Source: Arenicellales bacterium (GTDB lineage Bacteria; Pseudomonadota; Gammaproteobacteria; Arenicellales; JAJDZL01). From it: DNA of 64,000 nucleotides. The position numbers and the translations under genes are program-made. How positions within the stretch are numbered: position 1 is the first letter of the stretch; each line of letters starts with the position of its first letter. The stretch covers positions 768,465 through 832,464 of the forward strand of contig CBDEUN010000003.1 of NCBI GenBank assembly GCA_965243305.1. The letters run 5' to 3'. Shown here piece after piece: positions 1 through 64,000 of this stretch. The notes beneath the pieces were generated by a model. The model ran no database searches. It saw only the letters and a program-made list of their open reading frames with translations, and had not been told where the DNA came from.

Positions 1-868
1 TCGCAAAACAGAGAATCATGGTTAAGCCAGCACTCGATCTTTTCGTAAGACCTATCGGGCGTTTGGGTAGAAGCCGATTGTCCTCAGCCTTGGCGTCCAT
101 TCTGAGAAACAGCCATAGAAGTGCGACTCCTGCCAATACCAGAGCGGGTGTCTTAGTGGTAGAAACATTAATTCCTGCTGCGGCAATCAACAATACACCA
201 AGACACAGAACCAAGAGTCTACGAACGGGGAATCGACCCTCTGACTTTCCAATTTCGCCACTTGAAAGACCCGAAAAACCGAAGCGAATCCAGGTAGCAA
301 GAACGACTGACAAAATTGTGAAGTACCAGAAGGCACTCTGCCAGGAAAGGTGCTCCACGAACAGCGCTCCGATTAGTGGTCCGAGAAATGCTGACGTACC
401 CCAAATTGCAGAGATGATCGCCATAGCCCTTGGCATTAGATGTGAGGGGAAAAGGGTGCCGATTGCAACAAAAGACATCGCAACCAGTCCGCCCCCACCG
501 AGTCCCTGAAAAAGACGCCCGACGAGCATCACCGGCATAATGTTCGCAAGAGCGCATATCATGCTGCCCAAAGTAAAGACCAAGGCGGCTATGCTCATGG
601 GGTTGCGCAAGCCATAGCGGTAAACAATCAGACCACTTCCTGCCCCTACGAGAATGGACCCTAATTCATAAAGTGCGAATGTCCAAGGAACGAGTGATAT
701 ACCGCCGATGTTCTCGACGATATTCGGAATCATCGTCGACATCGCGGTCACCATTGAAGCATGTAGCCAGACCGAAAGACAGATAAAGGCCATTGACCGT
801 CGGTAGTCTTTCTGCAGGATTTCTTTCCACCCAGATTTCGCAGGAACTGAGGAATGTTGGGGATTCAC
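1..868 (-). CDS. MFS-type transporter, N-terminal part (gene continues past the left edge)
   Basis: This frame is absent from the ORF track because it has no stop inside the window. The minus-strand frame from GTG 868 (or ATG 793) down to position 1 is stop-free. It reads ...AFICLSVWLHASMVTAMSTMIPNIVENIGG...VMLVGRLFQGLGGGGLVAMSFVAIGTLFP...GPLIGALFVEHLSWQSAFWY..., i.e. TM helices plus a glycine-rich MFS-like motif. Listed ORFs 18..509, 219..557 and 666..881 are off-frame shadows. Confidence 0.6.
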   Translation of the reverse strand, partial: MNPQHSSVPAKSGWKEILQKDYRRSMAFICLSVWLHASMVTAMSTMIPNIVENIGGISLVPWTFALYELGSILVGAGSGLIVYRYGLRNPMSIAALVFTLGSMICALANIMPVMLVGRLFQGLGGGGLVAMSFVAIGTLFPSHLMPRAMAIISAIWGTSAFLGPLIGALFVEHLSWQSAFWYFTILSVVLATWIRFGFSGLSSGEIGKSEGRFPVRRLLVLCLGVLLIAAAGINVSTTKTPALVLAGVALLWLFLRMDAKAEDNRLLPKRPIGLTKRSSAGLTMILCFA

Positions 869-1333
869 GGTCTTGACTCACAAATTAGGGAATGCATCGT
901 GTTGGCAATATGCTGAACTGAAGTCTGCTTGGCTGTCATAACTTCTGAAGATACTCCTACATTTGTGAAATGTGGTTAGGTTCTTCCTCGGTCAATTACG
1001 ACAACGATATTTTCTCTCTCAAATAACGAGTACTCCTGCCCACAGCAAAATGAAATCAATCGACCTATCAACTTGGATGCAACGATATATGTTCCGACTC
1101 CCATACTAGTTCTCTAGGCACAAACTACCGACAGAACTTCCATCGCGACCAACATTCAAGACACAAGCCTTCACTAAGGTGCTCTAAGAAGCTGGCAGTT
1201 ATAGTTATTCTCTACTGTTTGCCTTGCTACAATGAGTCTTTCGACATATTGAACTGATTACATTAGGCGATATATTCACTGCCGAGAGTGAGCCTATTCT
1301 TTTGCTACAGTTTTCGAACGATGGAGATAGATT

Positions 1334-1558
1334 ATGATTGATGATGTCATAAATCGAGACCCGGAAATTATGGGTGGCACTCCTGTCTTTTGTGGCACTC
1401 GAGTTCCAATCCGAACTTTATGGGACCACCTAGAAGCAGGGATTCCCCTCGCCGAATTTTTAGCTGATTACCCCACGGTACAACGAGAACAGGCAACTGC
1501 GGTACTGAAACATGCAGCAGACATTCTCTTGGGCGAGTCAAGTAAAACTTCTGCTTGA
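1334..1558 (+). CDS. DUF433-family antitoxin-like protein
   Basis: 74 aa. DPEIMGGTPVFCGTRVPIRTLWDHLEAGIPLAEFLADYPTVQREQATAVLKHA matches the DUF433 pattern (GG.P.i.GTR.pv..l...l..G....eil.dYP.l). Confidence 0.6.
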   Translation: MIDDVINRDPEIMGGTPVFCGTRVPIRTLWDHLEAGIPLAEFLADYPTVQREQATAVLKHAADILLGESSKTSA

Positions 1559-1657
1559 TGAATCTATTGCTCGGCAACTAAGTCGATTTTTCCGGACAAT
1601 TATGAGGTCTACACCGTCCAACAAATGGGTTGAGTAGGAAGTAAAAACGGTGAATAA
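1542..1657 (+). pseudogene. Remnant of a DUF5615 (Mut7-C/PIN-like) toxin partner of DUF433
   Basis: It overlaps the DUF433 stop and reads V(GTA)KLLLDESIARQLSRFF, then needs a frameshift to continue PDNYEVYTVQQMG*VGSKNGE*. The start codon is lost, there is one frameshift and an in-frame TGA where W is expected, and it is truncated at about 38 codons by the adjacent intron stub. Confidence 0.4.
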
Positions 1658-1888
1658 CGCCAATGCCTTCTCACCCACCTTGAACGCCTCGTATGCAATT
1701 TCTGTTCATCAGCTCAGTGGTTTACCTTCGCCTTCCTTCAAATTCCACTTCTCTACGGACACCCTTACCGTTCGGCTAACAGTTCCCTTATCGGGCCGGT
1801 AGCAGACCGCACCGCTAAGTCATCCGATCTCCACCACGTGAAATCGGAATAGCGCCTGTCACGGGGCTGCGCGCCATTCCTAACGCAC
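1658..1888 (-). mobile_element. Group IIC intron, 5' fragment (first ~230 nt of domain I only)
   Basis: The minus strand starts GTGCG four nt after the T-run of the 1893-1920 terminator hairpin. It contains ...ACTGTTAGCCGAACGGTAAGGGTGTCCGTAGAGAAGTGGAATTTGAAGGAAGGCGAAGGTAAACC...CTGATGAACAGAAATTGCATACGAGGCGTTCAAGGTGGGTGAG. From memory this closely parallels domain I of the Oceanobacillus iheyensis group IIC intron (ACAGUUAGCCUAACGCAAGGGUGUCCGUGGCGACAUGGAAUCUGAAGGAAGCGGACGGCAAACC...). No domains II-VI or reverse-transcriptase ORF follow. Confidence 0.6.
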
Positions 1889-1892
1889 CAAC

Positions 1893-1920
1893 AAAAAAGC
1901 GGCCCGCAGGCCGCTTTTTT
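1893..1920 (-). terminator. Rho-independent terminator (bidirectional A6-stem-T6), 3' end of the tracrRNA candidate
   Basis: aaaaaa GCGGCC cgca GGCCGC tttttt: a perfect 6-bp GC stem with a 4-nt loop, flanked by A6 and T6. Confidence 0.7.
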
Positions 1921-1978
1921 AATGTTGCGAAATCTCACTTGTTAATCTCAGCAGTGAGACCTCATTTCCCTAACGAGC
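1893..1978 (-). ncRNA. Candidate tracrRNA of the type II-C system
   Basis: The minus strand of 1941-1970 is GGGAAATGAGG-TCTCACT-GCTGAGATTAAC. GGGAAAUGAGG pairs perfectly (11 bp) with crRNA repeat nt 13-23 (CCUCAUUUCCC). GCUGAGAUUAAC pairs with repeat nt 1-11 (GUUGUCUCAGC; 11 bp including one G-U, with one bulged U). A 7-nt tracr bulge separates the two. Downstream is AAGUGAGAUUUCGCAACAUU, then the intrinsic terminator GCGGCC-UGCG-GGCCGC-UUUUUU. An extended -10 TGGTATAAA lies at 1981-1989 (minus). The 5' end is not determined. Confidence 0.6.
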
Positions 1979-2034
1979 ATTTTATACCATCTCAAAGCAT
2001 GTAATCATATTGTTAGTCGATAATTCATTTGATT

Positions 2035-3371
2035 CACTAGTGTCCCGTTAAATTATCGAATAAATTCAATTGTTTAAGAGACGGCCTCGGTTCTGGTTTG
2101 GGATTGTAATTTGCAAGTAGTTGAATTAGTGTCATTTTCTCAAATAAAGTCGTATCAAGAACCTGGCAGAAAGTGTAGAGATTTTCCTTGAAATTCACTC
2201 GTTTCCTGATGATCGCAAGTAACACATAAACCGAAACAGCAATCCAGATTTGTGTTTTGACGGCATTTTCGCTGGTACCGTAGAACGATTTGATTCGCAG
2301 GTGCTGTTTGATCCACTTAAAGAAAAGCTCCACCTGCCATCTGTTCCTGTATAGTTCAGCAATAGTCAGCGCCGGCAGATATGTATTGTTGGTCAGGAAA
2401 ATCAGACTCTTGTCCCGCTCGCGGTCGACATACCTGATGCGTCTGAGTTTATCCGGATAACGCTTCGCACTTTTGGTCCCGGTCAGCACACCGCTCTGAT
2501 CATAGATCAACCCTTCATTCCTGTCGTTTGCATGCGAGTACAGGCGGCGGAATTGGGTGTTGGATTTGGCACGCACCACAAAGTAGCTGCCGTAGCGGTG
2601 AAACGTGTGCAGGCGCTCGTAATCAAGGTATGCCCGATCCATCACATAGATGGCGCCGGGTTCTGGCAGCAGGGCATCAAGAACGTTGACATCATTGAGC
2701 TTCGCTTCGGTGATTTCGATGAATGAGGGGATGTTTCCCTGTAAATCCAATAATGTATGCAGCTTGATGCCGGATTTGGTTTTGCGAAACCGTGCCCACG
2801 GAAACACCGACAGGCACAGATCGATGGTTGAGGAGTCGAGGGCATAGATGGTTTCCTGAAGATTCAGCCCGCTGTCTTGCGGGCCATACAGTGGCCGAGC
2901 TTGTGCGATCAGGTGTTGCGCAAAGTCGGCATACAGGCGCCAGTCGCGATTTTCATTCGCTTTGGCCAGCGTGCTTCTCGACACCCCGCCGGGCAAACCC
3001 AAGTGGTACAGTTTGTCGTGATGGGTACGCAGGCAAACCACCAGATCGCGTAAACTGCTGCGGCGATTCAACTGCGCAATGGCCATGGCCCGGTATTGTT
3101 GTGAGCAATAAAAGGATTGAACTTTGTGATCGCCCCGGTAGCGATCCACACAGCGGTGAAACGATTTCCATGGCAGGTGGGCCATAAGCTGCGAAAAAAT
3201 GAACTTTCCCTCGTACATGATGGGTATACTCCTGATTGATAATAACTCGGTTTGGAGGGTTATTCGAGACCACTGCTTTCGCTGAAGTCTCGGACACCCT
3301 CCAACAGGGGTTTATATTATTGAAATCAATCAGATACACCACTGTTTTCTCAAAACAACGGGACACTAGTG
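2035..3371 (-). mobile_element. IS4-family insertion sequence (1337 bp)
   Basis: Perfect 15-bp terminal inverted repeats CACTAGTGTCCCGTT (2035-2049 and the reverse complement of 3357-3371). Flanked by a 9-bp direct duplication CATTTGATT (2026-2034 and 3372-3380). Contains one transposase ORF. Confidence 0.85.
2037..3218 (-). CDS. IS4-family DDE transposase (DUF4372-type N-terminus)
   Basis: 393 aa. The N-terminus FSQLMAHLPWKSFHRCVDRYRGDHKVQSFYCSQQYRAMAIAQLNRRSSLRDL is typical of DUF4372. DDE region: YALDSSTIDLC ... YVMDRAYLDYERL ... YRNRWQVELFFKWIKQHL. Confidence 0.85.
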   Translation of the reverse strand: MYEGKFIFSQLMAHLPWKSFHRCVDRYRGDHKVQSFYCSQQYRAMAIAQLNRRSSLRDLVVCLRTHHDKLYHLGLPGGVSRSTLAKANENRDWRLYADFAQHLIAQARPLYGPQDSGLNLQETIYALDSSTIDLCLSVFPWARFRKTKSGIKLHTLLDLQGNIPSFIEITEAKLNDVNVLDALLPEPGAIYVMDRAYLDYERLHTFHRYGSYFVVRAKSNTQFRRLYSHANDRNEGLIYDQSGVLTGTKSAKRYPDKLRRIRYVDRERDKSLIFLTNNTYLPALTIAELYRNRWQVELFFKWIKQHLRIKSFYGTSENAVKTQIWIAVSVYVLLAIIRKRVNFKENLYTFCQVLDTTLFEKMTLIQLLANYNPKPEPRPSLKQLNLFDNLTGH

Positions 3372-3579
3372 CATTTGATTTGTTAATTTGTTTGCAACGC
3401 TAGGTCGCTAGCTGCGGATCAATGAACCGGATAATGATCGTCTATGAGAGGTTATTCTTTTTGATGTAATATAACAAACATCATAAATCTAAATCTAAAA
3501 TTTCGACCATCAAATACAGCACTTTCAATTTGATTTCACCACTGTAGGCGTTCTTTCACCTGCTTCGATTAGGTACTTT

Positions 3580-6500
3580 ATGATGCAATATAGACTGGGA
3601 CTTGATATCGGCACTAACTCAATAGGATGGGCAGTTTTGGAAATTGGGGATGACGGTGAATTTCACAGCATTGTTTCGAGCGGAGTAAGAGTTTTTTCTG
3701 ACGGCAGAGACCCAAAATCCAATTCCACTCTCAAAGCTACTCGTCGCGAGGCTAGATCAATGCGACGACGCAGAGACCGTTATCTTCAGAGACGAACCTA
3801 TCTGTTGAACGAACTGACTAAATGTGGACTGTTCCCTAGCGAGACGGATGAACGATTGAAACTTCAAACTTTAAATCCACTGGAATTGAGAGCGAAGGCA
3901 CTGGAAACTAAGTTACCGCTGTATCACATTGGTCGTGCTCTGTTTCACATTAACCAGCGGCGCGGGTTCAAAAGTAATCGAAAGGACAAAAGCAAAGAAG
4001 TAAAAACTGGAAAAATCGCAGAGTCCTCTCGAAAACTACTTGAACAGATGGAATTAATTGAAACTGAGACAAACCAATCACTCTCTAGTGAAAAGAAATC
4101 GTCCACTGGAGAAAGAGTAGCGAGCAAGCGTCAATGCGCGATGGAACAACTAAAAAACAGAAAGGATCTATCGTTTGGATCATTCTTATGGAAACGCCAA
4201 CAAATGGGATTGCCCACAAGAGCGAGACCAAACAGTGACAGCAAACTTTATGACGTTTATCCGACCCGGGAAATGTTGGAAGATGAATTCCACAAAATTT
4301 GGGATGCATAAGCAAATAATTACTCTGTTGAACTTACAAATGAATTGAAAGATAGACTGTTTCAGGTGATATTTCACCAAAGAAATCTTAAATCTCAGCC
4401 GATTGGCAAGTGTGTATATCTTCCTAGCGAATTTCGAGTACATCGTGCCATGCCGAGCTTCCAGCGCTATCGAATTTATCAAGAAGTCAACTATCTAGAA
4501 TGGCAAAGTAGTTTGGGTAGAGTCAAACTGATCGAAAATCGGCTTGATCGAGACAGAGTAATTGAAATGCTTGAACGACCTTCGGTAGGAAAAAAACCAT
4601 CTAGTAGGAATTCTCGGATTTCGTTTAATGCTATCAGAAAAGAACTGAAAACAAGGGAAACAATGCTCGAAGATTGCGAATTCAACCTTGAATCAGAAAA
4701 TCGTAAAGAACTCGATGGAAATCAGACATCAATCTTCATGCAACATAGGGAATATGTCGGTTCCGATTGGCATGACTGGTCGCTTGACAAACAAGACAGA
4801 TTTATTGCAATAATTTTGGATGATCAGCTTACTGATCAGGAAGTTTGTGACAGGCTAGTGAATGAGTATGGTTTATCGCCCGAGTCAGCTGAAAATTGCC
4901 TGAACGCCAATCTGACTGAAGGAACTGCCAACATTTCGGTTCGGGCAGCTCGCATATTGGCCAAGATTATGGAAGTGGATATGTTCTCTCAGTCAGAAGC
5001 TGTGCAAAAAGCATGCGAACTCAATCCGGATTTCCAGAATCCATATGTAAGTCGTCGACGCGGTGAGGTTTTGAAGCAGCTTCCGTATTACGGGGAAGTT
5101 GTTCAAGGTCACATTATTCCAGGTGTGGGAACTGAGGACAATTATCAAGCTCGAATTGGAATGGTTTCAAACCCTACAGTACACATCGCGCTGAACCAAC
5201 TTCGCCTTGTAGTTAATGAACTGATGAGCAGATATGGAAATCCTCAATCAATATCGATTGAATTGGCCCGTGACTTACCGGTTGGACAAGAAGGCCGTAG
5301 TGAAATTTTAAGAAGGCAACGAGAGAATCAAAATCGGAATGAACGCTATAACGAAATTCTAGATGAGTATAACCAGAAGAAAAATCGAGCAAATCGCCTT
5401 CGAATTCAATTATGGGAGGAACAGGGGAAGAAATGTGTATTTACTGGAAAGTCTATCGGAATTTCGAAGTTGTTCAGTGATGCAGTTGAAATTGAACATT
5501 TGATCCCGTTTAGCCAATCGCTAGATGACAGTTTGTCCAATAAGGTAGTTTGTATCCGAGAGGCGAATCGATACAAGAAAAACAGAACCCCATTTGAGGC
5601 ATTTTCAAATAGTGTAGATTACAACTGGAACGAAATTGGAAACCGCGTTAGAGAGTTGCCTAAACCAAAACGATGGCGATTTGATGAAGATGCACTAGAA
5701 AAATGGCACAAGAATGAGCAGGGCAATTTTAGTTCGAGACATTTGAATGATACACGCTACATCAGCCGATTAGCTAGAGAGTATTTGGAGAACATTTGTG
5801 ATTTCAACAAAATTGATGTTGTCACGGGACGACTCACATCCTTATTGAGAGCCACTTGGGGATTAAATTCAGTATTGGGTGAAATTCGCAATGAAACCGA
5901 TGGGGGGAATATCAAGAACAGAGATGATCACCGGCATCACGCGATTGATGCAATCGTAGTGGGTATGACTTCAAAATCCATCATTCAACGCGTATCGACT
6001 GAAGCAAAACATGCTGAAGAACAATTTGACATGTCAAGACTTTTTCCAAAGAAGAAAGGTACAAGTGCCATAGACCCCTGGTATGGGTTTCGTGCAGATG
6101 TCATTAAATCTGTGAGTGAGATAGTTGTGTCTCATAAAGTAAGACAGAAAAATTTAACTCCCAAGTCGGCAGAAGGAAAAAACCGACGAGTAACTGACGG
6201 GCAACTTCACAACGACACCGCATATGGAATTATCGAAGGACCAAACGATAAAGATGTAAGCAAAGTAGTTGTTCGCAAACCAATAGAATACTTCGATTCG
6301 AAGAAAAGGCTACAAAGTATCCGCGACAATTACTTGAAGAGGCGGTTTTTACGAGCGTTTGATAACGATGGCAAGCAAGGAGTGATAGATTTTGCAGGCA
6401 AAAGAGGAATTCGGAGTTTACGGACCATAGAAAACTTATCGGTTATACCCGTAGCAGACTGCAATGGCAAACAATACAAAGCGCACAAAGGAGATTCAAA

Positions 6501-6891
6501 TTGGGGAATTGAAATATTTTCCTTTCCTAAAGGACAAAAAAATTTCGGAAAATGGCAAGGAGTTGTTATTTCCAGTTTTGAAGCGAATCAAGAGAATTTT
6601 AGACCAGGGTTTAGTCGTAGACCACACCCCGCTGCGAAACTCATCATGAGACTTCAGACAAACGAGTGCATTGAAATAGAGGAACAGGGAGAAGTTCGAA
6701 TAATGAGACTGCAGAAGTTCACAAAAAGTGGAGAGATGAATTTCGCACCTGTGAATGAAGCTAATGTCGATTCCAGAAGCAGAGACAAAACATTTCAGTA
6801 CTTGAGTAAGACTGCGAATACACTAAGAAAGGCTGAAGCACGTAAAGTACACATCAGTCCTACTGGTTTGGTCGCTCCTGCGCGTGTTTGA
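3580..6891 (+). pseudogene. cas9: Type II-C Cas9 interrupted by a single in-frame TAA (codon 244); would be 1103 aa if read through
   Basis: ORFs 3580..4311 and 4345..6891 are in the same frame, and no other stop lies between them (..HKIWDA * ANNYSVELTNELKDRLFQVIFHQR..). RuvC-I is LGLDIGTNSIGWAV, followed by an Arg-rich bridge helix (RREARSMRRRRDRYLQRR). RuvC-II is ISIELARDL. HNH is EIEHLIPFSQSLDDSLSNKVVCIREANRYKKNRTP. RuvC-III is DDHRHHAIDAIVVG. No csn2 or cas4 is present, so this is subtype II-C. Confidence 0.9.
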
Positions 6892-6921
6892 CTTGATATT
6901 GAGTACAACCAGTTCACCATT

Positions 6922-7845
6922 ATGGTCGGTCAAATTGTTGAAATTACCAAGCCCGGTCAAAGTCTGAAAAAGTTTTACGGATTTCTTGATGTCCGTGCGA
7001 GCGGAGAGAGTGCTGGGAGGGTTCCGCTTGACGACATTGTTACAGTCATTATCTCGGTACCAGGTTGTTCAATTTCCACAGTGCTAATTCATGAACTCTG
7101 TAAACGGAACATTCCATTGGTTATTTGTGGCGAAAATTTCTTGCCTTCGTCTTTTACTTTGCCTGTGGTTGGATATGGTCGACAGTTTCAAGTAATGCAA
7201 GCTCAGATCAACCTAAAACTGCCTCAGAAGAAACGAGCCTGGCAACAAATCGTTCGTGCAAAAATTAATAATCAGGCAAAAGTGCTTTCCAATATTGGCG
7301 AAGACAGTACACAACTAGAACGTTTCGCCAAAAACGTACAATCCGGTGACAAAGGTAATTTGGAGGCGCAAGCAGCACGTTACTATTGGCAAAGACTTTT
7401 TGGCCGTCAGTTTCGCAGAAGGCAAGATTCAGCCGGAATAAATTCTGCCTTAAATTACGCATATACCATAGTTCGTGCATGTACTGCGAGAAGTGTTGTT
7501 GCAGCCGGATTACACCCAACTCTTGGCATACAACATCGCTCTCCTACGAATCCAATGAACTTGGTAGACGACTTGGTAGAACCGTTTCGACCGATTGTCG
7601 ATTACATGGTTTGGAATATCGGCGAAGACAAGCTGAGAGAGCTTAGCCCAGATATGAAATTGAAACTAGCATCAATTACAACCCTCAGAATCCCAATAAA
7701 ACTGGGGAAAAAGGTAACAGACGAATCTCCACTGTCTCTAGCTTCGGTAAAAATTTGCAAATCATTTGCGAATTATTGTGATGCAAGTTCAAAAGAGTTG
7801 TTGGTTCCTGATCTACCGGGTCCTATGGACTATTTGTATCTGTGA
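6922..7845 (+). CDS. cas1: CRISPR-associated endonuclease Cas1 (type II)
   Basis: 307 aa directly after cas9. Contains ...NLEAQAARYYWQRLF...NSALNYAYTIVRACTARSVVAAGLHPTLGIQHRSPTNPMNLVDDLVEPFRP, the conserved Cas1 C-terminal core. Confidence 0.9.
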   Translation: MVGQIVEITKPGQSLKKFYGFLDVRASGESAGRVPLDDIVTVIISVPGCSISTVLIHELCKRNIPLVICGENFLPSSFTLPVVGYGRQFQVMQAQINLKLPQKKRAWQQIVRAKINNQAKVLSNIGEDSTQLERFAKNVQSGDKGNLEAQAARYYWQRLFGRQFRRRQDSAGINSALNYAYTIVRACTARSVVAAGLHPTLGIQHRSPTNPMNLVDDLVEPFRPIVDYMVWNIGEDKLRELSPDMKLKLASITTLRIPIKLGKKVTDESPLSLASVKICKSFANYCDASSKELLVPDLPGPMDYLYL

Positions 7846-8183
7846 CCAGAAGATTTGAACTTAGCCCATATCGAATAATGTGGCTTTTTGTGATGTTTGA
7901 TTTACCAGTTGGAACGAAACAGGAACGCAAGGAAGCGACTTTATTTCGTAAAAAGTTGCTGAAGCGAGGTTTTGAAATGTCACAGTTTTCCGTTTATCTA
8001 AAGTACTGTGCATCTAAAGAAAAAGCTGAATCTGTTGGTAATCAAGTAGCAGAAATACTCCCAACCGGAGGCAAAGTCGATGTATTAACAATCACCGACA
8101 AACAATTTTCAAACATGCGGCGTTTCTACGCAAAAAATAAAGTTAAAAATGACCCTCAACCTCGACAATTACATCTATTCTAA
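7842..8183 (+). CDS. cas2: CRISPR-associated endoribonuclease Cas2
   Basis: 113 aa with a GTG start overlapping the cas1 stop. LFVMFDLPVGTKQERKEATLFRKKLLKRGFEMSQFSVYLKY is a typical type II Cas2 N-terminus. Confidence 0.85.
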   Translation: MTRRFELSPYRIMWLFVMFDLPVGTKQERKEATLFRKKLLKRGFEMSQFSVYLKYCASKEKAESVGNQVAEILPTGGKVDVLTITDKQFSNMRRFYAKNKVKNDPQPRQLHLF

Positions 8184-8217
8184 GGGTTATTTCCAAAGCA
8201 GTTTGAGAAATAACCCT
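8183..8217. terminator. 11-bp perfect hairpin between cas2 and the first repeat (possible bidirectional transcription stop)
   Basis: AGGGTTATTTC (8183-8193), a 13-nt loop, then GAAATAACCCT (8207-8217). It starts right after the cas2 stop. There is no clear U-run on either strand. Confidence 0.35.
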
Positions 8218-10797
8218 AGCAATATCAATCACTTCTCAGCGATAAGATTATATCTGGGGGGAAATGAGGCGCTGAGACAACTTTCAATCGACTCATGTTT
8301 GGCCTGCTTATGGATTATATCTGGGGGGAAATGAGGCGCTGAGACAACATTATCGGCATCGTGTGCGAGAAGTGAAAAGATTATATCTGGGGGGAAATGA
8401 GGCGCTGAGACAACCCTCATAATCGGCTGCAGAATCGAATAAGTGATTATATCTGGGGGGAAATGAGGCGCTGAGACAACGATCATCCAGCTCATCCTGC
8501 AGCTCGCCGAGATTATATCTGGGGGGAAATGAGGCGCTGAGACAACTAGCTGAATCCTCGATTGAGGCCAGTTTGTGATTATATCTGGGGGGAAATGAGG
8601 CGCTGAGACAACTTTCGACCGGCTCGGCAAGCCGCGGATCAGGATTATATCTGGGGGGAAATGAGGCGCTGAGACAACGAGCAGCGTAAAAACGCTAACA
8701 CGGGCTTTCGATTATATCTGGGGGGAAATGAGGCGCTGAGACAACGAGTAGGTGTATCTCCGTGAGATATTTCTCGATTATATCTGGGGGGAAATGAGGC
8801 GCTGAGACAACCGGATCGGGGTGGACATGCCGATGGTCGAGGATTATATCTGGGGGGAAATGAGGCGCTGAGACAACATTCTGTTGGCTGTTCCTGATGC
8901 GCCTGGAGATTATATCTGGGGGGAAATGAGGCGCTGAGACAACACTTTCGTCCAGTGTGATTTTCTGTTTGCGGATTATATCTGGGGGGAAATGAGGCGC
9001 TGAGACAACTGATATCCTCAGCCTCGGCGACCGACGCGCGATTATATCTGGGGGGAAATGAGGCGCTGAGACAACTGAACACGCTGGGCACTGGCCGGAC
9101 GCGTAGATTATATCTGGGGGGAAATGAGGCGCTGAGACAACTAAATACCCTTTCTTCTTTGCGGTGTCATCGATTATATCTGGGGGGAAATGAGGCGCTG
9201 AGACAACTTGTTTGAGGTTTTTCCTATTTCGTTGTCAGATTATATCTGGGGGGAAATGAGGCGCTGAGACAACTCCACGCCGCCGCGCTCGAAAACGACT
9301 TTGGATTATATCTGGGGGGAAATGAGGCGCTGAGACAACTCCTTCAGCTGCTTGGCCGTCTTGTCGTAGGATTATATCTGGGGGAAATGAGGCGCTGAGA
9401 CAACCACTGCCGATCGGGCGAAAATCAGGATCCGGATTATATCTGGGGGGAAATGAGGCGCTGAGACAACTCCCGGACGGGAGTGGGACCATGCTGCATC
9501 AGATTATATCTGGGGGGAAATGAGGCGCTGAGACAACATTCAAGCTGAGCCATACAATCTGATCCTGGATTATATCTGGGGGGAAATGAGGCGCTGAGAC
9601 AACTTATAGTTGACTGCATCGCCGTTGAACGGGGATTATATCTGGGGGGAAATGAGGCGCTGAGACAACTCCGGGAGGGTGGTGATGTAATCTTTGTAGG
9701 ATTATATCTGGGGGGAAATGAGGCGCTGAGACAACGCAACCTTGTCGACAACCGTCTCGCGGATCGATTATATCTGGGGGGAAATGAGGCGCTGAGACAA
9801 CTCAGTTAATATTCAATTAGTGCGATTGACCGATTATATCTGGGGGAAATGAGGCGCTGAGACAACTATCCATCCTTCAACACTGGAATTAAATGCGATT
9901 ATATCTGGGGGGAAATGAGGCGCTGAGACAACGCATCCTTTCGAGTGCTGGTCCGCTTTTCAGATTATATCTGGGGGGAAATGAGGCGCTGAGACAACTC
10001 AGATCAGCCCACAATCACGTATTCGGTAGATTATATCTGGGGGGAAATGAGGCGCTGAGACAACATCCAATCTGAGCCATACAATCTGATCCTGGATTAT
10101 ATCTGGGGGGAAATGAGGCGCTGAGACAACGCTTTCTGCAGTTTGATTTTCGTCCTGTTCGATTATATCTGGGGGGAAATGAGGCGCTGAGACAACTGAA
10201 AAGCGTATCCAGAGCATTTGAAAAAAGATTATATCTGGGGGGAAATGAGGCGCTGAGACAACGATCGTCCAGCTCATCCTGCAGCTCGCCGAGGATTATA
10301 TCTGGGGGGAAATGAGGCGCTGAGACAACTCTTTTTTCATCACTTTCCTGTTGATGAGAGATTATATCTGGGGGGAAATGAGGCGCTGAGACAACGCACC
10401 TCCGCCAGTCTTGCTATAGAAATTAGATTATATCTGGGGGGAAATGAGGCGCTGAGACAACTATTTCAGTCCCCTCGACGTATAGCTCACGGATTATATC
10501 TGGGGGGAAATGAGGCGCTGAGACAACCCGGCAACATTCGTCTAATCGCCCGCTGTAGATTATATCTGGGGGGAAATGAGGCGCTGAGACAACCGTCCTT
10601 TGTCCTGTAAGGTACGACCGAACGATTATATCTGGGGGGAAATGAGGCGCTGAGACAACCGTCCTTTGTCCTGTAAGGTACGACCGAACGATTATATCTG
10701 GGGGGAAATGAGGCGCTGAGACAACTATGTGATTGAACGATATGAGCTAGGTATGGATTATATCTGGGGGGAAATGAGGCGCTGAGACAACCTACAA

Positions 10798-12555
10798 CCC
10801 TAATCCTCAGTTAGAGACTGCCAGCGGCGGCTAAGGCGAGATTTTCGGCACTCTGGCGGTTCGAAGCGCCAGGATTTTCCAAACCATCAAGCCACACACC
10901 GAAATCGGTGACCATTTTACCCGGCTGAACCCACTGCGAAGCGAATCTGGCGGCTCAGCAGCAAATCCGGCGCAAGCCTGTCCCTGACAGTAGACTGACT
11001 GCCATGATCTGTAGTGTAAAGCCGTTTCAGAACGAATGAGAAGTCAGGACAGGCTGCAGCGGCGGATGGCCCAAAGCGACTGTTCCAGGACAGGAAGTTT
11101 GGCCGCACTGACTTTCAGGGTCCACTGCCGCGCATGGCGAACCACCTGTCCGGCCATCGCATACAGTCGGTGACGGAAACTGATCGCCCGCACGCCATAC
11201 CACTCCTGCGGCAGTTTCATGCGCATCAGCGCAAGCAGATTGAAGGCAATCGAAGACAGAAGCAGGTACGCGACATTGGCTTTGAACTCGCCGCACGGCA
11301 GATGCGCCGCGCTGAAGTCACTGCGAATTTCCTTGAGCCGGTTTTCCGAGCTGTCCCCTCTCTGGTTGTACCACCATACAATCTCGCCGTCACTGAAGCG
11401 GTCCAGGTCCAGATCGGTCGCAATCGCCCGGTAGATGTACCTGCCGCTGACCGCACTTTGCACATCGACCTGGTGCAGGCCTTCATTTTTGAAAACCATC
11501 TTCAGCTGCTCAGTCCCGTCAGGCATCCCAGCGTCGGCCGGCAGCTTGTCCCGCACCCATTTTTTCTGCACCACCAGACAGAAAGCCTCAGGCACATCTT
11601 CCATCACATGCAGCGTACGGGCCAGATACTCGCCTTCCAATACCGCACCGTCGGCATTCACAACCGCATTCCAATCCTCATCCTTAATGTCCAGTACCGT
11701 TTTCTTCACCGCACTGTCCATCTTCGCCCGAATCGCAAAACGGATGCCGTGTGCGCGGCAATCATTGATGATGCCCGCCTGATAGGAGGCGGCATCGGCC
11801 CGGAAGCGAGTGACACCCACCCCTTCGGGCAGCGCCGCGCGGCAGCGCCGGAAAAACTCAACATTCTCAGCCCCAGGCGGCACATTGCCCTCGCGAAGCT
11901 CAGCCGCAGCCACCTGACCGGTCTCGGCAATGTGACCGAACATCGGCATGTACCCGCGATGCTTCTTATACGTCCACTTCGCGTCTTTTTTCTTCGACCG
12001 AATCGCCGATGCGTCAATGTCCAAAGTGACGCACTTTCGATCACCCAGCGTCGCTTTCATCACCGCGCGGTTGACCTGCTCGAGAACCGAGATCATCTGT
12101 CGACTGTCGCCGACTCTGTGAAGCCATCCACCCAGCGTCGTGGCACAGGGAATCGTCCCAAAACCCAACAGCTTCATCAGCGCCGGTTCACTGCGCAGGT
12201 GGCGCACATCGTCGATGCACCCCGCACCTTCGTGGAACATCAGCATGAAGGTATTGAAAATGGCGCTGTGCCGGTAGCCTCGATTGCTGCCGGGTGTGGG
12301 CATTGACGAATCAATGAGCTGTGACAGCTCAAGGCGCTTGAGCAGTTCGGCTGGCACCACCAGACCGGCTCTGGAGGTGAAATTGTGGCAGCTTGCCGCA
12401 GTGTTGTATGGTAGAATCTTCATAAGCCTTGCGAAATCTGAGAGCCGTTTCGAATTCACCCATTGGGTGAATGCCGAATTGGGCGTTTTTTTCAATATCT
12501 CTCTGATTTTACAGGGCTTTATCATTTTCTGCAACTTTTTATTTGCGGATCAGGG
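10798..12555 (-). mobile_element. IS1380-family insertion sequence, copy A (1758 bp), inside CRISPR spacer 39
   Basis: The ends are CCCTAATCC... and ...GGATCAGGG (imperfect inverted repeats starting CC). The 5-bp TSD TACAA lies at 10793-10797 and 12556-12560. Removing the IS and one TSD copy restores a 30-nt spacer, CTACAAGCGCATTATTCATAGCGCGTCTCT. Confidence 0.9.
11044..12534 (-). CDS. IS1380-family DDE transposase (copy A)
   Basis: 496 aa. VTLDIDASAIRSKKKDAKWTYKKHRGYMPMFGHIAETGQVAAAELREGNVPPGAENVEFFRRC ... RFRADAASYQAGIIN ... WWYNQRGDSSENRLKEIRSDF follows the IS1380/ISEcp1-like pattern. Confidence 0.85.
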   Translation of the reverse strand: MQKMIKPCKIREILKKTPNSAFTQWVNSKRLSDFARLMKILPYNTAASCHNFTSRAGLVVPAELLKRLELSQLIDSSMPTPGSNRGYRHSAIFNTFMLMFHEGAGCIDDVRHLRSEPALMKLLGFGTIPCATTLGGWLHRVGDSRQMISVLEQVNRAVMKATLGDRKCVTLDIDASAIRSKKKDAKWTYKKHRGYMPMFGHIAETGQVAAAELREGNVPPGAENVEFFRRCRAALPEGVGVTRFRADAASYQAGIINDCRAHGIRFAIRAKMDSAVKKTVLDIKDEDWNAVVNADGAVLEGEYLARTLHVMEDVPEAFCLVVQKKWVRDKLPADAGMPDGTEQLKMVFKNEGLHQVDVQSAVSGRYIYRAIATDLDLDRFSDGEIVWWYNQRGDSSENRLKEIRSDFSAAHLPCGEFKANVAYLLLSSIAFNLLALMRMKLPQEWYGVRAISFRHRLYAMAGQVVRHARQWTLKVSAAKLPVLEQSLWAIRRCSLS

Positions 12556-13132
12556 TACAAGCGCATTATTCATAGCGCGTCTCTGATTATATCTGGGGGG
12601 AAATGAGGCGCTGAGACAACTAAGTCACACCTATCACCGAAAAAAGATCAGATTATATCTGGGGGAAATGAGGCGCTGAGACAACTCTGGCCCAGGGCGG
12701 CTCCGCGTTGGAGGTGATTATATCTGGGGGGAAATGAGGCGCTGAGACAACCACTCGACATCAACAGTGTAGTCGGCGGAGGATTATATCTGGGGGGAAA
12801 TGAGGCGCTGAGACAACGCTGCCACTGTGGTGCACCGCCAGTGCTTGAGATTATATCTGGGGGGAAATGAGGCGCTGAGACAACTAAGGCGGCTGCATCA
12901 CCCGTCGGGGTTTCGATTATATCTGGGGGGAAATGAGGCGCTGAGACAACTTATTCATATTTGTCTGACATTGCAGTCGGGATTATATCTGGAGGGAGGG
13001 GGAATGAGGCGCTGAGACAACCAGAATAGATTTTCTACTCTGTAATTGTCAGCGTGATACTTCTAGAATGAGTTTATCAGGAATGATGCAATAGCATTAA
13101 AACTTCTTCTACAACGTCATGTAATCCAAAGA

Positions 13133-14005
13133 TCAGTTAGTGTTATCATTTCGTTGACCTACAAGTGCGCCCCACTCACCCATACACTCAGTAAAAAAAC
13201 TAAAGGTATGCGCGTATGTGTTGCATACCTGGTCGATTTGCGATTGTAGAAAGCCGGACAAAATCAACCAGCCAACAGGCCGGGTTAACCGAATCAATTC
13301 ATCACTCAAACCAACTAGTGCATCTGCAAATATGTTCGCAACAACGATGTCCGCCTGAAATGAGTTTGGAAGTTCTGCGGGTAAACTGCACCGATATTTG
13401 CCATCGACACCGTTTAGCACCGCATTATCCCGACTGTCTGTCAGTGCATCTGGATCAATATCAATGCCCCATGCAAACTCCGCACCTAGTTGCAATGCAG
13501 CTATCGCCAGAACCCCGCTACCGCAACCATAGTCAATAACGCTGCATCCCTTAAGTTCCATACCCGAAAGTAGCTTTGCACACAACCAGGTCGTTTCATG
13601 ATGACCGGTACCGAAAGAAGTTCCAGGGTTGATAATTATGCTCATCCGATCATCTTCAGAGATGTCATGCCAGGGAGCGATAATTCTTAAGTATTGACCT
13701 ACCTCAACAGGTTCCAGATTCTGCTGTGATTCGCCAACCCAATCCCGATCAGCGAGCAGAGCTTGAGTGACTTGAAAGTTTTGATCCTTAGATCTGAACT
13801 TTTCTACTTCCGCCTGAACCGACGGCAACCCCTCGAAATCCGGACTGTACAAAGCTTCAACACCTGTACGTTTAGAATCTGAAACCAGGGTGGATACTGA
13901 AAGTGCACCCGAATCCTCCAGGACTGCGCTAATCAAATCGGCTTGCTCACTGAGACAATCGATATAGATTTTCACCCAACCGGGATTGCCCGAAATCGCT
14001 GTCAA
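13133..14005 (-). CDS. prmA: Ribosomal protein L11 methyltransferase
   Basis: 290 aa. [22 protein letters not shown]...[20 protein letters not shown]. Sits downstream of accBC as in other gammaproteobacteria. Confidence 0.85.
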
Positions 14006-15342
14006 TTGTTCAGGGAACGCTCCAGGTAGTTGATATCAACGATACCACGCCGAAATTTATTTTTTCCAAGGACTTTCTGATGCAGTGCCGTTGTTGTCTC
14101 AACCCCTTCAATCACCAGTTCTTCCAAAGCACCTCGCATCCTAGCGAGTGCTTCATTTCGATCGCTTCCATAAGTAATAATCTTTGCGATCAATGAATCG
14201 TAATGCGTGGTGATCTCGAAATTGGTGTAAATATGAGAGTCAATTCGCACACCTGGTCCACCTGGTGGATGGTAACGGGTGATGACACCCGGGGAAGGCA
14301 TCAGCGATTCGGGGTGCTCAGCGTTGATCCGACATTCAATAGAATGGCCGGTAATCTTGACTTCGTCCTGAGTCATTCGCAACGGTTCTGAAGCTGCAAT
14401 TCGAATCTGTTCCTTGACAATATCAATGCCTGTTACAAATTCGGTCACTGTATGCTCAACCTGTACGCGGGTGTTCATCTCAATAAAGAAAAACTGCTCA
14501 CCATCGTACAGAAACTCAAATGTTCCCGCACCAAGATAGCCAATTTCTTTACACGCTGCAACACAGCTTTCTCCCAACTGACGGCGTTGTTCGTCGGGGA
14601 TTCCAAATGCTGGCGCTTCCTCAATGAGTTTCTGTCGACGTCTCTGAATGGAGCAGTCCCGGTCACCAAGATAAATGGCATCTCCATAGCTGTCTGCTAG
14701 TACCTGAATCTCAATGTGCCGGGGATTATTCAAGAATTTTTCCATATAGAGTGTTGAGTCTCCGAATCCGTGACTCGACTCACCTTGTGAAATCGCAAGC
14801 GCGTTTTCGAGTTGTGATTCGTCTTCAACCAAACGCAGTCCCTTGCCTCCACCTCCAGCAGCAGCCTTGATCAGAATTGGGTATCCGATCGCTTTGGCTT
14901 GCGCTTTAATCTCATCAAGATCGTTGCCTAGTGCACCACCCGAACCGGGCACACACTGCAGTCCTGATTTTTCCATGGTTTTGATCGCCGCGATTTTGTC
15001 ACCCATGAGACTAATCGAAGCGGCTGAGGGGCCGATAAAAATGAAACCGCTTTGTTGAACGCGCTCCGCAAAGTCTGAATTTTCGGCCAAGAACCCATAG
15101 CCGGGATGAATGGCACTGGCATTCGTCACTTCTGCTGCGGCAATGACTGCAGGAATATTCAGATAGCTCTGAGTTGCCGAAGCTGGACCAATGCAAACCG
15201 ATTCATCAGCAAGTTTTACATATTTGGCATCCCGGTCAATCTCCGAGTGCAGAGCAACGGTGGCAATTCCAAGATCGCGGCAGGCGCGCAGGATACGAAG
15301 GGCAATCTCGCCACGATTGGCGATAACAACTTTTTCGATCAT
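14002..15342 (-). CDS. accC: Acetyl-CoA carboxylase, biotin carboxylase subunit
   Basis: 446 aa. [26 protein letters not shown]... with an ATP-grasp core and [14 protein letters not shown]. Confidence 0.95.
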
Positions 15343-15791
15343 TCACTCAAAATGAACAGCGGTTCACCATACTCAACCGGGTCGCCATTGTCTTTCAGAA
15401 TTTTTAGAATGGTTCCGCTGTGCTCAGCTTCAATCTGATTGAAGATTTTCATCGCTTCAATCAGACACAATGGCTGGCCTACAGTTACCGAATCCCCAAC
15501 TTTCACAAAGGCGTCATCCGTAGGTGAAGGAGAGGAAAAAAACGTTCCAACCATGGGCGAAAGAACCGAAATGGTGTGCTCATCTTCAACTTCGTCGTCA
15601 TCCACATGAATTTCACTCAATGACTGAGTATCTGGCATCGGAACATGAACAACCTGCTGTTGGGGTGAACCCGGCAGTGTCGACGTCGCCCGTGAAAGCC
15701 GGATGGATTCTTCGCCTTCGTGAATCTCAATCTCGGTTAAATTGGTATGATTGAATATCTCAATTAGCTTTCTTATTTTTCGAAGATCCAT
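15339..15791 (-). CDS. accB: Acetyl-CoA carboxylase, biotin carboxyl carrier protein
   Basis: [11 protein letters not shown]... and the biotinylation motif [18 protein letters not shown] 15791 is preferred over the TTG 15800 used in the ORF track. Confidence 0.9.
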
Positions 15792-15796
15792 ATAGA

Positions 15797-16249
15797 TCAA
15801 CCATTGGCTTTTTCTGCTATATACGAAATGGCAGCCTGTACACCAAACTCGTAGCCCTGGGCACCTAGACCGCAGATGACCCCGACTGCAATGTCTGATA
15901 AAAATGAATGATGACGAAATTCTTCTCTACTAAAGACATTTGACAGGTGGACTTCGATAAAAGGAACTTCAGCAGCAATCATGGCATCCCGTAGCGCCAC
16001 ACTGGTGTGTGTGAATGCAGCGGGATTGATTACGATAAAGTCGGTACCATCTATCGCGGCTGACTGTATGAAGTCAACCAATTCATGCTCCGCATTGCTC
16101 TGTCTGGAAATTAACTCATGCCCTGCCTTCGACGCGATGTCAGTTATGCGCTGATTGATCTCGCCAAGTGTGAGCCCACCGTAAAGGTGCGGTTCTCTTG
16201 TACCGAGTAAGTTGAGATTGGGTCCATGCAGAACCAGAATTTGAGACAT
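15797..16249 (-). CDS. aroQ: 3-dehydroquinate dehydratase, type II
   Basis: 150 aa. [21 protein letters not shown]...[16 protein letters not shown]. Confidence 0.9.
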
Positions 16250-16378
16250 AACTGTATGCAGAAGTTGTAGATAGTATTATTTTAGCCGAAGTTGGACGCT
16301 TTTCTTATAATTTTAAATGCAATAGATTGCATTTTTGTTATTTTTGAAACCGATGGATTAACTAAATCCGGTTCAATT

Positions 16379-16930
16379 TCATTCAATCAGATATTCCAGA
16401 TCCCGCTCATCTAGTGGACCAGCCTTGGTGAAGAATCGTTTCCCGGACTTGTCAAAGGCAACTGAGTACGGCAGTACCGAATCTGTATTCTGGTAATCGA
16501 CCAGCAATTCATTTACAAACGTCTGGTTTAACATTAAAGATGGAAATCTGATCTCGTGTTTCTTCAGAAATAACTTAGCGGGTCCTTCCTGATCGATTAC
16601 GATTCCAATGATCTGAATGGAATTGTGTTCCGAGTTGAATCGGTCTAGAAGTGGCATTTCTTCGACGCAAGGTGGACACCAGCTACCCCAGAAATTGAGC
16701 AGTACCACTTTGTTTGCCCAGTCGTCAACCGTTACCGGACCTGAGTTTAAGACTTTCCAATGTTCTTCAAATTTTCGTAATTGATCAATGGACTGACCAG
16801 GTTTGGCAGGTTCCATTATCCATTTGTGCCAAGTGAGTCCGGCCGCAAGCGACGTCAGTGCGACGCAAAAGACTAGAGCAACGACGATGATTCGCCTTCT
16901 GGAAGAACCTGCACTGGTAGGACCAGACAA
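16379..16930 (-). CDS. Membrane-anchored thioredoxin-like (TlpA/ResA family) thiol:disulfide oxidoreductase
   Basis: 183 aa with an N-terminal TM helix and the active site FWGSWCPPC. Immediately downstream of dsbD. Confidence 0.75.
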   Translation of the reverse strand: MSGPTSAGSSRRRIIVVALVFCVALTSLAAGLTWHKWIMEPAKPGQSIDQLRKFEEHWKVLNSGPVTVDDWANKVVLLNFWGSWCPPCVEEMPLLDRFNSEHNSIQIIGIVIDQEGPAKLFLKKHEIRFPSLMLNQTFVNELLVDYQNTDSVLPYSVAFDKSGKRFFTKAGPLDERDLEYLIE

Positions 16931-16972
16931 AACTGTGAGACCGGATAAGAGTGGTTACTGGTCAGTCTGGAA

Positions 16973-18889
16973 TCAGACTATTGTCTCGACAACCGAGCTA
17001 TATGCAGCAATCTGTGGTAATGGCTGAAAAACATCTCGATTACCGAGCATGCCACCAATCAGGCAAAGTATGCCCCAAATCAGCAATACAACACCTACAC
17101 CTTTCCAAAAATAACGCCAGCCACCAGCGTCCGCCGGCAACTCTTGAGATGCGCCAAGATAGACGCCAGTGACAATGAATAGTGCGCCCCAAAGCAACAG
17201 AACCGGTACATCCGGTAGGTTGCCTAGTAAATAAATGGCAACGGCCAGCAGTAATACGCCAAATCCCTGTTTTAAACGGTCCATCCATGGACCGGCTTTC
17301 GGCAGTGCGATGCCAACACCAAACCCAATGGCAATGAGTATTGCGCCCATTCCCAAAGCCATGGAAGTCATCATGGCCGCACCAAGATATGGATCGGCTC
17401 TAGCGATTGCAATACCAAGTGCTGAAATCAAAAGCGGAGAAACACAGGCGCTGACAACCAGAGCTGACAAGACTCCCAATACGAAAACTGCACCAACTTT
17501 ACCGCCGCCAATTTTCATGCTACTTTCCTGGATTCGTGATTCCAGAACTGCAGGCATTGTGATCTCATAGAGTCCAAACAGCGACAGCGACATAAGAACA
17601 AATACTGCACTCATAATGCCAATCGCCCACGCATTCTGAAAGTAAGCGTTCAGTTGATCACCGGTTGCACCGGCAACAGCTCCGATGAATGCATAAGCAA
17701 CGACCGTTCCGAATACGTAAATGATCGACAGTGTACCGCCGCGCATTCGACTCTCCCCGCCTTGTCCAATGACGATGGAAGACAGTATTGGAATGAGCGG
17801 TAAAACGCATGGTGTAAATGTCAGAAGCAGCCCGGTACCGAATGCTGAAATGACCAACCACCAAAAACTGAGATCCTGGAAGCTTGAGGATTCGTCAGAG
17901 GACCCGGTTTGCACTATCCCGGTAGACGCACTGGCGCTGTCGATCAAGCTTGGAAGACTAATATTGAAAGTCTTGCTGACCGGCGGATAGCAAATCAGAT
18001 CTTTGGCACAGCCCTGATAGAACGCGGTTAACATCAATTCAGATGCTTCAGGTGTGGCGCGAATAAACGGTAATTCGATCTGAAAGTCCCTGGGGTAGAT
18101 GACAACATCACCAAAATATTCATCCGTGAATGCTTCGCCGGGTGGAAATTTCGGCTCCTGTGGCTGAACGTCTCCAGTAGTTTCGAAGTTCAGTTTGTCT
18201 TGGTAAAGATAGTAGCCTTCAGCAACCTGGACGGATACCAGGAGGCTGGACTCGCTGACCGGGACAACGTCAAATTGAAATGCCTGATCAACTTCAAGCA
18301 GGTCATCCGCGGTCACGCTCGGCAAATCTGATAGCAAATCTGACAGAGAACTGATCCCACCAGCAGACTCAGTTGGTTCGGTTGCGGAAAGTTCCTGTGC
18401 CTGTGCTGTCGATATCAACGCCAACGGATTTGAGACTTCGTATTTTGTGGGTGGATAGCAGATGCCAACGGGTTCATTGCACCCCTGTCCCCAAACCGCC
18501 AGTGAAACACCGGTGACCGGTGTTTCAGCAATCAGAGGAATCTGAACTTCAGCATGATCGGTGTAAATGACAACCTCGCCAAAGAACGGATCGTCTTTCA
18601 CAGTCCCTGGTGATGTAACTAACTCACCTATCTCGACGCCTTCAGTTTGAGACTCAACCGCAAACTTGTCCTCATACATGTAGTAGCCGTCCGCAATCTG
18701 CCAACGGGCGATCAGGACATTGTCCGTCCACTCACCGGTGAACGCAAAAGCTTCCTCTGGTGGCAGCAGTTCTTCATCGCTTTGCGCAAGCACACTGGTT
18801 GAACTGCACAGTAGGAGCATAACTGTCAGTGCACCAGTTATCAGTTTGGCAATAGACTGAATGGTTTTTGCTTTCTGCATGTCAGACAA
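16973..18889 (-). CDS. dsbD: Thiol:disulfide interchange protein DsbD variant (two alpha domains plus the TM beta domain, no gamma domain)
   Basis: 638 aa. There are two tandem DsbD-alpha-like modules (..WQIADGYYMYEDK..GQGCNEPVGICYPP and ..VQVAEGYYLYQDK..YQGCAKDLICYPP), followed by the multi-TM core (FTPCVLPLIPILS ... VSACVSPLL). The protein ends without a thioredoxin fold. Confidence 0.8.
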   Translation of the reverse strand: MSDMQKAKTIQSIAKLITGALTVMLLLCSSTSVLAQSDEELLPPEEAFAFTGEWTDNVLIARWQIADGYYMYEDKFAVESQTEGVEIGELVTSPGTVKDDPFFGEVVIYTDHAEVQIPLIAETPVTGVSLAVWGQGCNEPVGICYPPTKYEVSNPLALISTAQAQELSATEPTESAGGISSLSDLLSDLPSVTADDLLEVDQAFQFDVVPVSESSLLVSVQVAEGYYLYQDKLNFETTGDVQPQEPKFPPGEAFTDEYFGDVVIYPRDFQIELPFIRATPEASELMLTAFYQGCAKDLICYPPVSKTFNISLPSLIDSASASTGIVQTGSSDESSSFQDLSFWWLVISAFGTGLLLTFTPCVLPLIPILSSIVIGQGGESRMRGGTLSIIYVFGTVVAYAFIGAVAGATGDQLNAYFQNAWAIGIMSAVFVLMSLSLFGLYEITMPAVLESRIQESSMKIGGGKVGAVFVLGVLSALVVSACVSPLLISALGIAIARADPYLGAAMMTSMALGMGAILIAIGFGVGIALPKAGPWMDRLKQGFGVLLLAVAIYLLGNLPDVPVLLLWGALFIVTGVYLGASQELPADAGGWRYFWKGVGVVLLIWGILCLIGGMLGNRDVFQPLPQIAAYSSVVETIV

Positions 18890-19020
18890 CTATCGAGTGA
18901 GAGATTAGGGATGCACACCGCGTTCGCATGCGCGGTTACGTATGATTGCGATTTTTATAACAGGTTTCATTTTATTGAACACTTCACTCAATCAACAAAA
19001 ATAAAAAAAGTTGCAAAAAA

Positions 19021-19069
19021 GAATGATAATGGTTATCATTAACGCCGCAATTGATAATAATTATCATTT
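19021..19069 (+). promoter_or_regulatory. Two adjacent Fur boxes upstream of the Fe(III) ABC operon
   Basis: GAATGATAATGGTTATCATT (19021-19040) and AATTGATAATAATTATCATTT (19049-19069), compared with the consensus GATAATGATAATCATTATC. They lie 40-90 nt upstream of the 19109 start. Confidence 0.75.
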
Positions 19070-19108
19070 ACAAAAACAAATCGAACACAAATTGTCGAGA
19101 GTACGGAC

Positions 19109-20149
19109 ATGAAATTTAATTTAAAAACCTTGATTGCTTTCACTGTCGCCGGATTTCTTTTGTCAGCAGGCGGTATTATCGTTAACGCCAGTGATGAGGT
19201 GGTGAATGTCTATTCCGCAAGAAAGGAAGCCTTAGTCCTTCCCATTCTTGAGCGATTCAAAGAAGATACCGGAATTGAGTTTAACCTGGTAACTGGAAAA
19301 GCAGATGAACTTCTGAAACGCATCGAACTCGAAGGTGAAGCAACACCTGCCGATCTATTTATCACCGTAGATGCCGGACGCTTGTATCGAGCAAAGGAAT
19401 CTGGAGTGCTGCAAGCAATTCCAAGCGCTTCAATAGCACTAGCGCCAGAACACCTTCGGGATGCAGACAACCTGTGGGTTGGACTCTCTATGCGTGCGAG
19501 ACCCATTTTTTACGCTTTAGACCGTGTAAATCCAGACGAGCTTAGCACCTACGAACAACTTGCAGATGAAAGTTGGCAAGGTCGTGTATGTATCCGCTCT
19601 TCTTCCAATATTTACAACCAGTCCCTTCTTGCTTCGATGATCGAATCAAACGGTCCTGATATAACCTTGGAATGGGCAACTACATTTGTCAAGAATTTTG
19701 CCAGACCACCGTCTGGCGGAGATACGGATCAAATCAAAGCTGTAGCAGCCGGACTTTGTGATGTGGCAATCGCCAACACATATTACTACGGAAGGCTCGC
19801 GGCCAGCGATAAGGATGCCGATAATGAAGTCGCTGCAAGCGTCGGTGTTTTTTGGCCAAATCAAGGCGATGGTGATCGAGGCACTCATGTAAATGTCAGC
19901 GGTGGTGGGATCGTTAAGCATTCAAAGAATGCTGGTAATGCAGTCCGTTTGATTGAATATCTGCTCACCACCGACTCACAAAGCTGGTATGCCAATGTCA
20001 ACCACGAATACCCAGTTGTTCCCAGTGTACCCGTCTCAAGCGTTCTTGAGGGAATTGGCAGTTTCAGAGCAGACGATGTCAACATGACAGTCCTTGGAAA
20101 GAACAATCGAAAAGCAGTCGAGTTGATGGACAAAGCTGGCTGGAGATGA
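19109..20149 (+). CDS. Fe(3+) ABC transporter periplasmic substrate-binding protein (FbpA/AfuA-like)
   Basis: 346 aa with a signal peptide. VVNVYSARKEALVLPILERFKEDTGIEFNLVTGKADELLKRIELEG...DLFITVDAGRL. Followed by a two-domain permease and an ATPase. Confidence 0.8.
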   Translation: MKFNLKTLIAFTVAGFLLSAGGIIVNASDEVVNVYSARKEALVLPILERFKEDTGIEFNLVTGKADELLKRIELEGEATPADLFITVDAGRLYRAKESGVLQAIPSASIALAPEHLRDADNLWVGLSMRARPIFYALDRVNPDELSTYEQLADESWQGRVCIRSSSNIYNQSLLASMIESNGPDITLEWATTFVKNFARPPSGGDTDQIKAVAAGLCDVAIANTYYYGRLAASDKDADNEVAASVGVFWPNQGDGDRGTHVNVSGGGIVKHSKNAGNAVRLIEYLLTTDSQSWYANVNHEYPVVPSVPVSSVLEGIGSFRADDVNMTVLGKNNRKAVELMDKAGWR

Positions 20150-20253
20150 AACGACGTCACAAGATTATTTCCATACACAATTTCCTTCTCTTGCAAAATT
20201 GCAGACAGCTAAACAGCGTGTACTCCGTTTGACACACAAGGTTTAGTTTATGC

Positions 20254-20298
20254 ACCTCACTTCGGGGCACAACCCGAAGTGAGGTTATTTTTCTTCTC
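20254..20298 (+). terminator. Strong intrinsic terminator/attenuator after the binding-protein gene
   Basis: ACCTCACTTCGGG (20254-20266), loop GCACAA, CCCGAAGTGAGGT (20273-20285), then TATTTTTCTTCT. Confidence 0.7.
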
Positions 20299-20451
20299 GG
20301 ACCGAACAGTAGTCCTTCCTACATTCTTCGCATCTGCCTGAGCAGTCAACCTTTCGGCTCCGGCGCAAAGTTTTCAGAATCACCTGTACCTCAAATTGCT
20401 ACTACTCAACCGCTCCTCAAACATCTGTTAGAATTCCGTTAAATGTTACTT

Positions 20452-22209
20452 CCCTAATCCTCAGTTAGAGACTGCCAGCGGCGGCTAAGGCGAGATTTTC
20501 GGCACTCTGGCGGTTCGAAGCGCCAGGATTTTCCAAACCATCAAGCCACACACCGAAATCGGTGACCATTTTACCCGGCTGAACCCACTGCGAAGCGAAT
20601 CTGGCGGCTCAGCAGCAAATCCGGCGCAAGCCTGTCCCTGACAGTAGACTGACTGCCATGATCTGTAGTGTAAAGCCGTTTCAGAACGAATGAGAAGTCA
20701 GGACAGGCTGCAGCGGCGGATGGCCCAAAGCGACTGTTCCAGGACAGGAAGTTTGGCCGCACTGACTTTCAGGGTCCACTGCCGCGCATGGCGAACCACC
20801 TGTCCGGCCATCGCATACAGTCGGTGACGGAAACTGATCGCCCGCACGCCATACCACTCCTGCGGCAGTTTCATGCGCATCAGCGCAAGCAGATTGAAGG
20901 CAATCGAAGACAGAAGCAGGTACGCGACATTGGCTTTGAACTCGCCGCACGGCAGATGCGCCGCGCTGAAGTCACTGCGAATTTCCTTGAGCCGGTTTTC
21001 CGAGCTGTCCCCTCTCTGGTTGTACCACCATACAATCTCGCCGTCACTGAAGCGGTCCAGGTCCAGATCGGTCGCAATCGCCCGGTAGATGTACCTGCCG
21101 CTGACCGCACTTTGCACATCGACCTGGTGCAGGCCTTCATTTTTGAAAACCATCTTCAGCTGCTCAGTCCCGTCAGGCATCCCAGCGTCGGCCGGCAGCT
21201 TGTCCCGCACCCGTTTTTTCTGCACCACCAGACAGAAAGCCTCAGGCACATCTTCCATCACATGCAGCGTACGGGCCAGATACTCGCCTTCCAATACCGC
21301 ACCGTCGGCATTCACAACCGCATTCCAATCCTCATCCTTAATGTCCAGTACCGTTTTCTTCACCGCACTGTCCATCTTCGCCCGAATCGCAAAACGGATG
21401 CCGTGTGCGCGGCAATCATTGATGATGCCCGCCTGATAGGAGGCGGCATCGGCCCGGAAGCGAGTGACACCCACCCCTTCGGGCAGCGCCGCGCGGCAGC
21501 GCCGGAAAAACTCAACATTCTCAGCCCCAGGCGGCACATTGCCCTCGCGAAGCTCAGCCGCAGCCACCTGACCGGTCTCGGCAATGTGACCGAACATCGG
21601 CATGTACCCGCGATGCTTCTTATACGTCCACTTCGCGTCTTTTTTCTTCGACCGAATCGCCGATGCGTCAATGTCCAAAGTGACGCACTTTCGATCACCC
21701 AGCGTCGCTTTCATCACCGCGCGGTTGACCTGCTCGAGAACCGAGATCATCTGTCGACTGTCGCCGACTCTGTGAAGCCATCCACCCAGCGTCGTGGCAC
21801 AGGGAATCGTCCCAAAACCCAACAGCTTCATCAGCGCCGGTTCACTGCGCAGGTGGCGCACATCGTCGATGCACCCCGCACCTTCGTGGAACATCAGCAT
21901 GAAGGTATTGAAAATGGCGCTGTGCCGGTAGCCTCGATTGCTGCCGGGTGTGGGCATTGACGAATCAATGAGCTGTGACAGCTCAAGGCGCTTGAGCAGT
22001 TCGGCTGGCACCACCAGACCGGCTCTGGAGGTGAAATTGTGGCAGCTTGCCGCAGTGTTGTATGGTAGAATCTTCATAAGCCTTGCGAAATCTGAGAGCC
22101 GTTTCGAATTCACCCATTGGGTGAATGCCGAATTGGGCGTTTTTTTCAATATCTCTCTGATTTTACAGGGCTTTATCATTTTCTGCAACTTTTTATTTGC
22201 GGATCAGGG
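20452..22209 (-). mobile_element. IS1380-family insertion sequence, copy B (1758 bp), between the fbpA-like and permease genes
   Basis: Same ends as copy A. The 5-bp TSD TACTT lies at 20447-20451 and 22210-22214. I found a single difference from copy A (G at 21212 vs A at 11558; transposase R vs W). Confidence 0.9.
20698..22188 (-). CDS. IS1380-family DDE transposase (copy B)
   Basis: 496 aa, identical to copy A except VVQKKRVRD vs VVQKKWVRD. Confidence 0.85.
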   Translation of the reverse strand: MQKMIKPCKIREILKKTPNSAFTQWVNSKRLSDFARLMKILPYNTAASCHNFTSRAGLVVPAELLKRLELSQLIDSSMPTPGSNRGYRHSAIFNTFMLMFHEGAGCIDDVRHLRSEPALMKLLGFGTIPCATTLGGWLHRVGDSRQMISVLEQVNRAVMKATLGDRKCVTLDIDASAIRSKKKDAKWTYKKHRGYMPMFGHIAETGQVAAAELREGNVPPGAENVEFFRRCRAALPEGVGVTRFRADAASYQAGIINDCRAHGIRFAIRAKMDSAVKKTVLDIKDEDWNAVVNADGAVLEGEYLARTLHVMEDVPEAFCLVVQKKRVRDKLPADAGMPDGTEQLKMVFKNEGLHQVDVQSAVSGRYIYRAIATDLDLDRFSDGEIVWWYNQRGDSSENRLKEIRSDFSAAHLPCGEFKANVAYLLLSSIAFNLLALMRMKLPQEWYGVRAISFRHRLYAMAGQVVRHARQWTLKVSAAKLPVLEQSLWAIRRCSLS

Positions 22210-22291
22210 TACTTGCTTCCCATCACGTAAGCATTATCCAATTGATATAACTTGATGTCAGTCACAGCATGGACAGTCCATCATTTGAGCG

Positions 22292-23965
22292 TTGAAACTT
22301 TCACCGCTTCCTGAATATCTATTTATGACACCACTTCGCACCTGGAAATTCAGCGGATTGGGGGTCGCTGCCCCACTAGCCGCCCTCATCGTCATTTCAC
22401 CTCTAATTACAATTGCAGCGTCGATATTTGAAACCGAAAGCAGTGAAATTCTGACTCATTTGTGGGACACCGTTCTCACAGAGTATGTCATTAATTCTTT
22501 ACTGCTGGTGGCGGGTGTCAGCGTGCTGACCCTGGTTCTCGGCGTTCCCGCAGCCTGGTTTACGAGTGTTTGCTCTTTTCCTGGACAACGTGTATTTGTC
22601 TGGATGCTTCTTTTGCCGCTGGCGTTTCCGGCATACATCATCGCATATACCTATACTGGCGTCCTGGACTATGCCGGTCCAGTCTATACATTCCTTCGCG
22701 AAGTTTTAGGTAAGTCTATAGCCGATCAGCTTTACTTCTCTATTCGAACTGTATCTGGCGCAGTATTCATGCTCGGACTTGTGCTCTACCCATATGTGTA
22801 TCTTTTGACACGCGCGGCGTTTTTGGAGCAATCCGTGAGTTTCCTTGAGGTTGGTCGGACACTTGGGTACAGCACCACTCAAGGATTTTTCAGACTGGCC
22901 ATACCTCTGGCTCGCCCGGCAATTATTACTGGATTGTCTCTTGCCTTAATGGAAACACTGGCTGATTACGGGACCGTTGCGTACTTCAGCATCAGCACAT
23001 TCACCACCGGAATTTTTCGCGCTTTTTATGGGTTTGGCGATCTCACTGCAGCAGCACAGTTGTCCACCATTCTGTTGTTGTTTGTCGCTTTGCTGATCTT
23101 CACCGAAAGATACTCGCGTCGACAGGCGAAGTATCACGAAACGGCCGGTCGCAAAACGCATCAGACTCGCATCATCCTGCGCGGTGCAAATGTATTTTGG
23201 GCATGGCTGTTCTGCCTGGTCCCGGTATTGTTTGGCTTCATCATTCCTGCACTCATTCTCACCAAGTGGTCGATTTTTGACGCCGAATGGGATATTCAAT
23301 CTTTCATCAGTCTGAGTTGGCACTCTTTTGAATTGGCGATTCTGGCAGCGCTGATTGCCGTCGCACTTGCAATTTTGTTAAGCTATGCCAGACGCCAGAG
23401 TGAAGCTATTGTGGTTCACGGATTCATCAGTATCGCTGGCTTGGGTTATGCCATTCCAGGTGCAATTATTGCGGTCGGTGTCATTGTCCCGCTAGCATGG
23501 ATGGATCACCGTTTGATTGCACTTTTCAGGAGTGTGTTTGAAGTTGACACTGGATTAATTTTATCGGGTTCGATTTTCGCACTACTGTTTGCGTATACGG
23601 TACGGTTTTTGGCGATCTCATTGAATGCGGTCCAGACTGGACTTGACAAAATTAAACCTAGCATGGATCAAACTGCCCGCTGCCTGGGTTATAGAAAAAT
23701 GGAAGTGCTGGGAAAAGTACACATACCATTGATGCGTGCATCGCTTTTGACGGCGTTTCTGATCGTGTTTGTTGATGTGCTAAAGGAACTGCCCGCCACA
23801 CTGATACTGCGACCCTTTAACTTCAATACTCTGGCAGTCCGAGCTTATGAACTTGCCTCTGATGAAAGACTCTATGATGCAGCCCTCCCATCAATACTGA
23901 TTGTGCTCACCGGCATCATTCCCGTTATACTTTTGAATCGAACAATGACAGCGCGACATAGTTAA
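22292..23965 (+). CDS. Fe(3+) ABC transporter permease (two fused permease domains, FbpB-like)
   Basis: 557 aa, polytopic, with the duplicated binding-protein-dependent transport signature (..LMETLADYGTVAYFS.. and ..VLKELPATLILRPFN..). The track start 22292 is TTG; ATG 22325 (MTPLRTWKF) is an alternative. Confidence 0.8.
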   Translation: MKLSPLPEYLFMTPLRTWKFSGLGVAAPLAALIVISPLITIAASIFETESSEILTHLWDTVLTEYVINSLLLVAGVSVLTLVLGVPAAWFTSVCSFPGQRVFVWMLLLPLAFPAYIIAYTYTGVLDYAGPVYTFLREVLGKSIADQLYFSIRTVSGAVFMLGLVLYPYVYLLTRAAFLEQSVSFLEVGRTLGYSTTQGFFRLAIPLARPAIITGLSLALMETLADYGTVAYFSISTFTTGIFRAFYGFGDLTAAAQLSTILLLFVALLIFTERYSRRQAKYHETAGRKTHQTRIILRGANVFWAWLFCLVPVLFGFIIPALILTKWSIFDAEWDIQSFISLSWHSFELAILAALIAVALAILLSYARRQSEAIVVHGFISIAGLGYAIPGAIIAVGVIVPLAWMDHRLIALFRSVFEVDTGLILSGSIFALLFAYTVRFLAISLNAVQTGLDKIKPSMDQTARCLGYRKMEVLGKVHIPLMRASLLTAFLIVFVDVLKELPATLILRPFNFNTLAVRAYELASDERLYDAALPSILIVLTGIIPVILLNRTMTARHS

Positions 23966-23967
23966 CA

Positions 23968-25080
23968 ATGCCTGAAGCCGTACTCGCAACCGCCGCTAGC
24001 CCGGAAATACAGACACGTCCACCTCTTTTGGACATACAAGATGTTTCTTTCAAGTACAAAGATAAAACTGCTGTGTCCGGTGTCACACTGACACTTGACG
24101 ACGGTGAAATTGGAGCCATTGTCGGCCCAAGTGGCTGTGGAAAATCCACTTTGATGCGCGGAATTGCGGGGTTTGAGACACCAATTCAAGGTAGTATTGC
24201 GATGAATGGTTCGGTGATCTCAACACCTGACGGGGTTGTCGAACCGGAAAACCGCGGAGTCGGTATGGTGTTTCAGGATGTAACGCTCTTCCCGCACCTT
24301 GATGTTGCACAAAACATTAAATTTGGAATTCGTAAATGGCACCCCGATTCTCAACTGCAACGCATCAAAGAACTTCTTGATCTGTTCAATCTTCCAAATT
24401 TTGAAGATCGTCACCCCCACTCCCTGTCCGGTGGTGAACAGCAGCGCATCGCGCTTGCTCGCGCCATGGCACCGAGACCCAAACTGTTACTAATGGACGA
24501 AACATTTTCAAGCCTAGACACCGAGCATCGACAACAACTCGTACCAAAAGTCCGAGAAGTCCTGAAATCGGAGAAAATCAGTGCCATCTTGGTAACTCAC
24601 GATCAGAATGTAGGATTCGCTCTTGCAGATCGCATTGGTGTGATGGAATCAGGTCAACTGCATCAGTGGGATACTCCGTTCAATATCTATCACCAGCCGT
24701 GTAATCGATTCACCGCACGTTTTGTTGGTGAAGGTACACTGATTTCTGCAACAGTACTAAGCGAGAGAAAATTGCGCACCGCATTCGGTACACATTACTT
24801 CGAAAATAACGAGCGTCTGCAGGTCGGCGATCAAGTAGACATCATGCTGCGTCCTGACGATATTCTTCATGACGATGAAAGCGATATTAGAGGCAAAGTA
24901 GAGCACAAGGCATTTCGGGGCTCGCATTTTCTCTATCGTATTCGACTTGCAAGCGAGGAATTGCTCTATTGCCTCGCCGACTCGCACCACAATCACCACA
25001 TTGGAGAGTGGATTGGAATCATTCCAAATATCGAACACATCGTGATTTTTGACAAGAAAAATGGTGAGTATCGCAAGTGA
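23968..25080 (+). CDS. Fe(3+) ABC transporter ATP-binding protein (FbpC-like)
   Basis: 370 aa. Walker A GPSGCGKST, signature LSGGEQQRIALARA, Walker B LLLMDE, and a C-terminal TOBE-like extension. Confidence 0.85.
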   Translation: MPEAVLATAASPEIQTRPPLLDIQDVSFKYKDKTAVSGVTLTLDDGEIGAIVGPSGCGKSTLMRGIAGFETPIQGSIAMNGSVISTPDGVVEPENRGVGMVFQDVTLFPHLDVAQNIKFGIRKWHPDSQLQRIKELLDLFNLPNFEDRHPHSLSGGEQQRIALARAMAPRPKLLLMDETFSSLDTEHRQQLVPKVREVLKSEKISAILVTHDQNVGFALADRIGVMESGQLHQWDTPFNIYHQPCNRFTARFVGEGTLISATVLSERKLRTAFGTHYFENNERLQVGDQVDIMLRPDDILHDDESDIRGKVEHKAFRGSHFLYRIRLASEELLYCLADSHHNHHIGEWIGIIPNIEHIVIFDKKNGEYRK

Positions 25081-25143
25081 TTTGATTTGGTGAAGGTTGA
25101 ATTTGGCCCTACCTACCCCAAATTGTGAATTGAGGAACCTGAT

Positions 25144-25896
25144 TTGAGTGGAACAGTTCAAACGTTCGAACTGCCTGCGCGGGATGGGCAGTTGGTACGT
25201 GGCCTCAGCCGCGACACTGGTTCAGGACCAGTTGGACTCTTCTTACACGGACTTTTGTCGGACGCCGAAGGTGACAAGTCGATCACACTCTGGAATCAAG
25301 CAGAGCAGCATCACCGATCCTGGGTTCGGTTCGATATGCGGGCCCATGGCAGATCTGATGGCACCTTCGATGAGTTCACGATCTCCCGGGCACTCGAAGA
25401 TGTCAAACTCGTATTCAGCCTGTTTCCCGACCGACCAAAGATCCTGGTTGGTTCCAGTATGGGTGGATGGGTCGCTGCACAGCTTGCTACTGAAAAACAG
25501 TTGAACATAGCCGGGGCTGTTTTGATTGCGCCTGCATTTTCATTCATTATGCAGTTGTTCTTTCATGTTGAGCCGCATGAAAGACTACAGTGGACCGAAC
25601 AAGGGCACTGGACATTCAAGAGCGATGAGATGGAAGACGATTTCACCATCTCCTACAATGCAGTAGTCGATTCAAAGCCGTACGATCTATTGGGGAAACG
25701 GGTGAATTACGAATGCCCGATTAGAATTTTGCATGGCAGACTTGATGATGTTGTACCGGCAAAGCAGAGTGTCGAGTTTATGGGGCACATGCCATCCTAT
25801 TCGGATGTAGAACTCCAGATATTACCCAATGCAGATCATCGACTCTCGGGGCATATTGAACACATTACCAACTCAGTCGATGAAATCTGGCCGTAA
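25144..25896 (+). CDS. Alpha/beta-fold hydrolase
   Basis: 250 aa. Nucleophile elbow VGSSMGGWVAA, a distal D and H (NADHRLSGH). TTG start. Confidence 0.6.
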   Translation: MSGTVQTFELPARDGQLVRGLSRDTGSGPVGLFLHGLLSDAEGDKSITLWNQAEQHHRSWVRFDMRAHGRSDGTFDEFTISRALEDVKLVFSLFPDRPKILVGSSMGGWVAAQLATEKQLNIAGAVLIAPAFSFIMQLFFHVEPHERLQWTEQGHWTFKSDEMEDDFTISYNAVVDSKPYDLLGKRVNYECPIRILHGRLDDVVPAKQSVEFMGHMPSYSDVELQILPNADHRLSGHIEHITNSVDEIWP

Positions 25897-25919
25897 ACAT
25901 AACATGAGATATTGAACAA

Positions 25920-26348
25920 ATGAAACCTTTCACGATTATTTTTCTTTGCTTTCTGGTGATTCCAACAGCAGAGATTTACCTTCTGATCCAAATTGGTCAG
26001 TTTATCGGGGCAGGTTGGACGATTTTTGGTGTTGTCGCAACCGCCGTAATTGGCGCCTGGCTGATCAGGATTCAGGGCATACTGACCCTTCACCGGGGTC
26101 TTGAGTCATTACGCAGAAAAGAAGTGCCTGCAATTGAACTGATTGAAGGTCTGTTTCTGCTAATCTGTGCAGCACTTTTAATCACACCTGGATTTGTAAC
26201 CGATTCAATTGGATTTTTGTGCCTGGTGACCCCTGTGCGTCGCGCGTTGGCTGCGATGGTGCTACAGTACGGTATCGCGAACATGAAGAAGAAACAGGGT
26301 GACGAAAGTCAAACGACATTCGAGACCAAATTCAGAGAGATTAAATAA
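25920..26348 (+). CDS. fxsA: FxsA family inner-membrane protein
   Basis: 142 aa. LVIPTAEIYLLIQIGQFIGAGWTIFGVVATAVIGAWLIRIQG...LITPGFVTDSIGFLCLVTPVR matches the UPF0716/FxsA pattern. Confidence 0.7.
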   Translation: MKPFTIIFLCFLVIPTAEIYLLIQIGQFIGAGWTIFGVVATAVIGAWLIRIQGILTLHRGLESLRRKEVPAIELIEGLFLLICAALLITPGFVTDSIGFLCLVTPVRRALAAMVLQYGIANMKKKQGDESQTTFETKFREIK

Positions 26349-26525
26349 CAGACCGTCCGTATCGCAAGTCTGGAAGATGGGTAAACTTCATTTTCCAGAT
26401 GATTTCATACCCGGGTCCACCAATTCATGACTGCAACTCAGCAGGCCAGTTTCGGAATCTGTATGTGCCTGTTCCTGCAATTCAAATGTTCGTCTAGTGG
26501 TTTGGAATTGAACTCCTGTTAATCA

Positions 26526-27206
26526 ATGGTTGAAACGTCTCAAAACGTACTGATTCGTGCTCTGAGTAAGTCCTATCTCGAAGGCGACCACAATCATGTT
26601 GTCCTAAATAATATAAATGCAGAATTCGAAACCGGATTGATGCATGCTGTAACCGGGCGCAGTGGTTCAGGAAAATCAACTCTGCTGAATCTCATCGCTG
26701 GTATCGATTTGCCTGACAGCGGTACAGTTTCCATTGCTGGACACAATGTTTCAGGATTGAACGAAAGACAGCGAACTTTGCTCAGGAGACAAAAAATTGG
26801 AATTGTTTTTCAGTTTTTTAATCTGATTGAATCCTTGACAGTCGCAGAAAACGTCATGCTGCCACTGGAACTAAACGGTGAACCTGATCGTACACTACGA
26901 ACCAATGAAGCACTCGACCGTGTCGAACTTGGTAAGCTCAGCCAAAGATTTCCCGCAGGACTCTCAGGTGGTGAGCAGCAGCGGGTCGCAATCGCACGCG
27001 CGATCGTTCATAAGCCAAGCCTGATTCTGGCTGATGAACCGACTGGCAATCTGGATGATGACTCGGCTCAGCAGGTCATTTCTACACTGGATGAATCGCG
27101 GGGTGAATCGACGGTTATTGTCGTGACGCACAGTATGGAACTGGCTGAAAGATGTGACCGACAGTGGGAGTTGCGATCCGGACAAATTGATATGCGCCAA
27201 TCTTAA
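26526..27206 (+). CDS. ABC transporter ATP-binding protein (LolD/MacB-type)
   Basis: 226 aa. GRSGSGKSTLLN, LSGGEQQRVAIARA, ILADEPTGNLD. Confidence 0.8.
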   Translation: MVETSQNVLIRALSKSYLEGDHNHVVLNNINAEFETGLMHAVTGRSGSGKSTLLNLIAGIDLPDSGTVSIAGHNVSGLNERQRTLLRRQKIGIVFQFFNLIESLTVAENVMLPLELNGEPDRTLRTNEALDRVELGKLSQRFPAGLSGGEQQRVAIARAIVHKPSLILADEPTGNLDDDSAQQVISTLDESRGESTVIVVTHSMELAERCDRQWELRSGQIDMRQS

Positions 27207-29711
27207 TTGAAAACTGCTCTGCTTGCCTGGGTGCGCGAGGTTATCCGTGCGCCGTTACAATCGACTCTCTCCGTCATTGGTGTCGCGCTTGGTGTCACCG
27301 CAATCGTCGCAGTCAACATCACCAACCACAGCGCCCGCGAAAGTTTTCTTGCTGCCAGTAATGCATTGGCCGAGTCGGCGACACACAGCATCACAGGAGA
27401 GCCAAGCGATCAACTCTATCGCGAGTTGAGACTCAAAACAAACCATCCCATACAACCCGTTGTTCAGGGTCGAGTTCGACTCAGCGACATAAATAACACC
27501 TCGGCAACCGTCTATGGAATTGATCCGATTGCCTACTATCGGTTCAACAGTGGATCGAACACCACCCCTTCAAGTTCAGAAGACATCAACGAACTAATGG
27601 CTGAAACGTTCAGTACGTTCGCAACTGCGGATACACTGCATCAATTGGGTGTCAAACTCGGAGACAGCATCAAATTACGCTATGGACGCAAAAGCCATGA
27701 GCTTCGAATTACCGGACTGATCGAGACCAGCACACCTTTACAGCAACAGTCATTCAGACTGCTTTTTTTAACTGATATTGCAACTGCGCAAACCATACTT
27801 GGCATGCGAGGTCAACTCTCCTCAATTCAGTTGCGACTAACACCAGAAGATAAGGTGCTGCAGGTAATTGAAGATCTGCTGCCCCAAGGTACACATCTGG
27901 AGGGTCGACTCAATCGGCAGCGCGCTCTCACATCAATCACCGATGCGTTTCAGACCAATCTAACCGCGATGAGCCTGCTCGCACTACTGGTCGCAATATT
28001 TCTAATCTACAACACCATGTCGTTTCTTGTGATGAGGCGTAGACCGACCATTGAGATTCTTCGGGCATTGGGATTTTCGCGGTCTGGGATAACGGTTTGT
28101 CTGGTACTGGAGGCAGCTGCCATTGGTCTGGCTGCATCGATCATCGGAATTTTGATTGGCAGTCAACTCGCAAAGCTTCTGCTCGCTTTAGTTGAGCGCT
28201 CAATCAACAATCTGTACTTTCCGATTGTAGCTGACATTACGATTCTGACACCAACGGTCATATTCCTGGCGGTGTGCCTGGGAATCGGTTCAACTATTTT
28301 GGCAGCTCTGCCCGCTCTACATGAGGCGCAAAACCTGATGCCATCGTTTGGCACTGAATTTCGCCACCCACCGTCTTCTACCCGAAAACGGGTGTTTGTA
28401 TTTTTGATCTCATGCACTGGGTTTGTTGTTGCCGGGGTCTCGTTGATGCGACTGTACCCGACCAGCATTGCTTTAGGTTTTGTCAGCATTAACCTCATCG
28501 TACTTGGGTACTTTTGCCTGGTTCCACTACTATCTCAGGCTTTGGGACGAATTTTCCGGGTGGTCTCAAAACAATTCTTTGGCCTTCGTGGCGTACTGTC
28601 AAGTCGCGCACTGTCAATGTCTGGCGGAAGATCGTCAATCGCCATTTGCGCGCTGTGTGTTGCCATTTCGGCAACTGTTGGCGTTGGCGTTATGATCAGC
28701 AGTTTTCGTACTGCGGTAGACGACTGGCTTAGCGACCGCTTGCGTGCAGATATTTACGTCTCGACTCAAGGTTATGGTGGCCAGTTGAGCAAAATTGAAA
28801 TCAATCGTCTGAAATTGATTCCGGGAGTCGAGTCAGTCGGCGTTGCGAAGTGGGACTGGCTGCAGGGACCTGATGGCCGATCCCGTATCTTCGCAGTTGA
28901 CTACGGTGAACACGCATTTGGTGGATATCGGTTTAAGTCAAAAACGCCTGAGGTTTGGAATCGATTTCAGAGCGGAGGTGTCATCATCAGCGAACCTTAT
29001 GCCTGGAAGCATAAACTTTCGCTCGGTGATACAGTTGAGTTCTTTAGTGACAGTGGTGTCATTCAAATGCCAGTTGTCGGGGTGTTTTTCGGTTACGGTT
29101 CCGATCGCGGTGTTGTGGTTATCCATCGGGACGTCTATGTTTCGAAATTTAACGACTACGCGATCACCACTGCTGCTCTTTTCGGTTATCCGGATGCTAA
29201 TCTACAGACTCTGGAACATGAAGCTAATCAATCGATTTCCTCGGCCGGAGTGAGAGTTTGGACAGCGGGCGGCTTACACGGCGCAGCGATGGAGATATTT
29301 GATCAGACTTTTGCAATTACAGCAGTATTGAGAAGTCTTGCAGTCATTGTCGCGATCATTGCGGTTGTGTCAATTCTGGCTATGATTCAGATCGATCGCG
29401 GACGCGAACTTCGAATTCAAAATGCAATCGGGTTCACTTCCCGCGAAATTTGGGCCTCGGCAAGCATCGAAGCCGGAGTAATGGGGTTGATTGCCGGAGT
29501 GCTATCACTTCCGGTTGGTCTGCTGCTGTCATGGCTTTTGATTTGGGTTGTCAATCAGCGATCATACGGTTGGACGATGCAAATGCTGATTGATGGCAAA
29601 ATTCTTATCGAAGCAGTTTTGCTTGCGGTCATCGCAGCCCTGTTAGTTGGAGTTTTGCCGGCATGGTGGTTTGCAAACCGCACACCAAAGCAAAAGCTAC
29701 AGGTGGAATAG
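27207..29711 (+). CDS. FtsX-family ABC transporter permease (large, duplicated; YbbP-like)
   Basis: 834 aa with two FtsX-type 4-TM modules separated by periplasmic domains. Translationally coupled to the upstream ATPase. Confidence 0.7.
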   Translation: MKTALLAWVREVIRAPLQSTLSVIGVALGVTAIVAVNITNHSARESFLAASNALAESATHSITGEPSDQLYRELRLKTNHPIQPVVQGRVRLSDINNTSATVYGIDPIAYYRFNSGSNTTPSSSEDINELMAETFSTFATADTLHQLGVKLGDSIKLRYGRKSHELRITGLIETSTPLQQQSFRLLFLTDIATAQTILGMRGQLSSIQLRLTPEDKVLQVIEDLLPQGTHLEGRLNRQRALTSITDAFQTNLTAMSLLALLVAIFLIYNTMSFLVMRRRPTIEILRALGFSRSGITVCLVLEAAAIGLAASIIGILIGSQLAKLLLALVERSINNLYFPIVADITILTPTVIFLAVCLGIGSTILAALPALHEAQNLMPSFGTEFRHPPSSTRKRVFVFLISCTGFVVAGVSLMRLYPTSIALGFVSINLIVLGYFCLVPLLSQALGRIFRVVSKQFFGLRGVLSSRALSMSGGRSSIAICALCVAISATVGVGVMISSFRTAVDDWLSDRLRADIYVSTQGYGGQLSKIEINRLKLIPGVESVGVAKWDWLQGPDGRSRIFAVDYGEHAFGGYRFKSKTPEVWNRFQSGGVIISEPYAWKHKLSLGDTVEFFSDSGVIQMPVVGVFFGYGSDRGVVVIHRDVYVSKFNDYAITTAALFGYPDANLQTLEHEANQSISSAGVRVWTAGGLHGAAMEIFDQTFAITAVLRSLAVIVAIIAVVSILAMIQIDRGRELRIQNAIGFTSREIWASASIEAGVMGLIAGVLSLPVGLLLSWLLIWVVNQRSYGWTMQMLIDGKILIEAVLLAVIAALLVGVLPAWWFANRTPKQKLQVE

Positions 29712-29714
29712 TCC

Positions 29715-30881
29715 ATGGGAACGAAAACAAGACTCGGAATTGCTGCATTCATTGTGCTGTCAATCGGCTTTGCCGTCTGGCTGATGAATCGGTCTTCCAA
29801 TCTGGTAGTTCCCGGTACACAAATTCAGCAACCGGTGTTGGGAAATGTCCTGCTTGAAGGTTCTGACAATCAGTTTGAATCTGTCACAACGTCCAGACAG
29901 CTTGAGTTTCCACGAGATCACGGATCTCACCCCGATTTTCAAACAGAGTGGTGGTACTTCACTGGCAACCTCAAGAACAACGAGGGTAGACGGTTCGGCT
30001 ATCAGTTCACGATTTTTCGTCGTGCACTCTCTAGAGACTTACCAGAACTCGATTCTGACTGGGCAACTTCACAGGCTTACCTGGCGCATGCCGGTATAAC
30101 GGATGTGCAATCGAAGAGGTATTTGGTTGATGAGATCTACAGCCGTGGTGCGCTGAATTTGGCAGGCGTAAAAGCGGAACCTTTTTCAGTTTGGGTCGAA
30201 AACTGGAGGGCTGACGGCTCTGTGGGACAATGCACAGGCTGCTTGACACTTAGAATCAAAGTCGAGTCTGATGATTTTTCTTTTAGTCTTGAACTAGACA
30301 GCGTCAAACCCGCTGTGCTTCATGGAGAACGCGGTGTTAGCCGAAGAAGCACGATACCTGGAAACGCGTCTTACTACTATTCGCTGTCAAGACTTCGAAC
30401 CAGTGGCACGCTCACAATTCAGGGCGAGAACACACCGGTATCAGGCGATAGTTGGATGGACCATGAATGGTTCTCGTCAGTCCTTGACGAGGGACAGTCT
30501 GGCTGGGACTGGTTTTCGCTACAGTTTGATGACGAGCGCGAGATGATGCTGTTCCAGATTCGAAATCATGATCCTGACGTGGAACCGTTCAAATACGGTG
30601 TCATGATTGATCAGCGCGGTCAATCTGAACTGATACCACCTGACCAGATCACTCTGATTCCGGTGAGAGTGTGGAAAAGTAATCTCAATCTTTCTGAGTA
30701 TCCCGTACACTGGAAAATTGAAATTCCATCACACAATATACGACTCGACGTCGAGTCTCTGATTGATGCACAGGAAATGGACGATTCATTTCGTTATTGG
30801 GAAGGTGCGATAAGGGTGAGTGGGATGGAAAGTACCCGGCCAATAAACGGTTTGGGTTACCTAGAGATGACGGGATACTGA
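29715..30881 (+). CDS. AttH-like / CrtC-domain lipocalin-type secreted protein
   Basis: 388 aa. FPRDHGSHPDFQTEWWYFTGNL is the hallmark of the hydroxyneurosporene synthase (CrtC)/AttH family. The attEFGH-like context with the two preceding ABC genes supports the call. Confidence 0.6.
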   Translation: MGTKTRLGIAAFIVLSIGFAVWLMNRSSNLVVPGTQIQQPVLGNVLLEGSDNQFESVTTSRQLEFPRDHGSHPDFQTEWWYFTGNLKNNEGRRFGYQFTIFRRALSRDLPELDSDWATSQAYLAHAGITDVQSKRYLVDEIYSRGALNLAGVKAEPFSVWVENWRADGSVGQCTGCLTLRIKVESDDFSFSLELDSVKPAVLHGERGVSRRSTIPGNASYYYSLSRLRTSGTLTIQGENTPVSGDSWMDHEWFSSVLDEGQSGWDWFSLQFDDEREMMLFQIRNHDPDVEPFKYGVMIDQRGQSELIPPDQITLIPVRVWKSNLNLSEYPVHWKIEIPSHNIRLDVESLIDAQEMDDSFRYWEGAIRVSGMESTRPINGLGYLEMTGY

Positions 30882-30975
30882 GCATTACCCGTTCAACCTG
30901 TATCATATGCATTGCAATTCATTCAAAAGTATTTTTCTCGCATAGCGGCTTTCAGCGCCATCAATACAGACATTT

Positions 30976-31875
30976 ATGCACGATTTCACATACCGAAAAA
31001 AATTGCTTGAGCCCGCGCTGATTCGACAACTCAGCCAACGCTCAAACAAGGATGCGACTGTCCGTCTCATTATTCACATTGCACTGATTGGTATCGGGGC
31101 AACGATGGTTTGGCTTACAGAATTCAGCTGGTGGCTATTGCCCGCGTGGTTCTTCTACGGAACAGTACTTATGTTTTTGTTCTCACCTCTGCATGAGTGC
31201 ATTCATAGAACTGCTTTTCGAAACCGAACTGCAAATGATCTGGTGGCAAGAGTCATCGGATTTCTGATCATGTTGCCTGCGGATTACTTTCGTAGTTTTC
31301 ACTTTGCACATCACCGGTACACAAACGACTCGAAGCGTGATCCGGAACTCCTCACTCCCAAGCCCTCAAGCTTTCCACAGTACTTATGGGCGATGTGTGG
31401 ACTAGGTGCCTATTGGTGGGTACAGTTACGCACAATCGTCCGACACTCTCTAGGTAGAATTTCGGGAGATTTCATCGCTGAATCGAATCACAGAACGATC
31501 ATTCTTGAAGCGCGGTTGCATTTGGTCCTCTATCTTGCTGTAATTGGCGCCTCAATTCTGTTCGAGACGACAATATTCCTCTTTTACTGGCTCATACCAG
31601 CAATATTAGGTACAGTTAGCCTACGCCTATTCTTACACGCCGAACACGCCGGTTGCGAATTGTCGGACAACATGCTGCGCAATACCCGCACGACCCTGAC
31701 CAATCCAGCAATCAAACTGCTGAGCTGGAATATGCCCTTTCACTGCGAACACCACGCATTTCCGGCGGTTCCATTCCATCAACTTCCAGCGCTTCATCAG
31801 CACCTAAAAAGCCACTTGGCGGTTGTGTCAAACGGCTATTACCGATTTCACCGCGAATTCGTCGACTCGATCTGA
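30976..31875 (+). CDS. Membrane fatty-acid desaturase family protein
   Basis: 299 aa. Three His boxes: HECIH, HFAHHRY, HCEHHAF. Confidence 0.7.
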   Translation: MHDFTYRKKLLEPALIRQLSQRSNKDATVRLIIHIALIGIGATMVWLTEFSWWLLPAWFFYGTVLMFLFSPLHECIHRTAFRNRTANDLVARVIGFLIMLPADYFRSFHFAHHRYTNDSKRDPELLTPKPSSFPQYLWAMCGLGAYWWVQLRTIVRHSLGRISGDFIAESNHRTIILEARLHLVLYLAVIGASILFETTIFLFYWLIPAILGTVSLRLFLHAEHAGCELSDNMLRNTRTTLTNPAIKLLSWNMPFHCEHHAFPAVPFHQLPALHQHLKSHLAVVSNGYYRFHREFVDSI

Positions 31876-31880
31876 ATTGC

Positions 31881-33341
31881 TCAACTGAATTTGGCATCAT
31901 TCAAAAGCGCATCGATGTCCAATGCGTTTTCCAGATCCTCAGCCAAGTTGTCAAGTGCGATCTCTACGGTATCGCGATAGTGCAAATCTGACGCCGTTCC
32001 CTGCTGAAGCTGGTTCAACCAGGCTGCGCGAAATGCATCGCTCCAAAACAGGCCGTGAACATAGCACCCCACTACATTTCGTTCCATATTAATCGCACCA
32101 TCTTCGCCATTTGCGGTTCGAATGTATCTGCGATGTGTATCCTTACCAGCTGTATCTCCCATATGGATTTCATAACCAATGACAGGCTGACGGTTTGCTA
32201 GACACTCACCATTTAGAGAACGCACTGTTTTACTGGTCAGCATGTCAGTTTCAACTTCCAGCAGACCTAAACCTTCCGCTTCTTCCGGAGGGCCTTCGAC
32301 TCCGTGCAGATCACGAATTTTCCGACCCAGAATTTGATAGCCACCGCACAAACCGACAACCGCACCACCTGCTCTGGCGTGGGCGATGATGTCGTGATCC
32401 CATCCCTGCTCTTTCAGGAAACGCAGATCAGCCAGAGTGGACTTTGTTCCTGGAATGATAATGACATCTGAATCCCGCGGAATCGAGTTGCCTGGAGGCA
32501 CAAAATGGAGATCAACATTGCGCTCCAGGCGCAAGGGATCAAAGTCGTCGGAATTTGCAATTCGAGAGAGCATAGGTACCGAAATTTTCAGTACCCTGAC
32601 TCCAGAATTCGGCTCACTTTCTGATAGTTGAGATCTCACAACGGCATCTTCCTGAGGCAATTTTTGGGCGGATTTCAACCATGGAATCACGCCGCGACAA
32701 GGCCATGCCGTTCGAAATTCAATGTCCCGCCAGCCATCGTCAAAAAGGGAAACATCTCCTCTAAACTTGTTGATGATGAAACTTCTAACCAGAGACGAAT
32801 CTGCAGTCTCCAATACAGCCTTGGTACCCACTAGAGATGCAATGACCCCACCGCGTTCTATATCTGCCAATAAACAAACGGGTAAATTTGCGGCTCGGGC
32901 AAACCCCATGTTGGCAATGTCTCCTTCTCGTAGATTAGTTTCCGCTGGACTGCCTGCGCCTTCTACAAGAACCAGTTCAAATGTTTCAGTCAATTTTCGA
33001 AAACTCTCCATCACTGGAGTTAAAAACGACAATCGATGGGTAATGTAGTTTTTCGCCTCCAATTTAGAAACAACCTTGCCTTGTACCACAACCTGAGACA
33101 CCTTATCTGACTGCGGTTTAAGAAGCACTGGATTCAGGTCTACTGACATTTCAATTTCGGCCGCTTGAGCTTGAAGCGCCTGGGCACGCCCGATCTCGCC
33201 ACCCGTTGGACAAGCGGCGGCATTATTCGACATGTTCTGAGGTTTGAACGGTGCCACGCGAATCCCGCGTCGCTTCGCAGCCCGACACAAACCAGCAACG
33301 ACGACAGATTTTCCGACATCTGAGCCGGTTCCCTGAATCAT
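31881..33341 (-). CDS. cobQ: Cobyric acid synthase
   Basis: [42 protein letters not shown]... with a C-terminal glutamine amidotransferase domain (GLCGGYQILG). ATG 33341 is preferred over the 37-codon upstream extension in the track. Confidence 0.9.
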   Translation of the reverse strand: MIQGTGSDVGKSVVVAGLCRAAKRRGIRVAPFKPQNMSNNAAACPTGGEIGRAQALQAQAAEIEMSVDLNPVLLKPQSDKVSQVVVQGKVVSKLEAKNYITHRLSFLTPVMESFRKLTETFELVLVEGAGSPAETNLREGDIANMGFARAANLPVCLLADIERGGVIASLVGTKAVLETADSSLVRSFIINKFRGDVSLFDDGWRDIEFRTAWPCRGVIPWLKSAQKLPQEDAVVRSQLSESEPNSGVRVLKISVPMLSRIANSDDFDPLRLERNVDLHFVPPGNSIPRDSDVIIIPGTKSTLADLRFLKEQGWDHDIIAHARAGGAVVGLCGGYQILGRKIRDLHGVEGPPEEAEGLGLLEVETDMLTSKTVRSLNGECLANRQPVIGYEIHMGDTAGKDTHRRYIRTANGEDGAINMERNVVGCYVHGLFWSDAFRAAWLNQLQQGTASDLHYRDTVEIALDNLAEDLENALDIDALLNDAKFS

Positions 33342-33511
33342 TAATGAGGCAGCTTTCAAACCTAGGCGACTCCTATGAGAAACAGATTTAGAATTAATTT
33401 GGAATGTAGTGCAGGAAAAGTTTGCGTCATTATGGTTCAAGCGTGCGCACACTACTAACTACCCTCTATTTAAAACGGGGCTTAGTGGGTTGTTTCAGAA
33501 AACTCTGAGCA

Positions 33512-34429
33512 TCAACTTGATTGTCTGGCTAAGTCTATAAAATTACACATTTTTTCTGCCCCATCCAAAATTCTGACTGTGTGACGCTGCAGTATATCTG
33601 GGGGAATGAAATAGAGATGTCCATGCTGAACAGCTGAAATGGAAGGCCACTGCAGCCATTCATCAAGCCAGTCCGGTCTCTGTTCTCCGTGTCCACTCGC
33701 GATAATCACATCCGGGTCTCGTCGAATGACAGTCTCGACATTGATTCTTGGTGCCATCGGAATTGCATCAGAAAAAATATTTTCTCCGCCACATAAACGC
33801 ATAACGCTTGAAATTAAGTGTTTCCCATTAATTGTGATGAGCGGTTCATTCCATACCACGTAGAACACATGCATGGTCTTGGCGTCGCTATAACTGTGCT
33901 TCAATTCACGCAACCGTCTATTGAAGCGTTGAACTTCTAATTCAGTGCTGTCTTGTGTGCCAAGCAACTTACCAATTCGATCCAGAGCTGATGCGACATC
34001 TTCCAGTTCGCGAGGTTCGTCAACATAGACCGTGTAACCCAATGTCCGTAGACGATTAATCATCTCCAATCCATTGCCACCAGTTGCCAAAATTAAGTCT
34101 GGATTCAATCCGACGACCATTTCATAACTAATTTTTTTATAGCTGCCAATGTTCAGAATTTTCGATGCGGCTTCAGGGAAATTACTATAGTTCACCGTAG
34201 CAACGATTCTGTCGCCACCGTCTGCTGTAAAGACCTGCTCCGTCAAATGAGGTGCCAGTGTGATTATTCGTTGTGCTGGTTCCTCAAGAACAATCGTTTC
34301 ACCACTATCGTCCACAACGGAAATTGTGCTACCAACTGTCGGCGAAGCACAAAGTTGAACCGCGATGCCACAAACAATCGCGATTGTTCCTGAAAGTAAA
34401 TTTGCTCGGACTAATACTTGCATATTCAA
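33512..34429 (-). CDS. btuF: Cobalamin ABC transporter periplasmic binding protein
   Basis: 305 aa with a signal peptide. RIITLAPHLTEQVFTADGGDRIVA...DLILATGG...PDVIIASG is a Peripla_BP_2 pattern, and the gene sits in the B12 operon. Confidence 0.75.
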   Translation of the reverse strand: MNMQVLVRANLLSGTIAIVCGIAVQLCASPTVGSTISVVDDSGETIVLEEPAQRIITLAPHLTEQVFTADGGDRIVATVNYSNFPEAASKILNIGSYKKISYEMVVGLNPDLILATGGNGLEMINRLRTLGYTVYVDEPRELEDVASALDRIGKLLGTQDSTELEVQRFNRRLRELKHSYSDAKTMHVFYVVWNEPLITINGKHLISSVMRLCGGENIFSDAIPMAPRINVETVIRRDPDVIIASGHGEQRPDWLDEWLQWPSISAVQHGHLYFIPPDILQRHTVRILDGAEKMCNFIDLARQSS

Positions 34430-34485
34430 TTTCAGTAAGATGAGTTTAGATAGTGATAAGAAGTTTCAATCAATCATTTGTGAGG

Positions 34486-35436
34486 CTAAATCAAAATATC
34501 GACCCAATACCAGAGCGTGTAAACAATCGCCAGGACTAGCAGCCAAAATCCTATGGTTCGCCCCAACAGTCGAATTGATCGAACTATATCCCGAACTTCA
34601 ACTTCCCGCCCAGCCCCTAGAACCGGACGAACATCGAGTTTTCCGTGATAGATCGCAGGTCCACCAAGTTTTATTTCCAACGCTCCGCCTCCGGCTGCCA
34701 TAACCAGTCCAGCATTGGGTCCCTCGGATTCAGCCTTTTGGTTATTCATACACCACCAGGCACAGGCGAATTTTCCGCAAATCGCATATCCAATTGCAGT
34801 CAGACGAGCGGGAATCCAATTGAGAATGTCATCAATTCTTGCCGAAGCGCGGCCGAATTCGACGTATCGGTCAGTTTTATTGCCCCACATGGCGTCAAGG
34901 GTATTGGCAAGTCGAAACATCAGCGCGCCGGGTGCACCAAGTAACAAATACCAGAAAATTGGTGATAGCACACAATCGCTACCGTTTTCGATCACTGCCT
35001 CAACTGCACCCTTTGCGATTTCTCGTTCGTCGAGTTCGTCGGTCTTACGACTAACAATCTTGCTGACCGATACGCGTGCTTTGTCAATTTCTTTGGCGAC
35101 TAAATATTTATGTACCTCGTAGGCATGTTCCTGCATACTTTTCCAACCGATCGAGAAGTAAACAATTAGACACTCCAGAACCCACTGCGCTGGACTCGGT
35201 AACCAAATGAGCAACAGCCATATGGCTACCGTAGGTGGCAATACCAGAATTAGCCAACAACAAAAACCTCGGGCGAAGGGTGATATTCGTTCAAATTCAG
35301 GGTGTTCATTAATTTGTTCGATTCGGTCAGAGACTCCACCAAACCAAACCAAAGGATGATATCGTCTGGGCTCTCCTAAAACCCAGTCAAGTACAATCGC
35401 TGCAACAATAACGCCAAGTGTGATCAAGTTGTCCAC
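34486..35436 (-). CDS. cbiB: Adenosylcobinamide-phosphate synthase
   Basis: 316 aa, polytopic. LDWVLGEPRRYHPLVWFG...TLDAMWGNKTDRYVEFG...NAGLVMAAGGGALEIKLGGPAIYHG. Confidence 0.85.
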   Translation of the reverse strand: MDNLITLGVIVAAIVLDWVLGEPRRYHPLVWFGGVSDRIEQINEHPEFERISPFARGFCCWLILVLPPTVAIWLLLIWLPSPAQWVLECLIVYFSIGWKSMQEHAYEVHKYLVAKEIDKARVSVSKIVSRKTDELDEREIAKGAVEAVIENGSDCVLSPIFWYLLLGAPGALMFRLANTLDAMWGNKTDRYVEFGRASARIDDILNWIPARLTAIGYAICGKFACAWWCMNNQKAESEGPNAGLVMAAGGGALEIKLGGPAIYHGKLDVRPVLGAGREVEVRDIVRSIRLLGRTIGFWLLVLAIVYTLWYWVDILI

Positions 35437-36194
35437 ACATATGCTACAAAAGCAACCGCCAGCACCACCTCTGACAGTTCAATCAGCAACCCGATGCAAT
35501 CTCCAGTAAAGCCCTGCAGTCGCTTGATCATCACGAAACGCCACAGCAGGAATGTAGTCACTAAAACCACCAGCAGCAGAAGCCACAACTCGATTGAAAT
35601 CAGAACCAAAGGCAAAACCACGATGACAGCAATAATCACCTTGCATAGGCTTCTTTTCTGCTGCGAAAGGGCTTGCTGAATTTCACCGGCCAAACCAAAT
35701 TCCCTGGCATACGGCAACCACAAGAATGCCGGGATAATCATGAGTCTGGCCAATATCGGAATTAGCAGCAGCATGACCCAGTTTTGAAATGATGCCAGTG
35801 CCGCGAATTTCATAATCAGCGTCAAAGTGACAGCAATCACCGCGATAGTCCCACTTCGCGGGTCATCCATAATATTTAGAGTCTTTTCCCGGTCACCTAA
35901 TCCACCGACCCAAGCGTCCGCACAGTCTGCTAATCCATCCAAATGCAGTCCCCCAGTCACTACAACCCAGATGGTCAACAGCAGTGCTGCCTGCATAAAA
36001 TCATTCAATGGTGAAGAAAGCCACTCACCAAGAATCAGAATAACGCCAATGATGGCCCCTACTGCGGGATACCAAATCAACATGTCATTGCGCGCCGCAG
36101 GTGAGATGTCATCAACCGATCCTGCTGGTATGCAAGTCATGAATTGCATCGCAGCTCGAAACGATCGGAGATGATGAGATAGCTCAGAAAGCAT
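35424..36194 (-). CDS. cobS: Adenosylcobinamide-GDP ribazoletransferase (cobalamin synthase)
   Basis: ...FRAAMQFMTCIPAG...HLDGLADCADAW.... ATG 36194 (a TGATG overlap with the cobC stop) is preferred over the track start 36281. Confidence 0.85.
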   Translation of the reverse strand: MLSELSHHLRSFRAAMQFMTCIPAGSVDDISPAARNDMLIWYPAVGAIIGVILILGEWLSSPLNDFMQAALLLTIWVVVTGGLHLDGLADCADAWVGGLGDREKTLNIMDDPRSGTIAVIAVTLTLIMKFAALASFQNWVMLLLIPILARLMIIPAFLWLPYAREFGLAGEIQQALSQQKRSLCKVIIAVIVVLPLVLISIELWLLLLVVLVTTFLLWRFVMIKRLQGFTGDCIGLLIELSEVVLAVAFVAYVWTT

Positions 36195-36832
36195 CAGTCG
36201 GCAGAAGGTTCTGGAATATGGGCAAGCAACACCGGATAATTGTTTTCCTGCGTGTGATAAACGCGAATCCGTGTCAGGCATGCATAGGGAATTACAATTC
36301 GGATGGCAGCTGATAGCGGTGCTTTCAATATATGAGCCAAAAGCACGCGTGCGGTGCCACCATGCTGAACAACGAGTAGATGTTCACCTCGATATTGATC
36401 GAACAATTGTTTGAATGCGCTTACTACCCGTTCTTGAAATTCCAAAATCGGCTCCCCTGCCGGCGGCGTAAATTCTGTAGGCTGGTTGTAGTACAACTCC
36501 GACTCTTTCGGGTAATTGGCGCGTATTGACTCAATTTCCAATCCGTCCCAATCTCCAAAATCGACTTCACACCATCTGTCATCCAGATGTAAGGGGATAT
36601 TTCGCTGCGCAGCGATGCGTTCAGCGAATTCCCGACAGCGTTTTAATGGCGATGATATCACCCGGTTCCAGTGTGGTTGGTGACGGGCGACTTCATCCAT
36701 CTGATCCAGACCTTCAGGTAGCAAAGCGAAATCTGTAGAACCCCGTAAAGTATCACCCCCTTCGCAGACACCATGGCGAAGCAAGTCGATTGTTGTGTAG
36801 CCGATGGAATCAGATTGGTTTGTTGCTGACAC
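36194..36832 (-). CDS. cobC: Alpha-ribazole phosphatase (histidine phosphatase family)
   Basis: 212 aa. IDLLRHGVCEG (the RHG catalytic motif) ...VVQHGGTARVLLAHIL. Positioned between cobT and cobS. Confidence 0.75.
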   Translation of the reverse strand: MSATNQSDSIGYTTIDLLRHGVCEGGDTLRGSTDFALLPEGLDQMDEVARHQPHWNRVISSPLKRCREFAERIAAQRNIPLHLDDRWCEVDFGDWDGLEIESIRANYPKESELYYNQPTEFTPPAGEPILEFQERVVSAFKQLFDQYRGEHLLVVQHGGTARVLLAHILKAPLSAAIRIVIPYACLTRIRVYHTQENNYPVLLAHIPEPSAD

Positions 36833-37850
36833 TAGCCTGTTCGAAAGTTGCCATTTCAGCGTGAAGCCTTAATGCGGATTGTAATATTGGATAGACAACT
36901 GCGGCACCACTACCTTCACCGAGTCGCATTCCAATACTCAGCAGCGGTGTCACGTTCATCATTGACAACGCTTGTTTGTGACCTTGTTCATCTGAACAAT
37001 GAGCGAATAGCAGCCAGTCTCGTACACCTTCGTTGAGTCTGATCGCAACCAGAGCCGCTGCAGTAGAAATAAATCCATCAACCAGACTTGGAATACCACG
37101 CTGCGCACAGGTGATGTAAGCACCTGCTAATGCAGCAATTTCCAAACCACCAACACATCGCAACGTTTCCAAAGCACCACTGGCAATGTGTTCACGATGA
37201 AGATTCAAGGCTGCCTGAACAGTTTCAGCTTTTCGTTTCAATCCCGTGTCATCAATTCCAGTACCGCGACCTGTCATTTCCTGGACCGATGCACCGAGCA
37301 GTGCACAGAATATTGCCGTTGCGGATGTTGTATTGCCGATGCCCATTTCGCCGCCGATAAATAGATCTGATTCTTGTGGGCTGTTGTTGCGGCCTACGTC
37401 CAAAGCCCGAATGACTGTCTCCCCAGTCATTGCAGGTTGTTTGCAGAAATTGGCGGTACCATTTGTCAGTTGCACGTTCGCCACACCGGGCAGATCTTCC
37501 AATGGCATGACAGTCCCGACATTCACAACCGAGAATTCCGCATTGTGTATTTTTGAGAGAACGCAGATTGCGGCACCACCGGCAGCAAAATTTCGAACCA
37601 TCTCACCGGTAACGACTTGTGGATAAGCAGACACTCCTTCTTCTACCACGCCGTGGTCCGCGGCAAAGATTCGAACACATACACAATTCAGTTGAGGAAT
37701 TTCCTGACTCTGCCAGCCAGCAAACGCAATTGCCACGTTTTCTAATTCCCCGAGAGAACCCGGTGGTTTCGTCAGTTGCTGTTGACGCAAAGTTGCTTGT
37801 TCTCGACTCTCTAGGTCTATGGCTTGAGTTGGTTGAGTCCACCAGTTCAT
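36810..37850 (-). CDS. cobT: Nicotinate-nucleotide--dimethylbenzimidazole phosphoribosyltransferase
   Basis: 346 aa. LTKPPGSLGELENVAI...FAADHGV...GGEMGIGNTTSATAI...GLEIAALAGA. Confidence 0.9.
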   Translation of the reverse strand: MNWWTQPTQAIDLESREQATLRQQQLTKPPGSLGELENVAIAFAGWQSQEIPQLNCVCVRIFAADHGVVEEGVSAYPQVVTGEMVRNFAAGGAAICVLSKIHNAEFSVVNVGTVMPLEDLPGVANVQLTNGTANFCKQPAMTGETVIRALDVGRNNSPQESDLFIGGEMGIGNTTSATAIFCALLGASVQEMTGRGTGIDDTGLKRKAETVQAALNLHREHIASGALETLRCVGGLEIAALAGAYITCAQRGIPSLVDGFISTAAALVAIRLNEGVRDWLLFAHCSDEQGHKQALSMMNVTPLLSIGMRLGEGSGAAVVYPILQSALRLHAEMATFEQASVSNKPI

Positions 37851-37870
37851 TGGCTGTTAACACTCCCTGC

Positions 37871-38416
37871 TTAACTGATAGTAGGATTTGCGGTCTTCAG
37901 TTCTACGGATAGACCGGCAACCGTCAAGGTGACACGCTGGCAGATCGCGGCAAGTTCCTGGTGCAGTTGACCACTGGTGTCAACGAATTGACGTGTCAAT
38001 TCCCCCATCGGCACAATGCCTGTTCCCACTTCATTACTCACGAAAATGATTCTTCCTTCTGAGTTTGGTAAATATGTAAATATTTTGGCGCGCTCCGATA
38101 ACCAGCAGTCTTTATGAAGACAGTTGCTAACCCAAAGTGTGAGGCAATCCACCAGAATACATGTACCAGCGTCATGAACCGACTGTAATGCTTCTGACAG
38201 ATGAACGGGTTCCTCAATTAGGTGCCAATCTTCGTCTCCCTCAGACTTTTGACGGCGTTGACGGTGCTGTTCGATCCGCACTGCCATTTCATCGTCGTCA
38301 GCAGTTGCAGTGGCAACATACACCTTATTCATGCCACTGTCTAGCACGCGTTGCTCGGCTAAACGACTCTTTCCCGATCGGGCCCCACCAAGAATCAGTT
38401 CCAATTGCGCAGCCAA
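37871..38416 (-). CDS. cobU: Adenosylcobinamide kinase / adenosylcobinamide-phosphate guanylyltransferase
   Basis: 181 aa. LILGGARSGKSRLAEQ...YVATA...VSNEVGTGIVP. Confidence 0.9.
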   Translation of the reverse strand: MAAQLELILGGARSGKSRLAEQRVLDSGMNKVYVATATADDDEMAVRIEQHRQRRQKSEGDEDWHLIEEPVHLSEALQSVHDAGTCILVDCLTLWVSNCLHKDCWLSERAKIFTYLPNSEGRIIFVSNEVGTGIVPMGELTRQFVDTSGQLHQELAAICQRVTLTVAGLSVELKTANPTIS

Positions 38417-38426
38417 CTGATAGTCC

Positions 38427-39212
38427 TCACTTGAATATTACGATGGGTTTACCCGTAACCGGATGTGAAATGAACTCAAGATTGACCCCAAACACCGTTT
38501 GAAGCAAATCATTTTGCATCATTTCGGTTGGCGTACCTTGTGCTACCAATCGCCCTTGCGACATCAAAATTAGTTGACTGGCACAGTAAAAAGCAAAATT
38601 AAGGTCGTGAACCACCAGTACAACGACTACACCCTGCTTCGCCATACTTAGCACAATTTTCTGCAACAATTGTTGATGGGCAATATCAAGTGATGACGAT
38701 GGCTCATCCAGTAGCAGAACTCGATTTTTGTTTTCCCCACTAACATTCGTCGGTTGCCAGACTTGAGCCAGAACACGAGCTAGTTGTACTCTCTGTTTTT
38801 CTCCACCGGAAAGTTCAGTGTAGTTTCTGTGCACCAAATGCCAACTGTCAACCGCGTCCAGTGTTTGTCGAACAATTTCGAGATCGATTACGGTACCGGT
38901 ATCGTAAGGAATTCTGCCCATCAATACCACTTCTTCTACTGTAAATGGAAAATTCAGGGTTGATTGCTGGGGTAGACATGCGAGCATTTTTGCCCGATCG
39001 ATCGGCTTCCACTCATGAATCTGTCGCTCGTTGAGCCACAATTCTCCCGAATCTGCCTTCAGTTCACCAGATAGCAGTTTTAGAAGGCTAGTTTTGCCCG
39101 CACCATTCGGTCCAAGCAGAGCTGTTACCAATCCTGGTTCACAGCTCAGATTAAAGTCCTTAACGCGCAGGATATTTCCGCTCGTAAGCGATGCAGAACT
39201 TGCTCTAAGCAT
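38427..39212 (-). CDS. btuD: Cobalamin/iron-chelate type ABC transporter ATP-binding protein
   Basis: 261 aa. GPNGAGKTSLLK, LSGGEKQRVQLARV, LLLDEPSSSLD. Overlaps the btuC end. Confidence 0.8.
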   Translation of the reverse strand: MLRASSASLTSGNILRVKDFNLSCEPGLVTALLGPNGAGKTSLLKLLSGELKADSGELWLNERQIHEWKPIDRAKMLACLPQQSTLNFPFTVEEVVLMGRIPYDTGTVIDLEIVRQTLDAVDSWHLVHRNYTELSGGEKQRVQLARVLAQVWQPTNVSGENKNRVLLLDEPSSSLDIAHQQLLQKIVLSMAKQGVVVVLVVHDLNFAFYCASQLILMSQGRLVAQGTPTEMMQNDLLQTVFGVNLEFISHPVTGKPIVIFK

Positions 39213-40227
39213 AGACCCTGTTCCGTTGTCGAATCAGAATGGAAATGAAAAATGGTACACCAAGCAGCGCGGTAACCACACCAATTGGCAGCTCAGCCGG
39301 AGCGACTGCAACTCGGGAAACCGCGTCTGCTGAAACCAGCAGTAGTCCACCGAGTAATGCCGATGCCGGTAACAGGTACCGATGGTTTGGTCCAATCAGA
39401 AGTCGAATCAGATGGGGAACCACAAGGCCCACAAATGCGATTGTTCCCGCAACAGCAACTGCAATACCAACGCCTAACGAGGTGTAGATGATCAGGCGAC
39501 GTTTCAGCCATTCGACACCGATTCCCAAGTGTCGTGCTTCCGACTCGCCGAGTAGCATGGCATTCAATGCGCGACTCTCGCGCGGCAAGAGAATCATCAG
39601 TACCCCGGTTGTCAGTGCACAATAAGTTATCTGCTGCCAGTCCGCTGACTCAAGTGAGCCCATTTGCCACAGACTGATCCGCCTCAGCATATCGTTGTCT
39701 GCCAAAAAGCTGAACAGTTGATTCAATGCACCTGCCAATGCGCTAATTGCAATTCCAGCCAGAAGCATGGTGGCAACCGATGTACCTTCACTGCTACTTG
39801 CCAGTCGATACACAACCCAAGCTGCCAATAACCCGCCAGCAAAAGCACCGATGGAAACCACTGACAAACCTAGTACAGAAGTCGGAAACAGAATTGCGCC
39901 GAAGACAATGACAAAACTCGCGCCAGCTGATGCACCAGCCGATACGCCGATCAGCGATGGGTCCGCCAGGGAGTTTCTAAACAGCCCCTGCATCACTGCA
40001 CCACAGATTGCCAATACGGCACCGATTAGGAAACTAAGCAGCATTCGTGGCAATCGAATGACCTGAATGATCATTTCGTCGCGAGTCTGATCATGATCAG
40101 AAAACAGCATGTCGATCAGCACGACTGGTGAAATCTGAACGGGTCCGACCAGAAGTCCAACAATAGCCGCTATAACTGACAAAACGGCTAACAGAACAAA
40201 GCAGGACTTGGGCAGCATTAATCGCAT
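39205..40227 (-). CDS. btuC: Cobalamin/FecCD-family ABC transporter permease
   Basis: 340 aa. ...IRLPRMLLSFLIGAVLAICGAVMQGLFRNSLADPSLIGVSAGAS...GTIAFVGLVVPHLIRLL...PIGVVTALLGVPFF. Confidence 0.8.
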   Translation of the reverse strand: MRLMLPKSCFVLLAVLSVIAAIVGLLVGPVQISPVVLIDMLFSDHDQTRDEMIIQVIRLPRMLLSFLIGAVLAICGAVMQGLFRNSLADPSLIGVSAGASAGASFVIVFGAILFPTSVLGLSVVSIGAFAGGLLAAWVVYRLASSSEGTSVATMLLAGIAISALAGALNQLFSFLADNDMLRRISLWQMGSLESADWQQITYCALTTGVLMILLPRESRALNAMLLGESEARHLGIGVEWLKRRLIIYTSLGVGIAVAVAGTIAFVGLVVPHLIRLLIGPNHRYLLPASALLGGLLLVSADAVSRVAVAPAELPIGVVTALLGVPFFISILIRQRNRVYA

Positions 40228-40399
40228 CAGATTAATTCAGATGTTGTGAGGTTAGAAATGGGCGGAAGACTCGTGGAGCTGTTGCTGTCGATCAGACTGA
40301 TGTTGAGAGTAGTTACCTCCAATCCGACAGAGTCAACAATCGCGGTTGCATATGAGGAAAGACGATATAAGCAAACTCAATCTGTCGTACCAAGAGTCA

Positions 40400-41017
40400 C
40401 TAGAGATCGACACCTGGGCGCGCTTTGATCCCGGATTTGAATGCATGCTTGATTTCTTTAACTTCTGATACGGTGTCTGCCAGTTCTCTAAGTTTGGCAC
40501 CTCCCCCGCGGCCTGTTACGATGACGCTCTGCTCGACCGGGCGGTTCTTGATGGCATCCAAAACTTTTTCGATATTCAGGTATTTGTAGCCGAGCATATA
40601 AGTTAGCTCATCCAATAAAACGAGGTCATATGAATCGTCTGACAGCATTCGGCTTGCGACTTCCCAGGTTTTTTCAGCAGCTGCAATATCGCGTTCACGG
40701 TCCTGACTGTCCCAGGTAAATCCGGTCCCCATCTGGTAGTGATCCACATCCTGGCGCAGTTCGCTGAAAAACAGGCTTTCGCCTGTAGTACGGTTGCCCT
40801 TGATAAACTGAATCACCCCAACTTTCTGTCCATAGCCAAGAGCTCTCAATACCATGCCAAATGCTGAGCTGCTTTTTCCTTTGCCGCTACCGGTCAAAAA
40901 TACAAAAACGCCTCGTTCGGTTGTCGCCTCTTTAATACCGGCATCAACTCTCTCTTTTTGTTTCTGCATTTTTTGTCTATGTCTTTCATTTATATCGATA
41001 TCACTCATTTCACACAT
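40400..41017 (-). CDS. cobO: Cob(I)yrinic acid a,c-diamide / cob(I)alamin adenosyltransferase (copy 1)
   Basis: 205 aa. VFLTGSGKGKSSSAFGMVLRALGYGQKVGVIQFIKG...LVLLDELTY...VIVTGRG. Confidence 0.9.
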   Translation of the reverse strand: MCEMSDIDINERHRQKMQKQKERVDAGIKEATTERGVFVFLTGSGKGKSSSAFGMVLRALGYGQKVGVIQFIKGNRTTGESLFFSELRQDVDHYQMGTGFTWDSQDRERDIAAAEKTWEVASRMLSDDSYDLVLLDELTYMLGYKYLNIEKVLDAIKNRPVEQSVIVTGRGGGAKLRELADTVSEVKEIKHAFKSGIKARPGVDL

Positions 41018-41202
41018 TCCTCCTGAGCAGTAGGCAATTCTGATTATCTGCTCGAATTAGAGTACCTTCAGCACAAAAATTACAAGATGTGAAACCCAGA
41101 TCTCAGGTTTGCTAGACTGAAACAACTCACTCATAGAATCAGAAAGGTCGCTGATTTGTTCAAATTCTGACATCTCACATAAGATTTGTCGCAGGCACCG
41201 TA

Positions 41203-43086
41203 CTAAAACCTATACTCAAGCGACAATTCAATCGTTCGCCCCTCGTTTTGATAGGCGTTATCGCTACTTGCCAAATTTGTGACATATTCTTTGTCGAACA
41301 GATTGTCGATATGACCTGATATCGACAAGTTTTCTGAAATTTCATAGCGGCTGTTGATTCCCCAGAGTGCGTAGCCCGGCAATTGTGTTGAGCCGTCAAA
41401 GCGAGCATGCTCAAAATAGGCATTCGCACCAATGTAGAGATTGTCAATTTGTCTTCCCAGCTCAAACGATGCTGAAGCTCGGGCTCTGCCATCTAAAAAT
41501 CTTCCTGTATTATCGTCTTGAGCATCCAGGTATTCCATGCTCGTGTTGAAAATATAGTCATTCCATTCGCTGGTCAAATCAAATTCAATTCCTTTCATTG
41601 TTGCATTATTGATATTGCTTGGCTGCCTACGATTATCCGGATCATTCGGGATAGGTGCCCAAGCAATCAGGTTTGTTACCTTAGTCTGATATGCATTCAC
41701 CTGCCAGAACAAGTCTCCATAATTCGCCCTCAATGACAGTTCAGCTGATTTGCTTTCTTCCGGCATCAGATCTGGATTACCACCATCTGGCCAAAACAGA
41801 TCATTGAAAGTTGGGGCTTTAAACGCTGTTCCGTAGCTGGCTACGAGTTGGAATTGATCCGAAATGTCGTACGATTGCTGAATGCTGTAGTTTGAAACCG
41901 AGCCAAACACATCATTTTTGTCGTAGCGGGCATTGATGACAGTACTTGATTGCTCGCCCCGGCGTTGCCACAGTGCAAAAACTCCCTTGTTGTCCCGTTT
42001 CTTGACGTCATAGTCGGTCGTTGAATCGACTTTGTCTTTCTGATAGTCAACACCAAGTGACAATCTGTTTTGTGCGGATAAATTTAAATTTGCTTGAATT
42101 GAGAAATCAGTTTTCTTTGTTTCAAAGTGTGTAATTCGGCTGTCAGCCGTTGTATGATCAAGTTTGATATCTCGATAGAAGTCAGTCGCAGCTCCAAGAA
42201 TTCCAGAGATGCTTAATTTTTCAGAATGATCGTAGTCGATACGTGCAGATGTAGTCTCTAATTTAGTGCGGCTATGCCAGTCTTCACCGATATTAGCCCT
42301 GCTAGACGAGCCAAACGTGCTTGTATTGTCGTATTCCACCCTGCCAGAACTTCGGACATGACTGATCCTTAGATCCAAGCGGTCCTGCAGACTTGTTGCA
42401 AAAGAAAAATTACGCACAGACTGTTCAAATCCGTCTCGATCTTCGTTGCCTCCGCCTTTAAATGCCGTTCGATCTATCCCTTCAGTTGATTCTTTTGACA
42501 GTGACACAGATACGTTGTAACCATCATCTCCATAACCTGCTTGGGCAGTGAATTGGCGAAATCGATTGCTGCCAGCAGTTCCCTCAATTATGGCGAACGA
42601 ACCGATGTCGTGGTACTGTTTAGTAAAGATCTGGATTACTCCGCCAATGGCATTCGCCCCATAAACACCGGACATTGGGCCTTTGACAATTTCAATACGC
42701 TCAATTGATTCTAGTGGAATACGCTGAATCGCTGTCCCGCCCAAGGTTGCGCTTGCAGTTCGTACGCCGTCTATCAGAAAAATTAATTGGTCGCTATTGG
42801 ATCCACGAAGAAAGATACTACCGCTCGAACCCCTGCCACCTCTGTCGCTGAAGGTCAAACCGCTCTTTCGAGACAGCAAGTCTCCAAGATCTCGGGGCTT
42901 AAGCCGCTCAATTTCTTCGGCAGTTATGACTTGAGTAGATGGCAAAGTGTCAGCAAGTGGTGTCGCAATTCGTGTAGCTGTTACGACAATCTCGTCGAGC
43001 AGATTTTCCTCATCTTCTGGCTGTTGCGCAAAGGACAATGGTGCTGAAAGCATCAACATGATGCCGATAATTCGAGACAGTTTCAT
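41203..43086 (-). CDS. btuB: TonB-dependent vitamin B12 outer-membrane receptor
   Basis: 627 aa with a signal peptide. TonB box region DEIVVTATR, a plug, a beta-barrel and a terminal ...ELSLEYRF. A cobalamin riboswitch lies in the leader. Confidence 0.85.
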   Translation of the reverse strand: MKLSRIIGIMLMLSAPLSFAQQPEDEENLLDEIVVTATRIATPLADTLPSTQVITAEEIERLKPRDLGDLLSRKSGLTFSDRGGRGSSGSIFLRGSNSDQLIFLIDGVRTASATLGGTAIQRIPLESIERIEIVKGPMSGVYGANAIGGVIQIFTKQYHDIGSFAIIEGTAGSNRFRQFTAQAGYGDDGYNVSVSLSKESTEGIDRTAFKGGGNEDRDGFEQSVRNFSFATSLQDRLDLRISHVRSSGRVEYDNTSTFGSSSRANIGEDWHSRTKLETTSARIDYDHSEKLSISGILGAATDFYRDIKLDHTTADSRITHFETKKTDFSIQANLNLSAQNRLSLGVDYQKDKVDSTTDYDVKKRDNKGVFALWQRRGEQSSTVINARYDKNDVFGSVSNYSIQQSYDISDQFQLVASYGTAFKAPTFNDLFWPDGGNPDLMPEESKSAELSLRANYGDLFWQVNAYQTKVTNLIAWAPIPNDPDNRRQPSNINNATMKGIEFDLTSEWNDYIFNTSMEYLDAQDDNTGRFLDGRARASASFELGRQIDNLYIGANAYFEHARFDGSTQLPGYALWGINSRYEISENLSISGHIDNLFDKEYVTNLASSDNAYQNEGRTIELSLEYRF

Positions 43087-43439
43087 TAGATGTTCCTCAT
43101 CAATTAGTCAAAGAGAAACAGATTTTGAAGAGAATTTTTATTCAATTGAAAAATCAGTTTCGGCATTGAAGTCTTCCGCGAAATCAATCGTCGTTGGCTT
43201 GCATGAGGGCGACTCCGTGTTTGCGGCGTGCTACTCGACTATAACTTCGGGAACAGTGATGCGAGTGTTGCAACCAGTACCGCAAGGGCAACGCACAAGA
43301 TTCGCGGCCATCTAATCGAGAGGCGTACCGCTGAATAATTCTTTGCATGAAACTCTTCCATTGGTATCAACACTACAAAGGGAGGAGTTCAGGTGGTGGG
43401 ATATTTTGCGCCACGTTGAAGCCCTCCGCTAAAACGAAT

Positions 43440-43600
43440 GTTTTGGCCTGAAAGAGGGCGGTTCCGGACTAACAGCACTATGGCTGATTACCGTTGCGGG
43501 GGCAGCGCTGGAATTGCGAAGTAGAGAACCGGTTGAACGACTTCGCGCACCAAACTTCCCATTTAAAGTGTTGCCTTGAATTCGGATCAATTCGGCAACA
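43440..43600 (-). promoter_or_regulatory. Cobalamin riboswitch in the btuB leader
   Basis: The minus strand reads AATGGGAAGTTTGGTG(hairpin CGCGAAGT..ACTTCGC)AATTCCAGCGCTGCCCCCGCAACGGTAATCAGCC...TTAGTCCGGAACCGCCC. This matches the conserved AGGGAA / GGTG..AA.TCC / GC.G.CCCCGC.AC.GTAA core and the B12 box. Confidence 0.8.
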
Positions 43601-43791
43601 AACACCTCAAACAGCAGTGCGTCATTATACGGCTACATTTTTCAGTGCAATAATTAATTTTCACTTAGAATCAATAAATCGAGTAGTCGAAGATCACATT
43701 CGGAGGAACACTTTCCGATGTTGCCACCATTCAGGCGCTTGCCACATTAAAACTGTACCTGGCTTTACACAGATTGAACACTGCAGCATTA

Positions 43792-44607
43792 ATGATTCAG
43801 GGCACTGGTTCCGATGCCGGCAAATCTGTCATTGTTGTCGGATTGTGTCGAGCGGTCAGAAAGCGCTGAATTCGCGTCGCACCCCTCAAACCTCAAAATA
43901 TGTCCAATAACGCGGCTGCTAGTCCAAGTGGTGGTGAAATTGGTCGTGCACAAGCACTTCAAGCCCAAGCAGCAGAGATTGAACTTTCGATTGAATTGAA
44001 TCCAGTACTGCCTAATCCCCAGTCAGACCGGGAATCTCAGGTCGTTGTGCACGGGAAAGCGGTTTCTAACCTTGATGCGAAAGACTATTTCATTCAACGT
44101 CATTCGTTGATGGAACCCGACATGCAGCGGTTTCGGAATTTGGCAGAAGAATATGACCTGGTTCTAATTGAAGGCGCTGGAAGTTCAGCAGAAACCAACC
44201 TTCGCGACAGAGACATTACCGATATGGGATTTGCCAGAAAGGCATAGGTACCTGTCTGCCTTTTGGCTGATATCGAACGTGGTGGCGTTAGAGCATCTAT
44301 AGTCGGTACCAGAGAAGTCTTGGGCCCTGATGATTCAGCACTCATAAAAAGGTTTATGATCAACAAGTTTCGTGGCGACGTTTCGCTGTTCGACAACGGC
44401 AGACGCGACATTGAATTTCGCACACCCTGGCCGTGTCGTGGTGTCATTCCATATCTGAACATCGTTAGAAGATTACCGTACGAAGACTCAGTTGCTATGG
44501 AAGGAATTTCAAAAGAAATGTCAACAGCGGGTCGTGGTCAGTTAAAGGTCGCTGTACCAATCCTATCTAGAATCAACAAATTCCAAGTTTTTGAAAAGGC
44601 TTCGTAA
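43792..44607 (+). pseudogene. cobQ: Truncated cobQ paralog with two in-frame stops
   Basis: It reads [41 protein letters not shown]...ITDMGFARKA*VPVCLLADIERGG...KVAVPILSRI. This is colinear with the intact CobQ at 31881-33341 (TGA at 43867-43869, TAG at 44245-44247). It diverges and ends after about 270 codons, with the amidotransferase half missing. Confidence 0.85.
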
Positions 44608-45246
44608 TTTGACATTCTTTAACAGTTGCGTTCAGAAGCTTTGAAAAATTTTCCAGTCACATCCATAATGTGGCCTCGGGCATGGAGTCTACCCTCGAAT
44701 GCGTAGCAAAGTATGAGATGGATGCCGAGGACTGGCAACTGAAGAAGTTTTTCGTTGAGGCGTTGTACTTGGAATCAAGAATTATTCAGCACGTACATTG
44801 CCCTGATGCGTTTCCGAGTGGCCAACACTGCAGGAAATGACCCCCGAAACTTGATTTATAATCCGATTTTTGATCTCCGATCTGCATGCATCCATATGAA
44901 ATTTTGGCATGCAAACAGCGCAGCAGGGCGTAAGTGCATTTCCGTTCCGCGGTGGTTCCTCAGTCTGTATATCAAGGGAGAAAGGAGGTCTTCTTAATCA
45001 TTCATATCAATAGATCAAATCGGCATTTTGGCGATTTTCGAACTGCGAAATTTGAGTGTTCAATCAGGGAGATTGGTTAAGTGTGGGGAAATGATAGAAT
45101 CAAGACCGATACGAAACCGCGTCGTCATACGGCTAGTCAGTGCATGGGGAGCTGACCGAACAACAACCAAAACACCGCACCATCATAATTGGATCGCAAC
45201 GATTCTGAGATGGACGCGATTGACATGACAGCCGTGGACAGTACTG

Positions 45247-45852
45247 ATGGACGATGAAGCAAAACACAAGCACAACGTCACTCTGAAGCGCAAGAAGCTG
45301 GTGATCGATGAGCAGATTGCCCTCGCACAGGAAAATCGCGGGGTGCTGGTCTTGATTACTGGCGATGGCAAGGGTAAAACCACCTCCGCCTTCGGTACCG
45401 CATTCCGTGCTCTAGGGCACGGAATGAGGGTAGGAATCATACAGTTTATCAAAGGTACTCAGGCAACAGGCGAAGTCATTTATCTTACGCAACAGCATCC
45501 ACAACTGGCTTACCATGCCATGGCGACTGGCTTTACCTGGGACACCCGAGACTGGGACAAGGACAAAACCGCCGCAGAGGAGACTTGGGTTTACGCCAGA
45601 CGCATGCTGACGGACCCCGAAATTCAACTGGTGGTGCTGGACGAATTGACCTATATGCTTACGTATGAGTACCTGAGCATGGCCGATGTGATACAGGCTA
45701 TGCGTCAACGCCCAACAAGACAGAATGTGATTGTCACTGGCCGCGACGCGAAACCGGAACTGATTGCAATTGCTGATACCGTCAGCGAAATCGCTGCGGT
45801 CAAGCACGCATTCAAAGACGGCGTGAAAGCCCAGCCTGGTATGGATTTCTGA
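45247..45852 (+). CDS. cobO: Cob(I)alamin adenosyltransferase (copy 2)
   Basis: 201 aa. VLITGDGKGKTTSAFGTAFRALGHGMRVGIIQFIKG...LVVLDELTY...VIVTGRDA. Confidence 0.9.
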   Translation: MDDEAKHKHNVTLKRKKLVIDEQIALAQENRGVLVLITGDGKGKTTSAFGTAFRALGHGMRVGIIQFIKGTQATGEVIYLTQQHPQLAYHAMATGFTWDTRDWDKDKTAAEETWVYARRMLTDPEIQLVVLDELTYMLTYEYLSMADVIQAMRQRPTRQNVIVTGRDAKPELIAIADTVSEIAAVKHAFKDGVKAQPGMDF

Positions 45853-46718
45853 TGCTCAGGGGTGTGTTTCGAACCGGTTTGCTATGTTGTATTCTGAGTG
45901 CGGTCGCGAGTGCAGAGCAAACCGCCGCGTTGCCAACCATCGTTTCGACTCATCTTTGTGCTGACCAACTGGCACTGAGTCTGGCAGTACCGGAGCAGAT
46001 TCTTTCGCTCAGCTATAAGAGCCAGGACCCCCTTCGGTCTCGCCATGCCGCGCGAGCATTGGCCTATCCCGCCAATAGTGGCAGCAGCGAAGAAGTTATC
46101 CAGTTCAAACCGGATATTGTGCTGGCTTCGCGACGTTGGCGAAACCATCCGCAGCAACGACAGTTCGACACGCTGAATATTCGTGTGGTGGTGGTCCCGC
46201 TGTCTAACAGTTGGATGGAGATATTTGCCAACACCCAATGGATGGCCGATCAGCTCGGTCAACCAGAACGCGGTCATGCCTTGGTTTCGGATGTGCAACG
46301 TCGCCTACGCGCCTTGCAGGAGTCCGTGACAATTTCGGGCGAACCCGAGCAGAGTCTGCTGTACCTACGCCCCAATGGCGGCAGTAGCGGCGAGGGTACC
46401 TACATCGATATGCTAATCCGGGCTCTGGGCTTTCGCAATCATGCGTCGACATTGGGGCTCAAAGGCTGGGGTCAACTGGCACTGGAAAGCATCGTGATGA
46501 ATCCACCGGATTATTTTTTACTCAGCGGCCACGTGCGCGATAACACTCGCGGCAACAGCCGACTGTCTCGTCATCCGTTGCTACAGCAACTACTGGACGA
46601 GCAGACGGTTCTATCGCTACCACCCGACACTGGCTATTGTGCCGACTGGCAGATTATCGACACCGCAGAATACCTTGCCGGGCAATTGATGGCAGCAGCG
46701 AATGGAGAAGGACGATGA
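45852..46718 (+). CDS. Periplasmic binding protein (Peripla_BP_2, BtuF/FecB family), second importer
   Basis: 288 aa with a signal peptide. ...KPDIVLASRRW... Translationally coupled on both sides to cobO and a FecCD permease. Confidence 0.65.
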   Translation: MLRGVFRTGLLCCILSAVASAEQTAALPTIVSTHLCADQLALSLAVPEQILSLSYKSQDPLRSRHAARALAYPANSGSSEEVIQFKPDIVLASRRWRNHPQQRQFDTLNIRVVVVPLSNSWMEIFANTQWMADQLGQPERGHALVSDVQRRLRALQESVTISGEPEQSLLYLRPNGGSSGEGTYIDMLIRALGFRNHASTLGLKGWGQLALESIVMNPPDYFLLSGHVRDNTRGNSRLSRHPLLQQLLDEQTVLSLPPDTGYCADWQIIDTAEYLAGQLMAAANGEGR

Positions 46719-47737
46719 ACGGACAGACAGTTTATCGACGTTATCCTCTGTTGAACGGCGGTCTGCTAATCCTGTTACTGTTGTTGGCGCTGATCTCACT
46801 TCGTATCGGTCCCGTACCGATATCCACTGGTGAGTTGATCAACGCCCTGATGCAGAGCGACAGTTCCGACCAGGCGTTGCGCCATGGCATGATTCTCAGC
46901 GAATTGCGTCTGCCGCGACTTCTTTTGGCGATACTGGTAGGCGCTTCATTGGGGGTTTCGGGTGCGGCGCTACAGGGGCTTTTGCGTAATCCGTTAGCCG
47001 AGCCAGGCTTGCTCGGCGTTTCCTCATGTGCCGGGCTAGGCGCGGTGATCTGCCTCTACTTCGGCCTCAGTGTGTTGAGTATCTGGCTGCTACCGGTCAT
47101 GGCTATGGCCGGCGCCACGCTGGCGACTCTGTTGCTGTGCTGGATAGGTCGCCACCGTGCTGGCAACCTGACCCTGATTCTGAGCGGTATCGCGCTGTCA
47201 TCACTCGCCGCTGCATTGACTTCGCTGGCCCTGAATCTAGCGCCTACCCCAGCTGATGTGCGGGATATGGTACTGTGGTTGCTGGGATCACTGAACTACC
47301 GCAGTTTCTCCGACATTCAATTATGCCTGCCATTCGTGATCACAGGCCTAGCTCTGTTACTTAGCTGCGGTGCCAAGTTAGATGCACTAACCCTGGGCGA
47401 GGGCGAAGCGCAGAGTCTCGGTGTTAATCTACCTGCCTTACAACGACAGATCATACTCGGTACCGCTCTATGCGTTGGCTCCTGTGTTGCAGTGACCGGT
47501 TCAATCGGTTTTGTCGGGCTCGTGGTGCCTCACCTGTTGCGCCGCTGGGTGGACTACCATCCGTCGCGGCTGCTTTTGAGTAGTGCTGTGGGAGGCGCAG
47601 TGCTGTTGCTGACTGCCGATATCGCCCTGCGTTTGCTCAGCAGTACCCAGGAAATCATGCTTGGTGTGGTCACCGCGCTGATTGGCGCACCGTTCTTTCT
47701 ACTTTTGGTGCTGCAACAAAAGCGGGAGGCCGTATGA
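46715..47737 (+). CDS. FecCD-family ABC transporter permease, second importer
   Basis: LRLPRLLLAILVGASLGVSGAALQGLLRNPLAEPGLLGVSS...GSIGFVGLVVPHLLRRW...LGVVTALIGAPFF. ATG 46715 (an ATGA overlap with the upstream stop) is preferred over 46637. Confidence 0.8.
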   Translation: MNGQTVYRRYPLLNGGLLILLLLLALISLRIGPVPISTGELINALMQSDSSDQALRHGMILSELRLPRLLLAILVGASLGVSGAALQGLLRNPLAEPGLLGVSSCAGLGAVICLYFGLSVLSIWLLPVMAMAGATLATLLLCWIGRHRAGNLTLILSGIALSSLAAALTSLALNLAPTPADVRDMVLWLLGSLNYRSFSDIQLCLPFVITGLALLLSCGAKLDALTLGEGEAQSLGVNLPALQRQIILGTALCVGSCVAVTGSIGFVGLVVPHLLRRWVDYHPSRLLLSSAVGGAVLLLTADIALRLLSSTQEIMLGVVTALIGAPFFLLLVLQQKREAV

Positions 47738-48540
47738 GCGAGATGCCACTGCTGACCGTCAACAACGTGTTCGTAGAGCGGCAACAGCGTGTGCTGCTCG
47801 GAGACATATCGCTAAGTCTCCAACAGGGCGAATTGTTGGGACTACTTGGTCCCAATGGGGCTGGTAAGAGTACGTTGATGAAAGCCTTGGTTCAATTACT
47901 GCCATATCGCGGTGAGATTCGCTGTCAGGGAAAGTCACTACAACAGGTTTCTGCTGCCGAGCGCGCCAGGTTGATAGCATATCTGGAACAGTCTGTCCAG
48001 ACCGGTTGGCCAATCGCGGTGCGTGACTATGTCGCGCTGGGACGCCTGCCTCACCGCCGATTCTGGTTTCGCAACTCGCATCAGCATCGTGACTGGAAGG
48101 CTGTTGAAACGGCCATTGCACAGGCCGACCTCGGTGGTCTGGACGACCGGCCCGTGGCAGAACTGTCCGGCGGAGAGTTTGCCCGCGTACGGCTTGCTCG
48201 AGCACTGGCAGTACAAGCTCCCTTGTTGCTGGCCGATGAACCAGTGTCGGTACTCGATCCCTTTCACCAGTTGCAAGTAATGGAATTGCTACGGCAGCAA
48301 TGCCGTGACGGCAAAGCTGGTATCGTCGTGCTGCATGACCTCACCCTAGCCAGTCGTTTCTGCGACCGCCTCATGTTGCTGGACAAAGGCCGCCCGGTCG
48401 CAGCAGGTGTACCAAAACAGGTTCTCACACCAGCTAATTTGCAACAGGTCTATCAGGTGCAGGCCATGGTTGGCGAGCACCAACAGCAACCCTACATTTT
48501 GCCATGGACCCGCCATACCACCGAGTCCCCAGGCGAATGA
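47734..48540 (+). CDS. ABC transporter ATP-binding protein (FecE/BtuD family), second importer
   Basis: 268 aa. GPNGAGKSTLMK, LSGGEFARVRLARA, LLLADEPVSVLD. Confidence 0.8.
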   Translation: MSEMPLLTVNNVFVERQQRVLLGDISLSLQQGELLGLLGPNGAGKSTLMKALVQLLPYRGEIRCQGKSLQQVSAAERARLIAYLEQSVQTGWPIAVRDYVALGRLPHRRFWFRNSHQHRDWKAVETAIAQADLGGLDDRPVAELSGGEFARVRLARALAVQAPLLLADEPVSVLDPFHQLQVMELLRQQCRDGKAGIVVLHDLTLASRFCDRLMLLDKGRPVAAGVPKQVLTPANLQQVYQVQAMVGEHQQQPYILPWTRHTTESPGE

Positions 48541-48875
48541 GAAGTCGATGCCGACCAAGTTTATTTGAGATACCTGTAACGATGACATTCATCATCCCGC
48601 AGTTGCTAACCGGGTACCGCAATACCATTGACTTTAGGTATAAAGCAACCAATTTGGATCAATTTATGCAGGTTAATGCACAGAATTGGCTAAATTTGCA
48701 ACGATATTTTGGAAAATGATAGGATTAACAACTTTTAGAATGCAAATGACTATAGATAGCGACATGACGGGGCGCCGACGCTCCGTTACCGACCAGGAAC
48801 GGAACCCACGCAGCAGAAATGCATCACCCATCTACCGGCACGGTTTTCCCGGATTCACTTCGAAGGCACCTGACC

Positions 48876-49961
48876 ATGTACAGTAAAAATCATCACAAAA
48901 TTCCGGCAACGGTAGTTACCGGCTTTCTGGGTAGCGGCAAGACTACGTTGCTGAGAAACCTGCTCAATCATGCAGGGGGCAGACGCATCGCAGTCATTGT
49001 TAACGAGTTCGGCGAGCTAGGAATCGATGGCGAGATTCTCAAGGGTTGTGGAATCGGCTGTGAGGAAGAAGGCAGTGAAGCTGGAAACCTGTACGAACTG
49101 GCCAACGGCTGTCTGTGCTGCACGGTACAGGAAGAGTTTTTCCCAGTGATGCAGGAACTGATTAAGCGCCGCGATCAGATTGACCATATTCTGATTGAAA
49201 CTTCCGGGTTAGCGCTCCCAAAACCACTGGTTCAAGCCTTCCGCTGGCCGGAGATCAGAAATGCCTGCACCGTGGATGCGGTGATATGCGTGGTCGATAC
49301 CCCAGCGGTGGCAGCGGGTCGATTTGCCGCCAACCCTGATGCTGTCCAGTTGCAGCGTGAGGCCGACGACAACCTGGACCACCAATCGTCATTGCACGAG
49401 TTGTTCGAAGATCAGCTCAGCGCCGCCGACCTAGTAATACTTAGCAAAACCGACTTGGTGGATGAAGCGGCCATCGCCGCGGTCACAGAGGATGTCGGAA
49501 ACGAAGTGCCGGAACAGGTGAAGCTCATTCGCAGCACTACTGACGGTGTCGACATAAGCCTGCTGTTGGGGCTGGATCGTTCCTCTGAAGAGACTATACA
49601 CCTGCGTGCGAGTCACCACGATCATGCGCATGGCGATGATGACGAGGATCACCATCATGATCATGGTCACGACCAGTTCGACTCAATTGTGGTCGAGTTG
49701 GCGGCGGTAGAGAAAGTGCCGCTGTTCACAGCGCTGGAGCAATTGGTGAAAGACAATGCCCTATACCGCATCAAGGGCTTCGTCGCCTTGCCAGGCAAGC
49801 CGATGCGTCTGGTAGTGCACGGTGTTGGTACCCGCTTCGATAGTTATTTCGATCGTCGTTGGCCGACCGATACAGTACCCAGCACCCGTCTGGTTCTGAT
49901 TGGCAAAGATCTCGACCCCACAGACATGCAGCAACAGCTCGAAACCAAACTGGGCTGCTAA
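48876..49961 (+). CDS. cobW: CobW (COG0523 GTPase, cobalt chaperone type)
   Basis: IPATVVTGFLGSGKTTLL...NGCLCCT (the CxCC motif) ... His/Asp-rich HHDHAHGDDDEDHHHDHGHD. Directly upstream of cobN. ATG 48876 is preferred over 48819. Confidence 0.85.
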   Translation: MYSKNHHKIPATVVTGFLGSGKTTLLRNLLNHAGGRRIAVIVNEFGELGIDGEILKGCGIGCEEEGSEAGNLYELANGCLCCTVQEEFFPVMQELIKRRDQIDHILIETSGLALPKPLVQAFRWPEIRNACTVDAVICVVDTPAVAAGRFAANPDAVQLQREADDNLDHQSSLHELFEDQLSAADLVILSKTDLVDEAAIAAVTEDVGNEVPEQVKLIRSTTDGVDISLLLGLDRSSEETIHLRASHHDHAHGDDDEDHHHDHGHDQFDSIVVELAAVEKVPLFTALEQLVKDNALYRIKGFVALPGKPMRLVVHGVGTRFDSYFDRRWPTDTVPSTRLVLIGKDLDPTDMQQQLETKLGC

Positions 49962-49972
49962 GGGAAATCGGG

Positions 49973-52900
49973 ATGCATATGCTTGCGGCACAGCCTGGTG
50001 GTTTTGTCGATGATGACTCGATCATCATGCGCTTGGATCAGACACCCGCCGATCTCGTGATCCTCAGTGCCGCTGACACCACCCTTGCTTTACTCGCTGC
50101 CCAGCACCCGCGTGTAAGCGACGACTGGATGCTACCGGACTATCCCGAAGTGCGCCTGGCCAATCTACTGCACCTGCGTCAACACGCCTCCATCGACCTA
50201 TATATTGATGAAGTGCTTCAGCACGCCAAAGTAATCGTGATTGATCATCTGGGAGGGGAAAGTTACTGGCCCTATGGCACCCAGCGCGTTGTCGAGCTAT
50301 GCCATAACCGTGGGATTGTCCTGCTGATGTTTTCTGGTGACAATAGCGAAGACCTCATGCTGCTACAGAAAAGCACAGCGGCGATGGATGTATGCCGCCA
50401 GTGCTGGCGCTACCTGCGCGAAGGTGGTGCCGACAATGCACAACAACTGTACCGTTATCTGGCACAGCAGTTCTTCGACCAGGATATCCCTGTGTTGCCG
50501 CCAAAACCGATTCCGGCAATAACCGTTTTTCATCCACACAAGCCCATAGCCACCAGTGATGACTGGCACAGAGACTGGGACGACACGCATGCCATCATAG
50601 TCGTAGTTTTCTATCGTTCCCATTTGCAGGCCGGAAACACCAAGGCTTTCAGTGCATTGTGTGATGAACTGCTGCGACAGGGATTCAATCCACTGCCGGT
50701 GGCGCTGAGTTCACTGAAAGACGAGCTTTGCCTGGAAACCCTGCGACAGCTCTGCCGTGAGCACAATGCCCAACTGCTGTTGAATACCACTGCCTTTGCA
50801 ATCTCTTCGGTGAATACCGAAGGCGGTTCGTATCAGGCACTGGTGGATGATCTACCAGTGTTGCAATTGATCATGAGCGGCGACAACCAGCAACGGTGGC
50901 AGGAAGATGCCCACGGTCTGCGCCCCCGGGACATGGCCATGCATGTAGCCCTGCCCGAAGTGGACGGGCGCATTATCAGCCGTGCGATCAGTTTCAAAGG
51001 TCTCAACTATCACTGCGAACAGACTCAGACTGATGTGGTGCAGTATCAGCCACATCGCGAACGCATCGCTTTTGTCGCTCAGCTGGCTGCTAGCTGGTGC
51101 CGACTGCGGGCGAAAGCCAACAGTGAGAAACGGATTGCCTTCATTCTAGCCAACTATCCAACCCGCGAAGGGCGGCTCGGTAATGGTGTCGGGCTGGATA
51201 CGCCGGCTTCGGTGATCACGATACTGCACGCACTACAGCAGCAGGGTTACTCGATCGATAGTCCGCCGCCGGATGGCGATACGTTAATGCATGAATTACA
51301 ACAGGGTATCACCAACGATCCGAGCAACTGGTCACTGCGCCTCGCACGGCAAAGCCTGGCGATGGCTGACTACTTGGAATTTTTAGCGCAATTGCCGAAG
51401 GCAAGCCGCGAAGCGGTCAATGCCCGCTGGGGGCCGCCACACAGCGATCCGATGCTGAGGCAGAATCGCTTCATGATCGCCGGCTTGCGCTGTGGTCAAA
51501 TTTTTATTGGCATCCAGCCGGCTCGAGGCTATCACCTCGACCCGATGGCCAGTTATCACGACCCGGATCTTATTCCACCTCACTGCTACCTGGCCTTCTA
51601 CTGCTGGTTGCGCCATCACTACCACTGTGACGCAATCGTACATGTTGGCAAGCACGGCAATCTCGAATGGTTGCCTGGTAAGAGTGTGGCGCTCAGTACG
51701 GAATGCTGGCCGGATCTGATTTTTGGTCCCATGCCTCATCTCTACCCGTTTATTGTCAACGACCCCGGTGAAGGTGCCCAGGCCAAACGCCGCGCACAGG
51801 CAGTGATCATCGACCACCTTATGCCGCCGCTGACGCGCGCGGAAAACTATGGTCCATTGCAGGATCTGGAGCGGTTGCTGGATGAATTTTATGAAGCAAG
51901 AACGATGGACCCCAAACGCGAAAAGCTTTTGCGCACGGAGGTTCTGAAGCACATCCTAACGCAGGACCTGCACCGTGATCTGGGCATTGCACAACCGCAG
52001 AATGAAGAGGAAGAACAGGCGTTGCTGAACAGTACAGATGCCTATCTTTGTGAATTGAAAGAGAGCCAGATCCGCGATGGACTGCATATATTCGGCCATT
52101 CCCCGGCTGGCCAACAGGCCAGCGATACTTTAGTGGCACTAGCGCGTTACCCAGTAGGTCGGGGTGAAGGATCTCACAACAGCCTGATTCGTGCCCTGGC
52201 TGAGGATCTACTGCATACGGGGGAAACAGGTGATCAGGACGAATTCGATCCCCTGGATGCAGACTGGCAGCAAAGCTGGCAAGGAGTACGCCCGGCCCGC
52301 TTGCAGCAAGTGAGCGAGGAACCGTGGCGTAGTTGTGGCGACACCCGCGAGCGACTCGAGTGGCTCGCCCTAGACCTGTTGCAACAACGCGTAGCGCCGA
52401 ATGATTTGCAACTTCAGGGGCTGACGGCTACTGCCCTAGTGATGTCGCGCGTTTATGACGATCTGCAGCCGCGGCTAAACGCCTGTGGCGAAGAGGAAGT
52501 CCATCAACTGATGCAAGGGCTGAACGGACGCTTTGTTCCTCCCGGACCTAGCGGCGCGCCTTCGCGCGGTCGCCCTGATGTCTTGCCGACCGGAAAAAAT
52601 TTTTTCTCCGTTGATACACGAAGCATCCCAACTCAGGCCAGCTGGACTTTGGGCTGGCGCTCGGCGGAGTTGTTGGTGGAAAAATATCTGCTTGAGGAGG
52701 GAGATTATCCCAGTGCGATCGGCTTGTCGGTTTGGGGCACTGCAACCATGCGCACCGGTGGCGATGACATTGCCCAGGCCTTTGCCCTGATTGGTGTGAG
52801 GCCGAAGTGGGCGGAGGGTAGCCATCGGGTTACTGATTTCGAAATTCTTCCGCTGATGTTTCTCGACCGTCCCCGGGTGGATGTCACGCTACGAGTTTCA

Positions 52901-53791
52901 GGTTTTTTCCGCGATGCATTTCAAGGTCTAATCCATCTGTTTGATGCTGCGATTCAGGCCGTTGCCGAACTGGATGAACCCGCGGAAATGAATCCGATTC
53001 GCGATCGGGTCCAACGCGAGACACGAACCCTGTTGGAGCAAGGGCATAGTGCGAAACAAGCACGACAACTGGCGGGCTACCGTATCTTTGGCGCCAAGCC
53101 AGGCGCATATGGTGCTGGGCTTCAGGGGCTGATCGACGGCGGACATTGGCAGGATGATGAGGACCTTGCGACGGCGTACCGCAATTGGGGTGGTTATGCC
53201 TATGGCCAACAAACTTATGGAGAAGCGGCTCACGAACGATTCAGTGAGCGCCTGACCCAAGTGGAACTGGTAATACAAAATCAGGATAACCGCGAGCATG
53301 ATCTGCTTGATTCCGATGACTACTACCAGTTCCAAGGCGGAATGACCGCTGCAATACGTCACTATAGGGGACAGCAGCCGATAGCCTATTTTGGGGATCA
53401 CAGCAATCCGCAAGCGCCGAAAATGCGCAGCCTGGAACAGGAGATCAGCCGCGTGATGCGTGCTCGGGTGACCAATCCGAAGTGGATCGACGGCGTCAAA
53501 CGCCACGGGTACAAAGGCGCTTTCGAAATGGCAGCAACCGTGGACTACCTGTTTGCCTATGACGCCACCGCACGCGTGGTGCGCGATGACCAGTATGCAC
53601 AGCTTGCGGATGCCTACTTGCACAACCCGGACCGTCGCGAATTTTTGCAACAGCACAATCCTGCCGCATTGCATGACATCTGTGAGCGCTTACTGGAAGC
53701 CATGCAGCGCGGACTGTGGCAGGAACCCGCGGATCACCAACCGCGAATTGAAGAATACCTGCTTGATAATGAACAACGGATGGAAGGTTAG
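49973..53791 (+). CDS. cobN: Cobaltochelatase large subunit CobN
   Basis: About 1272 aa from ATG 49973. CobN/Mg-chelatase H family throughout (..ILANYPTREGRLGNGVGLDTP.., ..HVGKHGNLEWLPGK.., ..GRPDVLPTGKNF..). Confidence 0.9.
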   Translation: MHMLAAQPGGFVDDDSIIMRLDQTPADLVILSAADTTLALLAAQHPRVSDDWMLPDYPEVRLANLLHLRQHASIDLYIDEVLQHAKVIVIDHLGGESYWPYGTQRVVELCHNRGIVLLMFSGDNSEDLMLLQKSTAAMDVCRQCWRYLREGGADNAQQLYRYLAQQFFDQDIPVLPPKPIPAITVFHPHKPIATSDDWHRDWDDTHAIIVVVFYRSHLQAGNTKAFSALCDELLRQGFNPLPVALSSLKDELCLETLRQLCREHNAQLLLNTTAFAISSVNTEGGSYQALVDDLPVLQLIMSGDNQQRWQEDAHGLRPRDMAMHVALPEVDGRIISRAISFKGLNYHCEQTQTDVVQYQPHRERIAFVAQLAASWCRLRAKANSEKRIAFILANYPTREGRLGNGVGLDTPASVITILHALQQQGYSIDSPPPDGDTLMHELQQGITNDPSNWSLRLARQSLAMADYLEFLAQLPKASREAVNARWGPPHSDPMLRQNRFMIAGLRCGQIFIGIQPARGYHLDPMASYHDPDLIPPHCYLAFYCWLRHHYHCDAIVHVGKHGNLEWLPGKSVALSTECWPDLIFGPMPHLYPFIVNDPGEGAQAKRRAQAVIIDHLMPPLTRAENYGPLQDLERLLDEFYEARTMDPKREKLLRTEVLKHILTQDLHRDLGIAQPQNEEEEQALLNSTDAYLCELKESQIRDGLHIFGHSPAGQQASDTLVALARYPVGRGEGSHNSLIRALAEDLLHTGETGDQDEFDPLDADWQQSWQGVRPARLQQVSEEPWRSCGDTRERLEWLALDLLQQRVAPNDLQLQGLTATALVMSRVYDDLQPRLNACGEEEVHQLMQGLNGRFVPPGPSGAPSRGRPDVLPTGKNFFSVDTRSIPTQASWTLGWRSAELLVEKYLLEEGDYPSAIGLSVWGTATMRTGGDDIAQAFALIGVRPKWAEGSHRVTDFEILPLMFLDRPRVDVTLRVSGFFRDAFQGLIHLFDAAIQAVAELDEPAEMNPIRDRVQRETRTLLEQGHSAKQARQLAGYRIFGAKPGAYGAGLQGLIDGGHWQDDEDLATAYRNWGGYAYGQQTYGEAAHERFSERLTQVELVIQNQDNREHDLLDSDDYYQFQGGMTAAIRHYRGQQPIAYFGDHSNPQAPKMRSLEQEISRVMRARVTNPKWIDGVKRHGYKGAFEMAATVDYLFAYDATARVVRDDQYAQLADAYLHNPDRREFLQQHNPAALHDICERLLEAMQRGLWQEPADHQPRIEEYLLDNEQRMEG

Positions 53792-53846
53792 ATATCATAC
53801 CTGTCGAAATAGCAAGCGCAGAGTCCTTACGGAGACGAGACTCATC

Positions 53847-54923
53847 ATGAATCAAGTCAAGGAATACCATTTCCCATTCAGTGCACTGGAAGGCCAGCAG
53901 TCTTTGCAGACCGCCCTTTTACTGAGTGCGATCGACCCGCTAATCGGTGGCGTGCTGATTGACGGTCCACGAGGTACAGCCAAATCCACGGCAGCGCGCG
54001 GACTGGCGGATCTGCTGAACGAAGCCAAGCTGGTGAACCTGCCACTGGCGGCTAGCGAGGAACAGTTAATCGGTTCGCTGAATATCGAAGCGGCGCTGCA
54101 GGATGGCCGAGTGGATTTCAAGCCAGGGTTACTGGCGGCAGCCCATAACGGCGTACTCTATGTGGATGAAGTCAACTTGCTGCCAGATCATCTGGTGGAT
54201 GCCTTGTTGGATGTGTCAGCTAGCGGCATCAATCGTATTGAGCGCGATGGCATTTCCCATCAGCATCCGGCGCGGTTCGTCCTGATTGGCACCATGAATC
54301 CTGAAGAAGGACATTTGCGTCCACAGCTGCTGGACCGATTCGGCCTCTATCTGCAGCTGCCTCCCCGAATTGAGCCTTCTGTTCGCCAGCGTATTGTCCA
54401 GATTCGCCTGGATTTCGATCACGATCCAAAGGCTTTCACTGTCCGATTTCAGGCCGCGCAGCAGGCAATGCGGCAGCGACTGCAACAAGCCCGCGAGCGA
54501 TTGGAGGAGATCGATTTTTCCGAGGCGCTTGCAAGCAGGGTGGCTGAGATCTGTTACCAGGCTCATGTGGAAGGCGTGCGTGCCGATTTGACACTGCTGC
54601 GAGCGGCGCGGGCTCACGCCGCCTGGCAGGAGCGTGATGACATCACCGATGAGGATTTGGAGGCGGTAAAAGGCTGGGTATTGGCGCACCGTCTGCGGGA
54701 ACCTGAGACGGCTCCGGCAGATGCAATGTCCCCGACTTTCCCTGTGTTCGATCCCTCACATAAATCAACCTCAAGCGAGTATTTGGATTCAGACCAACCC
54801 GAACAAGATCAAGCAGAGCCGGGTGGGGATCAGGACTGGGGAGCAATGCCACCAGAAACACCGGATATTGCCATGGTGAAGTCAATAAAACCACTGTGGT
54901 CAAAAAAAAAACTAAAAAAGTAA
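53847..54923 (+). CDS. ChlI/BchI-like AAA+ chelatase module plus acidic/Pro-rich linker (zero-frame product of a ChlD-like gene)
   Basis: MNQVKEYHFPFSALEGQQSLQTALLLSAIDPLIGGVLIDGPRGTAKST (Walker A) ...VLYVDEVNLL (Walker B)... The tail PEQDQAEPGGDQDWGAMPPETPD resembles the ChlD linker. The ORF ends 4 codons after an A10 run. Confidence 0.75.
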   Translation: MNQVKEYHFPFSALEGQQSLQTALLLSAIDPLIGGVLIDGPRGTAKSTAARGLADLLNEAKLVNLPLAASEEQLIGSLNIEAALQDGRVDFKPGLLAAAHNGVLYVDEVNLLPDHLVDALLDVSASGINRIERDGISHQHPARFVLIGTMNPEEGHLRPQLLDRFGLYLQLPPRIEPSVRQRIVQIRLDFDHDPKAFTVRFQAAQQAMRQRLQQARERLEEIDFSEALASRVAEICYQAHVEGVRADLTLLRAARAHAAWQERDDITDEDLEAVKGWVLAHRLREPETAPADAMSPTFPVFDPSHKSTSSEYLDSDQPEQDQAEPGGDQDWGAMPPETPDIAMVKSIKPLWSKKKLKK

Positions 54924-55639
54924 CCGGTCAACAGCGGAGCCAGCGGAAACAAACTGCTATACGAATACCGACGGAACGTCGCGTAACGAACACGACTCCC
55001 GTTTCCTCCACCACTTCCAGCACGGCCAATGCTCCTTATGGTCAACTCAGCCAGACAGTGCGCTGGCCGCGAACCTTGATCCAGAAAGCCAATCAACCTT
55101 TATCAGAACAACATTTGTGTTACCAGATCCGCCGCCCAGCCGCGAATCGGATGTGCTGCCTGTTACTCGATTGCTCTGCTTCCATGCTGCGACAACGCAA
55201 GTTGTCCCTAGCCAAAGGATTGATTCTGCAACTCGCGCAGCAAATCCATCAGAAGCGTGGACAGTTGGCGGTGATCGGTTTTCGTGGCGATCAGGCCTCC
55301 ATCCTGAAACATCCCAATCAACTCACTAGCATGAATGAGCACTGGATTCGCAGTATTCAGGGCGGCGGCGGTACTCCGCTTCGCCAAGGTATTGAGGCTG
55401 CAGAGCGGTTTCTCCAGCGTTATCTGCAACAGTTTCCCGGGTTGACCGTTGATTGCTGGCTACTGACCGATGGACGATTTCGTGAAATTCCTGAAGCCCC
55501 ACCGGGGGCAAGTCATTACACTGTGATAGATTTTGAAGATGGGAGGCTGCGCCTTGCCAGAGCGCAGCAACTCGCATATCGATGGCACGCGGACTACCTG
55601 CGGGCGGCCGATGTGTTGGAAATGGATGAGTATGTCTAA
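54896..55639 (+). CDS. ChlD C-terminal vWA (MIDAS) domain, in the -1 frame relative to the preceding AAA+ ORF
   Basis: ...VRWPRTL...CCLLLDCSASMLRQRKLSLAKGLILQLAQQIHQKRGQLAVIGFRGDQASILKHP...GGGGTPLRQGIEAAERFL is the ChlD/CobT vWA pattern. The only in-frame start is a GTG with no Shine-Dalgarno (SD) sequence, inside the upstream ORF. Confidence 0.7.
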   Translation: MVKKKTKKVTGQQRSQRKQTAIRIPTERRVTNTTPVSSTTSSTANAPYGQLSQTVRWPRTLIQKANQPLSEQHLCYQIRRPAANRMCCLLLDCSASMLRQRKLSLAKGLILQLAQQIHQKRGQLAVIGFRGDQASILKHPNQLTSMNEHWIRSIQGGGGTPLRQGIEAAERFLQRYLQQFPGLTVDCWLLTDGRFREIPEAPPGASHYTVIDFEDGRLRLARAQQLAYRWHADYLRAADVLEMDEYV

Positions 55640-56000
55640 TCGCTCACCAGTGATCGTCGATGAACAGGCAGCCGCTTTGATCGGCATCTGAAGGCCAGTG
55701 GATCTAGCAGCTGATGAGTCTGTAAATATCGATATTTAAGACCGATACATTTATGGATTTTGTCGGCTTTTTCACTGGCACCATGTCGTGTGCTTAAGTC
55801 GTTTCAATCGTTGAATACTGGTCGCGATTCGGTCTTTGATTATCTCTTGCAGCGACCTTTAGTCTGGCTGGCGTATCGAGAAGACAATTTGGTTTGCTGA
55901 CCTAGTCAGGATCATAGCGTGTTCCTGTGGCTAACGGCACCCAGGCAATCCGGGAATTAGTGTTCACCATTAACGTATTATTTCTTGCGGTATAGAATAT

Positions 56001-56023
56001 TTAATGTTATAATATAACATTTC
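56001..56023 (+). promoter_or_regulatory. Zur box
   Basis: TTAATGTTATAATATAACATTTC has perfect 8-nt arms AATGTTAT / ATAACATT around AAT. It matches the gammaproteobacterial Zur operator GAAATGTTATAWTATAACATTTC. It lies 100 nt upstream of the COG0523 gene. Confidence 0.75.
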
Positions 56024-56122
56024 TTGATTAGAATAAACCAAGTATCCCGAGATGAAAGGTTACCGCCTCAACCACGACGGCCAGAAGAACTGTATTCCTG
56101 ATTGAACCAGAAGAGGAATTCG

Positions 56123-57364
56123 ATGACCCTGAAAGAACAAACCAGATTCAACCATCCACGCCTCCCTGTAACCGTTCTGTCGGGTTTTCTCGGGGCGGGG
56201 AAGACAACGCTCCTCAATCAAGTACTCAACAACCGACAGGGGCGGCGAGTCGCGCTAATTGTGAACGATATGAGCGAGATTAACATCGACGCAACGCTCG
56301 TAGAGCGCGGCGGCTCGGAACTCTCGCGCACCGAGGAGAAGCTGGTCGAGATGTCGAATGGGTGCATCTGCTGCACTCTTCGTGATGACCTTCTTGCGGA
56401 GGTGTCACGGCTTGCTCAGGAGCGACGCTTCGACTACCTGCTCATTGAGTCCACGGGGATCTCGGAGCCTATCCCCGTGGCACAGACTTTCACCTTTGAG
56501 GACGAGAACGGGGTGAGTTTGAGCCAGTTGTCACGCCTTGATACGATGATCACCGTCGTGGATACGGCCAACTTCTTGCGAGACTACAACGCTGCCGAGG
56601 ACCTCAAGGATCGCGGCGAATCGCTGGGGGAAGAGGATTACCGCACGGTTACACACCTGCTCATCGACCAAATCGAGTTTGCCGATGTCATTGTGCTGAA
56701 CAAGCTCGATCTCGTCAGCAATGAACATGCGCTTGAAGTCGAAGCTATCGTCAAAGCGCTCAACCCCGGCGCAAAAATCATCATGGCGACGCGTGGTCAA
56801 GTGCCACTGGAATGCGTGTTCAACACGGGCCTGTTTGACTACGACAAGGCAGCGAACTCCGCTGGCTGGATGCGGGAACTCCAGAACGAGCACACGCCGG
56901 AGACCGAGGAGTACGGGATATCGAGTTTCACCTACCACACGTCACTGCCCTTTGACGCTGAGAAACTGTGGGCATTTCTGCACTACGGCGAGAACTGGCG
57001 CGGCGTGCTCCGCTCGAAGGGTGTATTTTGGGTCGCGGCTGATCATCGGGTCGCTTACGAGTGGGCTCAAGCTGGTGGTGTCAGCGATGTAAACCCCATG
57101 GGAATGTGGTGGGCAGCTGTACCTCGCGACCACTGGGGACATCCCGAGGGTCAACGACCTGACCAGCACCCTGGCTGGCATCCTCGCTTCGGTGATCGCG
57201 CGCAGAAACTCGTCTTCATCGGTCAGCGGATGGATGAGGCGACGATGCGAACTCGCCTAGACGAGTGTCTGCTCGACAAGCATTTGGCCGACGCCGACAG
57301 TGAAGTCTGGGTGGAGCTAAAGAATCCGTTTCCAGCGCTCACGATGACTGAGGAGTCAGCATGA
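56123..57364 (+). CDS. COG0523-family GTPase (zinc metallochaperone type, ZigA/YeiR-like)
   Basis: [19 protein letters not shown]...NGCICCT (CxCC)... C-terminal CobW_C domain. Preceded by the Zur box. ATG 56123 with an AGAGGAA SD is preferred over TTG 56102. Confidence 0.8.
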
Positions 57365-57767
57365 CCAACGCTATCTTATCTGGAATGATATTCAGTTTAA
57401 TCACTCAGCCGGGCGGGCGAGTGGTTGTAGTGGTGAGGTAGAAAGCGCAAATTTCGCTCCAATTCGGTCGAAACGCGGTTTTATTTGTGGATTATTTGGG
57501 GTAAATGAAATTTAGGCTGTGCTTAAATCCCTGCTACTACGACAGATTTGCGCTAACAAAGTTGCCTCTTATTTGACATGAGTCACGACCAACCAATCCA
57601 ATTGTTTTGTACGACCTGCCAAGACAGCTATGGAACTGTCCAGAGAGATATCTATGGAGACATGCGTCTCGTCACTTCATTTGAACCGAAATTAGTGCAC
57701 TCTGCATTTTCCGTTCGTAACTGAATTTAACGCTGTAGCGCACGCTTCGACAAAGGAAATCCAGCTC

Positions 57768-58664
57768 TTGAAAAAATTTGCCACCCTTGAGTCAACCCAG
57801 TACCCAAAGACGGCATCCCCGCAAGAAACGCACACCCTTTCCCCGCCGAGGATAAAGGGTCAAACAACCGATCAGTCGTTTCTTGTCGTCGAAAAGCTGT
57901 GTTATGAATCAGCAAGCGGCACCGCACTGGTACAAGACGTGTCCTTCAGTGTGGATGAGGGAACTATTCTTGCCATCGCCGGCCCGAACGGTGCCGGGAA
58001 AACCACTCTGCTTCGACTTTTGAGTGGCTCTGAAGCGCCGACAGGCGGTGATGTACTGATCAACGGACGCAATCTAAAACACCTTTCCGCCACGGAGCGC
58101 GCCCGCATAATTGCCGTAGTCAGCCAGCAAGAACTACCCGATGGACGACTTTTCCTGCGCGATTACGTGGCCCTCGGGCAAATCCCAATACTGGCGGACC
58201 GGTCAAACCAGGTGCATGCGGAAGACTTGCAACGAATTCTGTACCTCACAAGTCTCACTGACTTGGCCGAAAAGCGGATGGCCGTGCTGTCGGGTGGCGA
58301 ACGCCAGCGAGCGCATATCGCACGGGCCTTGGCACAGAACCCGTCGCTTCTATTTCTGGATGAACCCACCAATCACCTCGACCCGGATGCCAAGGGTCGT
58401 ATGCTTTCACTGGTTACTGAACTGGGAATCACGGTGGTAATGGTTGTCCACGATCTGGTAATGATCCCCGAATTTGCCAGCCATGTCGCCCTGATGAACG
58501 CGACCCGGATAACCGGAGTAGGTCCCGTCAACGAGGTACTGACCCCCGACTGTGTACAAGAAATTTTCGGTGTCACCTACCTGCACTTTGCACATCGAGG
58601 TCGCCTGGTTCCCGCGCTAGATATCCGCAGAAATGTAATCTCAAAGGAAAGGAGAAATCTATGA
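57768..58664 (+). CDS. ABC transporter ATP-binding protein (FecE/BtuD family), third importer
   Basis: [41 protein letters not shown] start with a long N-terminal extension, so the start is uncertain. Confidence 0.7.
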   Translation: MKKFATLESTQYPKTASPQETHTLSPPRIKGQTTDQSFLVVEKLCYESASGTALVQDVSFSVDEGTILAIAGPNGAGKTTLLRLLSGSEAPTGGDVLINGRNLKHLSATERARIIAVVSQQELPDGRLFLRDYVALGQIPILADRSNQVHAEDLQRILYLTSLTDLAEKRMAVLSGGERQRAHIARALAQNPSLLFLDEPTNHLDPDAKGRMLSLVTELGITVVMVVHDLVMIPEFASHVALMNATRITGVGPVNEVLTPDCVQEIFGVTYLHFAHRGRLVPALDIRRNVISKERRNL

Positions 58665-59620
58665 AAAATACTATGATCCGATACCTCTTTCTGGTATGTG
58701 TGTTTACCGTCTTTGATAGCGCCGCTGTCGCTGACATCACTGTCGACAATTGCGGTGAGCCGCTGACCTTCAATACCACGCCTGAGCGGATTGTGGTGCA
58801 CGACATGAACATGACGGACATGGCCTTCGCACTAGAACTTCAGGGCAATATAGTCGGGTTGACAGGCATTACTGGCTGGTACAAAACCAGTCCTGAATTC
58901 GATTATCTGCGCGGCGACATACCTGAGCTGGCACCGAAGTATCCAACCATCGAAAATCTGATTTCAGCGGATCCGGATCTGTTCTTTGCTGGATGGTACT
59001 ATGGTATGCGCCCTGGCGGCGATGTCACACCCGATACACTCGCGGAATTTGGTATCAAGACCATGATTCTGACCGAAAGCTGCGTACACCTCGACAAGAA
59101 CCGCCCCGTAGCCAGCATGAACCTGCTGTTTGACGACGTTTTGCGTCTTGGTAAAGTCATGAATGTTGAAGACCGGGCCAAAATGCTCGTGGCTGGCTGG
59201 AAAGCAGAACTCGCTGCTATTGAAACGCGGACTGCTGACCTGGAAAGCCTGCGCGTCTTCCTGTTAGACGGCCCCGCCGATGCGCCTTTTACCGCTGGCA
59301 AGTTTGCCATTCCCGATGCAATGATCTCGGCTGCGGGCGGTGAGAATGTCACTCATGATCTTAATATAAGCTGGGGTCGAACTTCATGGGAGAAGGTAGC
59401 CGCGGCCAATCCTCAGTTCCTGGTACTGCTCGACTATCAGACAGGAAACGGCGCGGCAGATACTTTCAAGTTCCTGCAAGAGCACCCAGTGATGTCTCAA
59501 ATCGACGCGGTGAAGAACCAACGCTGGGTCGGCTTAAGATACGAAGAATTGACGCCCGGTCCGGCAAACATCCGCGCCATCGTAAAAATGGCGCAAGCAA
59601 TGCATCCAGAATTGAACTGA
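58661..59620 (+). CDS. Periplasmic binding protein (Peripla_BP_2 family), third importer
   Basis: 319 aa with a signal peptide. ...PERIVVHDMNMTDMAFALELQGNIVG...DPDLFFAGWYYG... Coupled to the flanking ABC genes. Confidence 0.65.
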   Translation: MKNTMIRYLFLVCVFTVFDSAAVADITVDNCGEPLTFNTTPERIVVHDMNMTDMAFALELQGNIVGLTGITGWYKTSPEFDYLRGDIPELAPKYPTIENLISADPDLFFAGWYYGMRPGGDVTPDTLAEFGIKTMILTESCVHLDKNRPVASMNLLFDDVLRLGKVMNVEDRAKMLVAGWKAELAAIETRTADLESLRVFLLDGPADAPFTAGKFAIPDAMISAAGGENVTHDLNISWGRTSWEKVAAANPQFLVLLDYQTGNGAADTFKFLQEHPVMSQIDAVKNQRWVGLRYEELTPGPANIRAIVKMAQAMHPELN

Positions 59621-59621
59621 C

Positions 59622-60635
59622 TTGACCCGATTGGATTTAGCTAATTTCACGGGGTTGGTTGTTCTAACCGCCCTTTTGCTGGTGTCGACACTTTATGGCA
59701 CAACGCAGATTCCGCTATCCGACATTGCCGAGGCGGTTGCATTGAACAGTGGGTTCGTTGAGGGCGACATGTCTCCATTGCATCGGATCGTGTTCGATCT
59801 GCGCTTGCCACGTGCGTTATTTGCAGCTGCGATTGGTGCCGGATTGGGCATCGTCGGTGTGGTATTGCAGACAACCACACACAATGATCTGGCCGATCCG
59901 TTTCTGTTCGGGTTGTCATCGGGCGCGGCTGCAGGTGCTGTTTTTGTCATCACTGTGACAGGTGATATTCTGGGCATCTGGACGCTTCCGCTGGCGGCGT
60001 TCTGTGGTGGCCTCGTCGCCTCAGGTATTGTTCTGGCGCTTGTCCACGGTCTGCACACCAGTGCGCCAGAAAAGCTGATCCTTGCCGGATTGGCAGTGTC
60101 TTTCCTCTTCGAGGCAGTCGTCAACTATCTCATTTTTGCAGGCGACAGCCGTGCTGCGCATTCGGTGATTTTCTGGATGTTGGGTGGCCTCGGTCTGGCC
60201 CGATGGGAGACTTTCCCGTTGGTCTGTATTGGGCTGGTTCTAATCTTGGCCTATTCCCTTTTTCGTAGCCGATGGCTGGATGCGCTATTGACCGGGGATG
60301 TCACAGCATCGACCCTTGGTGTGCCTGTGAAGCGCTTGCGGTTCAGCATGTTCTTCGTGGCCGCATTGGCCACGGCTGTTTTTGTGTGTGTCGCTGGTGT
60401 GATCGGCTTTGTGGGCTTGATGGTACCGCATCTAGCGCGCGGAATTGCAGGGCCGTTGCACCGTCATCTTCTGCCAACGGCAGCCATTGTGGGTGCTGTT
60501 TTGCTCACCGTCTCGGATTTACTGTCCAGGCTTCTTCTTGCACCGCAAGAATTGCCGGTGGGGATCGTGACCACATCCATCGGCTCTGTGTTTGTATTCC
60601 TGTTGCTGCTCAGAACACGGAAATTACAACGATAG
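59622..60635 (+). CDS. FecCD-family ABC transporter permease, third importer
   Basis: 337 aa. LRLPRALFAAAIGAGLGIVGVVLQTTTHNDLADPFLFGLSSGA...GVIGFVGLMVPHLARGI...PVGIVTTSIGSVF. Confidence 0.8.
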   Translation: MTRLDLANFTGLVVLTALLLVSTLYGTTQIPLSDIAEAVALNSGFVEGDMSPLHRIVFDLRLPRALFAAAIGAGLGIVGVVLQTTTHNDLADPFLFGLSSGAAAGAVFVITVTGDILGIWTLPLAAFCGGLVASGIVLALVHGLHTSAPEKLILAGLAVSFLFEAVVNYLIFAGDSRAAHSVIFWMLGGLGLARWETFPLVCIGLVLILAYSLFRSRWLDALLTGDVTASTLGVPVKRLRFSMFFVAALATAVFVCVAGVIGFVGLMVPHLARGIAGPLHRHLLPTAAIVGAVLLTVSDLLSRLLLAPQELPVGIVTTSIGSVFVFLLLLRTRKLQR

Positions 60636-60904
60636 CGGTGCTAAAGATTGGGGCGGTATAAACTTAACTTACCCATTGAAATTTTTGTAAATCAAAAAAT
60701 GAATTAGAAACATATTTCGTACGAGTCTATCGATTTAGTTCAAGCTTAGGTCTACCGCAAGAGCGCACCGGCAAGCGATCACACGGACGTAATTGTTTGA
60801 GATGTTCACGGACGAATCGACTGTAAGAATGTGGATTGAGTCAATGATCTGAGAAGATGCGGCGGCAAATTATGCTATGCAACTGAGACGGGGCCCGAGC
60901 AGGT

Positions 60905-61164
60905 TCTCTCGCTGGTGCTGTCTTTGGCAGCATGAACCGGTTCTTGGACGGGGGTGTTCATTCCAATCACTGAATGATCTCCGTACCGCAGGGATTCGCA
61001 CGGATGAATTTCGGCGCTATATCGTATCAGAGCGGATTACTTAGGCCAGAGCCGCTGAAGGGGGTCAAATCGCCAACAAATTCGCTGCAATCCTGGATAA
61101 TGGACCGTATCGGTAACCAAAGTCCACCATACAGAAAATCGGAACAAGGCTCCAACGTAAATAC
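60905..61164 (-). promoter_or_regulatory. Riboswitch-like structured RNA, copy 1 (cobalamin-riboswitch-like), with no gene downstream
   Basis: The 164-nt block 61001-61164 differs from 62630-62793 at 27 positions by hand alignment. The minus strand carries GGATTGCAGCGAATTTGTTGG...GACCCCCTTCAGCGG...TCAGTGATTGGAATGA...CCCCCGTCCAAGAACCGGTTCATGCTGCC, reminiscent of the E. coli btuB element (GGGAATCCAGTGCGAATCTGG / GACGCGCAGCGG / CACTG..GGGAAG / CCCCTCCAAGCCCGAAGACCTGCC). Confidence 0.4.
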
Positions 61165-61418
61165 ATTGATCCGTGGATGGATCGGTACGCAAGTTATCGC
61201 CGGAACGGCACCAATCAATCGATCGAAGGTTGATTGCGCGGGGAACTCCCAAAACTGTTCGATATTAAGCGCTAGACAGCCGCAGTGGCGTTCATTCCGC
61301 AAACTACCACCTGTCAGAGCATTTTGACAAATCAATTAACGTGAGAAACGCTTAGGCAATAATTGCTCACGCCTGCGTGCCAAGAGTTCGTTTTCAGTAG
61401 TTGCCGATAATGTGCCGG

Positions 61419-62168
61419 TTATGCAGAAGCATACCGCTCCGCATCTTCTACGCTCTGGTTGATACGAACACAGAACCAGGTAACTAGCGAACCCAGCGTC
61501 ACCCAGAACACGGCATTCGCGATGGCGGTGGCATAGACAAACTGGCCAGCAAGCGCTTCGAGTGCCTTTGCCGCTTCCGGGCTTTGGTCAAGAAACATGG
61601 GGCCTTCCGGATGCGGTGCGCCAATAAGATACGGGACCACGATGATCAACGGGGCGATCCATCGCCAGGGTGCAGGGGCGAAAGCAAGTCCTCCAACCCC
61701 AACTATCGCACAGACCACGCAGATCACCCACCAGACCTGGCGGTCCTGGAGTTCGGCGGCATTCTGCAGCGGAATTTCCGGCGGCAGGCCAAGTGCGGGG
61801 GCCAGCCAGAACACGGCGTATCCCGCCAAGCTCCAGCCAACAGCCCTCTTCCAGGTAAAGCGTAATAGTCTTTCACCCGACCAGATTTGCGTCACCAGCA
61901 TCGCGGACAGCATCACCAGAGCGAATCCAATTGCAGTCAGCGCATTGGATAATGCGGTGAATGCGGTTCGCTCGAATCCGTCCTCTGGGCCCCAGTGCAC
62001 ATGGTCATGGCCGTCATCTCCTGCCGATGCAACATCTATCGATGCGCTTTCGAATGCTTCCGCTCCAAAGATGATCGGTACGACCTGTAGGCGCTGTACT
62101 GCTGTCAGAATAATGCCAGCTACAATCCCAGCGAGAAGGGAATAATAGAATACTCTCGTGAAAATCAT
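61419..62168 (-). CDS. cbtA: Cobalt transporter subunit CbtA
   Basis: 249 aa. ...GHDHVHWGPEDGFERTAFTALSNALTAIGFAL...WLAPALGLPPEIP...PYLIGAPHPE... is the typical CbtA pattern. Confidence 0.8.
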   Translation of the reverse strand: MIFTRVFYYSLLAGIVAGIILTAVQRLQVVPIIFGAEAFESASIDVASAGDDGHDHVHWGPEDGFERTAFTALSNALTAIGFALVMLSAMLVTQIWSGERLLRFTWKRAVGWSLAGYAVFWLAPALGLPPEIPLQNAAELQDRQVWWVICVVCAIVGVGGLAFAPAPWRWIAPLIIVVPYLIGAPHPEGPMFLDQSPEAAKALEALAGQFVYATAIANAVFWVTLGSLVTWFCVRINQSVEDAERYASA

Positions 62169-62193
62169 GTCATCAATCTGAAATCAGTGGCAA

Positions 62194-62379
62194 TCAATGG
62201 CAGGGGAAGCCCTGTGAATGACGGGTGTCGTGCGCAGCATTGTGCGCAGCATCCATATTCGCGAATCCCGCACCATAGATGATCACTACACCCAGAAAGA
62301 GCGCCGCAAGCAGCTGTGTCAGCAGGCGGAAACCGGTTTTGGGCAGGCTAATTGCCTTGGTTGTTGCTGAATTGCTAAT
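62194..62379 (-). CDS. cbtB: Cobalt transporter subunit CbtB (start codon uncertain, probably ATT)
   Basis: Not in the ORF track. The minus frame ends ...GAGFANMDAAHNAAHDTRHSQGFPCH*, the hallmark CbtB C-terminus. One TM helix (LLTQLLAALFLGVVIIYGAGF). The SD AAGGAG lies 7 nt upstream of ATT 62379. There is no ATG, GTG or TTG in frame between the upstream TGA and the TM helix. Confidence 0.65.
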   Translation of the reverse strand: MSNSATTKAISLPKTGFRLLTQLLAALFLGVVIIYGAGFANMDAAHNAAHDTRHSQGFPCH

Positions 62380-62504
62380 TTTGCTTCTCCTTGTTTTAAC
62401 TCATCGGAATTTGCATCGTCTCGCATACGTAGTGCGAAACCAATAGTATATTGCAGTACCGAGCGAGGCAATTTCGAAAGTTCTAATGTATTGAAGTTAC
62501 GCGT

Positions 62505-62793
62505 CAAAGCCGGCATCCGAAAAGCTCGTTTACCCCAAGAAACTACTTCCAAACGGCCTCCAATTTACTGTTTGGGGTCAAAATCGCGAATTTCCATCCC
62601 CATTTCCAGAGTCCTCCCCGTGAGACGCTCGGGTGAATTTCAGCGCCATATCGTATCAGAGTGGATAACTTGGACGGGAGTTGGTGAAAGGGTTCGAACC
62701 GCCAACAAATTCGCTGGAATCCCGGGTGATGAACTTTATCGGTAACCAAAGCCCACCATACAGAATATCGGAACAAGACTCCAACGCAAATAC
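62505..62793 (-). promoter_or_regulatory. Riboswitch-like structured RNA, copy 2, in the cbtB-cbtA leader (probable cobalamin riboswitch)
   Basis: It shares the 164-nt block with copy 1. Downstream on the minus strand are ACTCTGGAAATGGGGATGG and ...TTTTCGGATGCCGGC (B12-box-like). It sits upstream of cbtAB, an operon that is classically controlled by a B12 element. Confidence 0.5.
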
Positions 62794-62987
62794 CTCTTTG
62801 AATTCATAAATTCATCAATACATTAACTTATGGTTAATTTAATTTGATTCGAGATGGCAGTTAAATTTGTCGCTCCGATCTGACGATTTTGGTGAAACAC
62901 GCAAATCAAACAGCGATTCACCGAATGATTAGAGAATCTGCACCAGCGAAATATCCTCTCAAATCCCGAATCCGGATTTAGGACAGA

Positions 62988-63761
62988 TTGATGCTACTTG
63001 AACTGAAACACTGTCTCAGTATAATTCGAATCAGCAATGGTTCCCTTGATTGGGAAGCGATAAGGAACAAGGTCAGGCAAACTGCTGATTCCTTGGCTGC
63101 CCCCGCAACTGTATGCGGAGAGCAACTGCTCACTGAAGCCACTGGGAAACTGGGAAGGCAGAGCACAAGCATCGACCCGCAAGCCAGGAAACCTGCCATT
63201 GCCAGCGTTACCCAACCACCGAACGGGGTGTTCTGGTGGGGCGGATACCCGTTTTCGGTGGCGCGCCAGTTTGTGTTAACTGCAAAAGGGCACCGAAATA
63301 TGGGACTCCTTTCCGAATTCAACATCGTAATAACTGTCAGTCAACCTACTGGGTTCAAGGTGAATGTTCGCGCTGAACCTATGGTTTACCGCTTTTGCGA
63401 TCACTCTTCAGCTATCACAGAGAGACGATCCAATGTCCTATTTCTATCAAGTGTTTTATCGCATTTGGCCAGAATAGTCATCGGGGTTGTAACCGACCTT
63501 GGTTTAACACTAACCTGCCTTTCAATCCCAATCCGGAACGAGTCCTCTGAATCTCAGAAAGTCAATATACAGTCCAAATCTTCCACCTCCGTTCCAACAA
63601 ATCAGAAGATCGTAGCTTCGACTAATCAGGATTTCATTCTTATCGAAGATGATGCGGAAACAGTGCTGGCTGCTAAAAATCTGAAGCAGTTTTATGGAAG
63701 CGAGGCGCGTTTGGGGAAGTTCAACGATGAACTTTTTGTGATTCCTGGAATCAGGGTATGA
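62988..63761 (+). CDS. Hypothetical protein
   Basis: 257-aa ORF (TTG 62988 or ATG 62991) with no motif I recognise. Its stop overlaps the start of the next gene (ATGA-type coupling), which supports it being real. Confidence 0.35.
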   Translation: MMLLELKHCLSIIRISNGSLDWEAIRNKVRQTADSLAAPATVCGEQLLTEATGKLGRQSTSIDPQARKPAIASVTQPPNGVFWWGGYPFSVARQFVLTAKGHRNMGLLSEFNIVITVSQPTGFKVNVRAEPMVYRFCDHSSAITERRSNVLFLSSVLSHLARIVIGVVTDLGLTLTCLSIPIRNESSESQKVNIQSKSSTSVPTNQKIVASTNQDFILIEDDAETVLAAKNLKQFYGSEARLGKFNDELFVIPGIRV

Positions 63762-64000
63762 AACACGTGCAGAACAAACGTACCCAACGACTACTGCTAT
63801 GCGTACTGCTGTCTTTAGTGGTACACGTCGGACTTGCGGCATCTTTCGTATCAGTCATTCAACCGAAGTCGGTGCATTTGGAAATTGTCAATCCAATTCA
63901 GGTATCTCTGGTTCAAGACGTTTCCGATGCAATCGGAACGACAGTAAGTCAATCAATTGAGTCTAATCAAAATCAATTTCCATATACAGGGACTCAACGT
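63758..64000 (+). CDS. TonB-like energy transducer, N-terminal fragment (runs off the right edge)
   Basis: Stop-free from ATG 63758 to the window end. MKHVQNKRTQRLLLCVLLSLVVHVGLAASF has the TonB-type N-terminal anchor with the S-x3-H motif. Confidence 0.4.
   Translation, partial: MKHVQNKRTQRLLLCVLLSLVVHVGLAASFVSVIQPKSVHLEIVNPIQVSLVQDVSDAIGTTVSQSIESNQNQFPYTGTQR

Follow-up and report, generated by a model that had tools for sequence, protein, structure and literature searches.

A type II-C CRISPR-Cas9 locus with a cas9 nonsense codon and mobile-element insertions in an uncultured Arenicellales bacterium

Which lesion has disabled a CRISPR-Cas locus that carries both mobile elements and a broken effector gene? 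This question is raised by a window of 64,000 nucleotides (the whole stretch of DNA analyzed here) from a marine, uncultured gammaproteobacterium of the Arenicellales. The window contains a type II-C CRISPR-Cas9 locus, similar in style to those of Neisseria and Campylobacter, along with an IS4-family and an IS1380-family insertion sequence (IS), a group IIC intron fragment, and an in-frame stop codon in cas9. A sequence-only reading of this DNA had reported all of these features, each of which we found at the expected place with coordinates right within a few bases, and had proposed that mobile elements are dismantling the system. That proposal was not borne out: the only clearly disabling lesion, and the sole demonstrable one, is a C-to-T point mutation in cas9, not a mobile element.

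Architecture of the locus

The locus consists of the tracrRNA, cas9, cas1 and cas2, in that order, followed by a CRISPR array of 46 repeats. The cas9 pseudogene (3580-6891, plus strand; 1103 codons) matches TIGR01865 and the Pfam families Cas9_a, HNH_4, and RuvC_III. Downstream, cas1 (6922-7845, plus strand) encodes an intact type II Cas1 of 307 amino acids (TIGR03639, 257 bits), equal in length to its counterparts in relatives, and cas2 (7842-8183, plus strand; TIGR01573 and PF09827) is likewise intact and full length, as had been claimed for both genes. Neither csn2 nor cas4 is present, and the interval between the end of cas2 (8183) and the first repeat (8246) is too short for a fourth cas gene.

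The tracrRNA (1889-1978, minus strand; predicted 5' end at ~1974) comprises an anti-repeat complementary to the repeat (1941-1970), a terminator hairpin (1899-1914), and a T6 run (1893-1898). Its fold has a z-score of -4.96, the crRNA:tracrRNA duplex scores -34.6 kcal/mol, and, for the window repeat, the cognate pair scores best. Homologues are located upstream of cas9 in four relatives (L001, L002, L004, and L007), each showing compensatory changes in line with the repeat of its own genome; this co-variation of anti-repeat and repeat in four lineages, together with a cas gene set limited to cas9, cas1, and cas2, upholds the previous assignment of the locus to type II-C. The tracrRNA promoter (1981-2008, minus strand) has an extended -10 element, TGgTATAAA (1981-1989), and a weak equivalent of the -35 element at ~2003-2008; the relatives, when aligned, show TTGACA, 17 nt, and TATAAA at this position, and the core promoter is conserved against all four. 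Judging from its sequence, the tracrRNA is intact in the window.

The array, on the minus strand, is split in two by the IS1380-family element. The first part (8246-10797) holds repeats R1-R39 (8246-10791), 38 complete spacers (1-38), and 6 nt from the beginning of spacer 39; the second part (12556-13021) holds the final 29 nt of that spacer, with one copy of the target-site duplication (TSD) among them, repeats R40-R46 (12585-13021), and spacers 40-45. Identical repeats (GATTATATCTGGGGGGAAATGAGGCGCTGAGACAAC) account for 42 of the 46, in agreement with the earlier count; R18, R25, and R41 have G5 in place of G6, and R46 (12981-13021, 41 nt), the distal terminal repeat, is degenerate. Complementarity to the tracrRNA and the II-C architecture (PMC12080349) place the crRNAs on the minus strand and would put the newest end of the array next to cas2. 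II-C arrays gain spacers at their last repeat, the cas-proximal one, and often have mutations in the 'extra' repeat of the old end (PMC12080349); by this analogy, R46 would be the expected mutated 'extra' repeat and not damage. A protospacer/PAM search of the array against phage and plasmid collections returned chance-level matches only, and three spacer cores compared with viral contigs gave zero matches.

The nonsense codon in cas9

The cas9 ORF is interrupted by a single in-frame TAA at 4309-4311 (codon 244); the reading frame is otherwise unbroken, and the RuvC-I, II, III, and HNH motifs are all there (DIGTNS, ISIELAR, EIEHLIP...NKV, and HHAIDA). On this point, the sequence-only reading was accurate, and cas9 is broken. 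The column that corresponds to codon 244 contains Gln in 60 of 60 homologues and, therefore, the change is from CAA to TAA. An alternative genetic code was considered and rejected, given that TAA, TGA, and TAG all serve as normal stops in the window. The closest database homologue of this Cas9 is 71% identical, so far an uncharacterized lineage, for which the tracrRNA and the repeat are confidently assigned and which could be revived by one TAA-to-CAA change. The best matches among solved structures are II-C Cas9s of ~1080-1095 amino acids, including 6JDQ, 6JE3, and 8UZA, to which the window Cas9 is only distantly similar in sequence (local match E ~1e-38 to 1e-42). No match was obtained in exact-protein look-ups with Cas1 and with the C- and N-terminal fragments of Cas9, in a Cas9 peptide scan of genome contigs, or in metagenome scans that used either the surroundings of the stop codon, its first base set to N, or the repeat in exact form.

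The TAA would be expected to abolish Cas9 function, so that interference would be lost and, most likely, adaptation too. The residual adaptation suggested by the sequence-only reading is doubtful, given that type II-A systems reportedly cannot acquire spacers without Cas9.

Partial function could conceivably persist through read-through or re-initiation, with a natural split Cas9, consisting of residues 1-243 and a C-terminal piece, reassembling on the guide RNA. Engineered split Cas9 proteins can work, and here the N-terminal piece contains RuvC-I and the arginine-rich bridge helix, with the remainder in frame. Past the TAA, however, there is neither an ATG nor a Shine-Dalgarno-like sequence before an alternative start, be it the in-frame TTG (4345) or the GTG that comes next in frame; in bacteria, termination is efficient at a TAA with G after it; and a comparable split is seen in no close relative. 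We regard a working split protein as highly improbable.

A different objection is that the TAA could be an assembly or consensus error, or else a minority allele in a metagenome-assembled genome, in which case the locus would be functional and would tolerate three mobile-element insertions, since none would hit an essential part. Indeed, one substitution would be enough to make the cas9 ORF intact, and the catalytic motifs, cas1, cas2, the tracrRNA, and 42 of the 46 repeats are pristine. Furthermore, related records bear long-read metagenome contig names (for example, ctg..._5x_l), and both the G5/G6 difference in three repeats and a T5-versus-T6 frameshift in a neighboring toxin pseudogene could be homopolymer errors. 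Substitution errors are uncommon, however, and over ~14 kb, only three single-base indels separate the window from its sister strain (L090), so that the assembly looks sound. The toxin gene itself also bears on the matter. The remnant of this DUF5615-like gene (1546-1657, plus strand), which follows an intact DUF433 ORF (1334-1558), has a frameshift at a T5 run (~1587) and TGA in place of the Trp codon TGG, and is truncated after ...SKNGE; its homology to the intact genes of L024 (an 83-aa ORF) and of the sister strain (118 aa, PF18480) stops at 1655. This nonsense codon, combined with a real structural truncation, indicates that genuine decay is occurring at the site, and the clade is demonstrably losing the CRISPR-Cas locus (see below). 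A functional locus misread through a spurious TAA thus appears rather unlikely.

Mobile elements in the locus

The IS4-family element (2035-3371, minus strand; 1337 bp) encodes a transposase of 393 amino acids (2037-3218; NF033592, 276 bits against a cut-off of 115), and is bounded by perfect inverted repeats of 15 bp (CACTAGTGTCCCGTT) and by the 9-bp TSD that had been described (CATTTGATT, at 2026-2034 and 3372-3380). A copy that is 99.9% identical is found on a different metagenome contig (L091). Within the window, the element occupies the spacer between the tracrRNA and cas9 and is upstream of both, at 26 bp from the -35 position of the tracrRNA and 208 bp from the cas9 ATG; the two promoters would be expected to survive the insertion.

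The IS1380-family element (10798-12555, minus strand; 1758 bp) encodes a transposase of 459 amino acids counted from M38 (11044-12423; NF033539, 290 bits against a cut-off of 180). Its ends, CCCTAATCC... and ...GGATCAGGG, form inverted repeats starting with CC, and the 5-bp TSD, TACAA (10793-10797 and 12556-12560), is in keeping with the 4-5 bp of this family. The reported location inside spacer 39 was confirmed: once the element and one TSD copy are taken out, the 30-nt spacer is restored. A second copy, in the same orientation (20452-22209, minus strand), differs at a single one of the 1758 nt and is flanked by a TSD of its own, TACTT; it is missing, with a precise empty site, in five relatives (L090, L009, L010, L024, and L026). 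Because the TSDs and inverted repeats are perfect, and the second IS1380 copy is near-identical and absent from relatives, both IS insertions look recent.

The third element is a 5' fragment of a group IIC intron (1660-1888, minus strand; ~229 nt) that covers part of domain 1 (Rfam RF02001, 49.6 bits against a gathering score of 32, with a good fit only to ~1660). The fragment opens with GUGCG (1888-1884), which conforms to the GUGYG pattern, and starts 4 nt past the T6 run in the tracrRNA terminator. When compared with introns from other sources, either full-length or lacking an ORF, it matches their first ~235 nt at 79-82% identity: 79% for an ltrA-bearing (reverse-transcriptase/maturase) intron on IncC plasmids and 82% for an intron in L001, both of which likewise follow a hairpin and a T-run. 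Homology ends at ~1660-1665, and there is no match to RF00029, no reverse-transcriptase ORF, and no domain 5 or 6; with domains 2-6 and the reverse transcriptase gone, the fragment can neither splice nor move. The sequence-only reading was right about the presence of an intron stub at the terminator but not in counting it as a lesion: this is a normal homing site of IIC introns, the tracrRNA is untouched, and the fragment, itself dead, is a harmless bystander. It is also probably old; the claim of recent damage is supported for the two IS insertions.

Could the mobile elements nonetheless have inactivated the locus, with the IS4-family element severing the promoters of cas9 and/or the tracrRNA, the IS1380-family element blocking the array, and the TAA arising after selection was relaxed? 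Inactivation of CRISPR-Cas by IS insertion has already been published (Nat Commun 2023, PMC10359306), both IS elements in the window appear young, and at least IS1380 is active. Moreover, no cas9 promoter was found in the retained 208 nt. Consensus scans of the window and three relatives gave chance-level promoter-like matches, the alignment upstream of cas9 shows weak conservation, and one candidate cas9 promoter, in L002, precedes the ATG by ~330 nt, farther than the stretch kept in the window reaches, so the IS4-family element could still silence cas9. Against this, the cas ORFs, the tracrRNA, and the tracrRNA core promoter are all uninterrupted by either IS, and toxin-antitoxin genes occupy the same tracrRNA-cas9 spacer in two relatives with intact cas9 (L001 and L007), that is, insertion of genes at this position is tolerated.

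As for the array, the IS1380 insertion destroys one of the 45 spacers. In II-C arrays, each repeat bears its own promoter from which transcription proceeds (PMC12080349). Because every repeat in the window likewise ends in TATAAT on the crRNA strand, a polar effect of the insertion is unlikely by analogy; each repeat would fire its own crRNA, and the array should remain transcribed. Where the repeats of relatives end in TGATATAAT, an extended -10 element, the window repeat has AGATATAAT, without the TG, which counts in favor of inactivation: the repeat promoters may be weak for this reason and, if so, a promoter at the trailer end would make the insertion polar for 39 spacers. The intron fragment, for its part, cannot do harm, and none of the spacers matches the IS4-family element, the IS1380-family element, or the intron in the window. 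All considered, we find it unlikely that mobile elements silenced the system.

Loss of the locus in relatives and comparison with known systems

The locus is situated in a hypervariable hotspot that has an MFS transporter gene on one side and prmA on the other. The sister strain, with ~98% nucleotide identity (98.3-98.8% on the prmA side), lacks window positions 1656-13011 and retains a degenerate solo repeat (GTTGTCTCAG...). In another species (L009), there is a remnant that resembles the flank and R46, again a solo repeat, whereas just 155-205 nt separate the MFS gene from prmA in L010 and L026, and L024 carries different toxin-antitoxin cargo at the site. The sequence-only reading had looked to sister strains for an uninterrupted allele; what the comparison revealed was neither such an allele nor the same lesions but a complete deletion with a solo-repeat scar, and searches for an uninterrupted allele or for a sister strain carrying the locus found none. 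The sister allele is more diverged at the site than genome-wide (94% identity on the MFS side and about 75% in the prmA-proximal spacer), and therefore does not derive simply from the window allele; 447 nt present only in this strain had no match among the sequences compared. The retention of a solo degenerate repeat in two relatives indicates that the clade is shedding its CRISPR-Cas system.

In L009, direct alignment shows canonical intron domains 5 and 6 (the 3' end) directly after the solo terminal repeat, although an Rfam search of this gap detected no intron domain at E<=1. We raise, tentatively, the possibility that the stub in the window and this 3' end survive as halves of a single IIC intron inserted in ancient times. 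The arrangement of CRISPR-Cas, tracrRNA, and intron would in that case be older than speciation, deletions ending inside the intron would have taken, in one lineage, all of CRISPR-Cas and, in the other, the neighboring toxin gene, and a terminator-homing intron would represent a recurrent breakpoint in the loss of a defense locus.

The explanation that we favor, with a probability of roughly 70%, is that interference was lost through the CAA-to-TAA nonsense mutation at cas9 codon 244, that the mobile elements are bystanders, and that the clade is losing the locus. All three elements would then reside at places tolerated even in a working locus: between the tracrRNA and cas9 for the IS4-family element, in one spacer of 45 for the IS1380-family element, and past the terminator for the intron fragment. 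In the order of events that we infer, the window would represent one strain caught midway through the clade's loss of CRISPR-Cas. This is an ordinary case of defense-system loss that leaves current understanding unchanged. It provides a clean natural example of CRISPR-Cas9 leaving a lineage, with a point mutation beside harmless mobile-element insertions in one strain, and a fully deleted locus, marked by a solo-repeat scar, in a 98%-identical sister and a neighboring species. It also cautions that a mobile element inside a defense locus is not necessarily the cause of its death.

Compared with known systems, the locus is most readily matched to the type II-C systems of Neisseria meningitidis and Campylobacter jejuni. 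These share with it the cas9-cas1-cas2-array order without a fourth cas gene, the tracrRNA upstream of cas9, a 36-nt repeat with a crRNA strand that opens with GTTGT, an array read on the strand opposite the cas genes, repeats that each have a candidate -10 box at their 3' end, the presumed newest spacers beside cas2, and a mutated terminal repeat at the old end. The differences are the missing TG of the extended -10 element, the host, an uncultured Arenicellales bacterium, and the nonsense codon in cas9.

The mobile elements also fit established families. Both transposases score above the NCBIfam equivalog cut-offs for the IS1380 and IS4 families and show nothing unusual, with IS1380 being multicopy. 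The intron fragment shares with bacterial class C (IIC) group II introns the 5' GUGCG, a homologous domain 1, and insertion a few nt after a terminator U-run; unlike complete IIC introns, it is devoid of domains 2-6 and of a reverse transcriptase. In the published cases of inactivation (PMC10359306), IS elements with intact TSDs likewise reside inside the CRISPR-Cas loci of wild genomes, and the underlying idea, that immunity is traded for openness to foreign DNA, is the same. Those insertions, however, hit cas ORFs, whereas the IS elements in the window hit none, and the inactivating lesion is a point mutation.

A type II-C locus with a nonsense codon in cas9

The type II-C CRISPR-Cas locus in this region is complete: cas9 (3580-6891; TIGR01865 and Pfam Cas9_a, HNH_4 and RuvC_III), cas1 (6922-7845; type II Cas1 model TIGR03639) and cas2 (7842-8183; TIGR01573) match their profiles, and there is no fourth cas gene, the array starting 62 nt past cas2. 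The nearest solved Cas9 structures are II-C enzymes, and the nearest database homologue is 71% identical. The cas genes (3580-8183) have 37-43% G+C versus 45-50% in nearby chromosomal genes (13-44 kb).

The sequence-only reading, which had made this type assignment, described a locus being dismantled by mobile elements and listed four lesions, all of which we located in the window. The insertions are present, but the dismantling is overstated, given that the in-frame TAA in cas9 is the only lesion expected to abolish interference. Translation of 3580-6894 yields 1103 codons with a single internal stop, at 4309-4311; the aligned column is Gln in 60 of the 60 best homologues, so that the change was CAA to TAA. 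Cas9 is thereby cut short after 243 residues, comprising RuvC-I, the bridge helix and part of the REC lobe, and neither an ATG nor a ribosome-binding site for re-initiation was found 3' of the stop. Recoding was ruled out because TAA, TGA and TAG each end ordinary genes within the window. As type II-A spacer acquisition reportedly needs Cas9 (Heler 2015 and Wei 2015, cited in PMC10359306), adaptation has probably been lost through the TAA too. Only three single-base indels, two of them at gene ends, separate the window from a sister-strain contig (L090) over ~14 kb; the assembly thus does not appear riddled with errors, the single-base TAA itself being that of the assembled sequence.

The tracrRNA and its neighbors

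The tracrRNA, on the minus strand, consists of an anti-repeat complementary to the repeat (1941-1970) and a terminator formed by a hairpin and T6 (1893-1914), and has homologues upstream of cas9 in four relatives (L001, L002, L004 and L007) with Cas9 proteins 66-71% identical to that of the window. In the alignment, the 3' half is invariant and the promoter (TTGACA, 17 nt, TATAAA) is conserved, with anti-repeat changes matching each genome's own repeat (CCTCATTTCCC/GGGAAATGAGG in the window vs CCCCTTTTCCG/CGGAAAAGGGG in L002). Among predicted duplexes, the best partner of the window repeat is its own tracrRNA (-34.6 kcal/mol), and this pairing therefore assigns the crRNA to the minus strand.

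The IS4-family element (2035-3371; transposase at 2037-3218, minus strand, NF033592, 276 bits) has perfect 15-bp inverted repeats and, as anticipated, a 9-bp duplication, CATTTGATT. On one side it stops 26 bp upstream of the tracrRNA -35 position, and on the other it leaves 208 bp in front of the cas9 ATG; our search for a cas9 promoter located none, and an effect on cas9 transcription is thus possible. The tracrRNA-cas9 spacer is a recurrent landing site: L001 and L007 carry toxin-antitoxin genes there, with cas9 adjacent and intact. These genes are of the PhdYeFM/YoeB type (L001:9321-9557, L007:1819-2315).

On the other side, the Rfam group II intron match (RF02001; 1579-1759, minus strand, 49.6 bits) aligns well only down to about 1660. 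The 5' end, GUGCG at 1888, lies four bases past the terminator T-run, abutting it as had been noted, and the fragment does not reach the tracrRNA. Over ~234 nt it shares 79% identity with the 5' end of an IncC-plasmid intron, which encodes a reverse transcriptase/maturase and also begins directly behind a hairpin and T-run; its identity to an L001 intron that lacks an ORF is 82%. The fragment is thus the dead 5' remnant of a IIC intron, located at the normal homing site of this class. The L001 intron (L001:6309-7180), an ~870-nt derivative of the same family, also follows a hairpin and T-run, ~1.5 kb from the L001 tracrRNA. In the window, intron homology ends at ~1660-1665, in a junction with the antisense of a DUF5615-like toxin gene that is triply broken, by a frameshift, a TGA replacing Trp and truncation; the DUF433/DUF5615 pair is intact in L090 and in another relative, L024. 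An intact DUF433 antitoxin-like ORF lies beside the broken partner (1334-1657).

The array and the IS1380-family element

A Hamming scan located 46 repeats, R1-R39 at 8246-10791 and R40-R46 at 12585-13021, reproducing the earlier count of 42 identical copies; in R18, R25 and R41 a G5 run stands in place of G6, and R46 (12981-13021) is degenerate. In II-C arrays, new spacers come in at the cas-proximal repeat, and mutations are frequent in the extra repeat that closes the old end (PMC12080349), so R46 is expected rather than damaged. Each repeat reads, on the minus strand, GTTGTCTCAG...CAGATATAATC, with a TATAAT box at its end where relatives carry TGATATAAT; this is consistent with II-C arrays as described, where every repeat has its own promoter (PMC12080349).

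The IS1380-family element (10798-12555; NF033539, 290 bits) is flanked by TACAA, and when it is taken out along with one copy of TACAA, spacer 39 is again 30 nt long, in agreement with the proposed insertion. Only one of the 45 spacers is destroyed, and with repeat-borne promoters the insertion should not be polar on the array. A second copy (20452-22209) differs at 1 of 1758 bases, and has its own duplication, TACTT; all relatives examined have a precise empty site in its place, which argues that the element is active and both insertions are young. The IS1380 transposase gene has 57% G+C. At the array copy (12555-12591), the TATAAT box of repeat 40 points into the transposase gene, which starts at about 12423, and could drive it. 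The direct copies (10798-22209) bracket 7.9 kb containing the last seven repeats, prmA, accC, accB and aroQ, an arrangement that is probably stable because recombination between them would delete essential genes.

No spacer matched the IS4 element, the IS1380 element or the intron. Spacer 45, the oldest (12951-12980), is identical at 26 of 30 positions to the host aroQ (15882-15911), which lies 3 kb away (within-window BLAST E 8e-5), with two of the mismatches in the PAM-proximal third, and may derive from the chromosome of a related bacterium; chromosomal origins of this kind are seen among Neisseria II-C spacers. Spacers 36 and 37 (10594-10689) are identical, spacers 4 (8481-8510) and 31 (10263-10293) differ by one base, and spacers 20 (9538-9567) and 28 (10065-10094) share 23 nt, which suggests that variant targets were sampled repeatedly or that duplication took place within the array.

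The site in relatives

AccC places the host among the Arenicellales gammaproteobacteria, with 98% identity to MAG OZ242211.1, and an exact-AccC look-up retrieved L090, whose nucleotide identity to the window is 98.3-98.8% towards prmA and 94.4% towards the MFS gene. L090 has 659 nt, including an intact toxin-gene 3' part, in place of window 1656-13011, and retains one degenerate repeat, GTTGTCTCAGTGTGTAATTTTCCCGAGATGTAGTC, beside the prmA flank. L009, from a different species (~91% identity), retains a stretch similar to the flank and R46 (29/37 matching) that runs directly into domains 5 and 6 of an intron from the same family as the stub, followed by unrelated cargo. In L010 and L026, 155-205 nt separate the MFS gene from prmA, and L024 has the intact DUF433/DUF5615 pair and a Fic module there. 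Judged from these alleles, the locus sits in a variable hotspot, where an array was probably ancestral and lost from relatives by deletion. L090 diverges more at the boundaries of the site than elsewhere in its genome, so its allele was likely replaced by recombination rather than simply deleted from the window allele.

In L009, the site of the locus is occupied by a 3.5-kb cargo (a solute-binding protein and an endonuclease/phosphatase-family gene) flanked on each side by the 3' end of a group II intron (domains 5 and 6; L009:12300-12457 and L009:15508-15725), both in the same orientation. The window also contains cobalamin riboswitches (RF00174) at 43439-43624 (minus strand, 37.6 bits) and 63021-63214 (plus strand, 101.8 bits).

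IS insertion into CRISPR-Cas loci is a published route to immunity loss (PMC10359306), and as an instance of CRISPR-Cas decay the locus is neat but unremarkable. The system works like the II-C systems of Neisseria and Campylobacter, and is a pseudogenized member of that type.

Follow-up and report, generated by a model that had tools for sequence, protein, structure and literature searches.

A tracrRNA gene beside a disrupted type II-C cas9 in an Arenicellales genome, and a predicted closed fold of its free RNA

Does the type II-C CRISPR-Cas9 locus in this stretch of Arenicellales DNA (64,000 nucleotides, hereafter the window) carry its own tracrRNA gene, and does a bulge in that RNA, complementary to a segment of its own tail, point to a second structure of the free molecule? 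The locus is made up of the following elements.

1579..1888, minus strand: 5' fragment of a group II intron (Rfam RF02001, 49.6 bits, at 1579-1759)
2035..3371, minus strand: IS4-family element separating the tracrRNA promoter from cas9 (Pfam DDE_Tnp_1 and DUF4372)
3580..6891, plus strand: type II-C cas9, ~1103 codons (open reading frames, homologues, Pfam)
6922-7845, plus strand: cas1 (Pfam Cas_Cas1)
7842-8183, plus strand: cas2 (Pfam CRISPR_Cas2)
8246..13021, read on the minus strand: CRISPR array with 36-nt repeats and ~30-nt spacers (repeat search)

The gene set is that of type II-C (cas9, cas1 and cas2, with neither csn2 nor cas4), and no open reading frame lies between cas2 and the array, whose repeats occupy 8246-10792 and 12585-13021 with a second transposase element between them (~10.8-12.58 kb). 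Judging by the likeness to other II-C repeats that start with GUUGU, the minus strand would be the crRNA sense of the array; in that sense the repeat reads GTTGTCTCAGCGCCTCATTTCCCCCCAGATATAATC, the plus-strand unit being GATTATATCTGGGGGGAAATGAGGCGCTGAGACAAC.

A first-pass annotation, which had only the letters of the DNA to go by, pointed to a diverged crRNA-sense repeat at 1941-1970 of the plus strand and read the opposite strand as a compact tracrRNA. The sequence is as it described (GTTAATCTCAGCAGTGAGACCTCATTTCCC), and since the plus strand is repeat-like here, the minus strand is antisense to the repeat. We conclude, with a probability of about 0.9, that the minus strand at 1893-1974 is the tracrRNA gene of the adjoining type II-C locus. 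With the insertion sequence subtracted, it lies ~250 bp upstream of cas9, divergently oriented and outside the array. Its parts are as follows, all on the minus strand.

1893..1974, minus strand: predicted tracrRNA transcript, ~82 nt (RNAcofold with the repeat, covariance-model match, spacing to the -10 box)
1981..1989, minus strand: extended -10 element TGgTATAAA (sequence; alignment with relatives)
1959..1970, minus strand: upper-stem anti-repeat GGGAAAUGAGG(U), pairing with repeat nt 13-23, plus G12.U
1953..1958/9, minus strand: tracrRNA-side bulge of 6-7 nt, CUCACU, or UCUCACU if U1959 is unpaired (RNAcofold, alignments)
1941..1952, minus strand: lower-stem anti-repeat GCUGAGA-U-UAAC, pairing with repeat nt 1-11 (RNAcofold)
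1927..1938, minus strand: nexus mini-hairpin GUGA-GAUU-UCGC, 4 bp including U.G (present in the minimum free energy (MFE) structure of the dimer; alignments of relatives)
1921..1926, minus strand: conserved AACAUU linker (tail alignment of relatives)
1893..1920, minus strand: intrinsic terminator, A6, GCGGCC-UGCG-GGCCGC, U6 (fold; stem covariation in relatives)
1929..1963, minus strand: alternative hairpin of the free RNA, 11 bp with 2 G.U, pairing 1953-1963 with 1929-1939 (predicted folds)

When we co-folded the repeat with 1893-1978 (minus strand), as the annotation had proposed, RNAcofold paired the whole of repeat nt 1-23. The 11 perfect pairs announced for repeat nt 13-23 were recovered as Watson-Crick pairs with 1960-1970. 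A further wobble, G12.U1959, is optional, and the bulge, put at 7 nt by the annotation, has that length if U1959 stays unpaired and 6 nt if the wobble forms. The 11 bp claimed for repeat nt 1-11 exist if a wobble and a one-nucleotide bulge are allowed, but they are not perfect: 7 bp (nt 5-11 with 1946-1952) are followed by a bulged U1945 and by 4 bp (nt 1-4 with 1941-1944), one of them the G4.U wobble. The textbook terminator is there as described, a GC hairpin with stem GCGGCC-UGCG-GGCCGC and U6 at 1893-1914, and A6 at 1915-1920 could lengthen the stem. The extended -10 element was also correctly placed, with its TG two bases upstream of the box. With a start site that we infer near G1974 and a 3' end at the end of the U tract, the RNA would measure ~82 nt, as had been estimated. 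A promoter and terminator scan of the window listed neither the tracrRNA promoter nor its terminator; the scanner presumably missed the latter because the A6 and U6 arms are absorbed into the stem, leaving no T tail.

How specific is this pairing? The pattern TCTCAGC-N1-12-CCTCATTTCC has a single copy outside the array, where 0 are expected (100 shuffles). By duplex energy the anti-repeat site ranks second among 12,146 windows at -34.2, and GC-rich windows get to -31; duplex energy cannot decide the matter by itself, since the repeat is rich in C and many GC-rich windows can pair with it. The lowest value in the window goes to 33591-33635 on the plus strand (RNAduplex, -37.8 kcal/mol), where TATATCTGGGGGAATGA pairs with repeat nt 17-34, and one could suppose that the true anti-repeat lies at this or another site. 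We rejected this stretch: it pairs with the 3' half of the repeat only and provides no lower stem, it lies inside an open reading frame on the other strand, and it has no scaffold downstream (neither nexus nor terminator) and no covariance-model match. The tracrRNA genes of relatives, moreover, adjoin cas9 or the array. A true anti-repeat elsewhere is barely conceivable on this evidence, and the better anti-repeat for which the annotation had advised searching the rest of the genome is absent from the 64-kb window, the part covered here.

The related loci carry more weight. The C-terminal open reading frame of Cas9 has thousands of homologues, the closest being 66-71% identical. From an alignment of 24 Cas9 homologues we retrieved 79 loci in species genomes, mostly metagenome-assembled genomes (MAGs) of Arenicellales, Nitrospirales, 'Poriferihabitaceae' and other marine sponge-associated lineages; 5 further close relatives were added by exact protein look-up and 80 more distant loci came from metagenomes. 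For each locus, the repeat was extracted and a repeat-like sequence was then sought outside its array. Such a stretch was found in ~45 related cas9 loci, each anti-repeat fitting the repeat of its own locus. One is present in almost all loci, as a rule on the strand opposite cas9 and 100-300 bp upstream of it. The elements share one design, namely TCnnAGC, a short insert and the repeat from nt 13 onward, followed in all relatives by a tail of nexus, AACAUU linker and GC terminator. The family consensus runs from the upper anti-repeat through the bulge (usually UUYUC), GCUAGGA-U-UAAC and AA to G-Y-G-A-GAAU-U-C-R-C, AACAUU, the GC hairpin and the U tract.

The upper-stem anti-repeats of relatives co-vary with their own repeats, and the lower stem, whose geometry (bulged U, terminal G.U) is the same in ~40 relatives, also changes in step with its own repeat (GCUGAGA, GCUAGGA, GCUAUGA, GCAAGGA, AUCAGGA and others). 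Run on the tails, RNAalifold recovered the 4-bp nexus and the terminator, with compensatory changes at 10 of 13 pairs. Most of the nine stem pairs of the terminator show such changes among relatives, and in the nexus Y4-R13 occurs as UA, UG or CG and R5-Y12 as GC or AU.

We built a covariance model, R1, from ~33 relatives (sponge-symbiont MAGs), leaving the window out. R1 covers the lower stem, UUAAC, AAG, the nexus, AACAUU and the GC terminator. Its scores on relatives range from 27 to 86 bits, and it also detects the element in relatives missed by the repeat search; among the 80 metagenome loci, which hold mostly distant Cas9s (35-40% identity), it matched 26, many of them weakly. In the window, R1 matches 1893-1952 of the minus strand over its full length (model positions 1-60 of 60) with 80.7 bits and E = 4.7e-14. 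This is the sole strong match in the 64 kb, the other notable one being the same terminator on the opposite strand. For this RNA, Rfam release 15 gave no family at gathering threshold and no tracrRNA family even at E <= 10, where only weak, terminator-driven matches to small RNAs appeared.

The model match settles the tracrRNA call, and the reading of the first-pass annotation is thus borne out by ~45 loci with a matched element and by an independently built model. As a statement of homology, the assignment is secure, and by sequence comparison the gene belongs to a conserved tracrRNA family beside related Cas9 genes in marine, mostly sponge-associated bacteria. The description of the RNA as compact is right in that the molecule is short, but this is the norm for the family, and an anti-repeat to nt 1-23 is common to the closest relatives. 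A degenerate orphan repeat, or remnant of an array, might also leave a plus strand that resembles the crRNA-sense repeat. Against this, the stretch is a single copy inverted relative to the array, it has a conserved insertion at the bulge position, its nexus and terminator match the family model (E = 5e-14) and the same arrangement recurs in dozens of loci, all of which makes a stray repeat very improbable.

If the gene works as its counterparts in characterised Cas9 systems do, it would be transcribed divergently from cas9 up to the intrinsic terminator, and its 5' half, the anti-repeat, would pair with nt 1-23 of every repeat that the array transcript contains. The resulting duplex of lower stem, bulge and upper stem, followed by the 4-bp nexus hairpin and the terminator hairpin, would form the scaffold bound by Cas9, and the duplex would serve as the substrate for crRNA maturation. 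By the same analogy, transcription, processing and Cas9 binding are what we would expect of this RNA.

Whether it is still in use in this genome is a separate matter, and the promoter bears on it. In the seven closest relatives, TTGACA and TATAAA are 17 nt apart, and 8-10 nt separate the -10 box from the anti-repeat. In the window, TATAAA (1981-1986) stands 10 nt from the anti-repeat, a spacing like that of the relatives, and is positionally homologous; the -35 box is lost, its best remnant being ATTACA with a 13-nt spacer. The insertion sequence did not cause this loss, since 48 nt lie between its start at 2035 and the -10 box downstream (the annotation had put the distance at about 45 nt). 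One possibility is that the gene is a tracrRNA gene by descent that is no longer expressed or used as the locus decays. The window lacks the TTGACA box that all seven closest relatives share, and its spacer has 2 nt less; cas9 is split into two open reading frames by a single in-frame TAA (codon 244, 4309-4311), at a position where relatives have Gln, which is also the consensus of the alignment, a difference that one C-to-T change would explain; the tracrRNA gene and cas9 are parted by the IS4-family element, and the second transposase splits the array; and an intron fragment adjoins the terminator. Several observations pull the other way. Every RNA module is intact, and the score of 80.7 bits is on a par with those of the relatives. 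A TG-extended -10 element can function without a -35 box in sigma-70 promoters. The IS4-family element, with 15-bp inverted repeats, is flanked by a clean 9-bp target duplication (CATTTGATT at 2026-2034 and 3372-3380), which suggests a recent insertion, and the cas9 stop could be a sequencing error. We regard a disused gene as possible, though doubtful. For the system as a whole, the nonsense codon in cas9, the IS elements in the locus and the lost -35 box indicate that CRISPR is probably no longer active in this genome, and with cas9 interrupted, the tracrRNA may have no partner here.

The intron fragment starts with GUGCG (1888-1884), 4 nt past the U tract of the tracrRNA. The position fits the preference of bacterial class C introns for sites immediately past intrinsic terminators; it says little about the strand, because the terminator is symmetric (A6...U6).

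The second part of our question concerns the bulge. UCUCACU (1953-1959) had been noted as perfectly complementary to AGUGAGA (1933-1939), with the proposal that free tracrRNA could fold the lower-stem anti-repeat into a hairpin loop and so gate crRNA pairing. The complementarity is exact, and it is part of a longer structure: the predicted MFE fold of the free RNA in the window (-33.7 kcal/mol, z = -5.1) contains an 11-bp helix, 1953-1963 with 1929-1939, whose 13-nt loop is the lower-stem anti-repeat. AGUGAGA, which the annotation had simply placed 3' of the anti-repeat, is no anonymous tail: it corresponds to A2-G3-U4-G5-A6-G7-A8 of the conserved AAG plus nexus segment, and it takes in the 5' arm and loop of the conserved nexus hairpin. 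In the MFE of the dimer, the alternative helix is replaced by the crRNA duplex and the nexus hairpin. As a structure, the hairpin has support, being the predicted MFE fold in the window and in relatives and accompanied by covariation.

Among the seven nearest relatives the alternative helix is predicted throughout (in L001 in the centroid, not in the MFE), and it is 96% paired in an eight-sequence alignment of the window's clade. A 3-nt ACU insertion in the bulge is specific to this clade, where the bulge variants UCUCACU, AUCUCACU, AUUUCACU, AUUUUCACU and GUUCUUACU differ mostly in ways that keep wobble pairs; one pair of the helix occurs as U-A, A-U and G.U, linked to an A/U difference in the nexus loop. 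These loci have unrelated leaders between -10 box and anti-repeat, and the bulge is nevertheless conserved.

In the wider family, complementarity of the short bulges (3-5 nt) to the nexus alone is not above chance (p ~0.2 each), and bulge-only complementarity is significant solely for enlarged bulges, those of the window's clade and a few others. We therefore went on to test a helix lengthened by the anti-repeat tetramer and GCU. In this helix, positions x1-x4 (usually GYGG), the 5-nt bulge and GCU pair with the whole nexus region, the nexus partners being A2-G3-Y4-R5-A6-G7-A8-A9 and U11-Y12-R13-C14. Partition-function folding of free tracrRNAs gave the alternative helix more expected pairs than the nexus hairpin in 40 of 43 cases; the fold is absent from the other three, L032 and L045 having no bulge and L053 a different one.

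As the anti-repeat tetramer changes, the 3' arm of the nexus changes with it, and at least five fully paired combinations occur: GCGG/UCGC, GUGG or GUGA/UCAC, GCAG/UUGC, GUAG/UUAC and GUAG/CUAC. L038 is instructive here, for its repeat has CCGC, its anti-repeat GUGG and its nexus UCAC, so that the nexus tracks its intramolecular partner and not the repeat. On a neighbour-joining tree of Cas9, x2-R13 is a U:A pair at 4 or more separate points, one of them being L038 as compared with its sister L041. In distant relatives, a comparable helix is built from other sequences (CUGGCA/UGUCAG in L124; GUGA..CUUU..CC/GG..AAAG..UCAC in L057). When nexus sequences were swapped among 61 distinct sequences, the own combination averaged -8.70 kcal/mol against -6.15 +/- 0.28 kcal/mol for permuted ones, and 0 of 2000 permutations were as low. 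Across 18 distinct sequences in the standard register, the alternative helix is 94% paired (slid controls, 40-52%) with 4 pairs changed on both sides, a count reached by 4 of 500 shuffles; these figures are to be read in the light of a subset chosen after seeing the data, a structure derived from the same sequences and shuffles that ignore phylogeny. The nexus hairpin is 98.6% paired in the same 18 sequences, with 2 compensatory pairs.

The hairpin could nonetheless be functionless, arising because a pyrimidine-rich bulge faces a purine-rich nexus and, in the window's clade, because the ACU lengthening came about by template switching in a quasi-palindrome. The chance-level pairing of short bulges fits this explanation, as do the bulge-less relatives and the fact that the 3-nt insertion extends an existing palindrome, which would suit a templated mutation. 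In an unselected MAFFT alignment of 43 sequences, RNAalifold picks the nexus mini-hairpin and not the alternative one, and with the register fixed the alternative helix is 84.6% paired, with both-side changes (3 vs 2.7 in shuffles) not above the shuffled level. The register is broken in 11 of the 43 rows, and the weak count is partly due to the shifted register in the window's clade and several others. What a functionless hairpin accounts for less readily is the nexus arm that follows the tetramer from state to state, the nexus of L038, the comparable helices of L124 and L057, the permutation result, the conserved clade bulge beside a randomised leader and the G.U pairs, which make the helix specific to the tracrRNA strand. 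We consider a structure without function quite plausible, at somewhat under an even chance. The closed fold itself is a well-supported prediction and likely a conserved feature of the family.

If this fold forms, we would expect two states. Without crRNA, the centre of the anti-repeat and the bulge would pair with the nexus region (GYGG, bulge and GCU with AGY-GAGAA-UCRC), and the lower-stem anti-repeat would become a loop. A crRNA would have to displace the closed helix in order to pair, whereupon the nexus hairpin would form. On such a two-state scheme, the nexus hairpin that Cas9 binds would be unformed in the closed state, where its region is paired, and the bulge would be conserved because it is paired in that state, though unpaired in the guide duplex. 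Gating of crRNA pairing by the hairpin, as first suggested, is on these models a reasonable idea. More tentatively, and at clearly less than an even chance, the family may consist of two-state RNAs in which the nexus acts as an internal decoy for the anti-repeat centre while the RNA is free and the crRNA repeat opens the helix, which might couple Cas9 loading to crRNA pairing or prevent stray RNAs from using the tracrRNA. Pairing of bulge and nexus alongside the crRNA duplex, as a pseudoknot or loop-kissing interaction, was also considered and set aside, as its geometry looked strained.

In design, the tracrRNA is closest to those of Neisseria-type II-C systems, and it is as short as those of the Sau-like class. 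The usual tracrRNA modules are a duplex with bulge, a nexus and a 3' hairpin, and clade V, the Sau-like one, has a short sgRNA scaffold with a nexus and one 3' hairpin (Gasiunas et al. 2020, PMC7606464). The window differs from clade V in its Cas9 clade and its sequence family. Among the nearest solved structures to the window's Cas9, all II-C Cas9s, is 6JDQ, an NmeCas9 structure; the match to solved II-C Cas9s extends only over the RuvC-HNH core (E ~1e-42, ~300 residues).

The N. meningitidis type II-C system, reportedly characterised by Zhang et al. in 2013, shares with the window a repeat that starts with GUUGU, a lower stem followed by AAG and a nexus stem, a GCAAC-type linker, an array read opposite to the cas genes, a Cas9 of ~1100 aa with cas1 and cas2 only, and a repeat that ends in a -10-like box (TATAAT here). 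In Neisseria/Campylobacter-type arrays, each repeat carries a -10 box in its 3' end that drives processing-independent crRNAs; the repeats of the window end in AGATATAATC and those of relatives in TGATATAAT or TGTATAAT, which are candidates for such boxes. Unlike N. meningitidis, the window's family has a much shorter tail (a 4-bp nexus and a single terminator hairpin) and a one-sided bulge of 4-9 nt on the tracrRNA side. The Nme tracrRNA has a similar complementarity, CGUUGC/GCAACG, which we kept out of the evidence; to our knowledge, a closed fold like the predicted one has not been described for it.

A full-text literature search returned no report of an alternative fold between nexus and anti-repeat. 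The nearest concept is the long tracrRNA of S. pyogenes (tracr-L), reported by Workman et al. to be a natural single guide whose 5' extension mimics a crRNA and yields a functional guide that represses the cas promoter. In both cases, part of the tracrRNA occupies its own anti-repeat by intramolecular pairing. Here, in contrast to tracr-L, the partner would be the 3' nexus region and not a crRNA-like 5' extension, so that the closed fold would mask the centre of the anti-repeat together with the nexus and could not act as a guide.

In conclusion, with the tracrRNA, an ordinary and expected component, the inventory of this degraded type II-C locus is complete. The RNA also gives a guide-RNA scaffold, needed for building sgRNAs, for a Cas9 clade that has been little studied and occurs mostly in genomes of sponge symbionts. 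If the closed fold is real, some tracrRNAs would control how available they are, masking anti-repeat and nexus until a crRNA arrives. This would bear on how dual-RNA guides assemble, on why bulge sequences are conserved and on scaffold design, where removing the competing fold might improve guides.

The predicted tracrRNA gene and its CRISPR array lie among the following mobile-element and neighbouring features; two riboswitches are found elsewhere in the window.

1334-1632, plus strand: DUF433 ORF (Pfam) and its apparent truncated partner
1579-1888, minus strand: group II intron 5' fragment, with GUGCG at 1888-1884 and an Rfam RF02001 match at 1579-1759
2035-3371 (2026-3380 with its duplication): IS4-family element bounded by 15-bp inverted repeats; its target duplication is 9 bp long (CATTTGATT)
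11044-12534, minus strand: ORF of a second transposase, DDE_Tnp_1_4, within 10793-12584
43439-43624, minus strand: cobalamin riboswitch (Rfam RF00174, 37.6 bits)
63021-63214, plus strand: cobalamin riboswitch (Rfam RF00174, 101.8 bits)

The IS4-family element sits between the tracrRNA promoter and cas9, and its clean target duplication suggests that the insertion is recent. On the other side, the group II intron fragment starts 4 nt past the U tract of the tracrRNA terminator; class C introns use insertion sites of this kind, beside terminators. Neither D5/D6 nor a reverse-transcriptase ORF was found after the fragment, which therefore looks truncated. Reading by eye, we additionally noted an apparent truncated PIN-like (DUF5615-type) partner after the DUF433 ORF, which stops at the start of the intron fragment. 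Within cas9, a single in-frame TAA (4309-4311) occupies a position where the alignment of relatives shows a conserved Gln. The ORFs on either side share the same frame, and the TAA, if not a sequencing error, is a nonsense mutation.

The second transposase cuts the CRISPR array into two blocks. Every repeat (8246-13021) ends, at its crRNA-sense 3' end, in AGATATAATC, a -10-like box, which suggests putative promoters inside the repeats, as in Neisseria and Campylobacter; the repeats of relatives carry TGATATAAT or TGTATAAT at this position. Two pairs of near-identical spacers lie widely separated in the array (8445-8528 and 10227-10310; 9502-9585 and 10029-10112), one pair being GATC[A/G]TCCAGCTCATCCTGCAGCTCGCCGAG and the other consisting of two spacers that share the end CTGAGCCATACAATCTGATCCTG. 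The pattern suggests either a segmental duplication or that spacers were acquired more than once from a single target. A further match to the antisense of the repeat 3' half, TATATCTGGGGGAATGA at 33591-33635 (plus strand), has a more favourable duplex energy than any other site in the window. We rejected it as a tracrRNA anti-repeat since it lies within an opposite-strand ORF and has no tracrRNA scaffold; the match is probably due to chance.

Among related cas9 loci from other genomes (L-numbers), the tracrRNA gene varies in where it lies and on which strand; the RNA itself is conserved. Seven loci (L006, L024, L027, L030, L039, L046 and L087) have the gene on the cas9 strand, and two (L035 and L051) have it downstream of the array. 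In a Nitrospirales locus (L013), the anti-repeat occurs twice upstream of cas9 with identical sequence (1667-1698 and 1916-1947, a spacing of 249 nt), possibly representing a duplicated tracrRNA gene. In L032 (8932-9008) and L045 (9076-9153), the repeat:anti-repeat duplex forms without the tracrRNA-side bulge, and the closed fold, the alternative hairpin predicted for free tracrRNA, is also absent. These two loci are natural controls when testing the role of the bulge.

Follow-up and report, generated by a model that had tools for sequence, protein, structure and literature searches.

Domain organization of the locus

Given that an AAA+ module and a vWA domain of a presumptive chelatase are encoded here in two different reading frames behind cobN, we wondered whether a single gene gives rise to both a short and a long subunit through a -1 shift, or whether the interruption reflects a sequencing error, a pseudogene or two ordinary genes. 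The DNA comes from an Arenicellales bacterium; by “the window” we mean the whole 64-kb stretch that was analyzed, and all features below lie on its + strand. The zero-frame open reading frame, ORF1 (53847..54923, 358 aa), runs from ATG 53847 to TAA 54921-54923 and is predicted to encode a small (ChlI/CobS-like) subunit. It matches the Pfam families AAA_5, Mg_chelatase and AAA_lid_2, and its AAA+ module contains the Walker A motif GPRGTAKST (53964-53990; non-canonical, GPRGTAKS), the Walker B motif LYVDEVN (54156-54176) and a GTMNPEEG...RPQLLDRF motif. There follows a linker that is by composition acidic, Pro-rich and of the ChlD type (54699..54881; 14 D/E and 10 P within the 61 aa of the ORF1 tail, about residues 285-345). 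Conservation within the gene is lowest in this linker, with a nucleotide identity of 0.46-0.55 vs 0.72 for the whole gene. The -1 frame, open from 54764 to 55639, contributes a continuation (54920..55639; 239 codons after the shift, stop at 55637-55639) that encodes, in this order, a segment rich in Lys and Arg (VTGQQRSQRKQTA), a linker rich in Ser and Thr and a vWA domain (Pfam VWA_2) with the MIDAS motif DCSAS (55169-55183), GGGGT (from 55361) and LLTDG (from 55460). Immediately upstream lies cobN (49973..53791; Pfam CobN-Mg_chel 1347 bits; TIGR02257 1607 bits vs a cut-off of 822), which ends 56 nt before ORF1. Its likely start is ATG 49973; the mechanical ORF begins at TTG 49859, and the TIGR02257 alignment begins at residue 39 of this ORF.

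An earlier note on this DNA had described the AAA+ frame with its acidic/Pro-rich linker, a run of ten A (54902-54911) and a stop close behind it, as well as a vWA/MIDAS domain in the -1 frame whose start would be a GTG lacking a Shine-Dalgarno (SD) sequence, and we recovered each of these elements at the same positions, with the GTG at 54896. Its remarks that cobN directly precedes the gene and that the cluster has no separate chlI also held up: a tblastn search of the 64-kb window with the fused protein found no second ChlI/ChlD-like coding sequence (best other match, E=0.38).

Judged from the sequence, the domain identities of both ORFs are unambiguous. ORF1 gives N-terminal matches to the NCBIfam profiles TIGR02442, BchI and BchD. 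On the 641 positions of TIGR02442, ORF1 covers 86-349 and ORF2 covers 456-584, and the fused protein of 597 aa forms one stretch (86-584). Its scores lie under the NCBIfam cut-offs (TIGR02442, 469.6 vs 779.45; BchD, 296 vs 499.55; BchI, 311.5 vs 466.95), so that the assignment of subunit roles rests on genomic context and the literature. End to end, the fused protein is 51% identical to a 601-aa single-ORF homologue (P0007) from a locus with the order cobW-cobN-chlD, and ORF2 aligns with residues 365-556 of this homologue. Single-ORF fusions are thus found in the same cobW-cobN setting. The best 120 homologues divide into 80 with a fused single ORF and 40 that consist of ORF1 only.

The frame change is shared by all split-gene relatives examined

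To judge the interruption itself, we turned to split-gene relatives whose DNA was examined, 28 in total, including 6 Arenicellales genomes, 9 metagenomic relatives, Variovorax, Variovorax-like contigs, Pseudomonas and Caballeronia. All 28 change to the -1 frame at one shared position in the linker, and a long -1 ORF continues from there. The best database match to ORF1 is 86% identical, and the Pseudomonas and Caballeronia proteins, whose junctions were confirmed directly, are 57-58% identical to it. A scan of metagenome contigs with ORF1 gave matches of at most 51% identity (Variovorax-like, Porphyromonas-like and archaeal) and no close Arenicellales sequence. Most of the relatives are annotated as separate genes, an “AAA family ATPase” and a “hypothetical protein.”

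These comparisons bear directly on the idea of a frameshifted pseudogene derived from a once-fused chlD. While the gene is indeed interrupted relative to its fused homologues, both ORFs are intact, without any additional stop, both here and in 28/28 split-gene relatives, down to 48% identity, and the interruption always falls at the same site with a slippery sequence that is under codon-level selection (see below). The pseudogene reading, to which we assign a minimal probability, is thus contradicted. Together with a sequencing error, it had been among the explanations offered by the earlier note; as causes of the frame change, both are effectively excluded by six orthologues that lack the A10 run and nevertheless show the same change with intact ORFs.

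An invariant slippery heptamer abuts the ORF1 stop

The sequence common to these junctions is a -1 slippery heptamer. In the window, A_AAA_AAG occupies 54914..54920 in zero-frame phase (CTA AAA AAG at 54912-54920) and is directly abutted by the ORF1 stop TAA (54921..54923). The heptamer is invariant in 12/12 sequences of clades 1 and 2, whose proteins are just 61-87% identical, and in each of the 12 a TAA or TGA comes right after it; in clade 3, Variovorax, Pseudomonas and Caballeronia, the ORF1 stop is located one codon later. In the more general form A_AAA_AAR, the site is present in 28/28 split-gene relatives, and a KK or KKx C-terminus is found in all 40 ORF1-only homologues among the best 120. 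The AAA-AAG codons are invariant in 11/11 sequences, while about 2% of the other columns with an invariant amino acid keep one codon. A fused homologue, serving as a control, has no A-run at the equivalent site. The heptamer as such is not enriched in the 64-kb window (11 copies of AAAAAAG vs 14 expected), and its significance derives from phase, position and conservation among orthologues rather than from mere presence. In two orthologues (L002 and L004), no more than 13 nt of open -1 frame precede the ORF1 stop, so that the shift can be assigned to the heptamer. No SD-like stimulator was seen 5' of it, since 54890-54913 reads ACCACTGTGGTCAAAAAAAAAACT and contains no GGAG, AGGA or GAGG, and a promoter/terminator scan around the junction returned nothing above chance.

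The earlier note had also invoked a -1 shift, and the class of mechanism stands; the conserved site is another one, as the shift had been placed on the A10 run, about 12 nt away, and the invariant A_AAA_AAG-stop at 54914-54923 had not been singled out. Likewise, of the two features it had proposed to look for in orthologues, the frame change is conserved (28/28 split-gene relatives) and the A-run is not (0/28).

The same alignments speak to the possibility of two ordinary genes, in which a stand-alone vWA protein would be translated from GTG 54896, from GTG 55058 or by termination-reinitiation. Gene callers do report a separate downstream ORF in most relatives, and in several orthologues a GTG follows the stop at about +137. 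However, this GTG is a conserved Val codon within the motif V(R/H)WPRT, and GTG 54896, besides having no SD, derives from the codons of a conserved Leu-Trp pair; L002 and L004 have a -1-frame stop between its position and the heptamer, and their first -1-frame start codon follows only 128-137 nt downstream. A further orthologue (L019) has no -1-frame start codon within 200 nt, and at the junction in the window there is a GTA instead of a start codon. Moreover, conservation of the -1-frame peptide sets in at the heptamer (KKVTGRQxGxxKQTAA), indels in the linker 3' of the junction are multiples of three and thus frame-keeping, the single-ORF fused homologues are colinear straight across the junction, and the fusion product has been seen in reporter assays of family members (PMC3711429). 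We therefore regard two independently translated genes as quite improbable.

Hence, we consider it very probable that this locus is a frameshifted chlD (fs-chlD) gene of a CobN-dependent cobaltochelatase, from which a short and a long subunit are produced by a -1 shift. One gene with a short I-like and a long D-like product was among the readings of the earlier note, and it is supported by the conserved frame change, the colinear single-ORF homologues and the published reporter assays on the family.

A candidate stimulatory RNA structure downstream of the heptamer

Directly after the stop lies a candidate stimulator (54925..54960), composed of a stem S2 (54931-54937 with 54954-54960) and an optional stem S1 (54925-54929 with 54938-54942); together, the two stems would form a candidate H-type pseudoknot. 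RNAalifold predicts S2, with compensatory changes in 2/7 pairs. Pair counts reached 93% vs 22-52% in slid controls, and the shuffle control was not significant (67/500 reached the covariation score), for which reason we do not claim the pseudoknot as established. In relatives, the element takes the form of a conserved 7-bp stem, possibly a pseudoknot, or of hairpins of 10-12 bp (clade 3 and Caballeronia). The clade 1 and 2 relatives may share a compact H-type pseudoknot, built from GGCC/GGCC and CARCRG/CUGYUG pairings and with a loop 3 rich in A, of which a literature search found no description. Single-sequence z-scores for the 48 nt after the heptamer range from -0.7 to -2.0, and among the single-sequence folds that of this genome is the weakest (-7.9 kcal/mol). 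The element is degraded here, with S1 at 3 bp and an internal C-A mismatch in S2.

The A10 run adjacent to the heptamer

Two nucleotides upstream of the conserved heptamer lies the A10 run (54902..54911; TCA AAA AAA AAA, then CT-AAAAAAG-TAA), which contains two in-phase A_AAA_AAA heptamers and is the sole A/T homopolymer of at least 8 bases in the 64-kb window. Long-read and some short-read platforms tend to misread runs of ten A, and 80 of the best 120 homologues are single-ORF fusions, so one might ask whether the run is really A11 (or A8), in which case chlD would be a simple in-frame fusion. Yet a run of ten A brings the end of ORF1 precisely onto the conserved A_AAA_AAG-stop, in a phase shared with six orthologues without a long A-run, and the distance from a conserved Trp codon to the heptamer is 4 codons, as in L002, L004, L005 and L006; an eleventh A would throw the conserved heptamer and stop out of phase and leave them without purpose. 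The match in phase and spacing, along with the misfit of A11, makes the frame change independent of the run-length call, and a homopolymer miscall is highly improbable. DNA-level phase variation, in which A10/A11 switching would alternate between split and fused forms, was considered as well.

The length of the run is sufficient for RNA-polymerase slippage, and extra slippage, either ribosomal or transcriptional, may occur at this putative second site. Programmed transcriptional slippage is recognized by a coding-region run of at least 9 A/T that is conserved among relatives; the run is present here, and it is absent from 28/28 split-gene relatives. One could go further and place the shift in this genome mainly at the A10 run rather than at the heptamer, through A11 transcripts or ribosomal slippage on A_AAA_AAA_AAA. 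This would agree with an in-phase run of 10 A that is alone of its kind in 64 kb, with chelatase reporters whose efficiency rises with run length (7 A, 10%; 9 A, 40%; 11 A, 63%; PMC3711429), with the slippage on runs of at least 9 A established for Thermus dnaX (cited in PMC3711429) and with the weak downstream structure, which would suit a shifted reliance on the run. On the other side, all the split-gene relatives manage with the heptamer alone, and here the heptamer and abutting stop are fully kept, with nothing to mark them as dispensable. Overall, we find a dominant role of the run doubtful; it would be compatible with the heptamer reading. It is also tempting to speculate, if only tentatively, that this genome has been caught part-way between two recoding mechanisms, in that the stimulator of an ancestral signal for ribosomal frameshifting, made up of heptamer and structure, has decayed and a newly expanded A10 run has taken over, in part via RNA-polymerase slippage. 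The signs of decay on which this proposal draws are the 3-bp S1, the mismatch in S2 and a duplicated CAGCGG; if true, such a switch would parallel the alternatives realized by E. coli and Thermus dnaX, inside a single gene.

Proposed expression of the two subunits

For the fs-chlD reading, that ribosomes shift in this genome, how often they do so and what each product does are inferred, and the following course of events would result. Ribosomes starting at ATG 53847 would translate the zero frame up to TAA 54921 and yield the 358-aa AAA+ protein, which should end in ...LKK. A fraction of them would slip back by one base at A_AAA_AAG (54914-54920), either because both tRNA-Lys re-pair on A-AAA-AA or because the P-site tRNA-Lys slips during slow decoding of UAA. 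The slipped ribosomes would then read GUA-ACC-GGU and produce the 597-aa AAA+-linker-vWA/MIDAS protein of about 65 kDa (...PLWSKKKLKK-VTGQQ...). The role of small (ChlI/CobS-like) subunit would fall to the short product and that of medium (ChlD/CobT-like) subunit to the long one, and both, sharing their N-terminus, would assemble with CobN. Shifts at the A10 run would give the same long product except for a Thr in place of Leu356, so that the site of the shift should be legible in the protein: Leu356 (...SKKKLKKVTGQQR...) for a shift at the heptamer and Thr356 (...SKKKTKKVTGQQR...) for a shift or slippage in the A10 run.

Comparison with known recoding systems

The arrangement has already been described, and the locus is another member of a published family; the case opens no new question. 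In E. coli reporters, Mg-chelatase cassettes with 11, 9 and 7 A gave 63%, 40% and 10% frameshifting (Antonov et al. 2013, PMC3711429), Atkins et al. 2016 (PMC5009743) describe purifying selection on A_AAA_AAR together with a downstream structure that varies, and the frameshifted Mg/Co-chelatase chlD family also appears in Kuznetsov et al. 2022. The window agrees with this family in the succession of an AAA+ ORF and a -1-frame vWA ORF, in the A_AAA_AAR at the linker end with a stop 0-1 codon later, and in having cobN immediately upstream and no small-subunit gene nearby (here, in the 64-kb window); the downstream structure of the family, which is variable in sequence, has a weakened candidate counterpart here. 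The same frameshifted Mg/Co-chelatase chlD family is reportedly also treated in Antonov 2020 (MBE). The present case differs in its host, an uncultured Arenicellales-like gammaproteobacterium, in a stop that abuts the heptamer instead of following one codon later, in a short stem or possible pseudoknot where clade 3 and Caballeronia have hairpins of 10-12 bp, and in the additional A10 run, which ends 2 nt before the heptamer.

Among other systems, E. coli dnaX (tau/gamma) shares the A_AAA_AAG decoded by tRNA-Lys, with a downstream structure as stimulator, for which there is a candidate here, and two products with a common N-terminus that act in one complex at a set ratio, as would be the case here. 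The proteins are unrelated, though, dnaX has an SD-like stimulator upstream where none was seen here, and the shift gives the short product in dnaX whereas it would give the long one here. The dnaX-like arrangement suggested by the earlier note is therefore apt for the slippery sequence and reversed in polarity, which is that of IS911/IS3 orfAB. In these elements, a -1 shift on A_AAA_AAG near the end of the upstream ORF (orfA) likewise generates a fusion in addition to a short zero-frame product, but they encode transposases, with an SD-like element and a defined structure, in contrast to the housekeeping metabolic enzyme encoded here. Thermus thermophilus dnaX and Shigella mxiE/spa13 resemble the A10 run in that coding runs of 9-10 A/T, a length it reaches, can give mixed transcripts; here, the run is not conserved and adjoins a canonical ribosomal site. 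With the class I chelatases CobNST and ChlIDH/BchIDH, the locus has in common a division into three parts, with CobN as the large, substrate-binding subunit, a small subunit of the AAA+ type and a medium subunit of AAA+-linker-vWA architecture; it differs in that the small and medium subunits would come from one gene, with scores below the BchI, BchD and TIGR02442 equivalog cut-offs.

For annotation, both ORFs should be joined as a single chlD-type gene with a -1 ribosomal slippage feature, as the separate-ORF labels carried by the relatives hide a complete CobN-type cobaltochelatase. An uncultured marine-type gammaproteobacterial lineage thereby joins a recoding family with earlier examples from Pseudomonadota, Chloroflexi and methanogens. 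Finally, the tandem of A10 and A_AAA_AAG-stop is a natural variant that could be used to separate the effects of run length, stop and structure on the small:medium subunit ratio.

A ChlD-like gene spread over two reading frames

ORF1, on the plus strand from an ATG at 53847 to a TAA at 54921-54923, encodes 358 aa with a ChlI-type AAA+ module (Pfam AAA_5, Mg_chelatase and AAA_lid_2; Walker A GPRGTAKST at 53964-53990, Walker B LYVDEVN, and GTMNPEEG...RPQLLDRF), followed by the acidic, Pro-rich stretch, about 60 residues long, that the earlier note had read as a ChlD linker. Its 3' end, TGG TCA AAA AAA AAA CTA AAA AAG TAA, holds the A10 run noticed shortly before the stop (54902-54911, plus strand), which is the only A/T homopolymer of at least 8 bases in the 64 kb window and lies two bases 5' of a heptamer, A_AAA_AAG (54914-54920, plus strand), that abuts the stop itself. 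The vWA/MIDAS domain indeed lies in the -1 frame, which is open from 54764 to 55639 on the plus strand and encodes a VWA_2 domain with the MIDAS residues DCSAS, GGGGT and LLTDG (ORF2). Immediately upstream, cobN (plus strand; TIGR02257, 1607 bits vs a cut-off of 822) ends 56 nt before ORF1, with cobW 5' of it, and two cobW paralogues flank the cobN-chlD pair (48819-49961 and 56102-57364). Searched by tblastn with the fused protein, the 64 kb window showed no further ChlI- or ChlD-like sequence, in line with the claim that the cluster lacks a separate chlI.

Both ORFs match TIGR02442, the NCBIfam profile “putative cobaltochelatase” of 641 positions, ORF1 at positions 86-349 and ORF2 at 456-584, and their conceptual fusion matches it in a single stretch from 86 to 584. 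When the fusion was searched against 5.8 billion proteins, the best 120 matches fell into two kinds: 80 single-ORF proteins of 540-713 aa with about 97% query coverage, from Halomonas, Hahella, Marinomonas, Moritella, Accumulibacter and others, and 40 ORF1-only proteins, 334-387 aa long. Among the single-ORF proteins, the best match (P0007, 601 aa, 51% identity) aligns unbroken across the junction and comes from a locus with the same order, cobW-cobN-chlD; its equivalent site carries no A-run and reads CCG CCC AAA GCC. Judged by sequence, then, the two ORFs together make up a single ChlD-like gene. The protein does not reach the NCBIfam cut-offs as an equivalog of BchD, BchI or TIGR02442, so “ChlD-like” is the accurate label. 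In nearly all of the best 120 homologues, Walker A reads GPRGxAK[ST], with Ala where the canonical GxxxxGK[ST] has its second Gly (Gly occurs in two among the variants listed), so that the complex would have a non-canonical P-loop in its sole ATPase.

The frame change and the heptamer are conserved

A scan with one genome per species returned six orthologues from Arenicellales MAGs (L001-L006, 75-87% identity) and five from Variovorax (48-50%). Nine relatives at 58-67% identity (L054-L062) were added via their ORF1 proteins, together with one Pseudomonas locus, one Caballeronia locus (ORF1 57-58% identical to the proteins of these two) and six Variovorax-like metagenome contigs, giving 28 split-gene relatives. 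In all 28, the linker position at which ORF1 stops is the same and a long -1-frame ORF continues; the A10 run is absent from every one of them. The features described in the earlier note are confirmed in every detail, and its interpretation as a -1 slippage is right in kind, but the A-run is not conserved and the proposed shift site on it lies about 12 nt away from the conserved heptamer.

A run-length sequencing error retains a small residual probability. The same frame change is found in six orthologues without a long homopolymer and is therefore independent of the run-length call. With ten A, the window shares its phase and the four-codon spacing from the conserved Trp to the heptamer with L002, L004, L005 and L006; with eleven, neither the conserved heptamer nor the stop would be in phase. 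The further suggestion of a frameshifted pseudogene is contradicted by ORFs that are intact, and by selection that is site-specific, across relatives down to 48% identity.

In the 12 nearest sequences (clades 1 and 2) the junction is NNA AAA AAG with TAA or TGA as the very next codon; it reads CTA AAA AAG NNC TGA in L059-L062 of clade 3, GCA AAA AAG CCC TGA in Pseudomonas, CCA AAA AAA GCC TGA in Variovorax and TCA AAA AAA TCC TGA in Caballeronia. At the protein level, every one of the 40 ORF1-only homologues has a C-terminal KK (12) or KKx (28). When 11 sequences were aligned by codon, the Lys pair was encoded as AAA-AAG throughout, whereas only about 2% of the other 189 invariant columns of degenerate amino acids use a single codon (mean pairwise codon identity 0.44). 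The junction also forms a local island of nucleotide identity (about 0.76-0.8 vs 0.46-0.61 in the surrounding linker).

L002 and L004 have a -1-frame stop 7 nt 5' of the heptamer, and their -1 frame opens only 13 nt before the ORF1 stop, so that in these two the shift is possible on the heptamer only. That ORF2 instead initiates independently of ORF1 is unlikely: the first -1-frame start codon lies 128-137 nt downstream in L002 and L004, L019 has none within 200 nt, the junction codon in the window is GTA, and the GTG at 54896 arises as a by-product of conserved Leu-Trp codons. From the heptamer on, the -1-frame peptide is conserved (KKVTGRQxGxxKQTAA), and the indels in the variable segment that follows (9, 15 and 39 nt) are all multiples of three.

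The A10 run and a candidate downstream structure

In this genome the A10 run is in phase (A_AAA_AAA_AAA) and lies where the -1 frame is open. If ribosomes slipped within it, or if RNA polymerase inserted one A too many, the same long protein would result, with Thr replacing Leu356. In this one genome the run plausibly leads to more of the long product, since published reporters in E. coli gave 63%, 40% and 10% frameshifting for cassettes of 11, 9 and 7 A (Antonov et al. 2013, PMC3711429), and it might compensate for a decayed downstream structure. Near the conserved heptamer, L003 has an extra in-phase Lys-codon slippery motif (TGG AAA AAG, 4045-4051), and L004 an A8 run within the loop of its candidate structure (about 4100-4107); the Lys-rich tail seems prone to produce secondary slippery sites resembling the A10 run.

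Downstream of the heptamer, L059-L062 carry a perfect 10-bp hairpin, CACGGCAGCC/GGCUGCCGUG (arm also given as GGCTGCCGTG), right after the ORF1 stop, and the Caballeronia locus a perfect 12-bp hairpin, GCCATCGAAGGC/GCCTTCGATGGC, directly 3' of it. Both begin 6 nt beyond the heptamer and are, as candidate stimulators, much stronger than any structure in the window. For the 12 closest sequences, RNAalifold gave a 7-bp stem (S2; alignment columns 23-29/46-52, window 54931-54937/54954-54960) with compensatory changes at two pairs (one occurring as G-C, G-U and A-U, the other changing from G-C to A-U). Its 16-nt loop holds a GGCC able to pair with an upstream GGCC (stem S1), which would make an H-type pseudoknot starting 4-5 nt past the heptamer, with a loop 1 of 1-2 nt, no loop 2 and an A-rich loop 3 of 11 nt. 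Pair counts reach 93% vs 22-52% in slid controls; the shuffle control was not significant (67/500), S1 never covaried among the compared sequences, and single-sequence fold z-scores were -0.7 to -2.0, and we therefore rate the structure as a candidate only. The fold of the window is the weakest of the set (-7.9 vs -11 to -14.3 kcal/mol), with S1 down to 3 bp and a C-A mismatch in S2. Its CAGCGG is duplicated, giving an alternative hairpin too far downstream for a canonical stimulator, and no SD-like element lies 5' of the heptamer in the window.

Relation to a published recoding family

A_AAA_AAG is the slippery sequence of E. coli dnaX and of IS911. The predicted polarity in the window, in which the zero frame gives the short product and the shift gives the long one, is like that of IS911 orfAB and unlike that of dnaX. 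The phenomenon is already known as a published recoding family, to which the gene in the window is a new addition: Antonov et al. (2013) described a cluster of 23 Mg-chelatase genes carrying a -1 frameshift, found in Pseudomonas, Burkholderia, Delftia, Herpetosiphon, Methanocaldococcus and Methanococcus, and Atkins et al. (2016, PMC5009743) reported that these ORF overlaps carry an A_AAA_AAR on which purifying selection is strong, and that the structure downstream of it is poorly conserved in sequence. Kuznetsov et al. (2022) concerns organisms like Pseudomonas aeruginosa, with cobN and chlD but without a small-subunit gene. The comparative sequence results for this lineage independently reproduce the statements about the family, and the annotation should be corrected to one gene with ribosomal slippage.

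Other features of the window

Cobalamin riboswitches lie at 63021-63214 (plus strand, 101.8 bits) and at 43439-43624 (minus strand, 37.6 bits, just over the gathering score of 31.5). The latter precedes an operon for B12 uptake and late assembly (43086 to 31881) encoding, in order, a TonB-dependent B12 receptor, BtuC- and BtuD-like proteins, CobU, CobT (DMB-PRT), CobC, CobS (ribazoletransferase), CbiB, a BtuF-like protein and CobQ. Three BtuFCD-like ABC transporter gene sets fall within 30 kb (45852-48540; 57768-60635; 38427-40227 plus 33512-34429).

Two direct IS copies of 1761 bp, 99.94% identical (10798-12558 and 20451-22211) and each encoding a 496-aa DDE_Tnp_1_4 transposase, flank a segment of about 7.9 kb in which a DsbD gene (16973-18889) lies, and together with that segment may form a composite transposon. 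Between genes at 19022-19070, two AT-rich palindromes identified by eye as Fur-box-like, GATAATGGTTATCATTA and TTGATAATAATTATCATTT, lie upstream of a solute-binding-protein gene (19109-20149, from Pfam). On the minus strand, a match to group II intron domains D1-D4 (RF02001, 1579-1759, 49.6 bits) adjoins a DDE_Tnp_1 transposase gene (2037-3218, minus strand).
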